Source: Cycas panzhihuaensis
Lineage: Eukaryota; Plantae; Cycadophyta
DNA: 64,000 nt
Direction of reading: 5' to 3'
Assembly: GCA_023213395.1 (NCBI GenBank)
Contig: CM041465.1
Span: 185,759,741 to 185,823,740 of the forward strand
Part shown: one piece after another, positions 1-64,000 of the stretch
How the letters are laid out: every line of letters starts with the position of its first letter
Position numbering within the stretch: position 1 is the stretch's first letter
Made by a program: the position numbers and the translations under genes
The notes under the pieces: model-generated
Seen by the model: the letters and a program-made list of their open reading frames with translations, nothing else
Databases searched by the model: none
What the model was told of the DNA's origin: nothing

Positions 1-132
1 CTATAAAACACATAGCTTGGAGGAATGCCATGAATGAAGAGTATCAATCTCTTATAAAAAATGGTATATGGGAGGTCATCAACTTACCACTTAGAAGAAA
101 GATAATTTGAAACAAATGGGTGTATACACATA

Positions 133-173
<41 letters not shown>

Positions 174-1144
174 GATGGTACTCTTGAAAAATATAAGGCG
201 AGATTAGTAGCAAAGGGATTCACATAAAGGGAAGGTATTGACTACACTAAAGTATTTATACCTATAATCAAATGGCCCATAATCAAAACTCTTATGGCCT
301 TGGTAGCTCAACAGGGTTGGAAGATTTACTGGCTTGATGTAAAAACTGCATTTCTCAATGGTGATCTTGAAGAAGAAATCTACATGGCTCAGGTTGAAGG
401 ATTTAAGATTATTGGTCTAGAGCATAAGGTGTGTAAGTTCAAAAAGTCCTTGTACATCCTTAAACAAGTCCCTCGTGCTTGGTTCACCAAGTTGTCAGAA
501 AGAATGAGGCAACTTGGATATGAAGTTTGTGACTACTAGGATATTGATGTAACATTATTCATTAAACATAAAAAAGATAAAGTCACTTATCTCTTAGTCT
601 TTATGAACAATATGCTTATAATGGGGAATAATGAATAGGTAATTATCTAGCTAAAGAAGGACTTAGCTAAAACGTTTAAACTATCTAACCTTAAATTGAT
701 GAAATACTACTTGGGAATTGAAGTCACTCAAAAATATGGCAAAGTTTTTCTTTCTCAAGAAAAGTACATCAACAATCTTCTAACAAAGTTTTAGTTGGAA
801 GATGCTCGAACTATAACTACTCTAATGGAACCCAATATCAAACTGACAACTGATGATGATGATTGAGAGGTAGACACAACACTTCACCCAAACAAGTCCT
901 ACTAGCCTTCATGTAGATAATCAATTAGCAATCCACATGGTAAAAAATCTTGTATTTCACAATCGTACTAAACATATAAATATAAAAGTAAAAAAAAATC
1001 AAGAATTAGTTCATGATGGCATAATTCAATTAGTGTACTATCCCACAACAGATCAAGTAGCTGATATTATCACCAAACCACTACAAAAGGTGAAGTTTGA
1101 ATAATTTTATAAGTAGATCGGCCTTCAGGCCTCTATCTCTAACT
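1..1144 (+). pseudogene. Degenerate copia pol (RT-RNase H) with stops, a microsatellite insertion and a ~407 bp deletion at 886/887
   Basis: RT/RH motifs broken by TAG/TAA/TGA; the paralog at 34191-34597 contains the segment missing here. Confidence 0.9.
124..172. repeat. (CA)n microsatellite inside RT coding sequence
   Basis: Directly visible; absent from the paralog at ~33471-33493. Confidence 0.97.
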
Positions 1145-1565
1145 GATTGGAGGAGATGACAATAAGATCTTTATTCTCTATTTTATTTTTGCAAATACCT
1201 TGTGGGCATGAAAGAATAAGAGTAAGTCTCTACTCTATCCTATTTGTGAAAACCCCTTGTGGGCATGAAAGGATAAGGGTTATACTATTCTTAGAAAATT
1301 AGAACCTATAAAAATCCAAAAGGGCATAGGGGATGACCAAACGATATATAGAGACTCAACAGATTAAGCTACACATTTAAGTTGTTTGGCAATCAGGCTA
1401 CATCAGGAGCCACCTTAGTAATTTTGATTTAAGGGGCTATAGATCTTAGAAAGGTCATGGGTTTTTATTCCCTATGAGTGTTTTCCCATAAAAGTATCAA
1501 TGTAATAATAAGGCTTAAATGAAGACCTTATAGAATAGATTTTAACATAATGACCTTTTACTATT

Positions 1566-1574
1566 AAGGGGGAG
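1566..1574 (+). promoter_or_regulatory. Polypurine tract of family I copy 1
   Basis: AAGGGGGAG, 2 nt before the LTR start TGATAG. Confidence 0.9.
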
Positions 1575-1576
1575 AT

Positions 1577-1882
1577 TGATAGATGTTAATGCATCAAGGT
1601 CATTAGATTAATTATTTGAAGGCAACTTTAGGTAAGCTAAGTCATATAGCTAAATGTAATTTCATTTACATTTAAGTGTAATTTCAAGATCATGTCATTA
1701 AGCAGGAAACTCCTTTGAAAACCCTAATACAGATCCTCTATTATATAAGGTTAAATGTGAAAGGGAGAGTAATAATTCTCACCTCCCATTTTTGCTCTCA
1801 ATATTTTTCTCTTCATTTTTCTCTTATTATGTGCCATTGCTTTAATGTAGTGCAGTGTGATAACTAGATCCTTCATCCAACA
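1577..1882 (+). repeat. 3' LTR of family I copy 1
   Basis: TG...CA after the PPT; matches 35272-35571; TATA-like TATATAAG near 1742; right end uncertain by ~8 nt. Confidence 0.85.
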
Positions 1883-1887
1883 TAACA

Positions 1888-2991
1888 AGCTACGGTTAGT
1901 TCCTTAGTAGGGGTATATCATGTAGATGTGCTTTACCTATTAGAACCTATCTATAAAAACTTATACTACTAAGTGATTCTAGTAGATGTAAGGATATTAG
2001 AGAGTAAATGAGTTGACTCTATGCTAATTCTTTAGGAATGTATTATGAAGCTATGGCTAGTTGAGTGGCCTTCTCTAGAGTGACCATACGGGGCTTTATT
2101 TTTTCACTGCCTATACTATTCAGGATTGTTCAATACTATCTTATGGTTTATCTTGGGATTTATTACCAAGGTTGGAGATGGTGATTCTAATAGGGTTAAG
2201 TTTGTATTACTAGTAGAGACCACCTAATAATCTTGAATTAGAGGAGTGGATAGGCAGCTTTAACAACTTCAATTTGGCCTTTTTTGCCTTACTATATAAA
2301 ATAATATCAATATGATAGCCTAGTACTAGTGCTTTCTTTATAGTGAGTTGAACTCCCATTTATTAGGTTAATTTTCTTTTTATTTCTCATTCATCTATTT
2401 ACCCATCAAGTTCTTTAAACTCCTGCATTAATCATTATATATTTTGATTAAGTGAAACACATTTCATTATCAATCAATCAAGCGCTTTCTTGTTTAATCC
2501 TTTTTCAAATTTATAAAATATAGATTCAAATACAATCTTAATTCACACTAGGCATACAAGTTATTTTAGATGGAAACTATGAGTATTACATTTCTACATC
2601 AATAACCTTTTAAAGAGCCTTTAGCATAGACCCCTTAATTCAAAAGGAGGTTGGCTTGTGTTCTTTTCCTATTTTTATGATAAACTTATTCGAATAAAAT
2701 TTCATAATACTAATATCTAACACTAGGTTAGGAAACACTCTATAAGTGATTTGAAGTGGTAGTATTGTAGAAAATTTTATTACTTAATATATGTCATACC
2801 TATGAATATAAAGTGTATACTTTTACTTTAAATTTATATAAGAATTAATGGGATTATCTGTAAAGCATTTTTTCTATAGTTGATGATAAAAAAATTTATA
2901 TAAAATCATTTGTAAAATGTATTATGCAAAATAATTCATGATGTTTTATATATTTATAATTTTACATTGTTTTATATAAAGCTTTACATAG
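1888..2991. repeat. Core unit segment A, subtype A1 (unclassified repeat)
   Basis: Matches 35577-36680, 45863-46685 and 16129-16757. Confidence 0.9.
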
Positions 2992-3345
2992 TGTTAACGT
3001 GACAACTGTTTGTTAAGCCATAAATTAATGTTAATGTGGTTTAACTAAGATGATTAAGTAAAAAGGTCCAAGTTATTCTGAGGGTCACAACCCTAATTGG
3101 GTGACACCTCTTGGAAGAGTATAAAAGCCTTAAGCCCTTGTGTGTTCTATGTATCGATATTATTGTGTAATAATAAATGTGATTTAGAAGGATCTTTTGT
3201 GGTAGGTTTTTTCCTAAAAGGGTTTTCCCACGTAAATCATGTGTATTATGCATCTATATTCTGTATATATTTTTATTTGCTTGTTGTGTATAGTTAAAGA
3301 TTCTACAAATAGGAACATACCTCCATGATTTCATATTCCTGAATA
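2992..3345 (+). repeat. 5' LTR of family B copy 1
   Basis: TG start, TATAAAA at ~3120, GGGTTTTCCCACGTAAA motif, ends just before the PBS; paralog 36681-37000 ends in CA. Confidence 0.87.
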
Positions 3346-3358
3346 TGGTATCAAAGCC
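3346..3358 (+). promoter_or_regulatory. Primer binding site (tRNA-iMet)
   Basis: TGGTATCAAAGCC, one transition from TGGTATCAGAGCC. Confidence 0.92.
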
Positions 3359-4822
3359 ATAGGGTCCTACACAACTCAAACTTGACATTGAGCAAAGTGG
3401 TGCGATCACCAATTTCTAGGTGAAACTGCCAAACCCAAGACTTGTCTTGAGGGTCCATCATCTCTAACAACATGTAAAAGTAAGCACAATAGATTAGTAG
3501 TAGTTGAAGTAGTGAAAATCACTATTTAATGGAGTATAAAGGTCTATTACAGTCAATAATTAGCCATGAAGGCCATAATTGTAGTATGAGTTAGCCCATT
3601 AGATTTAAGCAAGTGGACCACGTATTGATAGTGATTCAATGACTTTGAGGACAACGATCCATATATACATGTAAGTGAGTCATTTACTCATCTAAGACAC
3701 TATAAAATTTAAAAACGTGTAAGTTTTTTTTGGTATTACCTATATATAGTCTATATAAGAGAGAGATTGGAGCCTATTTAGAATGTTTTCAGTCCTTTAT
3801 ACTGAGATTAGATTGAGTATATAGTAGTACAGAGTATCAACTGCTAAAAGTTTGAGTCTTAGTGTCCTTATATGAGAGAAAGCCTCCCTTATTTCAACCA
3901 TATGCATAAACATAGCCTGCACCTACATGCTAAGAGGTGTTTGGGTGAGTTTTAGTATTGGTTGGGCATGTTTGGGAGGTGGTTAGGCTATGTACAGACT
4001 ATTTACTAGTTGTACTAAAGTTGTTTATACCCATAGCCTTGTTTGTTGGCAACTTGAAGGATGCAATCGATGTATGTACTACAACAATTATTAAACATGT
4101 GGTTGGGCTCTTGTATGAAGTGGCTAGGCTTAGATTTATCTGTATACTAGCTGTATAATAAATGCAAGTCTGTGGTTTAGAGTGTTGGTCCATTCATAGT
4201 GCTTAGGCAAAAATTGAGTTGCAAAAACTATGTCTCTTAGAATCACATAGTTTGACTTATTGTATCACTTTTTTCATGATATTTTACTAAGTTAAGACCA
4301 TAATAATATTATTGAGATGATGTAATGAAAAAATAAAGCACATGGGTTATGTAATGAGGTGTAATTATTCATATAAAGTCGTAATTGTTGGAATATATCC
4401 TTTAGTATATTCTCTTTATAATTGAACTTTATAAAAGGTCCTTAGACCATTGGAAAATTATATTATTTCATAGTGTATTATATTTGAGGACTCCTTGAGC
4501 TATTTTGAGTGTGGATTAAGGAGAGTTTTTATGGTTATAACTTGAAGACCATGCAATTCTACTTTGTGGAGCTATCCCCGTACTTAGAGCACCTTTTGAG
4601 TGACTAAAGGGTCATTTTTTATACTTTTGAGTTCATATAAAGGCATTTTGAAGCCATTTGTGAGGGGATAATAGTTAGTGACTCACTTAACGTATGTATA
4701 GTTGGTGTTTGGTGCCCTCCAAAGTGTGCCCTTGAGTTAGAGGAGGATATAAGGATGCATTGTTTGTCTAAAAGACAATCATTTTGGTGTTATTTGATGT
4801 ATATCGAGGCATGTTTCTCGAG

Positions 4823-6945
4823 ATGGAGCACCTTATGCCCAAGGCTATCTTCAATGGTAATAATTTTAATGAGTGGAAGGCCAATATGGAGCTTATTCTG
4901 ATGGTGAATCAAATCTGGAGTATCACTAAGGCTAAAGTAGATGTGATTCTACTAGACGATAAAGAGTGTGTTCATCTCAAAGAGAAGAAATTTATGGTTG
5001 TGGGGCTATTAAAACTATCATTGGCACTAGACCAGAGAACTTTAATTTACAATCTAGATGAACTAAATGAAATATGGACAAAACTATGTGATTCGTTTGA
5101 GAAGAAGAAGATGAATAGATATCTTACTCTAATGTTGGAGTTACTCAATTCATGTGTGGAAGATTGGAACAACATCAGCTCCTACCTAAATAAGATTACA
5201 GATTTGAAGAATAAGCTAGAAGAACTAAAGTAGAATTTGATCGATGATACGTTATTATTTGTAATAATCATGTCAAAGCTACCAGCTACATTCACCATTT
5301 TTAAGACTATTTATGGTAGAAATGAGGTAATGGAGGCAAAAACTTTTGATAGGCTTAAAAACCTAATTCTAGCAAAAGATGCCAAGCTTAAATATCATGG
5401 TATACTTGGAGGTTTAGAATCAAGTCAGACCCTAGCCATGAACACTTAGAGGAAGGAGGCCGCTAAGGAGGAGGAGAAGATCACATAGAGGTCAAGAGAG
5501 AATTCACAAGACAAGAAGAACTTTAATGGAAAATATAATTACTACAAGAAAGATGGTGATTGAAAAAAAGAACCATTAGTTCAAAAGATGTGACAAGTGC
5601 AAAGTATGCCTGGATGATAAAGGAAAGAGCATTGCTGCTCATTGTGTCAGAGCATAGACCTTATTAGTCGAGTTAGATTAGAGAGATTATTGGGTACTTG
5701 GCTTTAGAGTGTAGAAGTATATCTCCTACTAGAAGTATAACTCTGATACAGTGAATGAAAATCAGAGTGGTATTAAAATTATCCTTAGAGATGCTTGTGT
5801 TTTGCCGATGTAAGGTATCAATGGAGTATTCATTACAAGAGGCATGTTTACCAGGCTATACTATGTACCCAAGATATAGTTGAACCTTCATTTAGCTGAG
5901 GATATTTATAAACAAGGCATGAAGGTGGAGCTTTACAATGATAAATGGCTAATTAAAAATCTAAAGCAAAACTTTGCTATCACTACTATTGGAAAAGTTA
6001 GGGACAACCTCTAGGTATTTGAGAAATTTAAATCTCAGAAGAAGTCTTATGCCTTTGTTACCAACGTTGATGACATGAGTAAACTTTGGTATAATCGCCT
6101 AGGATACCTTAATTATAAAAGCATTACACTATTGAAGAGGTTAAAGATGGTGGATGGATTACCATCGATTTTTTGCTTAGATGGTATTTGTAAAGGGTGT
6201 ATGCATGGCAAGCATCATTGCTACTCTTTTGCTCGAGAGAATGCCTGGAGAGCCAAGGAGAAGTTGAAGCTTGTATATTCAGATATAATGGTTCCTCTCC
6301 TAAACCCTTCTATATTAGTAGCTCGTTATACCCTTGTGTTTGTAGATGGTTATACCAGGAAGGCCTAGGTTTACTTTCTCAAAAATAAGTCAGATGTATT
6401 TAATTGCTTCAGTGACTGGAAAGCGATGGTAGAAAATGAAAGTGACAAAAAGATTAAGTTGTTAAGAAGTGTAATGGCAAGGAATACAACAACCACATGT
6501 TTAATCAATTTTGTTGTAATCATGGTATAAAGTAGGAATTTACAGTCCTGTATACCGCATAATAGAATGGATTTGCTAAACGAAAGAACCGTACTATGAT
6601 AGAGATGACGAGGTTTATGGTGTATGCTAAAAACCTGCCGTTGATGTTTTGGATAGAGGCTGTAGCGACTGCTATTTATATTTTGAACTAGGTACCCACT
6701 CAATTAGTTCGTAGCATGATCCTTGAAGAGAAATAGATCAGTAAAAAACATGTCATTAGACATTTGAGAACCTTTGGATGTATTAAATACACCCATATCC
6801 CAGAGGATACTCATAAGAAGTTAGATCATAAGAGTCTAAAGTGCATATTCATGGGCTATTACAATGAGAATAAAGCCTACAAACTATGGGATCCATAGGG
6901 GAAGAAGATTGTGGTTAGTTGGGATGTAAATTTTAATGAGTCATG
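4823..6945 (+). pseudogene. Degenerate copia gag-protease-integrase
   Basis: ORFs 4784-5233, 5237-5449 and 6075-6368 carry gag (UBN2-like) and integrase motifs; many stops. Confidence 0.88.
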
Positions 6946-7191
6946 AGTAAAATTTATATCTTTTCTATTTGAGTCTTATTATAACAGAGTCCAACTACCT
7001 TACACTGGGATAGAGTGGCATTGAAAGAATACAGTCATCATTCTAATTGCACTCCCCTTCCCCACTCTTAATTTAATTCTTTTTTTCAAAAACAAAAAGG
7101 AAGGAAACAAAAGAAAAAAAAAGAAACAAAAAAGAGAGAAAATAGAAATGTTTCTTTAGGCATATTACTTGTTCTCTTTTTCTTTTTTATG

Positions 7192-7239
<48 letters not shown>

Positions 7240-9034
7240 TCACTTAATAAAAAGGAATCTCTCCTCTTTTTTTCTTTCTTATATACGTGCATCGTATTAG
7301 AACCTTCCAAAATAGTCTTTACATAATTTCTTTTTTTTTTTTGAAAGCTTGAGCAAATGAAGGGATTGCATAGTTGTGAGTCCTTGAACCTATGGGGCAA
7401 TATTGTATTTATAGATAGGATAGCTATTTGTATCCATTCAATAGAAAAGGCATATAGATGTATGCGGGTGTGTGTTTTCTTTTATAGCATACCGTACGCC
7501 CCCACTATTGAAAATTTAAACCATTTACATGCACACATAAACACTTGTGTTGCCCTAGTCTAGCCATTTTTACATTGTTTAAAAGCATAGTACATATCAC
7601 ACCCATATCCAAGAGGCATACAAGTGCCTTGAATAAGGCTTTGGCTCACTTTAACCCTACACACTTGCCATCCATGCCATAGGCTTATGTTTCTAAGTTT
7701 GTTACTTATATTCCACCCTTTCTCACACATATTTCACATGGTTTTTAAATGGGACTTGGCTCATGGTTTTAATAAAACCAATGGGATGTCCATAGTATTA
7801 TCCATGTATTAAATTAGGCCCACATTTGGGCACCATAAATATGTGACCAAATACAACCCTAAAAAATTTGTAACCTCAAAAATTAGTACCATAAAGTTTA
7901 GCACGGTATTGTGAAGAATTTTTGTAGTACCATGAAGTACTAGTAAACATTTACTTGCTAGGCAAAAGAAACCATTGAGTAATACAAGAGCTAAAAAAGA
8001 AAGTGGAACAATCCATAAAATGAGTATAATACAGAGAAATCTTAATAAAATAGGATAAAACACATGAAAACAAAGGCAACATAATAGAATAGGATGAAGA
8101 AGAACACAAGCAAAGTGGCAAAGAAGCAAACGAAGCCTTGTAGAGTTACTAAGTGACCTTTCTTAACCTAGTAAACTTGAAGGGATGGCGAAAATAGCCA
8201 TCGACTATGGTCAAAACCATCATCAACAAAAGGGATAATCAACTCATCTAGCAAATGAATAAGCAAACTCAAGCATACACTCACATACAACTGATCTAAG
8301 TTATATTAAGCTATGTTTAGTAAAGAGTGAGCATGTACCTTCACTAACCTATTGTCATTGTATCCACATCATTCTCAAATTGTAGGAAACAATTGGATGT
8401 TGTTTCTTATTTTTGTTCCATATTTTGATAGTGATGGAAATTTTAGTATGACATGATCTTTATCACTTTATATTATTCAAAGATCTTGTTTTATATTTTC
8501 AACATTTCAAATATTAACTTTTTGGTCTTTCAAATTATCACATCAGACTTTTAGTGGACATCTTCAACATTAATAGGATTTAATGCCTAAGGGTATTATG
8601 TTGATGCAAGAGCTTCTTTCTTTGGTTTATGTTAGGCTCCTAGGTGCTTACAAGAATTTTTTCCCCTTCAAAATATCATTATATAACTTTATAAAGTCCC
8701 CTTTATAAGGGTCATGCGTATCAATTAATAATTAGGGTTTATTAATATTTAATTAAAGGAGTTGATTTAAGAGATTCATTAGTTCATTTTTCAACAAATT
8801 TATTGAATCTTCCCTCTTATTCATTGTATAAATATATCATTCCATCAATAAAATGGATTGAACATTGGTCTTAGGAAATTTAGACTTAGGTTTTGAGATA
8901 ACCAATTCATATTGGTGTATAATTTCTCTAATTTGGCCCTTCTTTTATCTTCTTTTAGTCTTCCTTTATCCTCTTATCTATTTATAGGATTAAGATATCC
9001 TTTTGGAGGCATGTTTCTTAGATGTATATAATCA
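6946..9034. repeat. Unclassified repeat block X (probably non-coding fragments of other LTR elements)
   Basis: Colinear with 40614-42692; no recognisable protein motif. Confidence 0.7.
7195..7238. repeat. (TC)n(TA)n compound microsatellite
   Basis: Directly visible. Confidence 0.97.
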
Positions 9035-11320
9035 TTCTTTATAGAATGATTATATGAAGATAACCTTAAATGGAGTAGTTCTAGTTATGCCATTAAATTT
9101 CCTCACTCAATATAAGTTAATAAAATCAAATATTTTACTATGCTTTTCTTATAATAGCATTCTTCTTAACACCAATATTTTCTCAACACAACTTCCCATA
9201 GTCATCCAAATATACTTTAACTTCATGACCTATTTAATTGGGTAAAACTTTTTCCCAATAGGTTTGGCATTCAATGCCAATTTATTGTTCCACTAATAAG
9301 CTATCTCGAATTTTATTCTGTCAATAAAATCATTATGTATTAATTATTATTTAGGTATTCATACTCCTTTCATCAGTTCCATCTCATGAATAATCAATTT
9401 ATGCTTTATCAAGCAACTCATGTTGAGTTAGGTACCTTTTGTTTGAGTTCTTAGTAATTAAGGAGAGATTCGTGATAGTTAGCATTTAATTAAGTCTAAT
9501 GATCATATGTATTTGCTTTCAATCTAGCACTAGTTATTAACCCTTAAATGTGACATATTTGGTAAGAGTTATTTGATTTAATTGGGTGGTGTAAAACATT
9601 AGTTATTTGGATTGATGTTGCCCTATATTTATTTCCTCTTTTTTCTTTTTCTTTGCCATAGTCTAATAAATCCTTTGCCATGCCACTTAATAGCTGGTAT
9701 TTATAAACTAATTTCTAATGACATTTAAAGGTGTTATTTAATTCTTAATGCAATTGTTTATTCATCAACATATTAGTCTTGACACATCATAGGACTAATC
9801 TATCATGTTAATCATGTTTTCAAACCATTTTATTCATAATTTTATTCTTGAATTATGCCTCATTTGCGTTGATATAGTCACCTTATATAAGTTTATAAAC
9901 TTTGATCAATTAGAGTACTATAACAACAACTTTGAATTTAATTCTATTTGCCTAAAAAGTCACTTAGTTCTCTTTCTCGACACTCATGAAAATACAACAT
10001 AGCCTTTCAATGCTTAAATAAATAAATAAATACTAATTGCTCATTTAGATTTCTTAACACCTCCTCAAATAATGTGATATCATACCACAAAGGCATTATC
10101 TTTTAACACAGAATAACCCTTTTCTTAATAGCAATGTATTAACATCAAAACCTGATCTTTGGCACTATATGATTGCCCCTTTCTATCTCCAGGATGCCTA
10201 TGAAATGTAGACAACGGTTGCTTTGTATTAAGAATGTGCTTGTTTTTGAAATTATCGCAATCAACAAAGTTTTTCTTGGAAAAATTAATACATATTTTCC
10301 AAAACATATATATTTGATATATTGTTTGCTTAAAATAACTTTGATTCATATGTTTCTTTATTTTTTCATTGCTATATAAGTTTGGCAAATAGAGGCATCT
10401 TTCTTTTGGTAATTGAGTCACCCAGGCTTATATTTTCATAATCACATTTTAATAAAATAAATTTAAGTGTTTTAAAATATTTTTAAATTTATATAGGTAT
10501 GAAAATAAGTAAATTTTATTGTTGTGATTTAATTTCGATAGGTGGGTTTAAGTATAATGGTTAGTAAATATAGAGCTAAACATTAAAAAATAGAAAGCCA
10601 TGGGTTCAACTCTTATCAATTCACCTTTCACAAAGTACACATATAATCTAGGATAATTCATTCTCTTTAATACCATTTCATTATTCATTTTAATCTTTAT
10701 ATTATATACTTTAAACAATGGCATTTCACCAAATTACAAGTATAAACTACAATACTCTAATTGATTTAGAGACATCATCTAAACCATTGAACAACTACAT
10801 TTTTATACACTTAAGATCATATTTATCTAAAGGCAAAAGTAAACACTTTGGGATATTTTATAAGTCATCTCATAAGGTATAAAATAACAACTTTCAAACA
10901 ACCAAAACATATTCTTTTCTTAACTTGTCATTATAACAAAATATTGACAAAATTTCAATCAAGTTTTGATGGATTTTAAGTTCTTAAACACATGAATATA
11001 ATCACTTAAAAATGCATTTATTTCAAAGAGAAAATTAGTCATTCACATGTGTTGTTTGGCAAAAACTAACTAACCTCATTTTAAGACATAACACCCTACA
11101 TTTTAATCAACTACTAATAAACACTTAATAAACAAATGGATTAAAATCATATTTACTTGAAAGTTAAAAAGTGAACTTTGAAGGTATTTCATAATAATCA
11201 TTAAATTTTATATTATCGATTAGTTTTTTTTGGACTTATAAAATGCACATACATGTACCTCTAAAATTACATCTATTTCAAAGCATGAATTAATCATGTT
11301 CACGTGCTTTATGATTAGTG
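9035..11320. repeat. Core unit segment C, subtype C1
   Basis: Matches 42693-44970 closely and 19146-21900 more distantly (compare ORFs 9805, 43464 and 19922). Confidence 0.9.
10541..10625 (+). other. Degenerate tRNA-like (SINE-head-like) motif in the core unit; copies at 21119-21203 and 44196-44280
   Basis: GGTGGGT...ATTCACC can pair as an acceptor stem; A-box-like AGTATA(A/G)TGGTTAG; B-box-like GGGTTCAACTC. Confidence 0.45.
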
Positions 11321-11827
11321 TCATATCGACGATATTTTCTCAAAGTTATCAGATTGAGACAAAACTTGGTGGATAGATAGATTGAGAGATGCTCGTCACT
11401 TTTCTCTTCTGCATCAAAGACATTTTAAGATGTTTTAGGGGTTAAATCAACCAATAACTAGCCTGCATAGGATTGAAGGAGGAAACTTTGAAATCTTCTT
11501 AAATCAGTCCTAAGTCCAGGTAACTTTGGATCTAAAACCTTTGAATATTTATTATTAAGTGATTCAATCCATTTTTATTTGAATCCACTAAGTGTTTTGG
11601 CAATTATTTATAATGATGACTTAAAACCCTAATCGGTCATGTAACTATTCGAGGTTGATTTCTCCTATTTAGAAAACAATCTTGTAAAACTGACTTCAGA
11701 TCTAGGTAGATGGTGAAAAAATCTATCTTTTGAGGTATTGCTTGCCCTAATCCATACAATTACGGTTTTATACAAAAATCCATATAATTATATGGCCAGA
11801 CGAGTTAAACTTTCTCTCTCTTCATTA

Positions 11828-14800
11828 ATGATGGCTTCTTTATTGTTTGGTCTCTTAGAACAAGAAAAACTTGCAGATATGAAGTAATGCTCATATTTAT
11901 AAAATTAAGATTGAAACACTACTTAAGGCTTAAAATGCTTGGAATATTACTCTTGGGATTTAAACTAAGCCAGATGATGCTAGTGTAACCTTGCCCAGTT
12001 GGTTAGAAAGAGATAATACAGGTGTCATCATTCTTAAACTGTCAGTATTGGACTCTTTGTTGGTATATGTTAAAATATTAACCTCCACATAAAGCATTTG
12101 GAAATGCTTTAGAAATTTATTTAGTCAGAAAAATAAAGCCCAAATATTCACCCTGAAGGAATAATTGTGTAAGTTACATATGAGAGAGCATGAAACAATG
12201 ACTGGATTCATACACAAAGTCACTTCATTCAGAAATGGACTGTTGAGTGCTAGAGAAACTATGTCTAAACTAGAACTTATTCAGATGGTAGCCAGTAAAT
12301 TACCAAAGGCCTTTGATATAACCATCAATACCATTATAAACAATAATCAGATTGATACAATGACCCTTAACAAGTTGACTGGAATACTGCTTAGATAGAA
12401 ACAAAGAAATAGGCGATACAAAGACTCAATAGAACTAGAAGATGCATTTGCTTCTAGATTCAATCTGGGATCATGAGGATGAAGTTAGAGACATGGAAAG
12501 GGATAAACCCTAGATTCCAAGAATTTTATTCGTGGATAATATTTAGATAATAGAGGACACAGACAAAGTTGTGATTCTAAGATATATTTTAATTGTGGTA
12601 GATCTGGATACTTTGCTAGTACTTGTAGAGCATTTGATGTAGGTTATCATTGTGGATAGATAGGACATTATCCTTATCAATGTCCCCAGAGAAGAGCAGA
12701 CATTCAGAGATGGAAAAGGCCAGTGGGAAACTACAATAAAGAACAAACTGAGAAAGATGAATAGGAGACATCATTTATAGTTACCTTGTCAATAGGATTA
12801 AAGGAAATTGATACTTGGTTTATTGACTCTAGAGCTTCACGACACATGACAAACCATCAAGACTGGTTTAAAAGCATGAAACCCTATGACATCAAGAGAT
12901 CAATAGAATTAGGTGATAAATATCCACTAGAAATTAAGGGAGTGGGCATTGTCTCTATTTGCGTACAGGGTAATGTAAAGAAAATTAGAAATGTTTTGTG
13001 GGTTCCTAATCTAAAAATGAACATTTCGTCTGTCTCACAACTTAGCAAAAAAGGGCTAAGAACTTTGTTTGATGAATATAGCCTCTGTTTAATACTAGAC
13101 ATGAAAAATAATGGGTAAACCATTGCCAAAGGTATTAGGATTAATAATCTGTATAAACTAGTTTCAGATCCTGTAATACCTTGTTTAGATCCAAAAGCAT
13201 GTACTGTTATGAATCTTGATAGTAAAATGTGGCATTTGAAGTATGGACATCCACTAATAGAAACCTTAAGGAAAATGAAAAAATGTGATATGGTACATGG
13301 ATTGCCTAACATTTCTTTAGAAAATTTTGTATGTAAAGGATGCCAATTTGGAAACAATCACATATTGCCCTTCAAAGGGAGTAAATGGAGATCACAAAAT
13401 AAATTGGAATTGATTCACACAGATCTCTACAAACCACTTACACCACTTTTAATAAATGGTTATAGGTACTTCTTAACTTTCATTGATAATTTAAAAAAAA
13501 AGGTTTGGGTATATTTTCGTCATAATAAATCAGAGGTCTTTAAAATCTTTAAAGAATTTAATGTAGAAGTAGAACTTGAATCAGGATCCAAGATAAAGTA
13601 TATCAGATCAGATGGAGGAGGAGAGTATATCTCCAGTGAGTTTTTGACCTATTACAAAAGGAATGGAATTCAAAGACAAATCACCACACCCTATACTCCA
13701 CAATCTAACGGGGTCACTGAAAGGAAAAATAGAACTATGATGGAAATGGTTGGTAGCATGGTACATGAAAAATAGTTTCCAAAGTTGTATTGGGTAGAAG
13801 TTGTGAATACAACCTACTATCATATAAATAGAAGCCCAACTAAAGTACTAGATAATATCACATGATAGGAAGTGTGGATAGGTAAAAAAACTGATGTCAG
13901 CTCTTTTAAAGTATTTGGTAGCCAAGCTTATGTGCACATACCAAACAAAAGCAGGTCAAAAGTCAATGCAAAGAGCATAGAATGCATTATGATAGGATAT
14001 AACAAAAATTCAAAAGCATATAAATGAATTGATCTAAAAACAAATAAAATATATGTTAGTAGAGATGTAGTTTTCAATAAAGGAAACTTGAACTCCCAAT
14101 CTCAAATCAAAATAATTAAAGATGAAATAGAGAAATTAAGTAAAGAAATCTTCACAGAAGAAATCTCAAACATCACTACTGGAGAAATCCTACCTTGCTC
14201 ATCTCACAAAGATTTAGGTAAAGAAGGAAGTACAATAGAGGAGGTAGAATCACATTTGGAACCCACAAAAGCAAGAGAAAGCCTAAAAGATGAAAAGAAA
14301 TTGCCCAAATAGTTCATTAAGACCATTGAAGAAGGAGGAAATACATTTGATCATAGAACAAGTGGTCAAAAACCTAAACCCTTACTTGTCAGGGTTGAAC
14401 CCCAATCATTTCAAGAGGCCCAAGGTCAATCACAATGGAAGGCAATAATGAATGTTGAAATGAATTTGATTAACAAAAATGAGACATGGGAACTAGTAGA
14501 ACTTCCTCCAAACAAATCTATAGTTAATTGTAGATGGGTATATAAAATTAAGGAAGGTATAAATGGAAAGATCAAAAAATATAAGGTGCGTGTGGTGGCT
14601 AAAGGATATACTCAAATAGTTGGAATTGATTTTGAAGAGACCTTCTCATCCATGGCCAAGTTGAATATAGTAAGAACTGTGATAGCACTTGTAGCATTAC
14701 ATAATTGGAAAATTTTCCAACTAGATGTGAAGAGTGCATTCTTAAATAGTGATCTTAAAGAAGATGTATACATGGAACAACCTGAAGGATATGCCAGAAA

Positions 14801-15926
14801 AAGACATAAACAATTGGTGTGCAAATTAAAAAAACTGTATATGGACTGAAGCAAGCTCCCCGTGCATGGTATGCCAAGTTAGATCAACATTTATGTAATA
14901 ATAGTTTCCAATGATGTAGTTCAAATTCCAGCATATACACAAAGAAAATAGATGAGCAAATCACTATAATTATTGTTTATGTAGATGATATGATATTGAC
15001 AGGAAATCATGACAAGTCAATTATAGAAATAAAAGGACAGTTAGAAAAAAATTAAAAATGACAGACTTAGGTCTTCTTCATTATTATTTGGGGTTGGAAG
15101 TAAATCAATAGAAGGAATATATTTCTATCTCACAAAGTAAATACATAAAAGATCTGCTAGAAAAATTCAGAATGACAGATTGTAATTCATGTGCTACACC
15201 CATAGAGATCAATTGCAACTTAGTACCTGGTGAAAAGGAATAGATAGTTGATGTCACTCTATATAGGTAACTGGTTGGTAGTTTAATCTACCTCATGGCT
15301 GTGAGACCTGATATATCTTATTCTATTGGATTACTCTCTAGATACATGTAAGAACCTAGAGTAAGATATTAGAAGGTAGCTTGGAGAATACTGAGATACT
15401 TGTGAGGAACAATAGAATTGAAATTAATCTACTCAAAAAAGGAATCAGTATAACTCATAGGATATTATGATTCATATTAGATAGGTGATAAAGATCAAAG
15501 AAAGTCAAATAGTAGTTATTATTTCTTTTTACGATCAGTAGCAATTTAATGGTACAATAAAAGGTAACCCACTGTCGTACGCTCATCAACTGAAGCAGAA
15601 TACAAAGTAGCAATAACTACAACATGTGAAGCAATATGGCTCTAGTAGCTTCTGATTGATCTAAATCAACCTCAAGACAAAGCAACAACCATGTACTATG
15701 ACAATCAAAGTGCTATCAAGCTAACTAAAAATCATGTCCTTCATGCCAGAACTAAGTACATTGAAGTCCATCATCACTTTATAAGAGAGAAGGTTCATAG
15801 TAAATAAATTAAACTAGAATATTTTCCCACTGCAGAACAAATTGTAGATTTATTAACAAAATCATTAGGAAAAGAAAAGCTCCAATTTTTGAGAGACAAG
15901 ATAGGCTTGAAAGAGATAAAACATTA
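11828..15926 (+). pseudogene. Degenerate copia gag-pol of family F
   Basis: ORFs 12165, 12786, 13209, 14088 and 14448 in copia domain order, separated by stops and frameshifts. Confidence 0.9.
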
Positions 15927-15937
15927 AGAGAGGGTGG

Positions 15938-16128
15938 TGAGAGGTAATGTTTTATCATTAACTATGTAATTAATGTATGTAATAATGATATGTACCATAT
16001 TAGTAGAGGTTGGTTATATGTCAAGTTATAACGGTTACCAACCCAGTCATGTATTTAAGAAATTCATCGTCTCAATAAAGACGTTGAGTTCTCTTATCAG
16101 CCTTCTGTCTCTTGATTGAAAGTTAATA
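15938..16128 (+). repeat. 3' LTR of family F (~190 bp)
   Basis: Starts TGAGAGG after AAGAGAGGGTGG; host segment A resumes at GAACCCCC (compare 46325); terminal CA appears mutated to TA. Confidence 0.75.
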
Positions 16129-16757
16129 GAACCCCCACCTATTAGGTTAATTTTTATTTTATTTCTCATTCATCTATTTACCCATCAGGTTCTTTGAACT
16201 CTTGCATTGATCATTATATATTTTGATTAGGCGAAACACATTTCATTTATCATTCGATCAAGTGTTCCCTTGTTTAATCCTTTTTCCAATTCATAAAATG
16301 TAGACTCCAATGTAGTCTTAACTCGCACAGGGCATACAAGTTATTTTGCGTGGAAACTAAGAGTATTACATTCCTACATCAATAACCATTTAAAGAGCCT
16401 TTGGCATGCACCCCTGGTCTGTGTTCTTTTACTATTTTTATGATAAACTTATTCCAATAAAAATTTCTAACACTAATATTTAACACTTGGTTAGGAAACA
16501 CTCTATAAGTGCTTTGAAATGGTAGTATTATAGAAACTTTCATTACTTGATGTATGCCATACCTATGAACATAAAGTGTATACTTTTACTTCAAATTTAT
16601 ATAGGAATTAATAGGATTATCTACAAAGCATTTTTTTTCTATAGTTGATGATAAAGAAAATTTATACAAAATCATTTGTAAAATGTGTTGTGAAAAATAA
16701 TTCATGGTGTTTTATATATTTATAAATTTAGATTGTTTTATATAAAGCTTTACATAG
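16129..16757. repeat. Core unit segment A, subtype A2 (partial); carries the empty site for family B
   Basis: Shares diagnostic bases with 46325-46685; AAGCTTTACATAG continues TTTTGC rather than into the B LTR. Confidence 0.88.
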
Positions 16758-18314
16758 TTTTGCATACTACTTCACCTACTTTCCCCTAAAATTTTATAAA
16801 CATGTAGCCTTATGTTTATTCATGTTACTTCAAAGTTTCACATAAATCCTTATATAAATTTGCATAATATTTCACATTATTTTGTATATGGTTTATTTTA
16901 TGAAGTCTTATATACAGATTTTGATGTAGCATAAAATGTAAGCATGATATGATGAGTGGTCATCATTTAAAAAGTTAATGTAATATAGAGCTGGATATTT
17001 CTCTAAATTTGACTCATATCTAGGAAACAACTAGTTAATAACATATAATAGAATATGTACTAAGTTGTCAAATATCTAAAACATAAATTAATTACCTACA
17101 CTAAAATAACAAATAAATATCTATAAAATTATTTTTGTCACATAGTCACATGTAGTGTTGCATATTGATTTCTAAGGTCTTGCACATCATTTCCTTCTTT
17201 CTCTCAAGGCCACATACAAATGTCACAAGCATATTTATACTATATTATCCAATAATTATTTCCTTTCTAAAAAGTCAATCATAGTGTCGCATGTTTATAA
17301 TGTATCACAAAAAAATTAGAGGTTTCTTGATGCATAGTGTTAACACAAAATATATCACTTAATATCATTTCAATTAGAACCACTAATGCTAAAGGCAGAC
17401 TTCACTACATAGTCACCAATTATTCCCATTAATACATTCTATAGTATGTTAAGATCTCCCTAGTAGTTAGGATAAGTAGCAATGGCTCACTTAAAAATAA
17501 TTTAATCTCATTTAATCATATTTATATAATGGTGTTTTCTGATCTACAACTATAAGACTCTCTTTGATCCAAATTTGAGTGGGTAGCTAAGACCAAGTGA
17601 AGTTTGCCTTAATACTAATAAATCATTCATTATAATCACATTACTAATTGAAGTTGTAATCATACTTGAATGACTTACTACAATAAACAAGGACCAAAAA
17701 TCTACAACTAGAGTTGTTAATGAATGGATGAGCTAAACTTCATATTAATTACACTAAATACATAATATAGAAGACAAAAAATTTAGAATTCTCCCTTAAT
17801 GTATTGATTGCAACTATTGCTACTAATGGGAGGATAAGTATGATGACTCCAAAGTTATATTAGTAAAACTCATAATCCATCACCTTAGACCTTAACAATA
17901 TCAATTGGAGCAAATTGAAGAACAACATGCATGCCTAAATATCCTACAAGAGTAGTACACTAGATATAAATTTTCTTAAAAGTAATTGAAGCATCTTCAT
18001 GCAGACATGTTGATAGGACAAAGAACTTAAGAAAAATCATTCCAAGGGGGGTTAAGCATTAATAGATTTCTCGATTATTTCTTATTAATGCAAATAACAC
18101 AATTACCAATGGAAAAAACACATTTGAAAGAAAATTACAATGATAAAAAAAGTTGTTGGGGGGGTGGGGTGGTGGGAAATCCATTAGGTTGTAGAAATTG
18201 ATAATTACATATATCAAAAATTACAAAATAATAATACACACCATTAATATCTAGCATGTTAGACTCACCAAGTATCCCTCTTATAATAAAAATGATTAAT
18301 TAATATCGACTCTC

Positions 18315-18580
18315 TTTTTAAGTTATAAGAGAAGATCAATTCTCTTTTTCAATTCATGATTGGACATTAAAATCATTTATAAAGGAGAAAAAACATATCT
18401 CTAGTATTAATAGCAATAACATTATAGCCAATTTAGTGCACTTAGTATAGTATATAGTGAAGAACTAATTTTTAGAATATAATAAGATAGTTGACAAACA
18501 TTAGGGTCAATTGATAATCAAACAAAATGGAATGAGTTTATGGCCACTCTATTTGCTAAAGCACATACATGGTATCATGG
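18315..18580 (+). mobile_element. Fragment of the same old gypsy family as 48590-54151
   Basis: ~265 bp colinear match to 48593-48859. Confidence 0.75.
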
Positions 18581-18746
18581 ATGTTTTTGTTATATCATCC
18601 CTGCCATGCATATGTCTTCCCATGTCATGCATCTATCCTTTTTGCCCTTGTCACACGTTTGCCATTTTTTTTTTATAAAATTTTTAGGGGAGTAAACTCT
18701 GCTTCTGAGTGGAGAGTCATCACCGAAGTGCCTTGAGGGCACCTAT

Positions 18747-19145
18747 CGATGCAAAAATATTCAACAGAAGGTTTGGGTAAGATTTATTTGGTTATATTAA
18801 AAATATTTCGTAAATTATTAGAGAAAGAAAGGAATCTATACTTTAAGTGTAGGGTAAAACTTAAGTCAGGTCTATCGCATGTGCCACTTAGTCGGTTAAT
18901 TATATCATTGGAAATATTAACGGGTTGCCTATAAATTAAGCCTTGTATCATTCTTTTATATATTATCTTGATATATATGTAGAAGATCTACCCAAATTGA
19001 GCCTTATGTGGTGACCAATTCACCTGTGCTTTCTTTAACTTAGTTCTGGTTTATTATTTTACTTGTTTTTCTGTATTATTTTGATATTATAGCTTGATTT
19101 CATATTAGTAGCACATGTTTTACAAATTCTAGATGTTTCTCTTAG
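18747..19145 (+). repeat. Possible partial/solo LTR
   Basis: CTATAAAT followed by TTGTATCATT and a T-rich U5-like tail; no partner copy in the window. Confidence 0.3.
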
Positions 19146-22785
<3,640 letters not shown>

Positions 22786-23170
22786 TGTTACATGCCATTG
22801 CGTCAAAATGTCTGTAGGTGATTTTGATAGGTTGCTAATAGGGTACCTGGAGATGTCTTGACCTCCAACACCCCCCCATGCATGTTGTGTGACCTCTATC
22901 CAGCTAGAGGGTATGCAATCAGCTGCCCAACCTGCCTTTTTTTTTTTGTGCTAAGGGGTACTCACTTGATCACCTAACCTATCTTATTTTGGTGGCAAGG
23001 GGTATGTACTTGGCTACCCAACCTGTGTTTATGACAATAGCAGGCACTGCGTCGGTAGTAGGAGTGGAACCCAAGCCTTAGCTTTGATACCACTTGTTAT
23101 ATGCTATTGCATCAAAATACAAATAGGTGATTCTGATAGGTCACTAACAGGGTGCACAGAGACATCTCAA
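22786..23170 (-). mobile_element. TRIM-like mini LTR element 1 (~85 bp LTRs, non-coding interior)
   Basis: Direct repeats 22786-22870 (TG...CA) and 23095-~23170; reverse PPT CCCCCCC at 22871-22877; reverse PBS GCTTTGATACCA at 23081-23092; three ~45 bp internal repeats. Confidence 0.85.
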
Positions 23171-23459
23171 AGCTGAATCTGAAGCTACTCTAGGAGACAA
23201 AAATGATCCACTTGGCATGGCAACCCTACACATCAAATTTTATTAAAATATGAGATAGTCAAAATTTTCATAAAATTTTAGGCCTTCAATGCTTTTGGGG
23301 TGGTTTTGGTAACCAAACAACTTCAAAAATTTATCTTTTTCACCTCTAAAATTGTACATGCATAAATAAAGTAGCAACATACAAAATAATATAATTTTAA
23401 ACTCTTTAATGCAAAAGAAAGTTCTCAAATAAGCTCTCAACCTCATATAAATTATGAGT

Positions 23460-24996
23460 TAAAAGCATTAATGGCTTCATGCAAGCCTAGTGAGAAAATG
23501 TGGCCAATAATGGATAACAGAACACCCATCAACAATGGCCTAGATAGTCTCAAGGCCAAGTGCCACCTTTCAATGCAAGGTAGTTAGGCCAAATTAGCAC
23601 TTCAAGAACTAGAAATCAGATTATCATGTGTGAAAGGTGTAATAGGAAAGGACACCTTGCAAAGGATTGTCATATACCTGCATATAAGTTACCTAAGTTT
23701 CAATAAAAATACAAGGATTACAATGTTGATGAAATATATGAAGAACAATTTAGTAGTATAGGTTTTGATTAAGTACACATTCAAAGACTTGAGGGAAGAA
23801 TGATTGATTAAACTAAGAGGTATTTTGAAGCTCATTATGGCTATGCCACTTGTGATCTTAAATCACCAATGCAAACCCATCTTGGACTTATAAATAGCAT
23901 AACTTTAAACACCTCCTTATTGATCATAGACATAGAAGCAACATAAAATATGACCTATAATTAGGATCTATATTAAACTTTTGATTCTAATATATATAGT
24001 GTCATTCACATGGATGACAAATCCCAACAACCAGTCAAATGTATTGGAAATATACGCCTAAAACTCCAAGGCTTAAGAGACTTTGTATTACTTAATGTCC
24101 TATACATTCCTAATCTGAATAAAAACCTATTCTCCTTATCTACTCTTATCTCCCGTGGATTCGATCTTAGTGTTACTACAAATGACCAAACTCTCCAGGT
24201 TATTTACCGTCCAACAAATCAAGTAGTCTTGATTGGAAAGCTTACTGGCAAATTATTTAAGTTGAATGACTCCCCATTTTCTAAAGCCAATTGTGCTCAA
24301 AGCCCTTGTGTTGATGAAGACTTTGATTTTAATACTAGTTTAACATGCCCTAAGTTATCCCTATAAGCTCTTTGGCATGCTTGCATAGGCCATGTTTATA
24401 TTAATCAATTTAGAGATCTTTGTGATACCCTTCCAGGCCTGCCCAAGTTCTCCTCCAAGCCCTTTAACTGTAAAGCATATATCATAGCCGAATCTCATAG
24501 ACAATTCTTTGCCAATAGTCAGTGAAAATCAAGTTATCCTCTTCAATTGGTACACTCTGATCTATGCAGACCAATGCCCATTCCATCATTAAATCAAAAA
24601 TTATATTACATATCCTTCATTGATGATTTTACCAGGAAAGTGTAGGTGGCTTTTCTAACCAAGAAACATGAGGCATTTGGTGTCTTTAAATCTTTTAAAG
24701 ATCGTACTGAAAAGGAGTCAAGTTATCAGATTAAGTATCTCTGAATAGATAATGGTAGAGAATATACCTCTATTGAGTTTGAAACCTATCTATGAGACAA
24801 TGATATCAAGTATAATACTACAATAGTAGGCACCCCTTAATAGAATAGAGTTGCTGAGTATATGAATATGTCTATTATGAATATGGCTCGAGCTATGTTA
24901 CTTTATAAAAATGTACTTGCTTACCTATGGGTGGAAGTAATTTGGACAGTTGTTTATTGTATGAATATTGTTAGCCCATCTAAAGGAGAAACTTCT
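23460..24996 (+). mobile_element. Copia family I copy 2, 5' part (gag end, protease, integrase N-half); 5' LTR/PBS missing
   Basis: CERCNRKGHLAKDC knuckle at ~23629-23670; ORF 24010 VLYIPNLNKNLFS; ISFIDDFTRK; interrupted by element H. Confidence 0.88.
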
Positions 24997-25294
24997 TAAA
25001 AAGAGTGGATCTATTCTTCATCTCCATGCACTAAACACAAAGGCAAACATGAGAGCAAGAGAGATTTGAGAGAAAGAAAGTAGCTCTCACAAAATAGGGA
25101 GGTAAGAATGAATCTCCTCCATTGAGCTTTTACTTTTATATTGAGAGAGGGAGCATTAGAGGTAGGTGAAATGAAATTACACATAATGTACATGAAAGTG
25201 CATTTCACTTAAGTGATCTAATTTAAAGTTCACATAAGACCCTTTTTTGAAATAATCAACTAATGTAATGACCTTATGTCATTAACCCTTTACA
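24997..25294 (-). repeat. 3' LTR of H
   Basis: About 17 substitutions versus the 5' LTR by eye; PPT (CTCCCCCTT on +) at 25297-25305. Confidence 0.95.
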
Positions 25295-25724
25295 ATCTCC
25301 CCCTTAATGGTAGAAGGTCATTTCATCCTATTTTATTCTATCCTATGAGGTCTTCATTTGAGCCTCTTATAAAGCAAACTACTATGACACTTTTGTGGGA
25401 AACCCTCATGGGGAAGAAAACCTATAAATTTTCTAATCTACTAACCTGAATCAGGCAGCTCTTTAAATGTAGCCAGATAGCCAATCAATACAATGAATTT
25501 TGTAGTTAAAATCTACCGAGTCTCCATATATCATTTGGTCATCCCCCATTCCCTTTCAGGTTTTCACAGGTTTTGATTTTCCAAAATGATACAACCCTTA
25601 TCCTTTCACGCCCACATGGGGTTTTCACGAATGGGATAGAGCAGAGACTTACTCTTGTCCTTACCTTTACAAGGGTTTTCACTAATGAGACAGAGTATAA
25701 TGGTCCTATTGTAATCTCCTTCAA

Positions 25725-28700
25725 TCAGTCAAAGATAGAGGCCCTAAGGCTGAGTTACTTTTAGAACTATTCAAACTTCACCCTCTTTAGTAGTTTGGTG
25801 AAGATATCGACCACTTGATCTGCTATGGGGCAGTACTCCAGTTGAATTGTGCCATCATGAACTAGTTCTCTAATCTTGTGGACTTTTGTACTTATATGTT
25901 TGGTACGATCATGAAATATAGGATTTTTAGTCATCTGGATTATAGATTGATTATCTATATGTAAGCTAGTAGAACTTGTTTGAGTGGCATTTAATATATT
26001 CAACAATTTTCTAAGCCATATTACCTCCTTGCTTGTCTCAGAAGCAACAATGTACTCGACTTGATGGTTGAGTGCAGAACTATCTTTTGCTGTCTAGATC
26101 TCCATGATATTGGTGCTATTCCAAGAAATGTTATATACCCAGACGTAGATCTTCTTGTGTCTTTATCTCTGGCAAAGTCTGAGTTTGTGTATGTATAAAG
26201 TTTAAATTCTGCATTGGGTTCATACAACAGACCATATTTGCTAGTTGTCTTTAGGTACCTCAACACTCGTATTGCAGCTTGCCAATGATTCTACTTAGGA
26301 TTCGTCATGAATCTTATAAGAATGCTGATAGAGTGTGCAATATCTGGCCTTGTGTTAGTAGTATAGATGAGACTACCTACAAGTTGCATGTAGAGTGTTG
26401 CGTCTGCCTCCCTATTGTCACCATCAACTGAGAGTTTAATATTGGGCTCCATAGGTGTATCCACTGGTCGAGCACCTTCCAACTGAAACTTTGTCAGAAG
26501 ATCATTGATATATTTTTCTTAGGAGAGAAAGATTTTTCCATCCTTTTGAGTTACTTCAATTCCCAAGTAATATTTCATCAACTCGAGGTCAAACAATTCA
26601 AAAGTTTTAGTAAGGTCCTTCTTCAACTGGCTGATTACCTATTCACTATTCCCCATTATGAGCATGTCATCTACAAAGATTAAGAGGTAAGTGACTTTAT
26701 CATTTCGACACTTGATGAATGATGTTGCATCAATATCTTGATAGTCACAAACCTCATATCTAAGTTGCCTCATTCTTTCAGACAACTTGGTAAACCAAGC
26801 ACGAGGGGCTTGCTTTAGGCCGTACAAGGACTTTTTAAGCCTGCATACTTTATGGTCCTGACTGTTAATCTCGTATCCTTCTGGCTGAGCCATATAAATT
26901 TCTTCTTTAAGGTCCCCATTGAGAAATACGATTTTAACATTGAGTTGGTGGATTTTCCAACCCTGTTGAGAAGCCAAGACTATAAGAGTTCTGATTGTAG
27001 GCCACTTGGTTGTAGGAGCAAAGGTTTCAGTGTAGTTAATGCCTTCCCTTTACGTGAATTCTTTTGCTACCAACCTCACCTTGTATTTTTCTAGGGTGCC
27101 ATCTGATCTATACTTGTTTTTGAACACCCATTTATTTTGAACTACCTTTCTTCCAATTGGTAGATCAACAAGCTCCCATGTACCATTATTAATAAGAGAT
27201 TGATACTCTTCGTTCATGGCATTTCTCCAAGCTGCATGCTTAACAACTTCTTGGTACGTTAGGGGCTCTTCATTAAGAGCAAGATGCAATTTTGTTGGTT
27301 TAAGCTCACGGAAAGTGATTCATGCATCCTTGTTCTATAGGCACTTCTAGTACCAGTTTTGCCTACCTCATCCAATTGCATGTCCTTATGTAGCTAGTAG
27401 GCTTCACGAAAACCTCGAGTTGTGAATGAGGTTTTCATTTCCACAACCTCTTGATCTTCATTTTGATCCTAAAAAGGATCATGTGAAATATTTGGCACAG
27501 AGGAAGTTGATGATGCTGGAGAAGATGGGCCAGCCACAGATGTTGGAGAAGATGATCCTTCTGCTATGGCTTTGCCTTTATCAACTTGGATGTTCACAAA
27601 TGATAGTGTTGGATATGTACACATTGGCTTGGAGTCACAGCTTGTATCCTCCGAGGCTCTATTGTCAGATTCCAAGATTTTGAACAATTGTTCAGCATCT
27701 CCCCCCCTAAATTTTAGAATCTGGACATCAAATTCAATGGCATCATTAAATCAGTATGAAGGCATCTTAGAGTTAAGTCTAAGTAATTGATCTTTAGTCT
27801 TTGCAAAGATAGCATCTCTAGTGATGATGATTTTACACTGTCAAGGTATGAAAACCTTGTATCCCTTTTTGTCCATAGGGTATCAAATAAAGATGCCTTT
27901 GATGGCTCTATCTTGGAGCTTATTTCTACGTTCCTCTAGAATATGAGCATAACAAATAGAGCCAAAAATTCTAAAGTGAGAGATAGAGGGGGTTTGTTCA
28001 TACCACATTTTATGTGGAGAGGGGCTAAGTTTGGAGGGACTAATAGTGTTGATGTAATACACAACAGTCCAGATACCCTTAGTCCAAAGATAGATAGGGA
28101 CATTCTTATATACCAGCATAGCATAAGCCATATTCATGACGGTCCTATTCATGCACTCAGCAACTCTATTTTGCTAGGGTGTACCTGCAAAAGTGGTCTT
28201 ATGTTTGATTCCATGTTGATGTAGGTACGATTCAAACTCATTGGATGTGTACTCACCACCATTGTCAATCCTGAGTATTTTGATCTTGAATCTAAATTCA
28301 TTTTCCACGCAAGCCTTGAAAGCTTGAAACATAGAAAAAGCTTCATCTTTCTTTGTAAGAAAAGCAACCCATACTTTCTTGGTAAAATCATCAATGAAAG
28401 TAATATAGTACCACTTCTGTTTAAGAGAAGGGTTGGGCATATGACCGCATATATCTAAGTGTACAAGCTGCAAAGGTTGGCTAGATTTCCATTGACTATG
28501 AGGAAAGGGTTGTCTTTGAGATTTAGCAATAATACATGCTTCACATTTAAAGGGTTTAGAGGGGAACTTAGACAAACCAGGAAGAGTGTCTTGTAGTTAT
28601 CTTAAATGATCAATTTTGATATGGCCCATATGAGTATGCCATAGAGCTGCTTGGGACAACGTTTGAGGAGTCAGGGTTGTGGTAAAAGCAAATTCATCAT

Positions 28701-30282
28701 CAACATAGTTGGCTTCAGAGGATGGTGAGCCAATTAGGCAAAAATGTTTGCCATTAAGAATTCCAGTCATAACTATAACATTTGAAGGAGGGTGAATGAC
28801 ACTGAGAGTTTGATTGTTTGTAGTTACACTCAGATCAAATCCACGAGAGACAAGGGTGGATAAGGAGAGCAGATTCTACTTCAGAGTAGGAATATATAAA
28901 ACATCAACAAGTGTAAAATTTGGAAGGCCTGGGAGTTTCAAGCAAATAATTCCAAGTCCTTCGAATGGATGAGATGATTTGTCAGCCATGTATATAACAC
29001 CACGAACTTCAGAGTCAAAATCTTGAAAGAACTGGCGATGACAAGTCATGTGTTGTGTTGCTCTAATATCCATGATCCACGATGAAGTATTTGAGGTAGC
29101 GCTATTTGTAACTCCAAGTGGTGAAGGCAAAAGTGAATAAGCATAGCCACAATGAGCCTCAATATACTTAGTGGATCTATCAACAACATTTGATGAAGTG
29201 GTCCCAATTCTTTAAAGGTGTGCATGAGTAAATTATGTTCCACCAAAAGCATCTTCAAAAGAAGTATTATCAACATTATGTGCACCATGGCACTGTTGAT
29301 AACTTGGTAGTTTATTGGTGGCAGTTTTGCAATTTTTGGCATAATGTCCTTTTCTATTACACCTTTGGCACACGATTGTTTGATTTCTAGTCCAAGTATT
29401 GGGCTGGTTGGATTGTCTCTGATTACTGGATTTAGGTCCAGGTTGATTATTTTGGCCTTATCTTTGAGACTATTTTTGTTAGAATTGAGGAGCATATTGA
29501 CTAAGAGGACGTTGTCCTTATTGTCTACCTCTTCCTCTTCCACGGGAATTACCACCTCTACAAGAGTATTGACCTTGATTTTTGGTGTAACAAAGATCTT
29601 CTTCTACTTCAAAAGCAACATCAACTGGATCTGATGTAGTGGCAAAGTTAGTATCAAAGGTCTTATCAAATTCAATGAACTTATCAGCAAGATTCTCAAA
29701 GTTTAGGGTCTTCAAAGTGCCACTAGATTGAAGACTTCTTAATAGATTTTTATAATCTGGGATTTGGAGACATGATTAAATCAAGAAAGTCTATGTAATG
29801 CATTGAGTTTTAAAATCTTTATCAATGGCTTTCTTGATTGGATGAAGGAGATTGATTATCTCACTTGCATGTCCTTTCTGCATTTTCAATTTGTTCATCT
29901 TTAGCACTAAGTGAACAAATTCTAAGTCTCATTTAATGTTAAAGTCATTCTTAAGAACTTCAAGAACTTTCTATGCTATATCATGTACAACTTCATTAAT
30001 GAGATTATGTAGGGAATAATCAGTGACAAGTAGTATCCCTGCACGGATTTTATCATCATCAAGTTCCCATTGGCATTTAGCTGTAGCTTCAGTGGGAGCA
30101 GTTGGAGAACCTCCTACTAAAGCAGTTGTGGTAGTTGTAGCTGCAATAGGTGATATAGGTTATAAGTGATCTCTCCATAGACCTTCATACTTTACGACAT
30201 TTCTGACACTAGTGAACCACATATCCTAATTTTCTTTCCCTTTTAGAATGCAGTTCACATTTTGCTTGAACTGTGAAGACAT
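25725..30282 (-). pseudogene. Degenerate copia gag-pol of H
   Basis: ATG at 30282; ORFs 29518, 28876, 28174, 27883, 27050, 26639, 26291, 26021 and 25767 with WIMD, FIDDFTKK, DNGGEY, FVDD, RSTSGY and DQVVDIFTK motifs. Confidence 0.93.
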
Positions 30283-30450
30283 GGTGTCTTTTTAGAAGGG
30301 AAGAAATGAACAAGGGACTATAAAAGTGATGGCAATAAATGACTGATCACTATTTACAAATGGGAAATGTAATGAAGTAGTGTAGCAGAAGGAAGAAGAA
30401 GTGAGAATGGATACTTAAAGATGAAGGGAGTAACTTAGAGAAAAGTCACC

Positions 30451-30574
30451 AACACTTGTGACAAATATTAACTTGACATAGCAGGAATATGAGAAGCACT
30501 ATGATAAAAATTGGCCATTAACACTTGTGGCAAATATTAACCTGATGTAGTAGGAATATGAGAAGCACTATGAT
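30451..30574. repeat. Two-copy direct repeat (~68 bp period) in the 5' UTR of H
   Basis: AACACTTGTG(A/G)CAAATATTAAC...AGGAATATGAGAAGCACTATGAT occurs twice. Confidence 0.85.
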
Positions 30575-31440
30575 TGTGATTACACTATGGATCACTTTTT
30601 ACAAATAAGTAAGTGATCAATATACAAGATTGTAGACCAATGTAGAAGCTGACATCATTAGGTTTACATAACTTGAAATTTAAATGTAAGATGTGTAATC
30701 AACCCAATAACCTCTAACTTGTGTCCAACATGTAGTTGAGGTTGTTGAAGGGATGCCTAAGCTTCTAGTAGAATTAAGTTGGCCTTTACCCGCGATAGCT
30801 ACAATTGTACTTGGTGATGAAATCTAAGTCACAACGGAGCCCAGGTACTCCCAATCCTCACCCAGTTCCCCAATGAGTAGATATATACCTCCTCTAAAGA
30901 GTGGTATGTGCATATCCATAGCTATGACAAATATTGGATTGGGTATATTTTAATCTTGTAGTAAAGTTTCAGTTTTTCTAGTTGGTTATCAAGATGATCC
31001 CTGATTGAGGCATGATGGTATGGCTAACCAAACCTCACCAATATTCTAGTTTAGTCCAGTCCCAACTGAAACTGACACCTCCTTTATGGTATAACATGCT
31101 ACCAACCAAGGTATCTCAACCTTGGAGAGTGTGTGAACAGGTATAAAATTGCAAAAAATAGCCTACGTGATGCGTTCCTTTTAGGAAGAGTGAAAAAATT
31201 ATCTAATTGCATCAAACGTATATTTAACTGAAAATAGAATGCTTGCTTGAATTGTCTTTAGAGTGCTTGCTTTGAGTGAGTTTAGAGTGATGAAATACAA
31301 TGCTAATAAGTGAGTGAGGACACCAGATATTGCTCTAATCCAGGTGTTTTTTCTCACTTTTACAATGGGCTTTCAAGCCTTATAAAAAGAAGGAAGAATT
31401 TTACTTCACCTTTTTTTTTTTTGTTAATACAAAAAAAGTA

Positions 31441-31780
31441 GTCTTCACTAAATCAATAATAACTTTCTCCCACGATGTCAAAATGGAGTGCTATTTTTTG
31501 TTCTGTAAACTAGACTTAGAGCTTCATCTTTAGGAAGTGGAATCAGGTCCAAATGAGTTCTGCAAAGTTTTTGAAAACCCCACAAAGTTAGAAAATTATA
31601 TTTTTTTAAAATTCTTACTAAAAATAACTGTTGTTCACTAAAAAAGTAATAACTTCCTCATACGACATCCAAATTAGATGTTAGTTTTTGTCTTGGAAAG
31701 TAGACTCAGAGCCTCATCTTTGAAAATTAGAGTCACTTCAATTGGAGCTCTGTAGAAGATTTTGCAGACCTGTGAGGTTT
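31441..31780. repeat. Diverged two-copy repeat (~190 bp period) in the 5' UTR of H
   Basis: TTCACTAAA..TAATAACTT..TAGACT(T/C)AGAGC(T/C)TCATCTTT occurs twice. Confidence 0.7.
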
Positions 31781-32284
31781 AGTAATCAAATTATATTTTT
31801 GCAGAAATTTCAGCTTGCTAATATCTCATTAACACATGATACCATATGAAATTTCCATCAGTTTTTGATCACTAGGATCTGAATATGGGCAACGTGAGAG
31901 CATATAATTATATATATTTTAAATGGCTCAAAATTCTTTAAAAAAATTAGGTAAAACCTCTCCTTACAATCATTCTTCTAAATGCTAGAAACATTTTAGC
32001 AGCATTTCCCCTTGTTAAATGGACCAAAAAGAGAAAAGAAAAAGAAGAATGGGATAACATGAATGGCTAGCAAAGGATTGGAATCCTTGGGCCTTACAAC
32101 TCCTTGTATTATGCTTACAAACCTGCAAAAGATAAAGGAAAAGCAAACAATACAAAATATGCTATCATAATAACTTGAAAATATTTATAAATTCACTTTC
32201 ACAATCTCCTTCACCATATGGATTGTGGGGAGAAGGAAGTGATGGCTCCATTGTAAGTGTAAGTAAGGAATATGAAGGAAGCAA

Positions 32285-32296
32285 GCTCTGATACCA
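32285..32296 (-). promoter_or_regulatory. PBS (tRNA-iMet) of H
   Basis: GCTCTGATACCA on + equals TGGTATCAGAGC. Confidence 0.96.
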
Positions 32297-32298
32297 TA

Positions 32299-32596
32299 TG
32301 AAAAGAGTGGATCTATCCTTCATCTCCATGCACTAAACACAAAGGCAAACATGGGAGCAAGAGAGACTTGAGAGAAAGAAAGTAACTCTCACAAAATGGG
32401 GAGGTAAGAATGAATCTCTTCTATTGAGTTTTTACTTTTATATTGAGAGAGGGAGCATTAGAGTTAAGTGAAATAAAATTACACATAATGTACATGAAAG
32501 TGCATTTCACTTAAGTGATCTAATTTAAAGTTCACTTAAGACCCTTTTTCGAAATAATCAACTAATGTAATGACTTTATGTCATTAAACCTTTTCA
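32299..32596 (-). repeat. 5' LTR of H
   Basis: TGAAAAG...CTTTTCA termini; matches 24997-25294. Confidence 0.96.
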
Positions 32597-35571
32597 CTTC
32601 TCTTAATGAAAAGTGGATTGGATAGGCCCCCACTGCCTACCACTTCAAAATATTTGACTCAACATGTTATGCCCATATACTGGATAGAGATAGAAATAAA
32701 CTTTAGTCTACAGCACTTAAAAGCATCTTTATTAGATACCCTATGGATAAGAAAAGGTTCAAGGTTTTTATACCTTCACAACGGAAGGTTATCATCACTA
32801 GAGATGTGGTCTTTACTGAAACAAAAGATCAATTATTATAATTAGGCTACAAAACAGCAAATCGCCATTATTATAATACTACTCAACATGATGTACATAT
32901 TCCAAAATTTGGGAGGGGGAGGAGACGCTCAAGAGTTACTTAAACTATTGGAATCTAACAATAGAGCCATGGAGGATAGTAGCTGTGACTTTCAACCAAT
33001 GAGTACACATCATACACCACCATTTGATAAAAACATAGTTGACAAAGGCAAAGCAGTGGTAGATGGACCACGTTCCCCAAATACGTCAACATCCTCCTCA
33101 ACAAATATGTAAAATGATCCTTTTCAAGATCTAAATGAAGAAAATGCAGTTGGAGAAATGAAGATCTCATTTCCAACTCGAGGTTCTCATGAAGCCCGCT
33201 AACTAAATATGTATATATGACTTGATGAGGTGGGAAAAATTGGTACTCGAAATGCCTATAGAGCCAAGATACAAAAATCACTTTTCATTGAGTTAAAACT
33301 AACAAAATTGCATCTTCCTCTCAATGAAGATCCCCTCTCATACCAAGAAGTTATAAAACACATAGCTTAGAGGAATGTCATAAATAAAGAGTATCAATCT
33401 CTTATAAAAAATAGTACATGGGAGCTCATCAACCTACCACTTAAAAGAAAGATAGTTTAAAACAAATGGATGTACAAAAATAAATACAGATTTGATGGTA
33501 CTCTTAAAAAATACAAGGTGGGGTTGGTAGTAAAGGGATTCACACAAAGGCTAAAGTCTTTGTACCTACAACCAAGTGGCCTATAATTAGAACTCTTATG
33601 GCCTTGGAAGCTTAATAGGGTTGGAAGATTCACTAGCTCAATGTAAAAATTGCATTTCTCAATGGTGATCTTGAAGAAGAAATCTACATGGCTCAGGTTG
33701 AAGGATTTGAGATTACTAGTCTAGAGCATAAGGTGTGTAGGCTCAAAAGGTCCTTATATAGCCTTAAATAAGCCCCTCGTTCTTAGTTCACTAAGTTGTT
33801 AGAAAGAATAAGGTAACTTAGATATGAGGTTTGTGATTACCTGGATATTGATGTAATATTGTTCATCAAAAGCTAAAAGGATAAAGTCACTTATCTCTTG
33901 ATCTTTGTGGATGATATGCTTATAACAGAGAATAGTGAACATGTAATTAGCCAACTAAAGAAGGGCTTAGCTAAAACATTCGAACTGTCTAACCTTATGT
34001 TGATGAAATACTACTTGGGAATTGAAGTCACTCAGAAAGATAGTAAAATCTTTCTTTCTCAAGAAAAGTACATCAACAATCTTCTAACAAAGTTTCGGTT
34101 GGAAGATACTTGAACTATAGCCACTCTAATAGAACCTAATGTCAAACTAGCAACTAATGGTGATGATCGAGAGGTAGACATAATACTTCATATGGAAATT
34201 ATAGGTATTCTCATTTATACTACTAATATAAGACATGATATTACACACTCTATCGATATTCTTGCTCGTTATATGATAAATCCTAAACAAAATCACTTGT
34301 AGGTAGTAGTGCGAGTGTTGAGGTACCTTAGGACAACTAGTAAATATGGTTTATTAAATGAACTCAATTCAAAGTTTAAACTATATACATACATAGACTT
34401 AGATTTTATCGAAGATAAAGACATAGGGAGATCCACATTTAGGTATATAATATTTTTTAGAATAGTATCAATATCATAGAGATCTAGACGGTAGAAGACA
34501 ATTATTGATTCAACTGTCAAAACTAAATATATTACTACTTCTAAGACTAGTAAGGAGGTGATATGGCTTAGGAAATTATTAGAAACATTAAATATTGCCC
34601 AAACAAGTCCTACTAGACTTCATGTAGATAATCAATCAGTAATCCATATGGCCAAAAATCTTGTATTTCATGATCATACCAAACACATAAGTACAAAAGT
34701 CCATATGACTTGAGAGCTAGTTTATAATAGCACAATCCACTTGGAGTACTATCCCATAGCAGATCAAGTGGCTGATATCTTCACTAAACCACTATAAAAG
34801 GTGAAGTTTGAATAGTTCCATAGGCAGCTTAGTCTTCGAGCCTCTATCTCCAATTGATTAGAGGAGATGACAACAAGATCTTCATACTCTATTCCATTCA
34901 TGAAAATCCCTTGTAAACATAAAGAAATAAGAGTAGGCCACTATTTTATCCTATTTATGAAAATCCCTTAAGGGTTGTACTAGTCTTAGAAAATTAGAAC
35001 CTATAGAAATCTAAAAATCCATGGGGGATGACCAAATAATATATGGAGACTCAGTAGATCAAGCTGCACATTTAAGCTACTTGGCTATCAAGATACATCA
35101 AGAAACACCTAGGCTAATTTAATTTAAGAGGCTATAGAACTTAGAAAGTTCATGGGTTTTCATTTCCCATGAGTATTTTCCCATAAAAGTGTCAATATAA
35201 TAATGATACTCAAATAAAGACCTTATAGAATAGATTTTATCATAATGACCTTTTACCATTAAGGAGGGGATTGATAGATATTATGCATCAAGGTCATTAG
35301 ATTAATTATTTGAAGGTGACTTTAGGTTAGTTAAGTCACATAGTTAAATGTAATTTCATTTATATTTAAGTGCAATTTTGGGATCATGTCATTAGGCAGC
35401 AAACTCCTTTGGAAACCCTAATGCACATCCTCTGTAAGGCTGAATGTGAAAGGAAGAGTAATAATTCTCATCTCTTATTTTTGTTCTCAATCTTGTTCTC
35501 TTCATTTTGCTCTTATTATGTGCCATTGATTTAGTGTAGTGAAGTATGATAATTAGATCCTTCGCATAATA
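32597..35571 (+). mobile_element. Copia family I copy 2, 3' part (INT C-half, RT, RH, PPT 35261-35270, 3' LTR 35272-35571)
   Basis: Integrase resumes after the TSD; FVDD in ORF 33898; DQVADIFTKPL at ~34762; colinear with 1-1882. Confidence 0.93.
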
Positions 35572-35576
35572 TAACA

Positions 35577-36680
35577 AACTAGGGTTAGTTCCTTAGTAGG
35601 GGTATAATCATGTAGATGTGTTTTACCTAGTACAACCTATCTATAAAAAGTTATACTTCTAAGTGATTCTAGTAGATGTAAGGGTACGGAAGAGTAAATG
35701 AGTTGACTTTATGCTCATTCTTTAGGAATGTATTATGAAGCTATGGCTAGTTGAGTGGCCTTCTCTAGAGAGACCATAAGGCGCTTTATTTTTTCACTGC
35801 CTATACTATTCAGGATTGTTAAATACTATCTCATGGTTTATCTTGGGATTTATTACTAAGGTTGGAGATGGTGATTCTAACAGGGTTAAGGTTGTATTAC
35901 TAGGGAAGACCACCTAATAATCTTGAATCAGAGGAGTGGATAGGTAGCTTTAATGACTTCAATTTGGCCTTTTCTGCCTTACTATATAAAATAATATCAA
36001 TATGATAGCCTAGTACTAGTACTTTCTTTATAGTGAGTTGAGCTCCCATTTATTAAGTTAATTTTCTTTTTATTTCTCATTCATCTATTTAGCCATCAAG
36101 TTCTTTAAACTCCTACATTAATCATTATATATTTTGATTAGGTGAAACACATTTTATTATCAATCATTTAGTCGCTTTCTTAATTAATCCTTTTTCAAAT
36201 TCATAAAATATAGACTCAAATGTAGTCTTAACTCACACTAGGCATATAGTTTATTTTAGATGGAAACTATGAGTATTACATTTCCACATTAAAACCATTT
36301 AAGGAGCCTTTGGAATAGACCCCTTAATTCAAAAGGAGGTTGGCCTGTGTTCTTTTCCTATTTTTATGATAAACTTATTCCAATAAAATTTTAAAACACT
36401 AATATATGGCACTAGGTTAGGAAACACTCTATAAGTGATTTCAAGTGGCAGTATTGTAGAAAATTTCATTACTTAATGTATGTCATACCTATAAACATAA
36501 AATGTATACTTTTACTTCAAATTTGTATAGGAATTAATAGGATTATCTACAAATGATTTTTTCTATAGTTGATGATAAAAAAATTTATACAAAATCATTT
36601 GCAAAATGTGTTGTGTAAAATAATTCATGGTGTTTTATATATTTATAACTTCACATTGTTTTATATAAAGCTTTATATAA
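35577..36680. repeat. Core unit segment A, subtype A1
   Basis: Colinear with 1888-2991. Confidence 0.92.
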
Positions 36681-39600
36681 TGTGAATGTGGTAGTTGTTT
36701 ATTAAGCTATAGATTAATATTAATGTGGTTTAACTAAGGGTCACAACCCTAATTGGGTGACACCTCTTGGAAGAGTATAATAGCCTTGAGCCCTTGTGTA
36801 TTCTATGTATCAAAATTATTGTGCAATAATAAATGTGATCTAAAAGGACCTTTTGTGGTGGGGTTTTTCCTAAAGGGTTTTACCACATAAATCCTATGTA
36901 CTATGCATCTATATTCTGTGTATATTTTTATTTTCTTACTATGTATAGTTAAAGATTCTACAAATGGGAACATACCTGTATGATTTCATGTTCCTGAACA
37001 TGGTATTAGAGCTATAGGATCCTATATAACTGAAGCCTGGCATTGAGTTGAGTCGTGAGATCACTAGTTTCTAGGTGAAACTGTAAAACCTAAGACTTGT
37101 CTTAAGGGTCCATCATCTGTAGCAACGTGCAAAAGTAGGCACAATAGATCAATAGTAGTTGAAATAGTTAAAATCACTATTCAACAGAGCATAAGGGCCT
37201 ATTAAAGTCAATAATCAAGCATAAAGACCACAATTATGGTGTGAGTTGGCTCATTGGGGGCCATTAGAAGTGGGTTGATGATCTATAAGGTTGATTCAAG
37301 CTAGCAGAGCATGTACTGGTAGTGATTTGATGACTATGAGGACAACCATCTATATATATATATATATATATAAGTGAGTTATTTACTCATCTAAAACATT
37401 ATAAAATTAAAAAAGAAGTAAGTTTTTTTCAGTATGACTTACATCTAGTCTATATAAGGGAGGGATTGGAGCTTATTTAGAATGTTTTCAATCCTCTATA
37501 CTAAGATTAGATTGAGAATATAGTAGTGCATAGTATTAACTACTAAAATTTTGAGTCTTAATATCCTTATATGAGAGAAAGGCCCCCTTATTTTAGTCGT
37601 ATGCATAAACATAGCCCGAATTTGCATGTTAAGAGGTGTTTGGGCAAGTTCTAGTGTTTGTTGGGCATGTTTAGGAGGTGGCTAGGCCTTGTACACACTG
37701 TTTACTAGCCATATTAAAGCTGTTTATACCCATAGCCTTCTTTATTGGTAACTTGAAGGACATAATCTATGTATGTAGTTTAAAAACTATTATCCACATG
37801 ACTGGGCTCTTGTATGAAGTGGATGGTCTTAGATTTATCCATATACCAAATGTATAATAAGTGTAGGTTTGTGGTTTAGAGTGTTGGTCTGTTCATAGCA
37901 CGTAGGCAAAAATTGAATTGCGACAACCGCGTCTCTTAGAATCAGGTAGTATGACTTATTGTATCATGTTTTTGATGATATTTTACTAAGTTAAGACCTT
38001 AATAATATTAGTAAGATGATATAATGAAAAAATAAAGCATGTGGGTTATATGATATGGTGCAGTTGTTCATATAAAGTTGTAATTGTTGAAATATATCCT
38101 TTAGTATATTCTCTTTATAATTGAACATTATAAAAGGCCCATAGACCATTGAAAAATCATATTATTTTATAATGTATTATATTTCAGGACTCCTTGAGCC
38201 ATTTTGAGTGTGGATTGAGGAGATTTATTTTTGTTGTTACTTGGAGATCGTGTAATTCTGCTGTATGGAGTTGTCCCCATTCTTGGAGCACCTTTTTTAA
38301 GTGACTAAAGGATCATTTTTTATACTTTTGAGTTCATTTATAGGCATTTTGAAGCCATTTATGAGGGAAGAATAATCAATGACTCATTTAACCTATGTAT
38401 AGTTGCTGTTTGGTGCCCTCCAGAGTGTACCCTTGAGCTAGAGGAGGACATAGGGGTGTATTTTTTATCCAAAAGACAATAATTTTGGTGTTATTTGACA
38501 CATATTGAGATATGTTTCAATAGATGGAGTGCCTTATATCTAAAGTTATCTTTAATGGTAACAATTTTAATGAGTGGAAGGCTAATATGGAGCTTATTCT
38601 GATGGTGAATTAACTCTAGAGTATCACTGAGGCTAAAGTGGATGTGATTCCACTAGACCATAAAGAGCATGTTCATCTCGAAGAGAAGAAATTTATGGCA
38701 CTAGGCTAGGGAGCTTTAATTCACAATCTAGATGAACTAGACAAAATATGGATAAAACTGTATGATTTATTTGAGAAGAAGAAGAGAAATAGACGTTTTA
38801 CTCTAATGTTGGAGTTACTCAATTCATGTGTGGAAGATCAGAATAACATCAACTCCTACCTAAATAAGATTATGTATTTAAAGAATAATCTAGAAAAACT
38901 AAAGTAGAATTCGATCGATGATACGTTATTATTCACAATAATCATGTCAAAGCTACCAACTGCATTTGCTAATTTTAAGAACATTTATGGTACAGTGATG
39001 GAGGCAGAAACTTTTGATGGGTTTAAAAACCTAATTCTAGCAGAAGATTCTAAGCTTAAATATCATGGTATGCTTGGAGGTTCAGAATCAAGTCAGGCCC
39101 TAGCCATGAAGACTCAGAGGAAGGAGGCCGCTAAGGAAGAGAAGATCACATAGAGGTTAGGAGAAAATTCACAAGATAAGAAGAAGTTCAATGGAAAATA
39201 CAATTACTACAAGAAGGATGGTCACTAGAAAAAAGAACTATTGGTTTAAAAGATGTTATAAGCATAAATTATGCTAGGATGATAAAGGAAAGAATATTGC
39301 TACTCATTACGTCAGACCACAGACTTTATCAGTCGAGTGAGATCAGAGAGATTATTGGGTACTTGACTCTAGAGTATATAAGCATATCTCCTACTAAAAG
39401 TACAACTTTGATATAATGAATAAAAATCAGAGCAGTGCTGAAATTATCCTTGGAGATGCTTATGTTTTTCTAATGTAAGGTATTAGAAGAGTATCCATTA
39501 TAGGAGGTAAGTTTACCAGGCTATACTATGTACCCAAGATGCAGTTGAACCTTCTTTTAGCCTAAAAAATTTGTAAACAAGGCATGAAGGTAGAGATTTA

Positions 39601-40613
39601 TAATGATAAATGCCTAATTAAGGATCTAAAGTAAAACTTCGTTATCAATGCTATTGGGAAAGTCAGGGACAAGTTCTGGGTATTTGAGAAATTTTAATCT
39701 TAGAAGAAGTCTTATGCCTTTGTTTCCAACATTAATAACGTGAGTAAACTTTGGCATAATCGCCTAGGACACCTTAATTATAGGAGTATTACACTACTAA
39801 AGAGGTTGAAGATGGTGGATGGACTGCCATCAATTTCCTGCTTAGATGGTATTTATAGTATGTGTATGTATGACAAGCACCACTGCTACCCTTTTACTCA
39901 GGAGAATGCCTAGAGAGCCAAGGAGAAGTTAGAGCTTGTACATTCAGATATAATTGGTCCTCTCCTAAACCCTTCTATATCAGGAGCTTGTTATACCCTT
40001 GTGTTTGTAGATGATTACACTAGGAAGGCCTAGGTCTACTTTCTTAAAAATAAGTTAGATATATTTAATTGCTTCTGTGACTGGAAAGTAATGGTAGAAA
40101 ATGAAAGTGATAAAAAAGATTAAGTCATTAAGAAGTGACAATGGCAAGGAATATGACAACCATATGTTTAATTAGTTTTACCACGATCATGGTATAAAGA
40201 GGGAATTTATAGTCTTGTATACCCCACAATATAATGGAGTTGCTAAATAAAAGAACCATACCATGATAGTGATGGTAAGGTATATGGTACACGCTAAAAA
40301 CTTGCCACTGATGTTTTGGATAGAGGTTATGATGACTACTATTTATATTTTGAACTCGGTACCCACTCAGGCAGTTTGCAACATGACCCTTGAAGAGAAA
40401 TGGATTAGTCAGAAGCCTGTCATTACCCATTTAAGAACCTTTGGATGTATTAGATACGCCCACATCCTAGATGATACTCATAAGAAGTTGGATTAGAAGA
40501 GTCTGAAGTGCATATTCATGGGGGTATGACAATGAGAATAAAGGCTACAGACTATGGGATCAATAGGGGAAGAAGATTGTGGTTAGTTAGGATGTAAAAT
40601 TTGATGAATTATA
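36681..40613 (+). mobile_element. Copia family B copy 2 (LTR 36681-37000, PBS 37001-37012, gag-PR-INT), same truncation as copy 1
   Basis: Colinear with 2992-6945; ORFs 38944 and 40263 (HLRTFGC). Confidence 0.92.
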
Positions 40614-42692
40614 AGTAAAATTTGTATCTTTTCCATTTGAGTCATATCGCAATAGAGTCTAATTGCCTTACACTGAGAGAGAGTGGCATTGAACTCATCA
40701 TTCTAAGTACACTTCTCTTCCCCACTCTTAATCTAATTCTTTTTTTTAGAAACAAAAAAGAAGGAAACAAAAGAGAAAAGAAGAAATAAAAAAGAGAGAA
40801 AGTAGATATTTTTCTTTAGGCATATTACTTGTTCTCTTTCTCTTTTATGCATAAAAAATAAGAAAAAAAATATATATAAACATAAAAATTCCCTTAATAG
40901 AAAGGAAGCTCCCATCTTTTTTCTTTCCTATGTATGTGCATCACATTAGCACCTTCTAAAGCAGACCTTACATAGTTTCTTGTTTTTTTCTGAAAGCCTG
41001 AGCAAAGGAAGGGATTGTATAGTTGTGAGTCTTTGAACCTATAGGGTAATATTGCATTTCTAGCTAGGGTAGCTATCTGTATTCATTGAATAGGAAAAAC
41101 ATATAGATGCATGTGGGTGTGTGTTTTCTTTTATAGCATGTCATAGACTCCCACTATAAAAAATTTAAACCATTTACATGCATATATAAACACTTGTGTT
41201 GCACTAGTCTAGCCATTTTTACATCATTTAAGAGAATAATACACATCACACCCATGTTTAAGAGGTACAGAAGTGCCTTGAACAAGGCTTCGATTCACTT
41301 TCACCCTATGCACTCACCATCCATGCCCTAGGCTTGTGTTTCTAAGTGTGTTACTTGTGTTCCACCCTTGCTCACATATATTTCATATGGTTTTTAAATG
41401 GGACTTAGCCCATGGTTTCAATAAAATCAATGGGATATCCTTAGTATTAGCCATGAATTAAATTAGACCTACATTTGGGCACTATAAATATTTGACCAAA
41501 TGCAACCCTAAAAATTTTGAAACTTCAAAAATTAGTACCACAAAGTTTAGCATGGTGTTGTGAAGAATTTTCATAGTACCATGAAGTACTAGTAAACACT
41601 TACTTGTTAGGCAAAAAATAGAGTAGAAACAACATTGAGCAATACAAAAGCCAAAAAAGAAAGTGGAACAATCCATAAAAGGAGCATAATACAGGGAAAT
41701 CTAAATAAAATGGGACAAAACACATGAAAACAAAGGCAACATAATAGAATAGGATGAAGAAGAACACAAGCAAAGTGGCAAAGAAGCAAACGAAGCCTTA
41801 TATAGTTACTAAGTGACCTTTCTTAACCTAGTAAACTTAAAGGGATGATGAAAATAACCATCAACTATGGTCAAAATCATCATTAGCAAAAGGGATGACC
41901 AACTCATCCAAAAATCAATAAGCAAACTCAGGCATACACTCACATGCAACTAATCTAAGTTATATTAAGCTATGATAAGTAAAGAGTGAGTATGTACCTT
42001 CACTTACCTGTTGTCATTGTGTCCATATCATTCCTGAATTATAGGAAATAGTTAGTTTTTGTTCCTTATTTTTGTTCCATATTTTGATGGTGATGGGAAT
42101 TTCAGTATGACAAGATCTTCATCACTTCACATTCTTCAAAGATTTTGTTTTAGATTTTCAACATTTCAAATATTGACTTTTCAGTCTTTTAAATTATCAC
42201 ATTATACTTTTAGTGGATATCTTCAACATTAATAGGATTTGATGCCTAGGGCATTATGTTGATGCAAGAGCTTGTTTCTTTGGTGTAAGTTAGGCTCCTA
42301 GGTGCTTACAAGTGTTTTTTCCCCTTCAAAATATCATTATATAACTTTATAAAGTCCCCTTTATAAGGGTTATGTATATCAATTAATAATTAGGGTTTAT
42401 TAATATTTAATTAAAGGAGTTGATTTAAGAGATTCATTAGTTCATTTTTCAACAAATTTATTGAATTTGCCCTCTTATTCATTGTATAAATATATCATTC
42501 CATCAATAAAATAGATTGGACATTGGTCTTAGGAAATTTAGACTTGGGTTTAGACATAACCAATTCATATTGGTGTATAATTTCTCCATTTTGGCCCTTC
42601 TTTCATCTTCTTTTAGTCTACCTTTATCCTCTTATTTATTTAAAGGATTAAGATGTCCTTTTGGAGGCATGTTTCTAAGATGTATATGATCA
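40614..42692. repeat. Unclassified block X, copy 2
   Basis: Colinear with 6946-9034. Confidence 0.75.
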
Positions 42693-45600
42693 TTCTTTAG
42701 AGAAAGTTTGAGTGAAGATAACCTTAAATGGAGTAGTTCTAGGTATGTAAATAAATCTCCTCACTTAATATAAATCAATAAAATCAAATATTTTAATATG
42801 CTTTTCTTATAATAGCATTCTTCTTAACACCAATATTTTCTCAAGACAACATGCAATAGTCATCCAAATATACATCAACTCCATGACCTATTTAATTAGG
42901 TAAAAAATTTTCCCAATAGGTTTGACATTCAATCCCAATTTATTGTTCTACTAATAAGCTATCTTGAATTTTATTCTATCAATAAAATCATTATGTATTA
43001 ATTATTATTTAGGTATTCATAGTCCTTTCACCAGTTCCCTCTCATAAATAATCAATTTATGCTTTATCAAGAAACTCATATTGAGACAGGTACCTTTTGT
43101 TTGAGTTCTTAGTAATTAAGGAGAAATTTGTGATAGTTACTATTTAATTAACTTCAATGATCATATGTATTTGCTTTGGATCTAGCACTAGTTACTAATC
43201 TTTGGATGCGACATATTTGGTAAGAGTTATTTGATTTCATTGAGTGGTGTAAAACATTAGTTATTTGGATTGATGTTGCTCTATATTCATTTCCTCTTTT
43301 TTTTCTTTTCTTTGCCATAATCTAATAAATCCTTTTCCATGCCACTTAATGACTGGTATTTATAAACTAATTTCCAATGGCATTTAAAGGTGTTATTTGA
43401 TTCTTAATGTAATCATCTATTAATAAGCATATTAGTCTTGACACATAATAGGACTAATCTATCATGCTAATCATGTTTTCAAACCATTTTATACATAATT
43501 TCATTCTTGAATTATGCCTCATATGTGTTGATATAGTCACCTTATATAAGTTTATAAACCCTGATCAATTAGAGTACTATAACAACAACTTTGAATTTAA
43601 CTCTATTTGCATCAAAAGTTACTTAGTTCTCTTTCTCGACACTCATGAAAATACAACATAGCCTTTCAATGCCTAAATAAATAAATACTAATTACTCATT
43701 TAGATTTCTTGACACCTCCTCAAATAATGTGATATCACACCACGAAGGCGTTATCTTTTAACACATAACCACCCTTTTCTTAATAGAAATGTATCAATAT
43801 TAAAACTTGATATTTGGCACTATATGATTGCCCATTTTTATCTCCAAGATGTTTATGAAATATAGATAGTAGCTGCCTTATATTAAGAATGTGCTTGTTT
43901 TTGAAATTATCACAGACAATAAAGTTTTTCTTGGTAAAATTAATATGCATCTTTTAAAACATATATATTTGATATATTGTTTGCTGAAAATAACTTTGAT
44001 TCATATGTTTCATTATTTTTTCATTGCCATATTAGTTTGTCAAATAGAGGTGTCTTTCTTTTGGTAATTGAGTAACCTAAGCTTATATTTACATAATCAC
44101 ATTTTAATAAAATAAATTGAAGTGTTTTTAAATATTTTTTAATGTTTATAGGTATGAAAATAAGAAAATTTTACTGTTGTGATTTAATTTTAATAGGTGG
44201 GTTTAAGTATAGTGGTTAGGAAATATAGAGCTAAACATTAACAAATAGAAAGTCATGGGTTCAACTCTTATTAATTCACCTTTCACAAAGTACACACATA
44301 ATCTAGGATAATTCATTTTTTTAATACCTTTTCATTTTTCATTTTAATCTTTATATTATATATTTTAAACAATGGCATTTCACCAAATTACAAGTATAAA
44401 CTACAACACTCTAATTGATTTAGAGACATCATCTAAACCATTAAATATATACATTTTTACACACTTAAGATTGTATTTATTTAAAGGCAAAAGTAAGCAC
44501 TTTGGGATATTTTGTAAGTCATCTTATTAGGTATAAAATAACAACTTTCAAACAAACAAAACATATTCTTTTCTTGACCTATCATTATAACAAAATATTG
44601 TCTATTTTTGAATCAAGTTTTGATGGATTTTAGGCTCTTAAACACATGAATATAATCACTTAAAAATGCATTCATTTCAAAGAGAAAATTATTCATCCAT
44701 GTGTTGTTTAGAAAAAACTAAATGACCTTATTTTAACACATAATACCCTACATTTTAATCAACTATTGATAAACATTTAATAAACAAACAGATTAAAATC
44801 ACATTTACTTGAAAGTTAAAAAGTGAACTTTGAAGGTGTTTCAAAATAATCATTAAATTCCATACTGTTGATCAGGTTCTTTTGGACTTATAAAATGCAC
44901 ATACATGTACCTCTAAAATTACATCTATTTCAAATCATGAATGAATCATGTTCATGTGCTTTATGATTAGTGTTAAAATGACATATTCTTACACCTCTAT
45001 GTGACCTCATAATGACAAGAAGTTGAGCCTCATTTCTAATAAATGAAATCTAATTAAAATTGAATAAATAAGGTTTTTTTGTTAAGTCATTGTTTCTCTT
45101 GTTATTCATACCATTTAAAGTTGCATGCTTTAAGTATATCAAAATTTATAATAATTGAGTACTCACCAAGTTATCTTTGTAAAACTTCACAAGTAGGTAT
45201 CTTTTCTAATCTACATAGAAGTAATTACGAGATATTAAAGCAACATTAATATGCATATAGGTTTGGAGAATTAAATGCATTTATATTTTGTTTTGTTGGA
45301 ATAAAGTAAACTAAGAGGGAAAGGGAATTTGTTGTATTTACATGTAGTTTGGTTTCATTTTTTTTTTTATTAACTTAGAAAACCATTAATTAAATTAAAA
45401 AAATATTACTCTATTTAACTATATTTGCTTATAGGAACATTGAGGGTTTAAATTATATTTTTATTTTGATTTTAGACTAACTCCTATAAGAGCTAAGGTG
45501 TACATTGTTAAAATAAAAATTATAAAAATATATACAAAATAAGAATAAAAAATTTTATTTTTCCATCATAATCACACACATGATAAATTTAGGATCAAAT

Positions 45601-46685
45601 AAATCTTTGTTGTCACATTTTTCCTTCATTTGTATGTATTGTTCAGCCAACATCTTAGATTAGGACTTTTGTCGCACTAAAAATTTTGAAACGAGGCATC
45701 ATTGTTGAACTATTTTTACTTTGTCAATTCATCATCATCCCTTAAGATCCTTAGGTAAGGTGTTTGTAGATTCTAAACCCTATTTCATTGCTCTCACCAA
45801 GTCATTACTAAACTAAGACCCTCCATGAAAATATGGACCTATAATATGCCAAGTCCTCATCAAGCTAGGGTTAGTTCCTTCGTAGGGATATAATCATGTA
45901 GATGTGCTTTACTTACTAGAACCTATCCATAAAAACTTATACTATAAAGTGATTTTGGTAGATGTAAGGGTAATAAAAAGTAAGTAGGTTGATCCTATGC
46001 TCATTCTTTAGGAATGTGTCATGAAGTTATAGCTAGTTGAGTGGCCTTCTTTAAAGAGACCCTAGGGGACTTTATTGTTCCATTGTCTATACTATTTAGG
46101 ATTACTCAATACATCTTATGGTTTACCTTGGAATTCATTACCAAGGTTGGAGATGGTGATTCTAATAGGGTTAAGGTTGTATTACTAAGAGAGACCACAT
46201 AATAATCTTGGATCAGAGGAGTGGATTGGTAACTTTAACAACTTCAGTTTGGTATTTTCTACCTTACTATATAAAATAATATCAATATGATAACCTAGTA
46301 CTAGAACTTTCTTTATAGTGAGATGAACCCCCAACTATTAGGTTAATTTATATTTTATTTCTCATTCATCTATTTGCCCATCAGGTTTTTTGAACTCTTG
46401 CATTGATCATTATATATTTTAATTAGATGAAACACATTTTATTTGTCATTTGATCAAACGTTCCCTTGTTTAATTCTTTTTCTAATTCGTAAAATGTAGA
46501 CTCCAATGTGTTCTTAACTCACATAGGGCATATAGATTATTTTAGGTGGAAACTAAGAGTATTACATTCCTACATCAATAACCATTTAAAAATACTTTAG
46601 CATGCACCCCTTAATTCAAAAGGGGATTGGTCTATATTCTTTTCCTACTTTTATAATAAACATGTTCCAATAAATGTTTCTAACA
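42693..46685. repeat. Uninterrupted core unit C-D-A (~4 kb); contains empty sites for F and for the TRIM/I/H block
   Basis: D-A junction GCCAAGTCCT-CATCA-AGCTAGGG is contiguous at 45848-45870; homology ends at 46685. Confidence 0.9.
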
Positions 46686-46732
46686 TGAGTGTGTTCTTTT
46701 GGTTTTGGTGGGAAGATAGCCAGTTACGCATA

Positions 46733-46763
46733 CGTGGGTAGCGTGCACGATGGCGATGATTAG
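46733..46763 (+). mobile_element. Possible Helitron 3' terminus
   Basis: CGTG-GGTAGCGTG-CACG hairpin, 10 nt spacer, TTAG followed by T (CTAG with C>T). Confidence 0.35.
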
Positions 46764-47058
46764 TCACATTAATTGTGAACATTGGTCCTTGGTTCACATG
46801 AGTGTTGATATTAATGTATATGTACTATCTATTTATACGTACATTTCAATTCAATTAGAAATTAGGATGGTGACAAATTCCTACACAATGCTCCTTTTTT
46901 ATGCTTCACCCACCAATATTCAAATGTTTGTAGTATATAAAATTTTAATTAAGTTAACTTTTTATTGTATTTGTTTTTGTAATATGCTTCAAAATTTTCA
47001 CACAGAAATTTTACAGTTGAAAATGTATTATTTTAAAGTTATTTCAAATCTTTAAAAA

Positions 47059-47060
<2 letters not shown>

Positions 47061-47125
<65 letters not shown>

Positions 47126-47137
47126 GAGAGAGAGAGA
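47061..47137. repeat. (CA)n(GA)n compound microsatellite
   Basis: Directly visible. Confidence 0.97.
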
Positions 47138-47894
47138 ATATTTATATAGTAAATGAATGATATAATAATTGAATAGTATGAGAAGCCATTTATTATTTAT
47201 GATTGTTTACGTTAGAGTTTGAATTTTATTTTGTTAAAGTGATTATAGAAATTAAAAAATTATGAAATAAATTTTTTGCATTAAAATGTTTTATTTTTAT
47301 TTTTTTGATATAAAAGAGAAAAGGAAATCAATTTTAAAAGCATATGATAATGATTGTGAGAGTTTATTTCAATTATTTTAGTGAGTCTTTTCAAAGCTTT
47401 TAGATGCATTTTTAATGTATTTTGATTAACATTTATATATACATTTTAATAAGCAAATCAATGGATAGGCCATGTGTTTTCAGAATATAGGATTAGGAAA
47501 TGTGGATGGTATAGGATATTAGGTTAAGTCCCATGGCATTTTATAGGTCATATTAAATAAAATATTTTAGAATATTTTTTGAGCAAACATTTATTTATCA
47601 TATATTTAAATGCATGTAAGTGTAGGATTTGCATCCATCTTGCAATGAAAGACTTAGGCTGCTCTAATTTGATGAATGACGAAACAAAGAATTTAGTTTG
47701 TTAATTCGATGCATGAATATGTGAAGGCATAAAAATCTTGATACATGTCCATTGAGTGGTATAATACCATTTCTTTTATACCTCTTAAACATATGATTAA
47801 ATGATCTTAAACGCATGAGAATTTAAGACACTACTTTAATGAAATCTACTAGCATAGTATACAATATAAATCAAATACCAAGACTATCAAAACT

Positions 47895-47919
47895 TCTCTC
47901 TCTCTCTCTCTCTCTGTAT

Positions 47920-47988
<69 letters not shown>
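47895..47988. repeat. (TC)n(TA)n compound microsatellite
   Basis: Directly visible. Confidence 0.97.
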
Positions 47989-47990
<2 letters not shown>

Positions 47991-48589
47991 AAAAAAAATA
48001 TTTAAGACAAATTGTTAACCTATTTTCCATCTAAGCATATACTAGATCTAAGGGTGGATAATTTTGGTTGCTTTTCTTGTCAACATTATAGTCAAGAATG
48101 GATCATTAATTTGTTTTAGATTATTTTAAATCTATCAAGACATCACCTCAATGTAAACGGATTCTATCTAACTCTATTTGTGCTTCATGTCACCTAGTGG
48201 TTTATAATCCCTTTGTCTTAAAGGGTTTAAATGTTGCCTCTATACTATCATTCAATTAAGTTGATATTAACAACAAAATTAGAGGATTACTATCATTGTG
48301 ATTAGCATCTCTAAATTTTTAGTCAATTAGAGATGCATTCTAGTTTGCATGCTTATTCTTAATCATACTTTTTTTTATGATCTAAAATTTGTCTAATTCG
48401 ATGTGTAGCCATTGCTATGGTTTTGAAGACTCTACCTATTTCCACCTATAATATTATGTGTATATTTGGCATGTTTGATGGCCAATTTGTTACTAATTTT
48501 AACAATTGTTATAGATATGTAAGGGATATCTTGGATCCATTTAAGATTTATGGTAGATCAAATGAGGACTTTAAGGATCTTATGTGGAG

Positions 48590-51500
48590 ACTTTTTTTAA
48601 GTTATAAGAGAAGATCAATACTCTTTTTCAATTCATGATTATACCTTAAAACCATTTATAAAGGAGAAAAAACATATCTCCAATATCAATGGCAATAACA
48701 TTATGGCCAATCTAGTGCCCTTAATCTAGTATCTAGTGAAGAACTAGCTATTAGAATGTAATAAGATAGTTGATAGATATTAGGGTTAGTGGATAATCAA
48801 ACAAAATAGAATGAGTTTATGACCACTTTATATGGTAGAGAACATACATGGTATCATGGTATGATAGATTAGAAATTGTTTAAAGACTTGGACAATTGTA
48901 AGAAGCAATTCTTGAGAGCATTTAGACATTAATATTTATGGTAATCAACATTTACAGAACTAAAGAATTTATAGATACAACCACATGAAATGCTCTATAT
49001 ATTTACATTAAGATGTGGGGAGGCATTTACTCAAACCATATGTTAACTGGATGAGAAATAATGCATCAACTATTTTTTGAATTAGATTCCTTAACAATAA
49101 GAATTATAGTTCTATAGAGAAACCCAAAGACTTTTGAAGAAACAATTGACATTATAATGGAATTGGAAGACAAAGTTTATGCAAATTTCCTTGTTTAAAC
49201 TTCACAAGTAGTAGAGCGATTAATTCAGGCATTACAAAAGATTAATATTCCAATAAAAGAACAACCATTGAGAAAAAATATTTCATGAGGTGTGTGGGCA
49301 TCCAATAGAAGAATGTACTCAAAATATGGTATTAAGTAATCATCTGAGAATATCTTGTTGCTACTACTACATATGTAATATAAAGACACATGATATGTGT
49401 GACTATAACTTCAAAACAAAGGCTAAGCATGGAACCCAACAAAGGCCTAAACAAAGGCAACGAGAAGCACTGAAAGCATGAAAGATGCCCAATGCCATAA
49501 CTATAGAATTTGAAGTCACATGTAAAGGGATTATCCCTTCAATGAACTTGGTGTTACTGTTTAAACCTAATGTGGACCTAGCAATCATAAAATAATAAAT
49601 TACCTTATTATGCTATAGAACATAAATGGGAAAGGAAAATCCATCCATCATATGGCTACAATCAGAGCTTCTCCATTTGCTCAATGATCTATATATAATT
49701 CTAGATTTCAAAGGTAATAAGAGATGAATTAGGTTATGAAATAAGGCATAATTAGAGGGTAGAATGATTACAAGTCAAAAAGCAATTTGTAAATGGTACA
49801 AATAAGATTTTGAATCAAATAAACTAGGTAATTGGACCCAAAGTCACATAAGTCATTTTTCAAAGATAAAGAGAAATTTAAGCATAAATACTCATGTCAA
49901 CCAGAGTAAGAAGCTTTGCTACTTCTAATACTAAAGGGACTTTGTGTGAAAGTTGGAGATATTAATGAAACCCAAAAGGTACTCACATTAAAAATCATAT
50001 AAATTATACAATTATTTTAGAAAAAATATTTTGGACCCTTTTAAGGAACAAACAATAAATATTGGCGAGGTTAGACAGACAATGAAGATAACATTGATAA
50101 AATAAAAAAAATTTCAAACCTTTGGCTGATATGCAAATTCAAGATTTCACATTATAAGATGCAATAGTCAACTTTAGGTCACAAATAAATCTTATGAGGG
50201 AGTAAACACGAGTATGAATAGGTTAACCAACTCTAGAAAAAATTGTAATTATGATTTTAAGGCTACCAATAAAATCTTGGTTACCTTATAGGAAGATTGT
50301 GAAGGTTTCTTGTAACTTGTTAGGGACTAATAGTTAGAACAAACTTTGAAGTTGTTTCTCTACCATCTACAAATGATGTCTATTAATTATTATTGGGTGG
50401 ATCATGGGAATGAAAGATGAGAGAAACTCTTTATCTTTACATGTAATGCATAATATTTCAATAGGGAAATGGATCTATTTTTGTTCTTTTAGATAAATGA
50501 TTGACAAAATATGTATAAAATTATGCTTTGGTCTTGATAAGGAATGAAGTAACCTAGGACTAGTATGAGTATATTTATCATTACCAAGTAGAAGTAGTTG
50601 ATTTAGTCAATGCTATGGTGGAATAAAGCCATAAGAGGGGTTACGAGCATAGCAATAAGAGAGGTATAAGAAATACCATTCTTTTGTATAATATCAATTC
50701 CATTAGCCAAATTATTGGAACAAGAAGGTAAAACGATTGTTAGTCAAACTAATCACCTATAACAGAATAATTGATGCACTCTTTAGACCAATTTTATATG
50801 AAAATTAATAAAAACAAAACCTAGATATCAATTTCATGTTGCCTTAGACACATACTTTCAAGAGGGTTGTATTTAATTAGTGGTTGGATTTTCAATCTTC
50901 ATGGTAGACATAGGCTTAATCCATTCAATTCTTCTAGAGAAGATATAATTTATGGTAAAAATATTAGCTACAATAATTTTAGAAATATAAAGGTGATGTA
51001 AGTCTATTCATGCATATACAATGTCGTGAATGAATATGGTTGAGTAAGATAACTCATATAGTATTTTACCCCATTTGTTTGCAACCATATTTTAAAAAGT
51101 TTCCTTATGATTAATACTTGGATATTTTAAGGAAGTAACAAATAGTTAATTTGGTAAGTCTTAATAAGTAGTTTCAAAATACTTTTTGAATTTAAATTGC
51201 AAGAGACCCAATTTATCTCATACTACACAAGACTAGGAATTTCTCATTTAAAGTTACAAAAATAATGACCAAGGTGTTTAAGATTTTACAAGAGGTACAA
51301 TACTTTGCTATTAGATGACACAAGTTGGTGAGCTAATAGATGATGATATCCAATAACACTTCAAGTATAATGAAAGGAAAGCAATGAAGGAATACCTGAG
51401 ATACAATGTTAGTAATAAAAATATGGTAAGGCACCTTATTTGAAACCAATCAATCTTAGCATAATCGATGATCCAAAAATACTTATATAGGTGAAGGTTG

Positions 51501-54151
51501 GATGGATAATATCTTCATATAAACACATGATCTTTTTAAAGAATTCTAGGATGTTTTTGCCTAGACTTATAAGGGCTTAAAGAAAATCCTCAAAACATAT
51601 TGGGTTGATGAAGGTTGAATTGGAAGGAGTAAAGTTACCCTGGTAGAAATTATATAGGTTAAATCCCAAGTACAAAGAAAAATATATAAGAAGATGAGAA
51701 GTTGGTAAGTACTAGATGTAATTATTAAATAAAAAATAATGAATAAGTTAGTTATATAGTCATAATAAAGAAACAAATGGCAAGTTTATAATTTTTGCTA
51801 TCCTTAGAGTGCTAAGTAAGGTTATAAAGAAAGACCCATTCCACCTTTCATTAAATGTATCCTTTTGTCAATGCATTCTTAGTCTATAATTAAGGATTAT
51901 GTAAGACGGCCAATACAAGACAATATTCATGATTGAATAGGGTTCATATGTGTATAAGGTTATGCCCTTTGGACTGTGCAATGCTCTAAATATGTTTTCA
52001 AGGATCATCATGACTTTATTCAAGGAATTTATTTATAAATTTCTTGAAGTTTATTTAGATTATTAGGCTTTGTTTGGCTAGATCAAAGATCATGTAGCAA
52101 ATCTATGATTGATGTTTTAAAAATATCATGAAGTGGGGATTTCTCTTGGCCTAGATAAGTGCTAATTATTAGTTCCTTTTGGGACACTTTAGGGAGATGT
52201 TGTCTATTGAGAAAGTCTCCTAATCAACCTCAAGAAACTCCAAGCTATATTAGACTTGGGACTACTTATGAACTTAATGATGGTTAAGAAATTCCTTGGC
52301 CATATAAGATACAATATAAATCTTTTTCAAAAGTATATAGAGATTGTTATGCCACTAGAGAAATTGTTAAGGAAAGATACTTTGTTTATTTGGACTAAAA
52401 AATTCCAATAAGCATTTGACATATTGCAAAAGAAATTAGTCAATGCACATAGTTTAGAGTTTCTAAATTGGTTAAAGATTTATGTATATGTCGATACTTT
52501 TAGAATAATTGTATGAGTTATCCTTGCTCAACCTAGGAGTAGATCAATTAATCATCCAATTATTTTTTCCAATCAATGACTAATCCAAGTAAAGAATTAT
52601 ATGACTATAGAGTGATAAGTTGAGTCATGGTCTATGCATTGAAAATGTTTTAACATTATTTATTAGAAATGTTTTCCCATTTTTATTCTAACCAAGCCTC
52701 GAAAGATTTAAATAATAAATACAAATTTCAAGGATGAATAATTGATTGGGTATTATTGCTTCAAGAATTTAAAATTAAATCTCCCTTAAGTTTGGTAAAG
52801 TGCACATAGTCATAAACCACTTATCATAAATTAATATAGGAAAAGAGCTAGTTGGGGATGAAGATGACTTTTTAAATATAAAATTATATAAGATTGGCAT
52901 AGTTCAAGATGATTTTTAAGAGATTGTAAATTTTTGGTAGATAAGTTTGATTTCATTAGATTGGCCATAGGAAAAAGAGTGTATTAACCTTAAAAGGCAA
53001 CCAACATCAATTGATTATTGGATAATTATATTAACTAGGGCTAGTTATGATACTTTGACGATATATCCTAAAGTAGGAGAGACCAATATTTCTCTAGGGG
53101 GTATAAAGAGGAGTATTAGGAGGCCATGGCATAAGTTAAATTTTAACATGGAGGATATTTTAATTTAGATTACAGTGGTTGATTATGTCCAAAGACCCAC
53201 ATATTTAGAGTCTCAAAGATGTAATATATATCAAAGGATAGATTGATCAAGTAAAGGTGGGTCATTTTCCACTGAATTTGATCATTGTGATAACACCATT
53301 TGTGAAATGAGGAGATTATCTTTGTTAAACTTATAAGCCTAATTATAATAAGTATTTCTACCTACTACATCATTATTGTAATAGACTAGATGACTGCATG
53401 GGTTAAGGCAAGGGCAATAAGAGAATTGCACTACATAAATGATAATCAAATTTTTACTTGAATCAATGATCACTCATTTTGCATGCCTTTTAGAATTGGT
53501 AAGTGGTCAAGGACCTTGTTTTATTAATTAGATAGTTAAGAATTTGAAGGATAGCTCTATGATCCAACGCTACAAAAGTACTCTATATTATCCCTAATGT
53601 AATGGTTTAGTTTTGAGTTTTAATGAAGTACTATGTAAAACTCTTAACAAAATATGTAATGCAGTCATTCAAATTGGGCTAATAAGTTGTATACATTACT
53701 ATGGTCATTTAGAATAGTTTAAAAGAAATAAAATAGATTAATAGCCTTTTAACTTATTTATGTTATTAAGGAAGTCATTCCCTATTAAATTATTTCAAGT
53801 TTAAGAGTGGATGCAAATATGGGATAGATAGATTAGTCAGAGATTCATCAATGTTCATTTTAACTAATGAAGCTAAATGAAATAAGGGTTTATGTGAAAT
53901 GGTAGTAAACAATTACCAAGGTTTGGCAAAAAGCCTAAAATGATAGACAAATTAAAATAAGGAAATTTAGAGAAGACAACCATATCATGTTTTATGATAT
54001 TAAATTCAAAGGTAAACTAGTAAAATAAAAAACACACTAGAAATGACTATATATTTTGGAAAAATTAATAGTGAATGGGTTAGCCATTTTGTAGAAATTA
54101 GATGGAAAGTCACTACTAAAGAAAGTCAGTGGTAGTTGACTTGGATTGTAC
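48590..54151 (+). mobile_element. Highly degenerate non-chromoviral Ty3/gypsy element J (gag-PR-RT-RH-INT); LTRs not identified
   Basis: Hand translation: DAIVNFRSQINLM ~50158; LLLGGSW ~50386; MPFGLCNA 51962; EVYLDY ~52047; VYVD ~52484; KSTLYYP*CNGLV ~53575; VSGS*LGLY end ~54125-54151. Confidence 0.85.
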
Positions 54152-54918
54152 AAGATATAAAAAGAAAAAAAAAAGATAAAAAAAAGATAAAAAATAATAA
54201 TAAAAGAACAAAAGGGGAAAATAAAAAATAAAAATTAGAGAATTAACTTACCTTTCCTATAATACATATAGAATGTGTGGTGTTATGGACCCCACAATTA
54301 GTAGATAGTTAAGATAAGTTTAATGGTAAATAAGCACACGTTAGTTAAAATAAGATTTGAAAAGTCAAATTCAAAGAGGCAAGAACTATGAAAAGTTATG
54401 AAATACTTGTCATTGCAAATATAATCAAATTATCATCTATATTTCTAAAGAAATAATTAAATTTTTTCAAGCTTCCATCTCAATTTTCTTTCAGTTTCAT
54501 TCCAATTTCATCAATGTCTTAGTATCATTTGGCCTATTTTTGTACTTCTTACTTGAGTATCTCTATTATTATGGTCTTCAACATATTGTTTTAAGATAAT
54601 AGCATCACATCTACTAGAAGTAATATCAGATCTGTTTGGTTCTAGGCACTTTAGCACTAGTTGGGAAGACATCTTATTATTATTTGCTATATTTTCCACT
54701 CTTTATCATGTGTTGTTTATGACTATAGAATTGTTTTCCATTTGTGTTTTGTTTCCTCCTTTTATATCTATCTTGTATGGATTTTTTATTCTTTATTTTT
54801 GCTTTTGTTTCCATCTTGTCATCCATCATATTCTTATGACTCTACTTAGTTCTTATTGTCCTTATATTTTTCCCCATTTGCATATTGCCATCTATATCAT
54901 CCTCTTTATCATTGTTTT

Positions 54919-55216
54919 TGTTGTGACCTAAGGTAGTTATAAGAATTAATAAAATTATTTATTAAAAGTCGGTCTCAATATTATTAGGGTATAAGTACCT
55001 TATTAGAAGTTGGTTTTATTATTAGGCAGTCAGTTTTTTTAAAGATGGTTAAATTTGACACCTATAAAAAGAGAATTATTATTAATTTATAAATCATCTT
55101 TTACAAGTTAATCTATTTGAGGTGTTTTAACCATTTGGCTCTTAAGAGCTTCTATTCAACTTTCATTTCAGCTTTCTTTGTGTTTATAGAAGTAGATAAA
55201 ATTTAAGATCACTTCA
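54919..55216 (+). repeat. 5' LTR of G
   Basis: TG...CA followed by the PBS; diverged direct repeat of 60248-60543. Confidence 0.92.
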
Positions 55217-58200
55217 AGTGGTATCAAAGCCTCATTTTTAGTGCACCAAGGATTTACATTTTTGGGAGTATAAATGAAAGAATTTAAAAAAAGTAACCAT
55301 GAATTAAGTTGATTGGGACTATTCTACAAATTTTAAGCAGATATACTATAAGTTTTAGAGTGAAATTATGAAAATTATAGGGAATTAGTTTTAGCTTACT
55401 ATTGATCATTATATTTAGGGCCTAAGATCTACTATACTATAACTTTAAATGACTATAACTTTGGCTACAGGTGTCTGATTGACCTTAATTTTATTTTGAA
55501 TCTCTATGTCTCAATGTATGCTTTCTATTTTAAGTGGTTCCAAATCTATTAGAAATCTATTAGATATCAAGGAAAGAAATTATCTATATTTTGGTAAGAG
55601 GTACTATTATCGTCCCCAAGAGTATAATCACAACCTAGCTTAAAAAGACCATAACTTCTTCTACATGGATCAAATTTTTATTTCATCTAAAGCATTAGAA
55701 TTATAATTTAAGAGTCCATATTTTAAGCTATTAGAGAGTTTATAATTGAGGTGGAAAATATAAAAGTAGTAGAAGAACTACAAAGCTTCACTTAGGATGC
55801 TAGAAACTTGAGATAGTTAAATACCTAAAAGAATGGCCTCAGAATTTTGTTCCTTTAAGATGAAAATTGAGAGGAACATGGAAATAGTACATCAAAATCA
55901 AGAAAAGACCAACATCAAAATGGCTAGAATGACCAAGATGATATAATTTTTTACAATTGCTTATAAAGACTTTGGAAGGGATGACTATCTAGGGGATCCC
56001 AACAATAGTAATAAATATGAAGAGGATCAAAAAGAAAATAAAAGATGCTATGATGATCAAAGGGACCATTAAATAAATGATGGCTTTCGATAACAATTTT
56101 TTTGCTATAATATTTAGATACTAACTTACTTACAGGATAATAAAATTGAAGCAGATGAATGACTAGTAAAAATAGAAAATACCATTTATGTGTTACATAT
56201 TAGTGATGCCAAAGATCAAATCAACTTTGCTATAGACCACCTTAAAGGGCCTACGTATACATGGGATACATTATGGAAAAGGGAAGGAAAAACCCATAAT
56301 TTCAAACATTATATAGAAGCCTTTAAAGAACAAACAGAAAATAATTAGAGTGATCCTTATCCTATCCAAATAGTGCATTACTGTTAAAAGAGATGATCTA
56401 TCAAAGAGTATAAAAATGAATTTGAAAAACTCTACTTAAACGCTAGAATTACTTATAAGGAATCACTCCCATATTGCATTAATAATCTATGACTTGATAT
56501 TGGTGAAGATGTTTATTATTTCACCCCAAGCACCTTAACTTTAATTATTAGAATGCCAATATAAATCAAATCTTGTCTCCAAAATACTAAGAAGGGATTC
56601 CAAATAGCATCCTATCAGCCAATACATAAGTTAACCTAACTAAGTATCCAAGGATTCTAGAAATGTCAAAATAGTAACTATAGTACATATAAGCCAACAT
56701 GAGTAACACAAAGGGCTAAAGAGATAGAAAGAGCTAAGGAAAGAACACTTGCCATATGTCATAGTTGTAAAAAACCCTGGGTCAAGGGAAATAAGTATGT
56801 TAATAGAAAACTATATAGTGCTAAAGTAGATATTAAAGATGAAGAAATAGAACAAGGACTAGAGGAAGATTAAGAGCAAGAAGAAATAAACTAATTAGAG
56901 GAGTTGGATGATGGCTAGCCTATGGTCTCCTTATCAGCCATGACATGGATAACACCATATAATACCATCAAACATTTTGGGCACCTTAAAAAAGAGAAGG
57001 TAATAATCCTCATCGATCTAGGTTGCACCCATAAATTCATTGCTATATAAAAGGCCAGTAGGTTAGGGCTATATATGGAGAAAAAAGAGTTTAGAATATC
57101 ACTTTTATACCAGGGTGAAGTTAAACACCAATGATTACATATAGGAAATTTTAATTTTTTTGCATACTATTATACCTTTGATATTAAGAGTTTTGATATA
57201 GCCTTAGGAGTTGAATGGATAGGGATGTTAGGAACTTATGCTTTAAACCGTGATGAAAACTTCATTAGATTTATTTGGGAGGGGAAGAACTAACAATTAA
57301 ATGGTATTAATATCCTAAAATCCAAGGTTATATCTATAAAGAGGATGGGAAAACTACTTCACAAAGGGCATGACAAGTTCATTGCAATGCTATTCTCCAT
57401 ACAAGTAGAGACCCTTAAAAGTGAACTACCACTAGAATAAGAGAAGGAAATAAATGAGCTTGTATACCACTATTGAGATGTCTTCTAAGAGTTACCAAGG
57501 ACTCCACCACCAAGTTGTAATATAGATCATATCATTGAGTTGGAATTAGGGAGGGGACCTACTATCATTTGTCCATATTAGTATAGGGACAGGAATAAGA
57601 CAAAAATAGAGAGGCTTATGCAAGATTTATTGGATTAAGGTGCCATACTACCAAGTAAGAGCCCTTATACAACACTAATTATCTTACATAGGAAAAAGTA
57701 TTGGTCTTTTTGAATGTGCGTTGATTATATAGCCTTAAATAGGATAACACTAAAGAACAAATACCACATTCCATACATGGATAATATTATAGATGAACTA
57801 CATAGGGCTAGATATTTTTCCAAAATTTGATTTACATTCTAGATACCATCAAATACTGATCTAACCTTAAGACATAGAGAAAACAATTTTTTAAACACAC
57901 CTATGACTATATGAGTTTAAGGTGATGCCATTTGGGCTAACTAATGTTCCAAAAACATTCCAAGTAAACATAAACTATGTATTTATGCCTTTTCTAAGAA
58001 GGTTTGTCATAGTCTTCTTTGATAATATTCTTATCTATAGTAAGACCTAGTAGGAATATTTGGAACAATCCAAAAAACATTTTAATTCCTTTAAGATAAT
58101 CAATTTTTTACAAAGAGATCAAAGTATTATTTTAGAAGAAGAACCCTTAAGTATCTCAAGCATATCATTTTAGAAGATGGAATTAAAATTAATCTTATAA

Positions 58201-60247
58201 AAATAATGGCCATTCTCAATTGGTCCATACCAAAAAATATGTTAAAACTTAGGGGATTTCTGGGAATCACAGGATACTACTAAAAGTTGATTAAAGGATA
58301 TGTTGATATATCAAGAACACTTACTGACCTTACCAAGAAAGGATAACTTTAACAGGGATAAGAATGCTGATTCAAGTTTTAAGAAATTAAAAGAAGCCAT
58401 TACCATGACATCAATCTTGGCCATGCCTAATTTCTCCCAACTATTTATAGTAGAATGCGATGCATTAGGCATAAGAGTAGGTGATCTCTACCATAAAATA
58501 GTTAACCTATTGCATATAAAAGTCAGAAATTAAATCTATGGGAAAGATCCAAGAGTGTATATGATAAGAAAATGTTAGTCATTCTATATGCCTTAGTAAA
58601 ATGAAGATAGTACTTATTAGGAATAAAATTTATTATTAAGATAGACTGCCATAGCCTAAAGTACTTCTTAACACAATAAAACTTATTTGAGGAGAAACAA
58701 AAATGGTCCAGTAAGATCCAAGACTTTAACTTTAAAATCTCATATAAGAAAAGAAAAGAGAACATTATCATAGATGCATTATCAAGAAAAATTAAAGATG
58801 TTAAATACTCTACCATGGTAATAGTTGAGCTTATATGGATTGATGAATTACACCAAGAATACTCACAAGATAAAGAAATGAAGGCCATCATAGACAAAAG
58901 TCCTAAAGAACTAGAAGAGACTCCTTAGACAAAAATGGGTAGTACCCTTATTTATAAGAATAAGATCTACTTACCTTAAAAACCATAGTTTAAAGAGACA
59001 ATTCTTAAAGATCATCATGATTCACCCATAGTTGGACATTTAAGGTTCCTTAAGACCTATGAGAGGATAAGGAGATCATTTTACTAGAGAGGGATGAAGG
59101 CCAATATAAAAAAGTTTGTTTTAGAATATGAGACTTATAGAGGCAAAAAGTAGAATAAGTATAAACTCCAGGGATGTTATAACCCCTAGATTAACTTAAA
59201 CAAAAATGGGAGAAGAAATTTCTATGGACATTATTTATAGTAGTCAATCAATTGATAAAATATGTACATTTTATTTCTATTCAATCATCTTATAAGGCAT
59301 TTCAAATAGTTGAAATATTCATGGAGAACATCCATAGATTACATGAGTTTCCTAAAAGAAAATCACTAATAGGGATCTTAAATTTACAAGCCATTTTTAG
59401 AATGACTTATTCAAATTAATTGGGACCTAACTCAACATAAATATAGTATACCATCCCCAAATAATTGGATAAATTAAAGTAGTCAACAAAGGTTTGGAAA
59501 CATACCTATGCTGTTATGTTAGAGATAACCAATCTACATGGGTAAAATTGATTCACTTGTCTGAATATTAGTATAACACTAATTACACACATCTATTAAA
59601 ATAATACCTTTCATGACATTATATGGTTATTTGCCCCTACAATAGTGGATTATATTCAAAATATAATAAAAACCCCAATGATAGAGGAATTAGTAAGATA
59701 ATTTAAAATAATTTAAGAAGAACTCAAGAAAAACTATGACATTATAAGGAATTAAATAAAATAATAGATAGACTAAAACATAATTGAAAGATAATTTAAG
59801 GAGGGAGATTGGGTTTATGTAAAACTAAAACTATATAAATAAAACTTCCTCAAATAAAAAAGTAAATGTAAACTAGCACCAAGATTTTATGGCCCATACA
59901 AATTTGGAGAAGAGTTGAAGAAGTAACTTATGCCCTTGATTTTCTAGAAGGAAGTAGGATTTATGATGTCTTTCATGTGTCTAACCTTGAAGAAAAGGTA
60001 GAATATCACATAGGGATAACAACTAAACTACCCATGATAGATGAGAAAGGAATACTTGTGATGGAACCTAAAGCCATTGTGGATACCCGCTAGTGTAAAA
60101 TTAGATCATAAAACATTATAAAATACTTGATTAAATGGAAAGGGGTACCATGATAAGAGGCAACTTAGGAAAATTAATAATTAATCTTAGATCACCCATC
60201 ATTACCTATACTTTATGGGCAAAGTGAGTTTTCTGAGGAAAGGGACT

Positions 60248-60543
60248 TGTTGTGACCCAAGGCAATTATAGGAATTGATAAAATTATTTGATAGAAGTTA
60301 GTCTCAAATATTAATAGGATATAGGTATCTTGTTAGAAGTTGGCTTTATTATTAGGAAGTTGATTTTATTAAAGATGGTTAAAATTTACACCTATAGATA
60401 GAGAACTATTATTCACTTATAAATCATCTTTTGTGAGTAAATCCATTTGGGGTCTTTTGACCATTTGGTTATTAAGAGCTTTTATTTAGCTTTCATTTTA
60501 GTTTTCTTTATCTTTGTGGAAAATCCAATTTAGAATCACTTCA
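60248..60543 (+). repeat. 3' LTR of G
   Basis: Follows the PPT; TG...CA. Confidence 0.92.
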
Positions 60544-60882
60544 ATCTTCCACCCACATTTTCCCTAAATGTATCCTCTCTATTATTAACAGCCATTCCTT
60601 CCCTTCCATATATATCTCTATTCTACATTCCATCCTCACTTTGAGTAACTTCACTCTCTTCTTTTTCCTTCATGACTTTTATTACTACTATACCTAAACT
60701 ACAATGACATATAATTTTCCATAAATATAAAAGATAAATAAACCTAAGAGTGTCTAAGATCAAATTGAATTATTCTTTCTTATTCAAAATTTAAATTATT
60801 TTTCTTACCAATTTCTTTCGTGGCATTACAAACCCTTGCAAGGTTTGAATTCCTTACATTAGCTTTAAATGGTTAAATATGT

Positions 60883-61195
60883 TGTTATACACTTGGGTAG
60901 TCTTCACTAATACCTCGAGGTTTTAGTGCAACAGTTTGTTACAAGTGGTATCAGAGCCAAGACCTAAGTTCAAATCCTATAAGGGGCATGCCATATACAA
61001 GGGTGGAAGGGTGACATGCCAAATGTCATTGATGTATAAAATGTCATCATAGTCAGGGCCTATAGGACACATGAATGCTAGTGAAAGTGGGACTAGGTAG
61101 GACTAGCCCATTTGACCTGGGAGGAGGTAATGGTCTACTTGGTGGAGGGCCCTCTTCACTAAAACCTCAAGGTTTTGGTATAATGGTTTGTTAAA
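60883..61195 (+). mobile_element. TRIM-like mini LTR element 2 (~310 bp)
   Basis: 43 bp direct repeat 60901-60943 / 61153-61195; PBS TGGTATCAGAGCC 60946-60958; PPT GGGAGGAGG 61119-61127 then TG at 61131; left boundary uncertain. Confidence 0.78.
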
Positions 61196-61524
61196 TGCAT
61201 AGTCACATTATGAATGATAACTTAATTTTAATAAAAAAACTTAGTTTAAATATTTAATATTTATTAAAGCATATTGAAATCACTTTTAAGACACCCTTAG
61301 TTGAGATCATATATTAAAAAAGGCCAATATTATTTTAGCATGCTAAGATGTAAATTTTACCTTTTAAAATTAATTTTGGGGTTGTCATTAATTTCTCTAT
61401 TATTTCAAAGTAGTATATTACTAGAAATATTTACAATAACTAAGTGAGAGACCATTCCCATATCCCTAAATTTTAAATTAGTTAATCTTCATTAAAAAAT
61501 CAATGGTCATGATAAATTTGTGGT

Positions 61525-64000
61525 TGTAGGAAAAATATATTACAGGAGAACATAGAATAGAATCACATAGATCAATATTATATCAATACATCAATGTATC
61601 ATAATAGCATCATAGTTGCATAAACATGAAATCATTGTATTCAAGTCATTTTATGAAGTGAACAATATAAATTTCCCAAATGAGGGCAGTGTCTAAAGAC
61701 ACTAGGGTTGTACACCCCTCAATATTTATAATTTGGGGGAGGAGAGAAACTCCTCAACCCCTGAATTTAAAATAATAATAAAATAATGTTCACTTAACTC
61801 AAATGAAACTAATTCAACTTAACATAAATCAAAGTTAAACTTATCTTAACTTACCTTGACATGTTGAGCATCACATATCTAAATTGAGGTTTATGAGGTG
61901 CACAATCCTGGTTGGAAAGGTGGGAGTGGAGTGATGACAATTAACTCCAACATTCTCCTCCTTAATATCATCACAAACACTTGTATCTTTTCCTTAAACT
62001 TATGGAACTTGTACTTGAAAAAAACTTAAAAATTTTGATCTTTATAATCATGCTTCAAGCTTCTTACAATATATGTCTTTGTATCATGAAGTAATTCAAA
62101 AAAACTGTAAGCAAATGATGCTTAATTCAAGTAGGTATGTATAGATACAACTTTGTCTTTGTCAACTGGAATATTGAGAAAAAATTGAATTTAAACTTTA
62201 TCTTTTGTAATCTGTATGCTATCAATAATTGTCATATCATATTCATTTTCTATCATGTCATAAAATTCATCCTCCCCCTCAAATGGAGGAGCAGATACTT
62301 GTATAGTAAGTTGGTCCTGCATTTGATATGAATCTTCATGGGTGTTGTCACTATGCTTCACCTGTTCTATCACCTGTCTCACATGCTCATAAAAAATATC
62401 ATCAAATACATGGAGGGTATCTCCCCCATAAGTAGAAATCAATACATTCCAAACTAATTTAGAAGTTATTAATTCAGAAACCTTTGAAAAAATGTTATCA
62501 TTCATAGTGCAAAATAATAATCCTAATGCTTCATTATCCTTTCTAATGTTTTCCTTAATAGTAACATCATAGTCATATTGTAAATACTTCCATAGATCAT
62601 GTGCAATATAATAGTTTTTCATAACCTTGTGTCATTCTATAAAATTTTGCCCATCAAATATAGGTAATTGTGCCATGTTATAAAAAACTTTAGAATATAT
62701 AAAGTATGCTTTTACCAAATCAAAAGAGTCAATAAATGAATAATGTCTGATATGATATCAAATATCTTCTTCAAAATAAATATAATGCCCTTTGAAAATA
62801 AATGAACTAAATACAATAAGGAAATAATGAATATAGAAGTAACTTTGAAATCATATACCAATATCCTTTTAATGATATAAATATGAATGTAAATTCTCAA
62901 TGCAATAAATCCTTAACCTTGATAATAATGTATAATGTTGAAAAAATTGAAATATATGTATATTTTACTTTGAAAGATAACGAGTATGAAGAAACTTTTT
63001 TTAAAAGAAGGGTTAGACGATAAGCTTAAGTTTGATAGCTTCAAGAATATACTAAATGACATCAGAATGATGTGAAACTTTACGAGTATGAAGATAAACA
63101 AAATATGAATCCAACGAAATTGACTATTTTGAAAACGGGTTCCTATAAGTCAAGTTTTGATGATCCAAATGAAACATGCTTTGTTTTGAGGCCTAATAGG
63201 AGCCGAGGCTCAAAATTGCATAAAATTACTAATAAAACTTTATAAAATACTGAGAAATAATTAAATATTATTTAGAAGATTACTCAATATACTTTTAGCT
63301 GAAAAAGTTTGAGAAATATATATAAAAATATGTAAAAAATGGCAGGTTTAAAGCAAAAAAGTACCTCTACTTTGAGTGATTTGAAACTTAGTAAAAATAT
63401 ATTAAAATATATAAAAACCTATATTAGATCGAAGAGAATTGAGTTATATTACCAAAAAAATTGACAGAACTAAATTTGAATTTCAAACAAAAAAGTTAGA
63501 GAAGAAATAGTAACAAGTACTTTTATGTAAAAATGTTAAAGAAACGCTAAAAACCACTAAAATGTCAATTTCAACGATTAAAATAATAGTTAAAATAAAT
63601 TCTAAAAAATAAAATAAAATATGGGTAATGAATTTTGTTGAACTAGATCAATGTAGAACAAATTTGGGTGGAAAATAGTTTCCATGTAATAAAATACAAT
63701 CAGTTCAAAAAGCGATTTTGTAAAAAGTTGAAAAAAAGGTTAAAAAAATGACTACTTGACTTTAAATCGGCTGAAACGGGGTCAAATCAGCACAAAATTG
63801 GTCATATGACCAGTCAAAATTGATATATAGAAAATTTATGATCCAATGAAAGTGGTTTCATCTAAAACTGATGCTTCAACGATAAGTTATGGTAAAAAAA
63901 GCCAATAACCCTATAAAAAATGAAAAAAAAAAAAAAAAAAAAAATGAAAAGTTTTATAAAAAATGAAATAGCCCTTTTTGAGGTGAGATAAGGGTCACGT
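61525..64000 (-). mobile_element. Non-autonomous gag-only copia derivative K (TR-GAG-like); 5' end probably beyond the window
   Basis: gag N-terminus on minus; PPT (TCTCCTCCTT on +, 61954-61963); LTR start TGTTGGAG at 61952; no pol domains in between; LTR far end (~61525) and the assignment of 62680-64000 are uncertain. Confidence 0.65.
62191..62676 (-). pseudogene. Copia gag N-terminal region (DUF4219/UBN2-like)
   Basis: MAQLPIFDGQNFIE*HKVMKNYYIAHDLW...KDNEALGLLFCTMNDNIFSKVSELITSKLVWNVL. Confidence 0.85.

What the first reader, a model, noticed from the sequence alone, without database searches (positions are those of the whole stretch)
22786..23170. TRIM 1 builds a tRNA-type Pol III promoter across its 5' LTR-PBS junction
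Seen, element sense (minus strand): TTT-TGATGCAATAG (TGACGCAATGG in the other LTR), 9 nt to the LTR end CA, then AG, the PBS TGGTATCAAAGC, 10 nt, and GTTCCACTCC in a TGGG-7nt-CCTA T-arm-like stem. Established: tRNA-type promoters have A-box TRGYNNARYGG and B-box GTTCRANNC about 45 nt apart; here the offset is 44. Cassandra TRIMs use a 5S-derived Pol III promoter lying wholly inside the LTR. Inference: this TRIM may use a split tRNA-type promoter that is complete only at the 5' LTR, with the PBS sitting where an anticodon arm would be. I do not know a description of this, but I cannot search. Alternative: the B-box-like motif is extra pairing to the tRNA-iMet T-arm, whose complement reads GGTTTCGATCC.
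Basis: partly seen in the sequence, partly recalled or inferred. Interest (0 to 1): 0.8.

Follow-up and report, generated by a model that had tools for sequence, protein, structure and literature searches.

The report
Split tRNA-type promoter in plant mini-retrotransposons
A decayed 385-base gene-less retrotransposon, a second one in the same window and four families found elsewhere (among them the grass SMART elements) carry tRNA-gene promoter motifs split between the end repeat and the interior, which likely lets RNA polymerase III copy the element from its left end only, though no transcript has been tested.

Summary
Observation confirmed. TRIM 1 (minus strand, 22786-23167) has TTTT + A-box-like 11-mer at both LTR ends, a Met PBS, and a B-box-like 10-mer 44 nt after the A box. 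Alone this is weak: 39 such pairs occur in the window, each box has a non-canonical base, and the copy is decayed. But a second TRIM in the window (about 60880-61195) has the same layout with better boxes. A metagenome scan selected only on PBS + B box gave 119 loci, mostly TRIMs in six clusters. Four of the six also carry TTTT + A box at the LTR end (shuffle rate at most 0.031). The largest cluster is the grass SMART family, whose describers found no terminator. Best reading (0.7): a type-2 Pol III promoter complete only at the 5' LTR, with TTTT ending the RNA in the 3' LTR and a very short R region, as in Cassandra. Against: no RNA data, internal T runs in some families, one cluster without TTTT or A box. 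Ten literature searches found only Helenus, Ajax and Cassandra, with promoters wholly inside the LTR. This scan noted the same split layout earlier in two yeast TRIMs.

The parts
23095..23167 (-). TRIM 1 5' LTR remnant (about 12 nt lost at its outer end)
   Evidence: 75% identical to the 3' LTR
23114..23117 (-). T4 run in the 5' LTR; would have to be passed early in transcription (inferred)
23104..23114 (-). A-box-like 11-mer in the 5' LTR (2 mismatches to TRGYNNARYGG)
   Evidence: relatives mostly restore the first G of the closing GG (23105: 47-72% of depth in 4 runs)
23081..23092 (-). Primer-binding site for initiator Met tRNA, 2 nt after the LTR end
   Evidence: the same 12-mer is named as the PBS in Kalendar 2020
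23061..23070 (-). B-box-like 10-mer, 10 nt after the PBS, 44 nt after the A-box start (1 mismatch: C where a purine is expected)
22871..23094 (-). Non-coding interior without a sense T4; holds two imperfect 31-nt repeats (23000-23030, 22909-22939)
   Evidence: no ORF of 90 aa or more
22871..22877 (-). Polypurine tract (G7)
22786..22870 (-). TRIM 1 3' LTR, 85 nt, TG...CA
22805..22808 (-). T4 run in the 3' LTR; predicted Pol III terminator and end of R
   Evidence: first sense T4 after the PBS; function inferred
22795..22805 (-). A-box-like 11-mer of the 3' LTR (1 mismatch), with no B box behind it
23170..23209 (.). Piece of an unrelated, very high-copy repeat that abuts the truncated 5' LTR
   Evidence: summed contig depth 11,000-28,000 against at most about 370 on the TRIM; loose ends on both sides
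60880..60943 (+). TRIM 2 5' LTR (start approximate) with T4 60921-60924 and A-box-like 60924-60934 (1 mismatch)
60946..60957 (+). TRIM 2 PBS (exact 12-mer)
60968..60977 (+). TRIM 2 B box (0 mismatches to GTTCRANNC), offset 44 from the A box
61127..61195 (+). TRIM 2 3' LTR (start approximate) with T4 61173-61176 and a consensus A box 61176-61186 (0 mismatches)
   Evidence: 83% identical to the 5' LTR over 41 nt; boxes

Best explanation
This is a decayed copy of a multi-copy, non-coding miniature LTR retrotransposon (TRIM) from an old lineage that likely makes its RNA with RNA polymerase III, using a tRNA-type promoter split between the end of the LTR (A box) and the interior just past the primer-binding site (B box). 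Shown: the motifs, their order and spacing, and their recurrence across TRIM families whose other sequence has diverged. Inferred: TFIIIC binds A and B only at the 5' end, since the 3' LTR and solo LTRs lack the B box. Transcription would start about 8-17 nt before the A box (near 23122-23131), pass the first T4, and stop at the same T4 in the 3' LTR (22808-22805). That gives an RNA of about 320 nt with an R region of only about 10-20 nt and a U5 of about 20 nt. A copia-type helper using initiator Met tRNA would then reverse-transcribe and integrate it. This particular copy is probably dead.
For: (1) TRIM 2 in the same window has T4 + A box, PBS and B box at identical offsets with 0-1 mismatches; 0 of 4 other PBS sites in the window have either feature. 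Spacer lengths are peaked and family-specific: 12 (77), 11 (20), 7 (8), 10 (7), other (7). (3) The LTR was not part of the pattern, yet T4 directly followed by an A box with at most 2 mismatches is at 119 of 135 LTR ends in cluster F0, 7 of 12 in F1, 8 of 11 in F2 and 3 of 3 in F6, against 0.013-0.031 in dinucleotide shuffles. (4) The A-to-B offset is 44-45 in TRIM 1, TRIM 2, F2 and F6 although the PBS slides by 3 nt between the boxes (22+10, 23+10 and 25+7). (5) F0, F1 and F2 have a TATA-like word 36-42 nt before the A box, at the upstream edge of the AT-rich zone of plant tRNA genes (PMC13437025, passages). (6) F0 is SMART: three small-RNA tags of Gao 2012 Table 4 match 43, 16 and 6 F0 loci and no other cluster; that paper found no polyadenylation or termination signal. 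(7) In 214 contigs from 4 runs laid on the junction, no indel reaches 12%. (8) Precedent: Cassandra starts and stops inside its LTRs with an 18-nt repeat (Kojima 2024).
Against: No transcript, Pol III occupancy or mutant data exist here. In TRIM 1 each box has a non-canonical base, and relatives probably share them: no alternative letter at 23112 or 23066 is among the 40 best-supported of 168 differences, and two of three runs list no change that would give G at 23066. The last G of the A box has decayed to A in 26-44% of depth, as PBS bases also have, so conservation within this family is not shown. TRIM 1 has no TATA-like word. Cluster F4 (3 loci) has a B box but no T4 or A box in its LTR, and F3 has T4 but only a 3-4-mismatch A box. 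Sense T4-T6 runs lie inside the would-be RNA in 6 of 6 F3, 1 of 5 F2 and 8 of 39 distinct full-length F0 elements. The lack of internal T4 in TRIM 1 and 2 is not significant against composition-matched shuffles (25% and 8% of shuffles have one). How Pol III would pass the first T4 is unexplained. Clusters are partly homologous (F0-F2, TRIM 2-F6), so they are not independent origins, and LTR ends of one element are not independent counts. The scan required a B box, so it cannot tell how many Met-PBS TRIMs lack one. A TATA-like word fits Pol II as well.
Confidence: 0.7

Rival explanations
1. The B-box-like word is an RNA element for extended pairing with the T arm of the initiator tRNA primer (as Ty1 uses extra boxes beside its PBS), and the element is a Pol II TRIM; the LTR motifs serve integration or packaging.
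For: Extended primer contacts outside the PBS are documented for Ty1 (PMC3592414, passages). The word always lies 7-12 nt from the PBS. The helper candidate FRetro64 shares the SMART interior at 96% with unrelated LTRs (Gao 2012). F4 has the word without LTR motifs.
Against: By tRNA numbering (recalled), a continuous extension would start about 2 nt after the 12-nt PBS, not 7-12. The rival does not predict T4 + A box at the LTR end or a fixed A-to-B distance. Foreign LTRs joined to a TRIM interior exactly at the PBS occur in about 10 loci, so a shared interior in FRetro64 can be a recombination product.
Confidence: 0.12
2. The boxes are a relic of a tRNA or SINE in the ancestor; they are inherited with the LTR-PBS junction but no longer drive replication, and the RNA comes from Pol II (own TATA, or read-through from host genes).
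For: TATA-like words in F0-F2; Gao 2012 proposes TATA-driven or host-gene transcription for SMART. Internal T runs in F3 and in part of F0 would cut a Pol III RNA. Non-canonical boxes in the TRIM 1 family. Clusters share ancestry.
Against: The informative A-box columns, the T4 and the spacing persist across families whose U3 and interiors show little or no similarity. In 49 distinct SMART junctions the four T's are invariant (these rows were anchored on the T4, so this says little by itself).
Confidence: 0.14
3. For TRIM 1 the match is chance: T-rich LTR ends and a loose consensus give an A/B pair by accident.
For: 39 pairs of equal or better score in the window; no tRNA match or fold.
Against: Same motifs at the same offsets from the PBS in TRIM 2, F2 and F6; absent at 4 other PBS sites.
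Confidence: 0.04

Closest known systems
Helenus (TRIMp3), Kojima 2024, PMC10886601 (read: parts 1-4 of 6 of the text, figure legends, two supplement passages)
   Same: TRIM with tRNA-type A and B boxes, PBS and PPT; Pol III use inferred from motifs only; copia helper likely for fungal members.
   Different: Helenus carries the whole tRNA-like unit inside each LTR; in the only plant member (Helenus-1_SMo) both boxes and a downstream T run are in the 120-nt LTR. Here the B box is outside the LTR, the T4 precedes the A box, and no tRNA is recognised by ARAGORN or Rfam.
Cassandra TRIMs (Kalendar 2008 not held; seen through Kojima 2024, Kalendar 2020 PMC7215508, Maiwald 2024 PMC10853983 and PMC12486564, passages)
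   Same: Plant TRIM, Met PBS, Pol III promoter and terminator in the LTR, very short R (18 nt).
   Different: Type-1 (5S) promoter, wholly inside both LTRs; experimentally supported. Here a type-2 promoter, complete at one end only, and untested.
SMART / FRetro129 of grasses, Gao 2012, PMC3281118 (read: sections 11 and 15, passages of others, one supplement table)
   Same: About 280-290 bp, 82-85-nt LTRs, Met PBS. Cluster F0 matches its published small-RNA tags and has the same T4 + A box / PBS / B box order.
   Different: TRIM 1 is not a SMART: separate cluster, A-to-B offset 44 against 55-57, and no similarity in U3 or interior at this sensitivity. The paper has 0 occurrences of 'polymerase' or 'tRNA'; its Figure S4 on LTR signals could not be seen.
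tRNA-derived SINEs
   Same: Internal A and B boxes at tRNA-like spacing; non-coding; depend on a helper.
   Different: SINEs have no LTRs, PBS or PPT and use target-primed reverse transcription by LINE proteins (Kojima 2024).

Membership tests
TRIM | Two LTRs, total length under 1 kb, no coding capacity | tested here: met
   LTRs 75% identical, 382-385 bp, no ORF
TRIM | PBS after the 5' LTR and PPT before the 3' LTR | tested here: met
TRIM | Target-site duplication and intact TG...CA ends | tested here: not met
   For this copy: 5' LTR truncated, no TSD. TSDs were found in 27 of 56 F0, 2 of 3 F1, 2 of 5 F2 and 6 of 6 F3 elements. Read as damage to an old copy.
TRIM | Dispersed multi-copy family | tested here: met
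   78, 67, 32 and 37 diverged contigs laid on the LTR-PBS junction in 4 runs of 2 species labels; a third label
Helenus | tRNA-derived sequence with both boxes inside the LTR | tested here: not met
   B box lies 24 nt outside the LTR; compared with Helenus-1_SMo
Helenus | Detectable similarity to tRNA or SINE2 sequences | tested here: not met
   ARAGORN 0 genes; no Rfam tRNA match at E up to 10 for TRIM 1, TRIM 2 or 14 loci.
Cassandra | 5S rRNA-derived domain with boxes A, IE and C in the LTR | tested here: not met
   No Rfam 5S match; LTR only 85 nt
SMART | Sequence homology to FRetro129-type LTR and interior | tested here: not met
   TRIM 1 clusters apart from F0, holds none of three SMART tags, and shows no U3 or interior similarity
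TRIMp3 (TRIMs with a Pol III promoter) | Conserved Pol III promoter boxes at usable spacing | tested here: inconclusive
   Met across families; within the TRIM 1 family each box likely keeps one non-canonical base and the core positions could not be read fully
TRIMp3 (TRIMs with a Pol III promoter) | Transcription by RNA polymerase III | not testable with these tools
   Needs end-mapped RNA, ChIP or in vitro transcription

The most novel reading that the evidence does not exclude
[quoted passage not shown] The terminator sits directly before the A box, so R shrinks to 10-20 nt. Solo LTRs and 3' LTRs are promoter-dead, and template switching at the PBS can make or break the promoter. This would explain how LTRs of 50-85 nt suffice, and would make Pol III TRIMs a common class rather than a Cassandra oddity; yeast TRIMs noted earlier in this scan would be a convergent or very old case.
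Probability: 0.55. Interest if true: 0.82.

Novelty: new variant of a known kind. Interest (0 to 1): 0.7.

Why it matters
LTR elements normally hold the whole promoter in the LTR, so both LTRs and every solo LTR are potential promoters. A promoter split across the LTR-PBS junction solves the polarity problem in another way and allows the smallest known LTRs. Gao 2012 left open how SMART elements are transcribed and terminated; the model answers this with sharp predictions (start 8-17 nt before the A box, 5' triphosphate, end at the LTR T4, dependence on the B box) that can be tested in rice, maize or sorghum with existing data types. It also gives a simple motif (T4 + A box, PBS, B box) for finding and classifying TRIMs that share no other similarity.

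Tried and rejected
No whole genome is held for this window, so no genome-wide census was possible. The run search listed no RNA holder; this says nothing about expression. The RAD-seq run X18 laid 0 reads. The second read-laying listed differences only for 23071-23105, apparently leaving out 30 nt at each end of the stretch (my inference), so the B-box core and most of the A box were not read, 128 of 168 differences were not shown. Two scans of viral contigs were of no use: (50 loci) was not analysed further, and (49 loci) gave mostly copies of a few phage sequences; 0 of 47 printed sites had T4 + A box, but they are not LTR elements and so are a poor control. tRNA cloverleaf or Rfam match: none. 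T4 depletion in the interior: 9-14% of window stretches of that length lack T4, but against composition-matched shuffles the effect is small (F0 9 of 56 observed against 0.31 expected), so I give it little weight. Per-column variability in 49 SMART junctions did not single out the A box (0.071) from the rest of U5 (0.067). Of 119 scan loci, 16 lacked flank for the LTR test and 29 of 103 had no LTR pair; clusters F5 and F7-F10 (7 loci) have no LTR pair and no LTR motifs and were not counted as TRIM clusters. Kalendar 2008 is not held. The supplement of Gao 2016 (PMC4717578) holds no TRIM sequences as text, so its families could not be screened. The 12-nt A-box variant used and the tRNA numbering are recalled, not taken from a call.

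Full report
Setting. The window is 26-39% GC for most of its length and full of broken copia-type retrotransposons (Pfam RVT_2, rve, gag). With Met-type PBS sites this points to a large plant genome (inferred). No whole genome is held.

The element. On the minus strand, TRIM 1 has a 3' LTR of 85 nt (22870-22786, TG...CA), a G7 polypurine tract, a 224-nt non-coding interior, a PBS at 23092-23081 and a 5' LTR that matches the 3' LTR at 75% from 23167 to 23095. The outer 12 nt or so of the 5' LTR are gone; a piece of a very high-copy repeat lies at 23170-23209, and no target-site duplication remains. It is an old, damaged copy. It belongs to a dispersed family: 78, 67, 32 and 37 diverged contigs lie on the LTR-PBS junction in four runs, and a run under a third species label also holds copies.

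The observation. Alone they prove little: 2 and 1 mismatches, and 39 pairs of such quality in the window.

An internal replicate. A search for PBS sites showed a second TRIM at about 60880-61195 on the plus strand. It has T4 + A box (1 mismatch in the 5' LTR, 0 in the 3' LTR), 9 nt, the LTR end, AG, the PBS, 10 nt and a B box with 0 mismatches: the same offsets as TRIM 1. No similarity to TRIM 1 was detected in U3 or in the interior. The other 4 PBS sites in the window have neither T4 + A box nor a B box.

A test on outside DNA. Of 103 loci with enough flank, 74 have an LTR pair, nearly all 180-500 bp in total. They fall into six TRIM clusters: F0 85 loci, F1 9, F2 7, F3 6, F4 3, F6 2; seven further loci have no LTR pair. 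T4 directly followed by an A box with at most 2 mismatches lies at 119 of 135 LTR ends in F0, 7 of 12 in F1, 8 of 11 in F2 and 3 of 3 in F6. Shuffles (100 for each of up to 40 ends per cluster) give 0.013-0.031. F3 has T4 at 12 of 12 ends but only a 3-4-mismatch A box, and F4 has neither. If clusters were independent, 4 of 6 would have P about 1e-5. They are partly homologous (F0-F2, TRIM 2-F6), so the better reading is long conservation of these motifs while the rest diverged. The A-to-B offset is 44-45 in TRIM 1, TRIM 2, F2 and F6 although the PBS moves 3 nt between the boxes; it is 54-57 in F0 and F1, and 41-42 in F3. F0, F1 and F2 have a TATA-like word 36-42 nt before the A box; TRIM 1 has none. 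Only 22-32% of angiosperm tRNA genes have a TATA box, and their terminators start at 4 T (PMC11700998, passages); upstream signals are weaker outside angiosperms (PMC13437025, passages).

F0 is SMART. Three small-RNA tags printed in Gao 2012 match 43, 16 and 6 F0 loci and no other cluster. That paper notes a TATA word, finds no polyadenylation or termination signal, calls the mode of transcription unclear, and never mentions polymerase or tRNA. Hosts of the other clusters are not given by the calls.

Mechanism. Shown: the motifs, order, spacing and recurrence. Inferred: TFIIIC binds the A box in U5 and the B box past the PBS, a pair that exists only at the 5' end. Pol III would start about 8-17 nt before the A box (functional CAA starts lie 1-10 nt before the mature tRNA end; the 7 nt from there to the A box are recalled), pass the first T4, and stop at the T4 of the 3' LTR. 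R would be 10-20 nt, like the 18-nt repeat of Cassandra (Kojima 2024). A copia helper that primes on initiator Met tRNA would do the rest; about 10 loci with a foreign LTR joined to a TRIM interior exactly at the PBS suggest shared particles and template switching (inferred). I put this at 0.7 for the lineage; this copy is probably inactive.

What speaks against it. There are no RNA data. The TRIM 1 family probably keeps a non-canonical base in each box (partial listing). Its G and C bases decay by transitions in the A box and the PBS alike, so within-family conservation is not shown; only the spacing is (no indel at 12% or more in 214 contigs). Sense T runs interrupt the would-be RNA in 6 of 6 F3, 1 of 5 F2 and 8 of 39 distinct F0 elements. 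The absence of internal T4 in TRIM 1 and 2 is not significant against matched shuffles. Passing the first T4 needs an explanation. The scan cannot say how many TRIMs lack the B box.

Rivals. Extended pairing with the primer's T arm has a precedent in Ty1 (PMC3592414, passages). An inherited tRNA or SINE relic on a Pol II element remains open (0.14). Chance is unlikely (0.04). No tRNA fold or Rfam match was found, which fits DNA-level boxes better than a tRNA-like RNA.

Known systems. Kojima 2024 groups Cassandra, Helenus and Ajax as TRIMp3, all with the small-RNA-derived promoter inside the LTR; the plant Helenus has both boxes in its LTR. Subscription journals and Repbase notes were not searchable. 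This scan's notes hold two unchecked yeast cases of the same layout, and none by sequence or in this genome.

Verdict. A real feature and a new variant of a known kind (Pol III TRIMs). It works like Cassandra or Helenus but is a member of neither. Interest 0.7, mostly because the layout extends to SMART and makes an open question directly testable.

Noticed in passing
window 60880-61195 (+): Second TRIM with the same split layout and better boxes than TRIM 1; old copy, outer LTR ends unclear, no TSD found.
   Followed up: yes
L106/L142, L114, L061, L087, L157 (SMART); L058 (F2); L107, L119/L133, L082 (F1): Foreign LTR-like ends joined exactly at the PBS to a TRIM interior, often followed by the TRIM's own 3' LTR. 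Looks like template switching at the PBS between helper and TRIM; could name the helpers and explain why FRetro64 shares the SMART interior.
   Followed up: partly
L082, second LTR element downstream of the match (near position 1317 of the oriented locus): Another TRIM-like element whose LTR has T4 + an A-box-like word and a B-box-like 9-mer inside the LTR, with no B box after its PBS: possibly a Helenus-type layout in a plant TRIM.
   Followed up: no
L097, about 115-300: Tandem units of LTR end + PBS (T4, A box, PBS) without a B box, before one complete junction.
   Followed up: no
L055, L059, L063, L065, L073, L125 (cluster F3): Young TRIMs (LTRs 97-100% identical, TSDs in 6 of 6) with a T4-T5 run about 20-25 nt after the B box, where a tRNA gene has its terminator; they might make a short RNA or read through.
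   Followed up: no
L053, L141, L161 (cluster F4): 500-bp TRIMs with 180-nt LTRs, a B box after the PBS, but no T4 anywhere in the element and no clear A box.
   Followed up: no
window 23170-23209: 40-nt piece of a very high-copy repeat (summed contig depth up to 28,000) abutting the truncated 5' LTR.
   Followed up: no
window 10550-10612, 21128-21190, 44205-44267 (+): Three copies of a larger repeat each hold an A-box-like and a perfect B-box word at offset 54; not tied to a PBS.
   Followed up: no
window 887-11336 and 34598-44987; 24999-32596: A 10-kb duplication at 86% identity and a nested copia element with 94.6% identical LTRs (24999-25294, 32301-32596).
   Followed up: no

Follow-up and report, generated by a model that had tools for sequence, protein, structure and literature searches.

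The window, a stretch of 64,000 nucleotides of Cycas panzhihuaensis DNA, is AT-rich and repeat-rich, holds decayed Copia fragments, and contains at 60883..61195 a short element designated TRIM 2. With 313 bp, TRIM 2 is below 1 kb in length and has no open reading frame of at least 150 aa, and its layout of LTR, PBS, polypurine tract and LTR (the tracts being candidates) is unlike that of a SINE, which has no LTRs and carries a poly(A) or simple-repeat tail. Its features are as follows.

60883..61195, forward strand: TRIM 2, a decayed copy of a repeated non-coding LTR element, judged from the sequence and related contigs
60883..60943, forward strand: surviving 3' portion of the 5' LTR, with its CA end; family similarity begins at 60883
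60885-60890, forward strand: TATA-like TTATAC within the 5' LTR remnant
60912..60921, forward strand: palindrome of 10 nt, ACCTCGAGGT, beginning 12 nt upstream of the A box's first T, where R is predicted to start
60921..60924, forward strand: T4 run that shares its first letter with the palindrome and its last with the A box
60924..60934, forward strand: A-box-like TAGTGCAACAG, preceded by TTT, its first T being the fourth T of T4
60946..60957, forward strand: PBS for initiator tRNA-Met, directly after the 5' LTR
60958..60967, forward strand: 10-nt spacer CAAGACCTAA between PBS and B box (7-13 nt in other families)
60968..60977, forward strand: interior B-box-like word GTTCAAATCC, starting 44 nt from the A-box T
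60999..61011, forward strand: candidate polypurine tract 1; several contigs start at 61009-61012, with a depth step
61119..61127, forward strand: candidate polypurine tract 2, from the sequence
61164..61176, forward strand: 3' palindrome copy ACCTCAAGGT (one decay change) with T4; predicted 3' end of the RNA
61176..61186, forward strand: 3' LTR A box, TGGTATAATGG, not followed by a B box

All motif coordinates and the spacing that an earlier note on this DNA had given for TRIM 2 were borne out base for base: 9 nt separate the A box from the CA at 60943, AG follows, and then comes the PBS, whose 12-mer is the Met PBS as listed in a section of PMC13570524. The B box occurs once per element, 24 nt beyond the LTR end. 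The left edge of the LTR, at 61012 or at about 61127, is not settled. Candidate tract 1 would place the start of the 3' LTR at TGACA (61012), giving an LTR of ~184 bp, and a sister subfamily likewise has a purine run followed by TGAC; candidate tract 2 would start the 3' LTR at ~61127, giving an LTR of ~68 bp, and 6 of the 7 letters of its GGTAATG agree with the reverse complement of CATTACA, with which LTRs of the family end. The two LTRs match each other over 41 nt only (83%, blastn) and carry different U3 types (60883-60900 vs 61128-61152), both of which exist as families in contigs, and the 3' LTR terminates in AA where related contigs read CA. These features suggest that the copy is probably truncated or recombined, with the 5' LTR affected, and the lack of any target-site duplication detectable by eye fits such an event; none was seen by eye for the second element of the window, TRIM 1, either, and TG...CA ends were found for neither copy.

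An old LTR element at 54918-60544, which ends ~340 bp before TRIM 2, has LTRs (54918-55217 and 60247-60544) matching at 81%, a Met PBS at 55219 and an RT/RNase H fragment, and it lacks the A/B module. A 10.5-kb segment with a Copia gag is duplicated at 86% identity (887-11336 and 34598-44987, with a PBS at 3346 and 37001), and parts of it recur at 16121-22785 and 45861-46685. Direct repeats of 296 bp with 95% identity (24999-25294 and 32301-32596), with a PBS at 32296-32285 on the minus strand, mark a younger LTR element of 7.6 kb. An (AT)n microsatellite of several hundred bases lies at 20270-21000, and a 23-nt match at 27397-27419 was inspected and left as unrelated.

TRIM 1, the comparison element, lies on the minus strand and is composed as follows.

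22786..23167, minus strand: TRIM 1, with a decayed 5' LTR
22870-22786, minus strand: 3' LTR, 85 bp, adjoined by a G7 tract at 22877-22871
23061..23128, minus strand: module, from the palindrome place to the B-like box
23128-23119, minus strand: palindrome place, decayed in the window and self-complementary in the majority letters of related contigs
23117-23114, minus strand: T4, followed by the A box at 23114-23104
23092-23081, minus strand: PBS, with the spacing of TRIM 2
23070-23061, minus strand: B-like box GTTCCACTCC, with C at the expected purine position

The claim that the two elements share an identical module spacing and differ elsewhere proved correct. The alignment found by blastn covers 59 nt only (74.6%, E 4e-5), starting with T4 and closing with the B box, and the likeness is limited to this motif block rather than uniform: without gaps, 42 of 57 positions in the block are identical (11 transitions, 4 transversions), compared with 8 of 42 upstream and 13 of 40 downstream. 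By segment, identity amounts to 11/14 in TTT plus A box, 5/9 in the following 9 nt, 13/14 in AG plus PBS, 5/10 in the spacer and 8/10 in the B box. All five spacer changes are transitions, as the earlier note had observed, and this points to common descent with methylation decay. The note had also argued from conservation to function, and here the result is divided: the block has outlived its flanks between the two TRIMs, but spacer differences by transition alone are not functional evidence by themselves. Similarly, the motif exceeds its flanks clearly between TRIM 1 and TRIM 2 but barely within families, where conservation is 0.80-0.93 for the A box and 0.75-0.92 for other LTR positions.

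Relatives of TRIM 2 were sought by aligning contigs to 60780-61300; the contigs came from four DNA runs, each covered to about one half. At least 1007-2028 contigs per run match the region, and their flanks are mixed behind 61193, indicating a dispersed multi-copy family. Among the variants listed, G is present at 60925 in 69-80% of the depth, T at 60929 in ~99%, G at 60933 in 47-78% and G at 60967 in 30-96%; the family is closer to the tRNA A and B boxes than the decayed window copy. Variation consists mostly of transitions, a trait that, together with the Met PBS and the AT-rich, repeat-rich window with its Copia fragments, suggests a large plant genome. A sister form has an 11-nt spacer (a loose contig end at 60961). 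A 35- to 160-fold drop in depth right after the B box was rejected as evidence, as loose ends show that the window copy diverged there. TRIM 1 is rarer, with 39-73 matching contigs per run, and its deviant box positions, among them A at the third position of the A box, show no variant of at least 15% among its aligned contigs. In these related contigs its B-like box likewise has no variant of at least 15%, whereas 7 of the 10 spacer positions vary; the box has no CG or CHG sites and would thus mutate at a lower rate anyway. In the same contigs the self-complementary word is placed two bases further upstream than in other families.

Metagenome contigs were scanned once for PBS-N7..13-GTTCRADTC, a pattern from which the A box was absent, yielding 115 loci, a count that gives no B-box frequency among TRIMs because the B box is set by the pattern. 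Clustering by the sequence behind the B box assigned 95 of the 115 loci to six short plant TRIM families (FA 26, FB 24, FC 21, FE 9, FF 8 and FG 7 loci), many loci being repeats of the same genomic copy and FE being essentially one or two copies; the counts given below were made after merging identical junctions and skipping loci with less than 45-60 nt upstream. A further 14 loci (FD) belong to a long autonomous Gypsy element with gag, protease and RT, two (FH) to a TRIM with a B-like word, and four are singletons lacking the layout. Complete copies in the scanned families are mostly ~250-400 bp long, a crude test found TSD-like 5-bp repeats at 11 of 29 sibling loci, and TRIM 1 and TRIM 2 cluster apart from all of these families. 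T4 and an A-box-like word at the LTR end, neither of which had been searched for, are present in all six short families with at least seven loci. The suggestion that TRIM 1 and TRIM 2 represent a class rather than a pair is thus upheld, with six more plant TRIM families carrying the layout. Regarding autonomous partners, the parallel is partial: the FD Gypsy shares a B-like word, but has no A box and no palindrome with T4, and FH resembles it in both respects. In FD (L039, L059 and 12 more loci) the word stands 9 nt behind the PBS, just before the start of gag.

Other arrangements were seen among the scanned loci. L068 and L076 represent a 500-bp tandem TRIM with a 180-bp LTR, 47% GC and a tRNA-like spacer plus B box behind the PBS, in which no T4, palindrome or A box was found, and L048:1-330 is an array of ~65-nt units consisting of LTR end and PBS, with the interior absent.

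Degenerate boxes might also turn up beside the ubiquitous Met PBS by chance or through ascertainment. By itself the B-box pattern shows no enrichment across the window (5 matches vs 2.4 expected), a looser PBS plus B-box pattern gave 25 mostly unrelated matches in viral contigs, read as mostly chance hits in non-LTR DNA, and the singletons of the metagenome scan (4 of 115) have no layout. Yet the A box, T4 and palindrome were outside the search and recur at the same offset in six families, which largely refutes this explanation and makes it very improbable for the module as a whole. A pattern of T4, A box and PBS with the B box left free had 0 matches in genome and viral contig collections, both poor in plant DNA.

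The A box was scored at eight informative positions, using a consensus that agrees with the one in excerpts of PMC10886601. Counting distinct junctions, and with denominators that include junctions with a foreign LTR upstream, perfect scores of 8/8 occur in FE (5/5), FA (5/12), FC (5/17) and FG (1/4) and never in FB (0/17), FF (0/7) or FD (0/10), while 7/8 is reached by 11 of 17 FB and 3 of 7 FF junctions (chance 12-14%); shuffled upstream DNA scores 8 in 0.5-1% and 7 in 11-21%. Among 15 PBS-like sites that lack a B box, the three scoring 8 are FG's own LTR ends, one scores 7, and the remaining 11 score 4-6; these 11 include the window's four other PBS sites, which are followed by no B box and preceded by no good A box.

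The spacing had been regarded as conserved base for base, and this has to be given up, since the PBS-to-B spacer measures 7, 10, 11, 12 or 13 nt. What recurs is the A-to-B distance, 44-45 or 54-57 nt: from the A-box T to the B-box G it is 44 nt in TRIM 1, TRIM 2, FE (5/5) and FC (11/15), 45 nt in FG (2/2), 54-55 nt in FA and 55-57 nt in FF and FB. The PBS shifts while the distance stays at 44-45 nt (25+12+7 in FC and FE, 23+12+10 in FG, 22+12+10 in TRIM 1 and TRIM 2), and N9-N2-PBS-N10 is one case of this looser rule. The two distance classes differ by 11 nt, about one helical turn, to which we give no weight because each class may be a single clade. In FA, FB and FF the spacer resembles a tRNA variable loop plus the 5' strand of the T-stem (compare the Helenus-1_SMo LTR). 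No tRNA gene was predicted in TRIM 2 by ARAGORN (0), Rfam returned no tRNA in TRIM 2 or 14 short sibling loci and no 5S to E 10, and the tRNA fold or cloverleaf is kept in no family, with the T-stem broken in every one, as would be expected if the boxes act as DNA.

All six families, and TRIM 2 with them, have a self-complementary word at -12 to -3 relative to the A box. The modal words of the six families are GGCTATAGCT, AGCTTAAGCT, ACTTCGGAGT, AGTTCGGACT, AGCTATAGCT and ACCTGTGGGT, the final T of the palindrome being the first T of T4. When 55 offsets were compared, this one came first in five families, FC being the exception with a second place. Full pairing was found in 60 of 88 LTR copies compared with 59 of 6453 background windows. 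Copies were admitted at 19/28 or more identity to a family probe, and since the palindrome is part of the probe, within-family pairing counts are conditional on that choice. Across 78 rows 90% of the cells pair, against 69 ± 1.5% in shuffled rows (0/500) and 24-70% in slid-structure controls, values inflated by relatedness, as the tests and shuffles ignore kinship and the families, probably of one origin, are not independent. Three of the five pairs have changed on both sides between families and are thus compensatory (G-C/C-G, C-G/U-A and four types at the central pair), and departures from pairing in the modal words are of the G-U type; pair changes of this kind would be hard to obtain without selection for symmetry. 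A copy-level count of G-U vs A-C (79 vs 20) is not independent, and its P value was disregarded.

As a lone hairpin the palindrome has a predicted energy of 0 to -0.5 kcal/mol, compared with -8 to -17 kcal/mol for a duplex with a second copy (-0.5 and -17.3 kcal/mol, respectively, for TRIM 2). Of 33 predicted RNA units, 25 make at least 8 of the 10 end pairs, the mean falling to 0-6 with the 5' word shuffled, and the predicted TRIM 2 unit (60912-61176) folds with paired ends (z -2.1). We consider it quite probable that the palindrome acts at the RNA level. Decay has spared T4 in 79 of the 88 LTR copies from the six scanned families, and no block is better conserved in any of them. A T4 occurs in the interior of 14 of 50 units, compared with an A4 in 41 of 50, and in the interior of neither window element; FF opposes this scarcity, since 5 of its 7 units have a T4 in the interior, and retroelements commonly have A-rich strands.

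The module is real, shared and selected, its layout recurring in eight families. We favor, with some reservation, the reading that it is a split tRNA-type Pol III promoter, complete at the 5' LTR only, from which these TRIMs would be transcribed by Pol III. With an A box at each LTR 3' end and a B box just behind the PBS, the full pair would exist at the 5' LTR only, whereas solo and 3' LTRs, having no B box, would be silent. TFIIIC would bind both boxes across the LTR-PBS junction, and Pol III would start ~12 nt before the A box, at the palindrome, which is ~25-30 nt past a TATA-like word in four families. The polymerase would pass the first T4, a weak terminator, copy the PBS, interior and U3, and stop at the T4 of the 3' LTR, giving an RNA of ~200-270 nt. 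The R repeat would comprise ~13 nt and, being self-complementary, would let the 5' and 3' ends pair as a 10-bp panhandle that keeps them together for minus-strand transfer.

The caveat of the earlier note, that the T4 run before the A box could act as a terminator, is real, and the covarying palindrome beside it is a possible answer. The duplex would lie directly before the 3' T4 and be absent before the 5' T4, so that termination would be boosted on the second passage. This conditional termination, in which pairing strengthens the 3' T4 only, is a tentative model; more plainly, both T4 runs may just be leaky, which would suit tandem arrays too. In yeast Pol III assays T4 is weak, and termination there is stimulated when an RNA hairpin forms immediately upstream or at a distance of 7 nt, according to portions of 10.1101/2021.08.27.457903. 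Against duplex-assisted termination, the 3' half of the palindrome would still be inside the polymerase when T4 is reached, and against the Pol III model in general, a T4 ~10-13 nt past the predicted start could cause abortive transcription. The drifted boxes of TRIM 1, the A boxes below 8/8 in FB and FF, the weak within-family conservation of the A box and the B-like words of FD and FH, which have no A box as a partner, weigh against Pol III as well.

Plant tRNA genes have internal A and B boxes, an optional TATA up to 50 nt upstream and T runs of at least four (PMC11700998, in part). TATA-like words are located at -41/-42 in FB (15/18) and FF (9/11), at -36/-37 in FC (16/28) and at -39 in TRIM 2, and were not found in FA (1/16), FE or FG. 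A TATA word at -37 to -41 suits Pol II equally well, and we therefore weighed a Pol II element with RNA-level signals, in which transcription would depend on a U3 TATA or a host gene, the palindrome would signal dimerization or packaging, and the B-like word would offer the T-arm of the primer tRNA a second contact or be the site that a helper recognizes. In Ty1, extra boxes serve as further contacts with the primer tRNA. The TATA-like words in FB, FF and FC speak for such an element, as do the tolerance of G-U, which implies RNA pairing with no Pol III required, and the B-like word behind the PBS of the autonomous FD Gypsy. In sections of PMC3281118, the plant TRIM SMART has an LTR TATA motif and a frequent location in introns and UTRs, its promoter is left open, and the FRetro64 interior is 96% like that of SMART. 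However, it would leave unexplained the A box, the invariant T4 and the tRNA-like distance that the two boxes keep while the PBS shifts; the FA, FB and FF spacers are like the tRNA variable loop and unlike its complement, and according to the same sections of PMC3281118 a polyadenylation or termination signal was looked for in vain in the SMART LTR. Taken with its joint assignments for the palindrome and the B-like word, the Pol II reading is unlikely, though it is the strongest competitor of Pol III transcription.

Alternatively, an ancestral TRIM may have captured tRNA or SINE pieces that were once used and are now kept by descent, the T4 near the start having since disabled Pol III. Such a history would account for the weak excess of conservation within families, the drifted boxes of TRIM 1, SMART and FF, and the transition-only differences between the TRIM 1 and TRIM 2 spacers. 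It fits poorly with the persistence of boxes, T4 and palindrome symmetry between families whose flank similarity is gone, with contigs related to TRIM 2 that fit the A box better than the window copy, and with SMART copies that retain the module and have 95-99% identical LTRs; we regard it as improbable. Returning to Pol III transcription, we offer only as a speculative extension that a widespread lineage of plant mini-retrotransposons, SMART among them, has built a Pol III unit from the LTR-PBS junction, with a promoter confined to the 5' LTR, R consisting of the 10-nt palindrome and a U-tail, a conditional T4 terminator and clamped ends.

A Copia-type helper likely supplies Gag, RT and integrase. 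About 10 of 65 distinct junctions join a TRIM interior to a foreign LTR-like end (17 are listed, 6-7 of which are by eye decayed cognate LTRs). In L094 a PBS-interior-LTR unit, an FG copy, lies between a foreign LTR end and a second PBS with a Copia-type gag, and passages of PMC3281118 report a Copia element whose interior is 96% like the SMART interior; together, these point to Copia helpers and recombination at the PBS. The region L094:3950-5600 looks as if a TRIM unit had entered another element at its PBS. A TRIM interior with its 3' LTR behind a foreign LTR-like end and PBS is also seen in L093, L121, L100, L061, L105, L137, L055, L062, L086 and L064.

One of the scanned families, FB, matches SMART/FRetro129 (Gao 2012, PMC3281118, in part), with 82-85-bp LTRs and a length of ~280 bp; PARE tags 20 and 79 of its Table S2 span the spacer and B box. 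The published grass SMART thus carries the same module. The rice PARE tags identify SMART and are uninformative on Pol III ends, as evidence for which they were rejected. TRIM 1 and TRIM 2 are not SMART: there is no blastn link outside the module, the box distance is 44 nt instead of 57 nt, and at the LTR end the best match to FB is 20/34 identical, the module alone being common. Pol III and tRNA have 0 occurrences in the portions of the SMART text covered (PMC3281118), which leave the promoter open, and 'polymerase III' or 'pol III' is absent from the corresponding passages of SMART, Gao 2016, the retrozyme, Wukong and sugar-beet papers, as is 'palindrom' from those of the sugar-beet and Cassandra-evolution texts. 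The supplements of PMC4717578 and PMC13570524, as far as available, held no TRIM element sequences. In searches of openly available full texts, Helenus/Ajax and Cassandra were the only TRIMs of Pol III type found.

How the genomic RNA of the shortest plant TRIMs is synthesized is a question left open by the SMART paper (PMC3281118, in part). If the Pol III reading is true, the range of Pol III-driven LTR elements, so far Cassandra and a single lycophyte Helenus, would come to include several plant families, and LTR-only screens would have overlooked TRIMs with a split promoter for this very reason. It would give exact predictions, namely an RNA start at the A of the palindrome, an end in the 3' T4, dependence on the interior B box and compensatory rescue, and would supply a simple signature for TRIM classification as well as a natural system in which to test Pol III termination assisted by an RNA duplex.

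Among known systems, tRNA-derived SINEs are short non-coding retroelements with A and B boxes at tRNA spacing. TRIM 2 differs from them in its LTRs, PBS and polypurine tract, in the 5-bp TSDs of its siblings and in having no poly(A) tail, all indicating LTR-type mobilization. Cassandra, the 5S-type TRIMp3, is likewise a plant TRIM with a Met PBS, Pol III signals, tandem arrays and self-complementary LTR RNA (PMC10886601, PMC7215508 and 10.1101/2023.07.14.548913, each in part), and its R is very short, 18 nt being reported in an excerpt of PMC10886601 compared with ~13 nt predicted for the scanned TRIMs. In contrast to TRIM 2, it has 5S homology and a type 1 promoter (5S A/C box) wholly within the LTR.

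Helenus, a TRIMp3 (Kojima 2024, PMC10886601, in part), is closest in kind, being a short non-coding LTR element with PBS and PPT and with tRNA-type A and B boxes without a working tRNA, whose use of Pol III is itself only deduced in that text. In the intact tRNA-derived LTR of Helenus-1_SMo the A-to-B distance, counted from the sequence in PMC10886601, is 44 nt, as in TRIM 2. Helenus, however, has both boxes inside each LTR, was found by LTR search and has Selaginella as its sole plant in the sections concerned, whereas in TRIM 2 the B box is interior, the LTR end and PBS take the place of the anticodon arm, and a palindrome with T4 precedes the A box. TRIM 2 is accordingly not a member of Helenus, but by its putative Pol III promoter motifs of small-RNA-gene type it fits TRIMp3, to which it adds a new feature, the palindrome 12 nt before the A box that ends in T4 and covaries between families.
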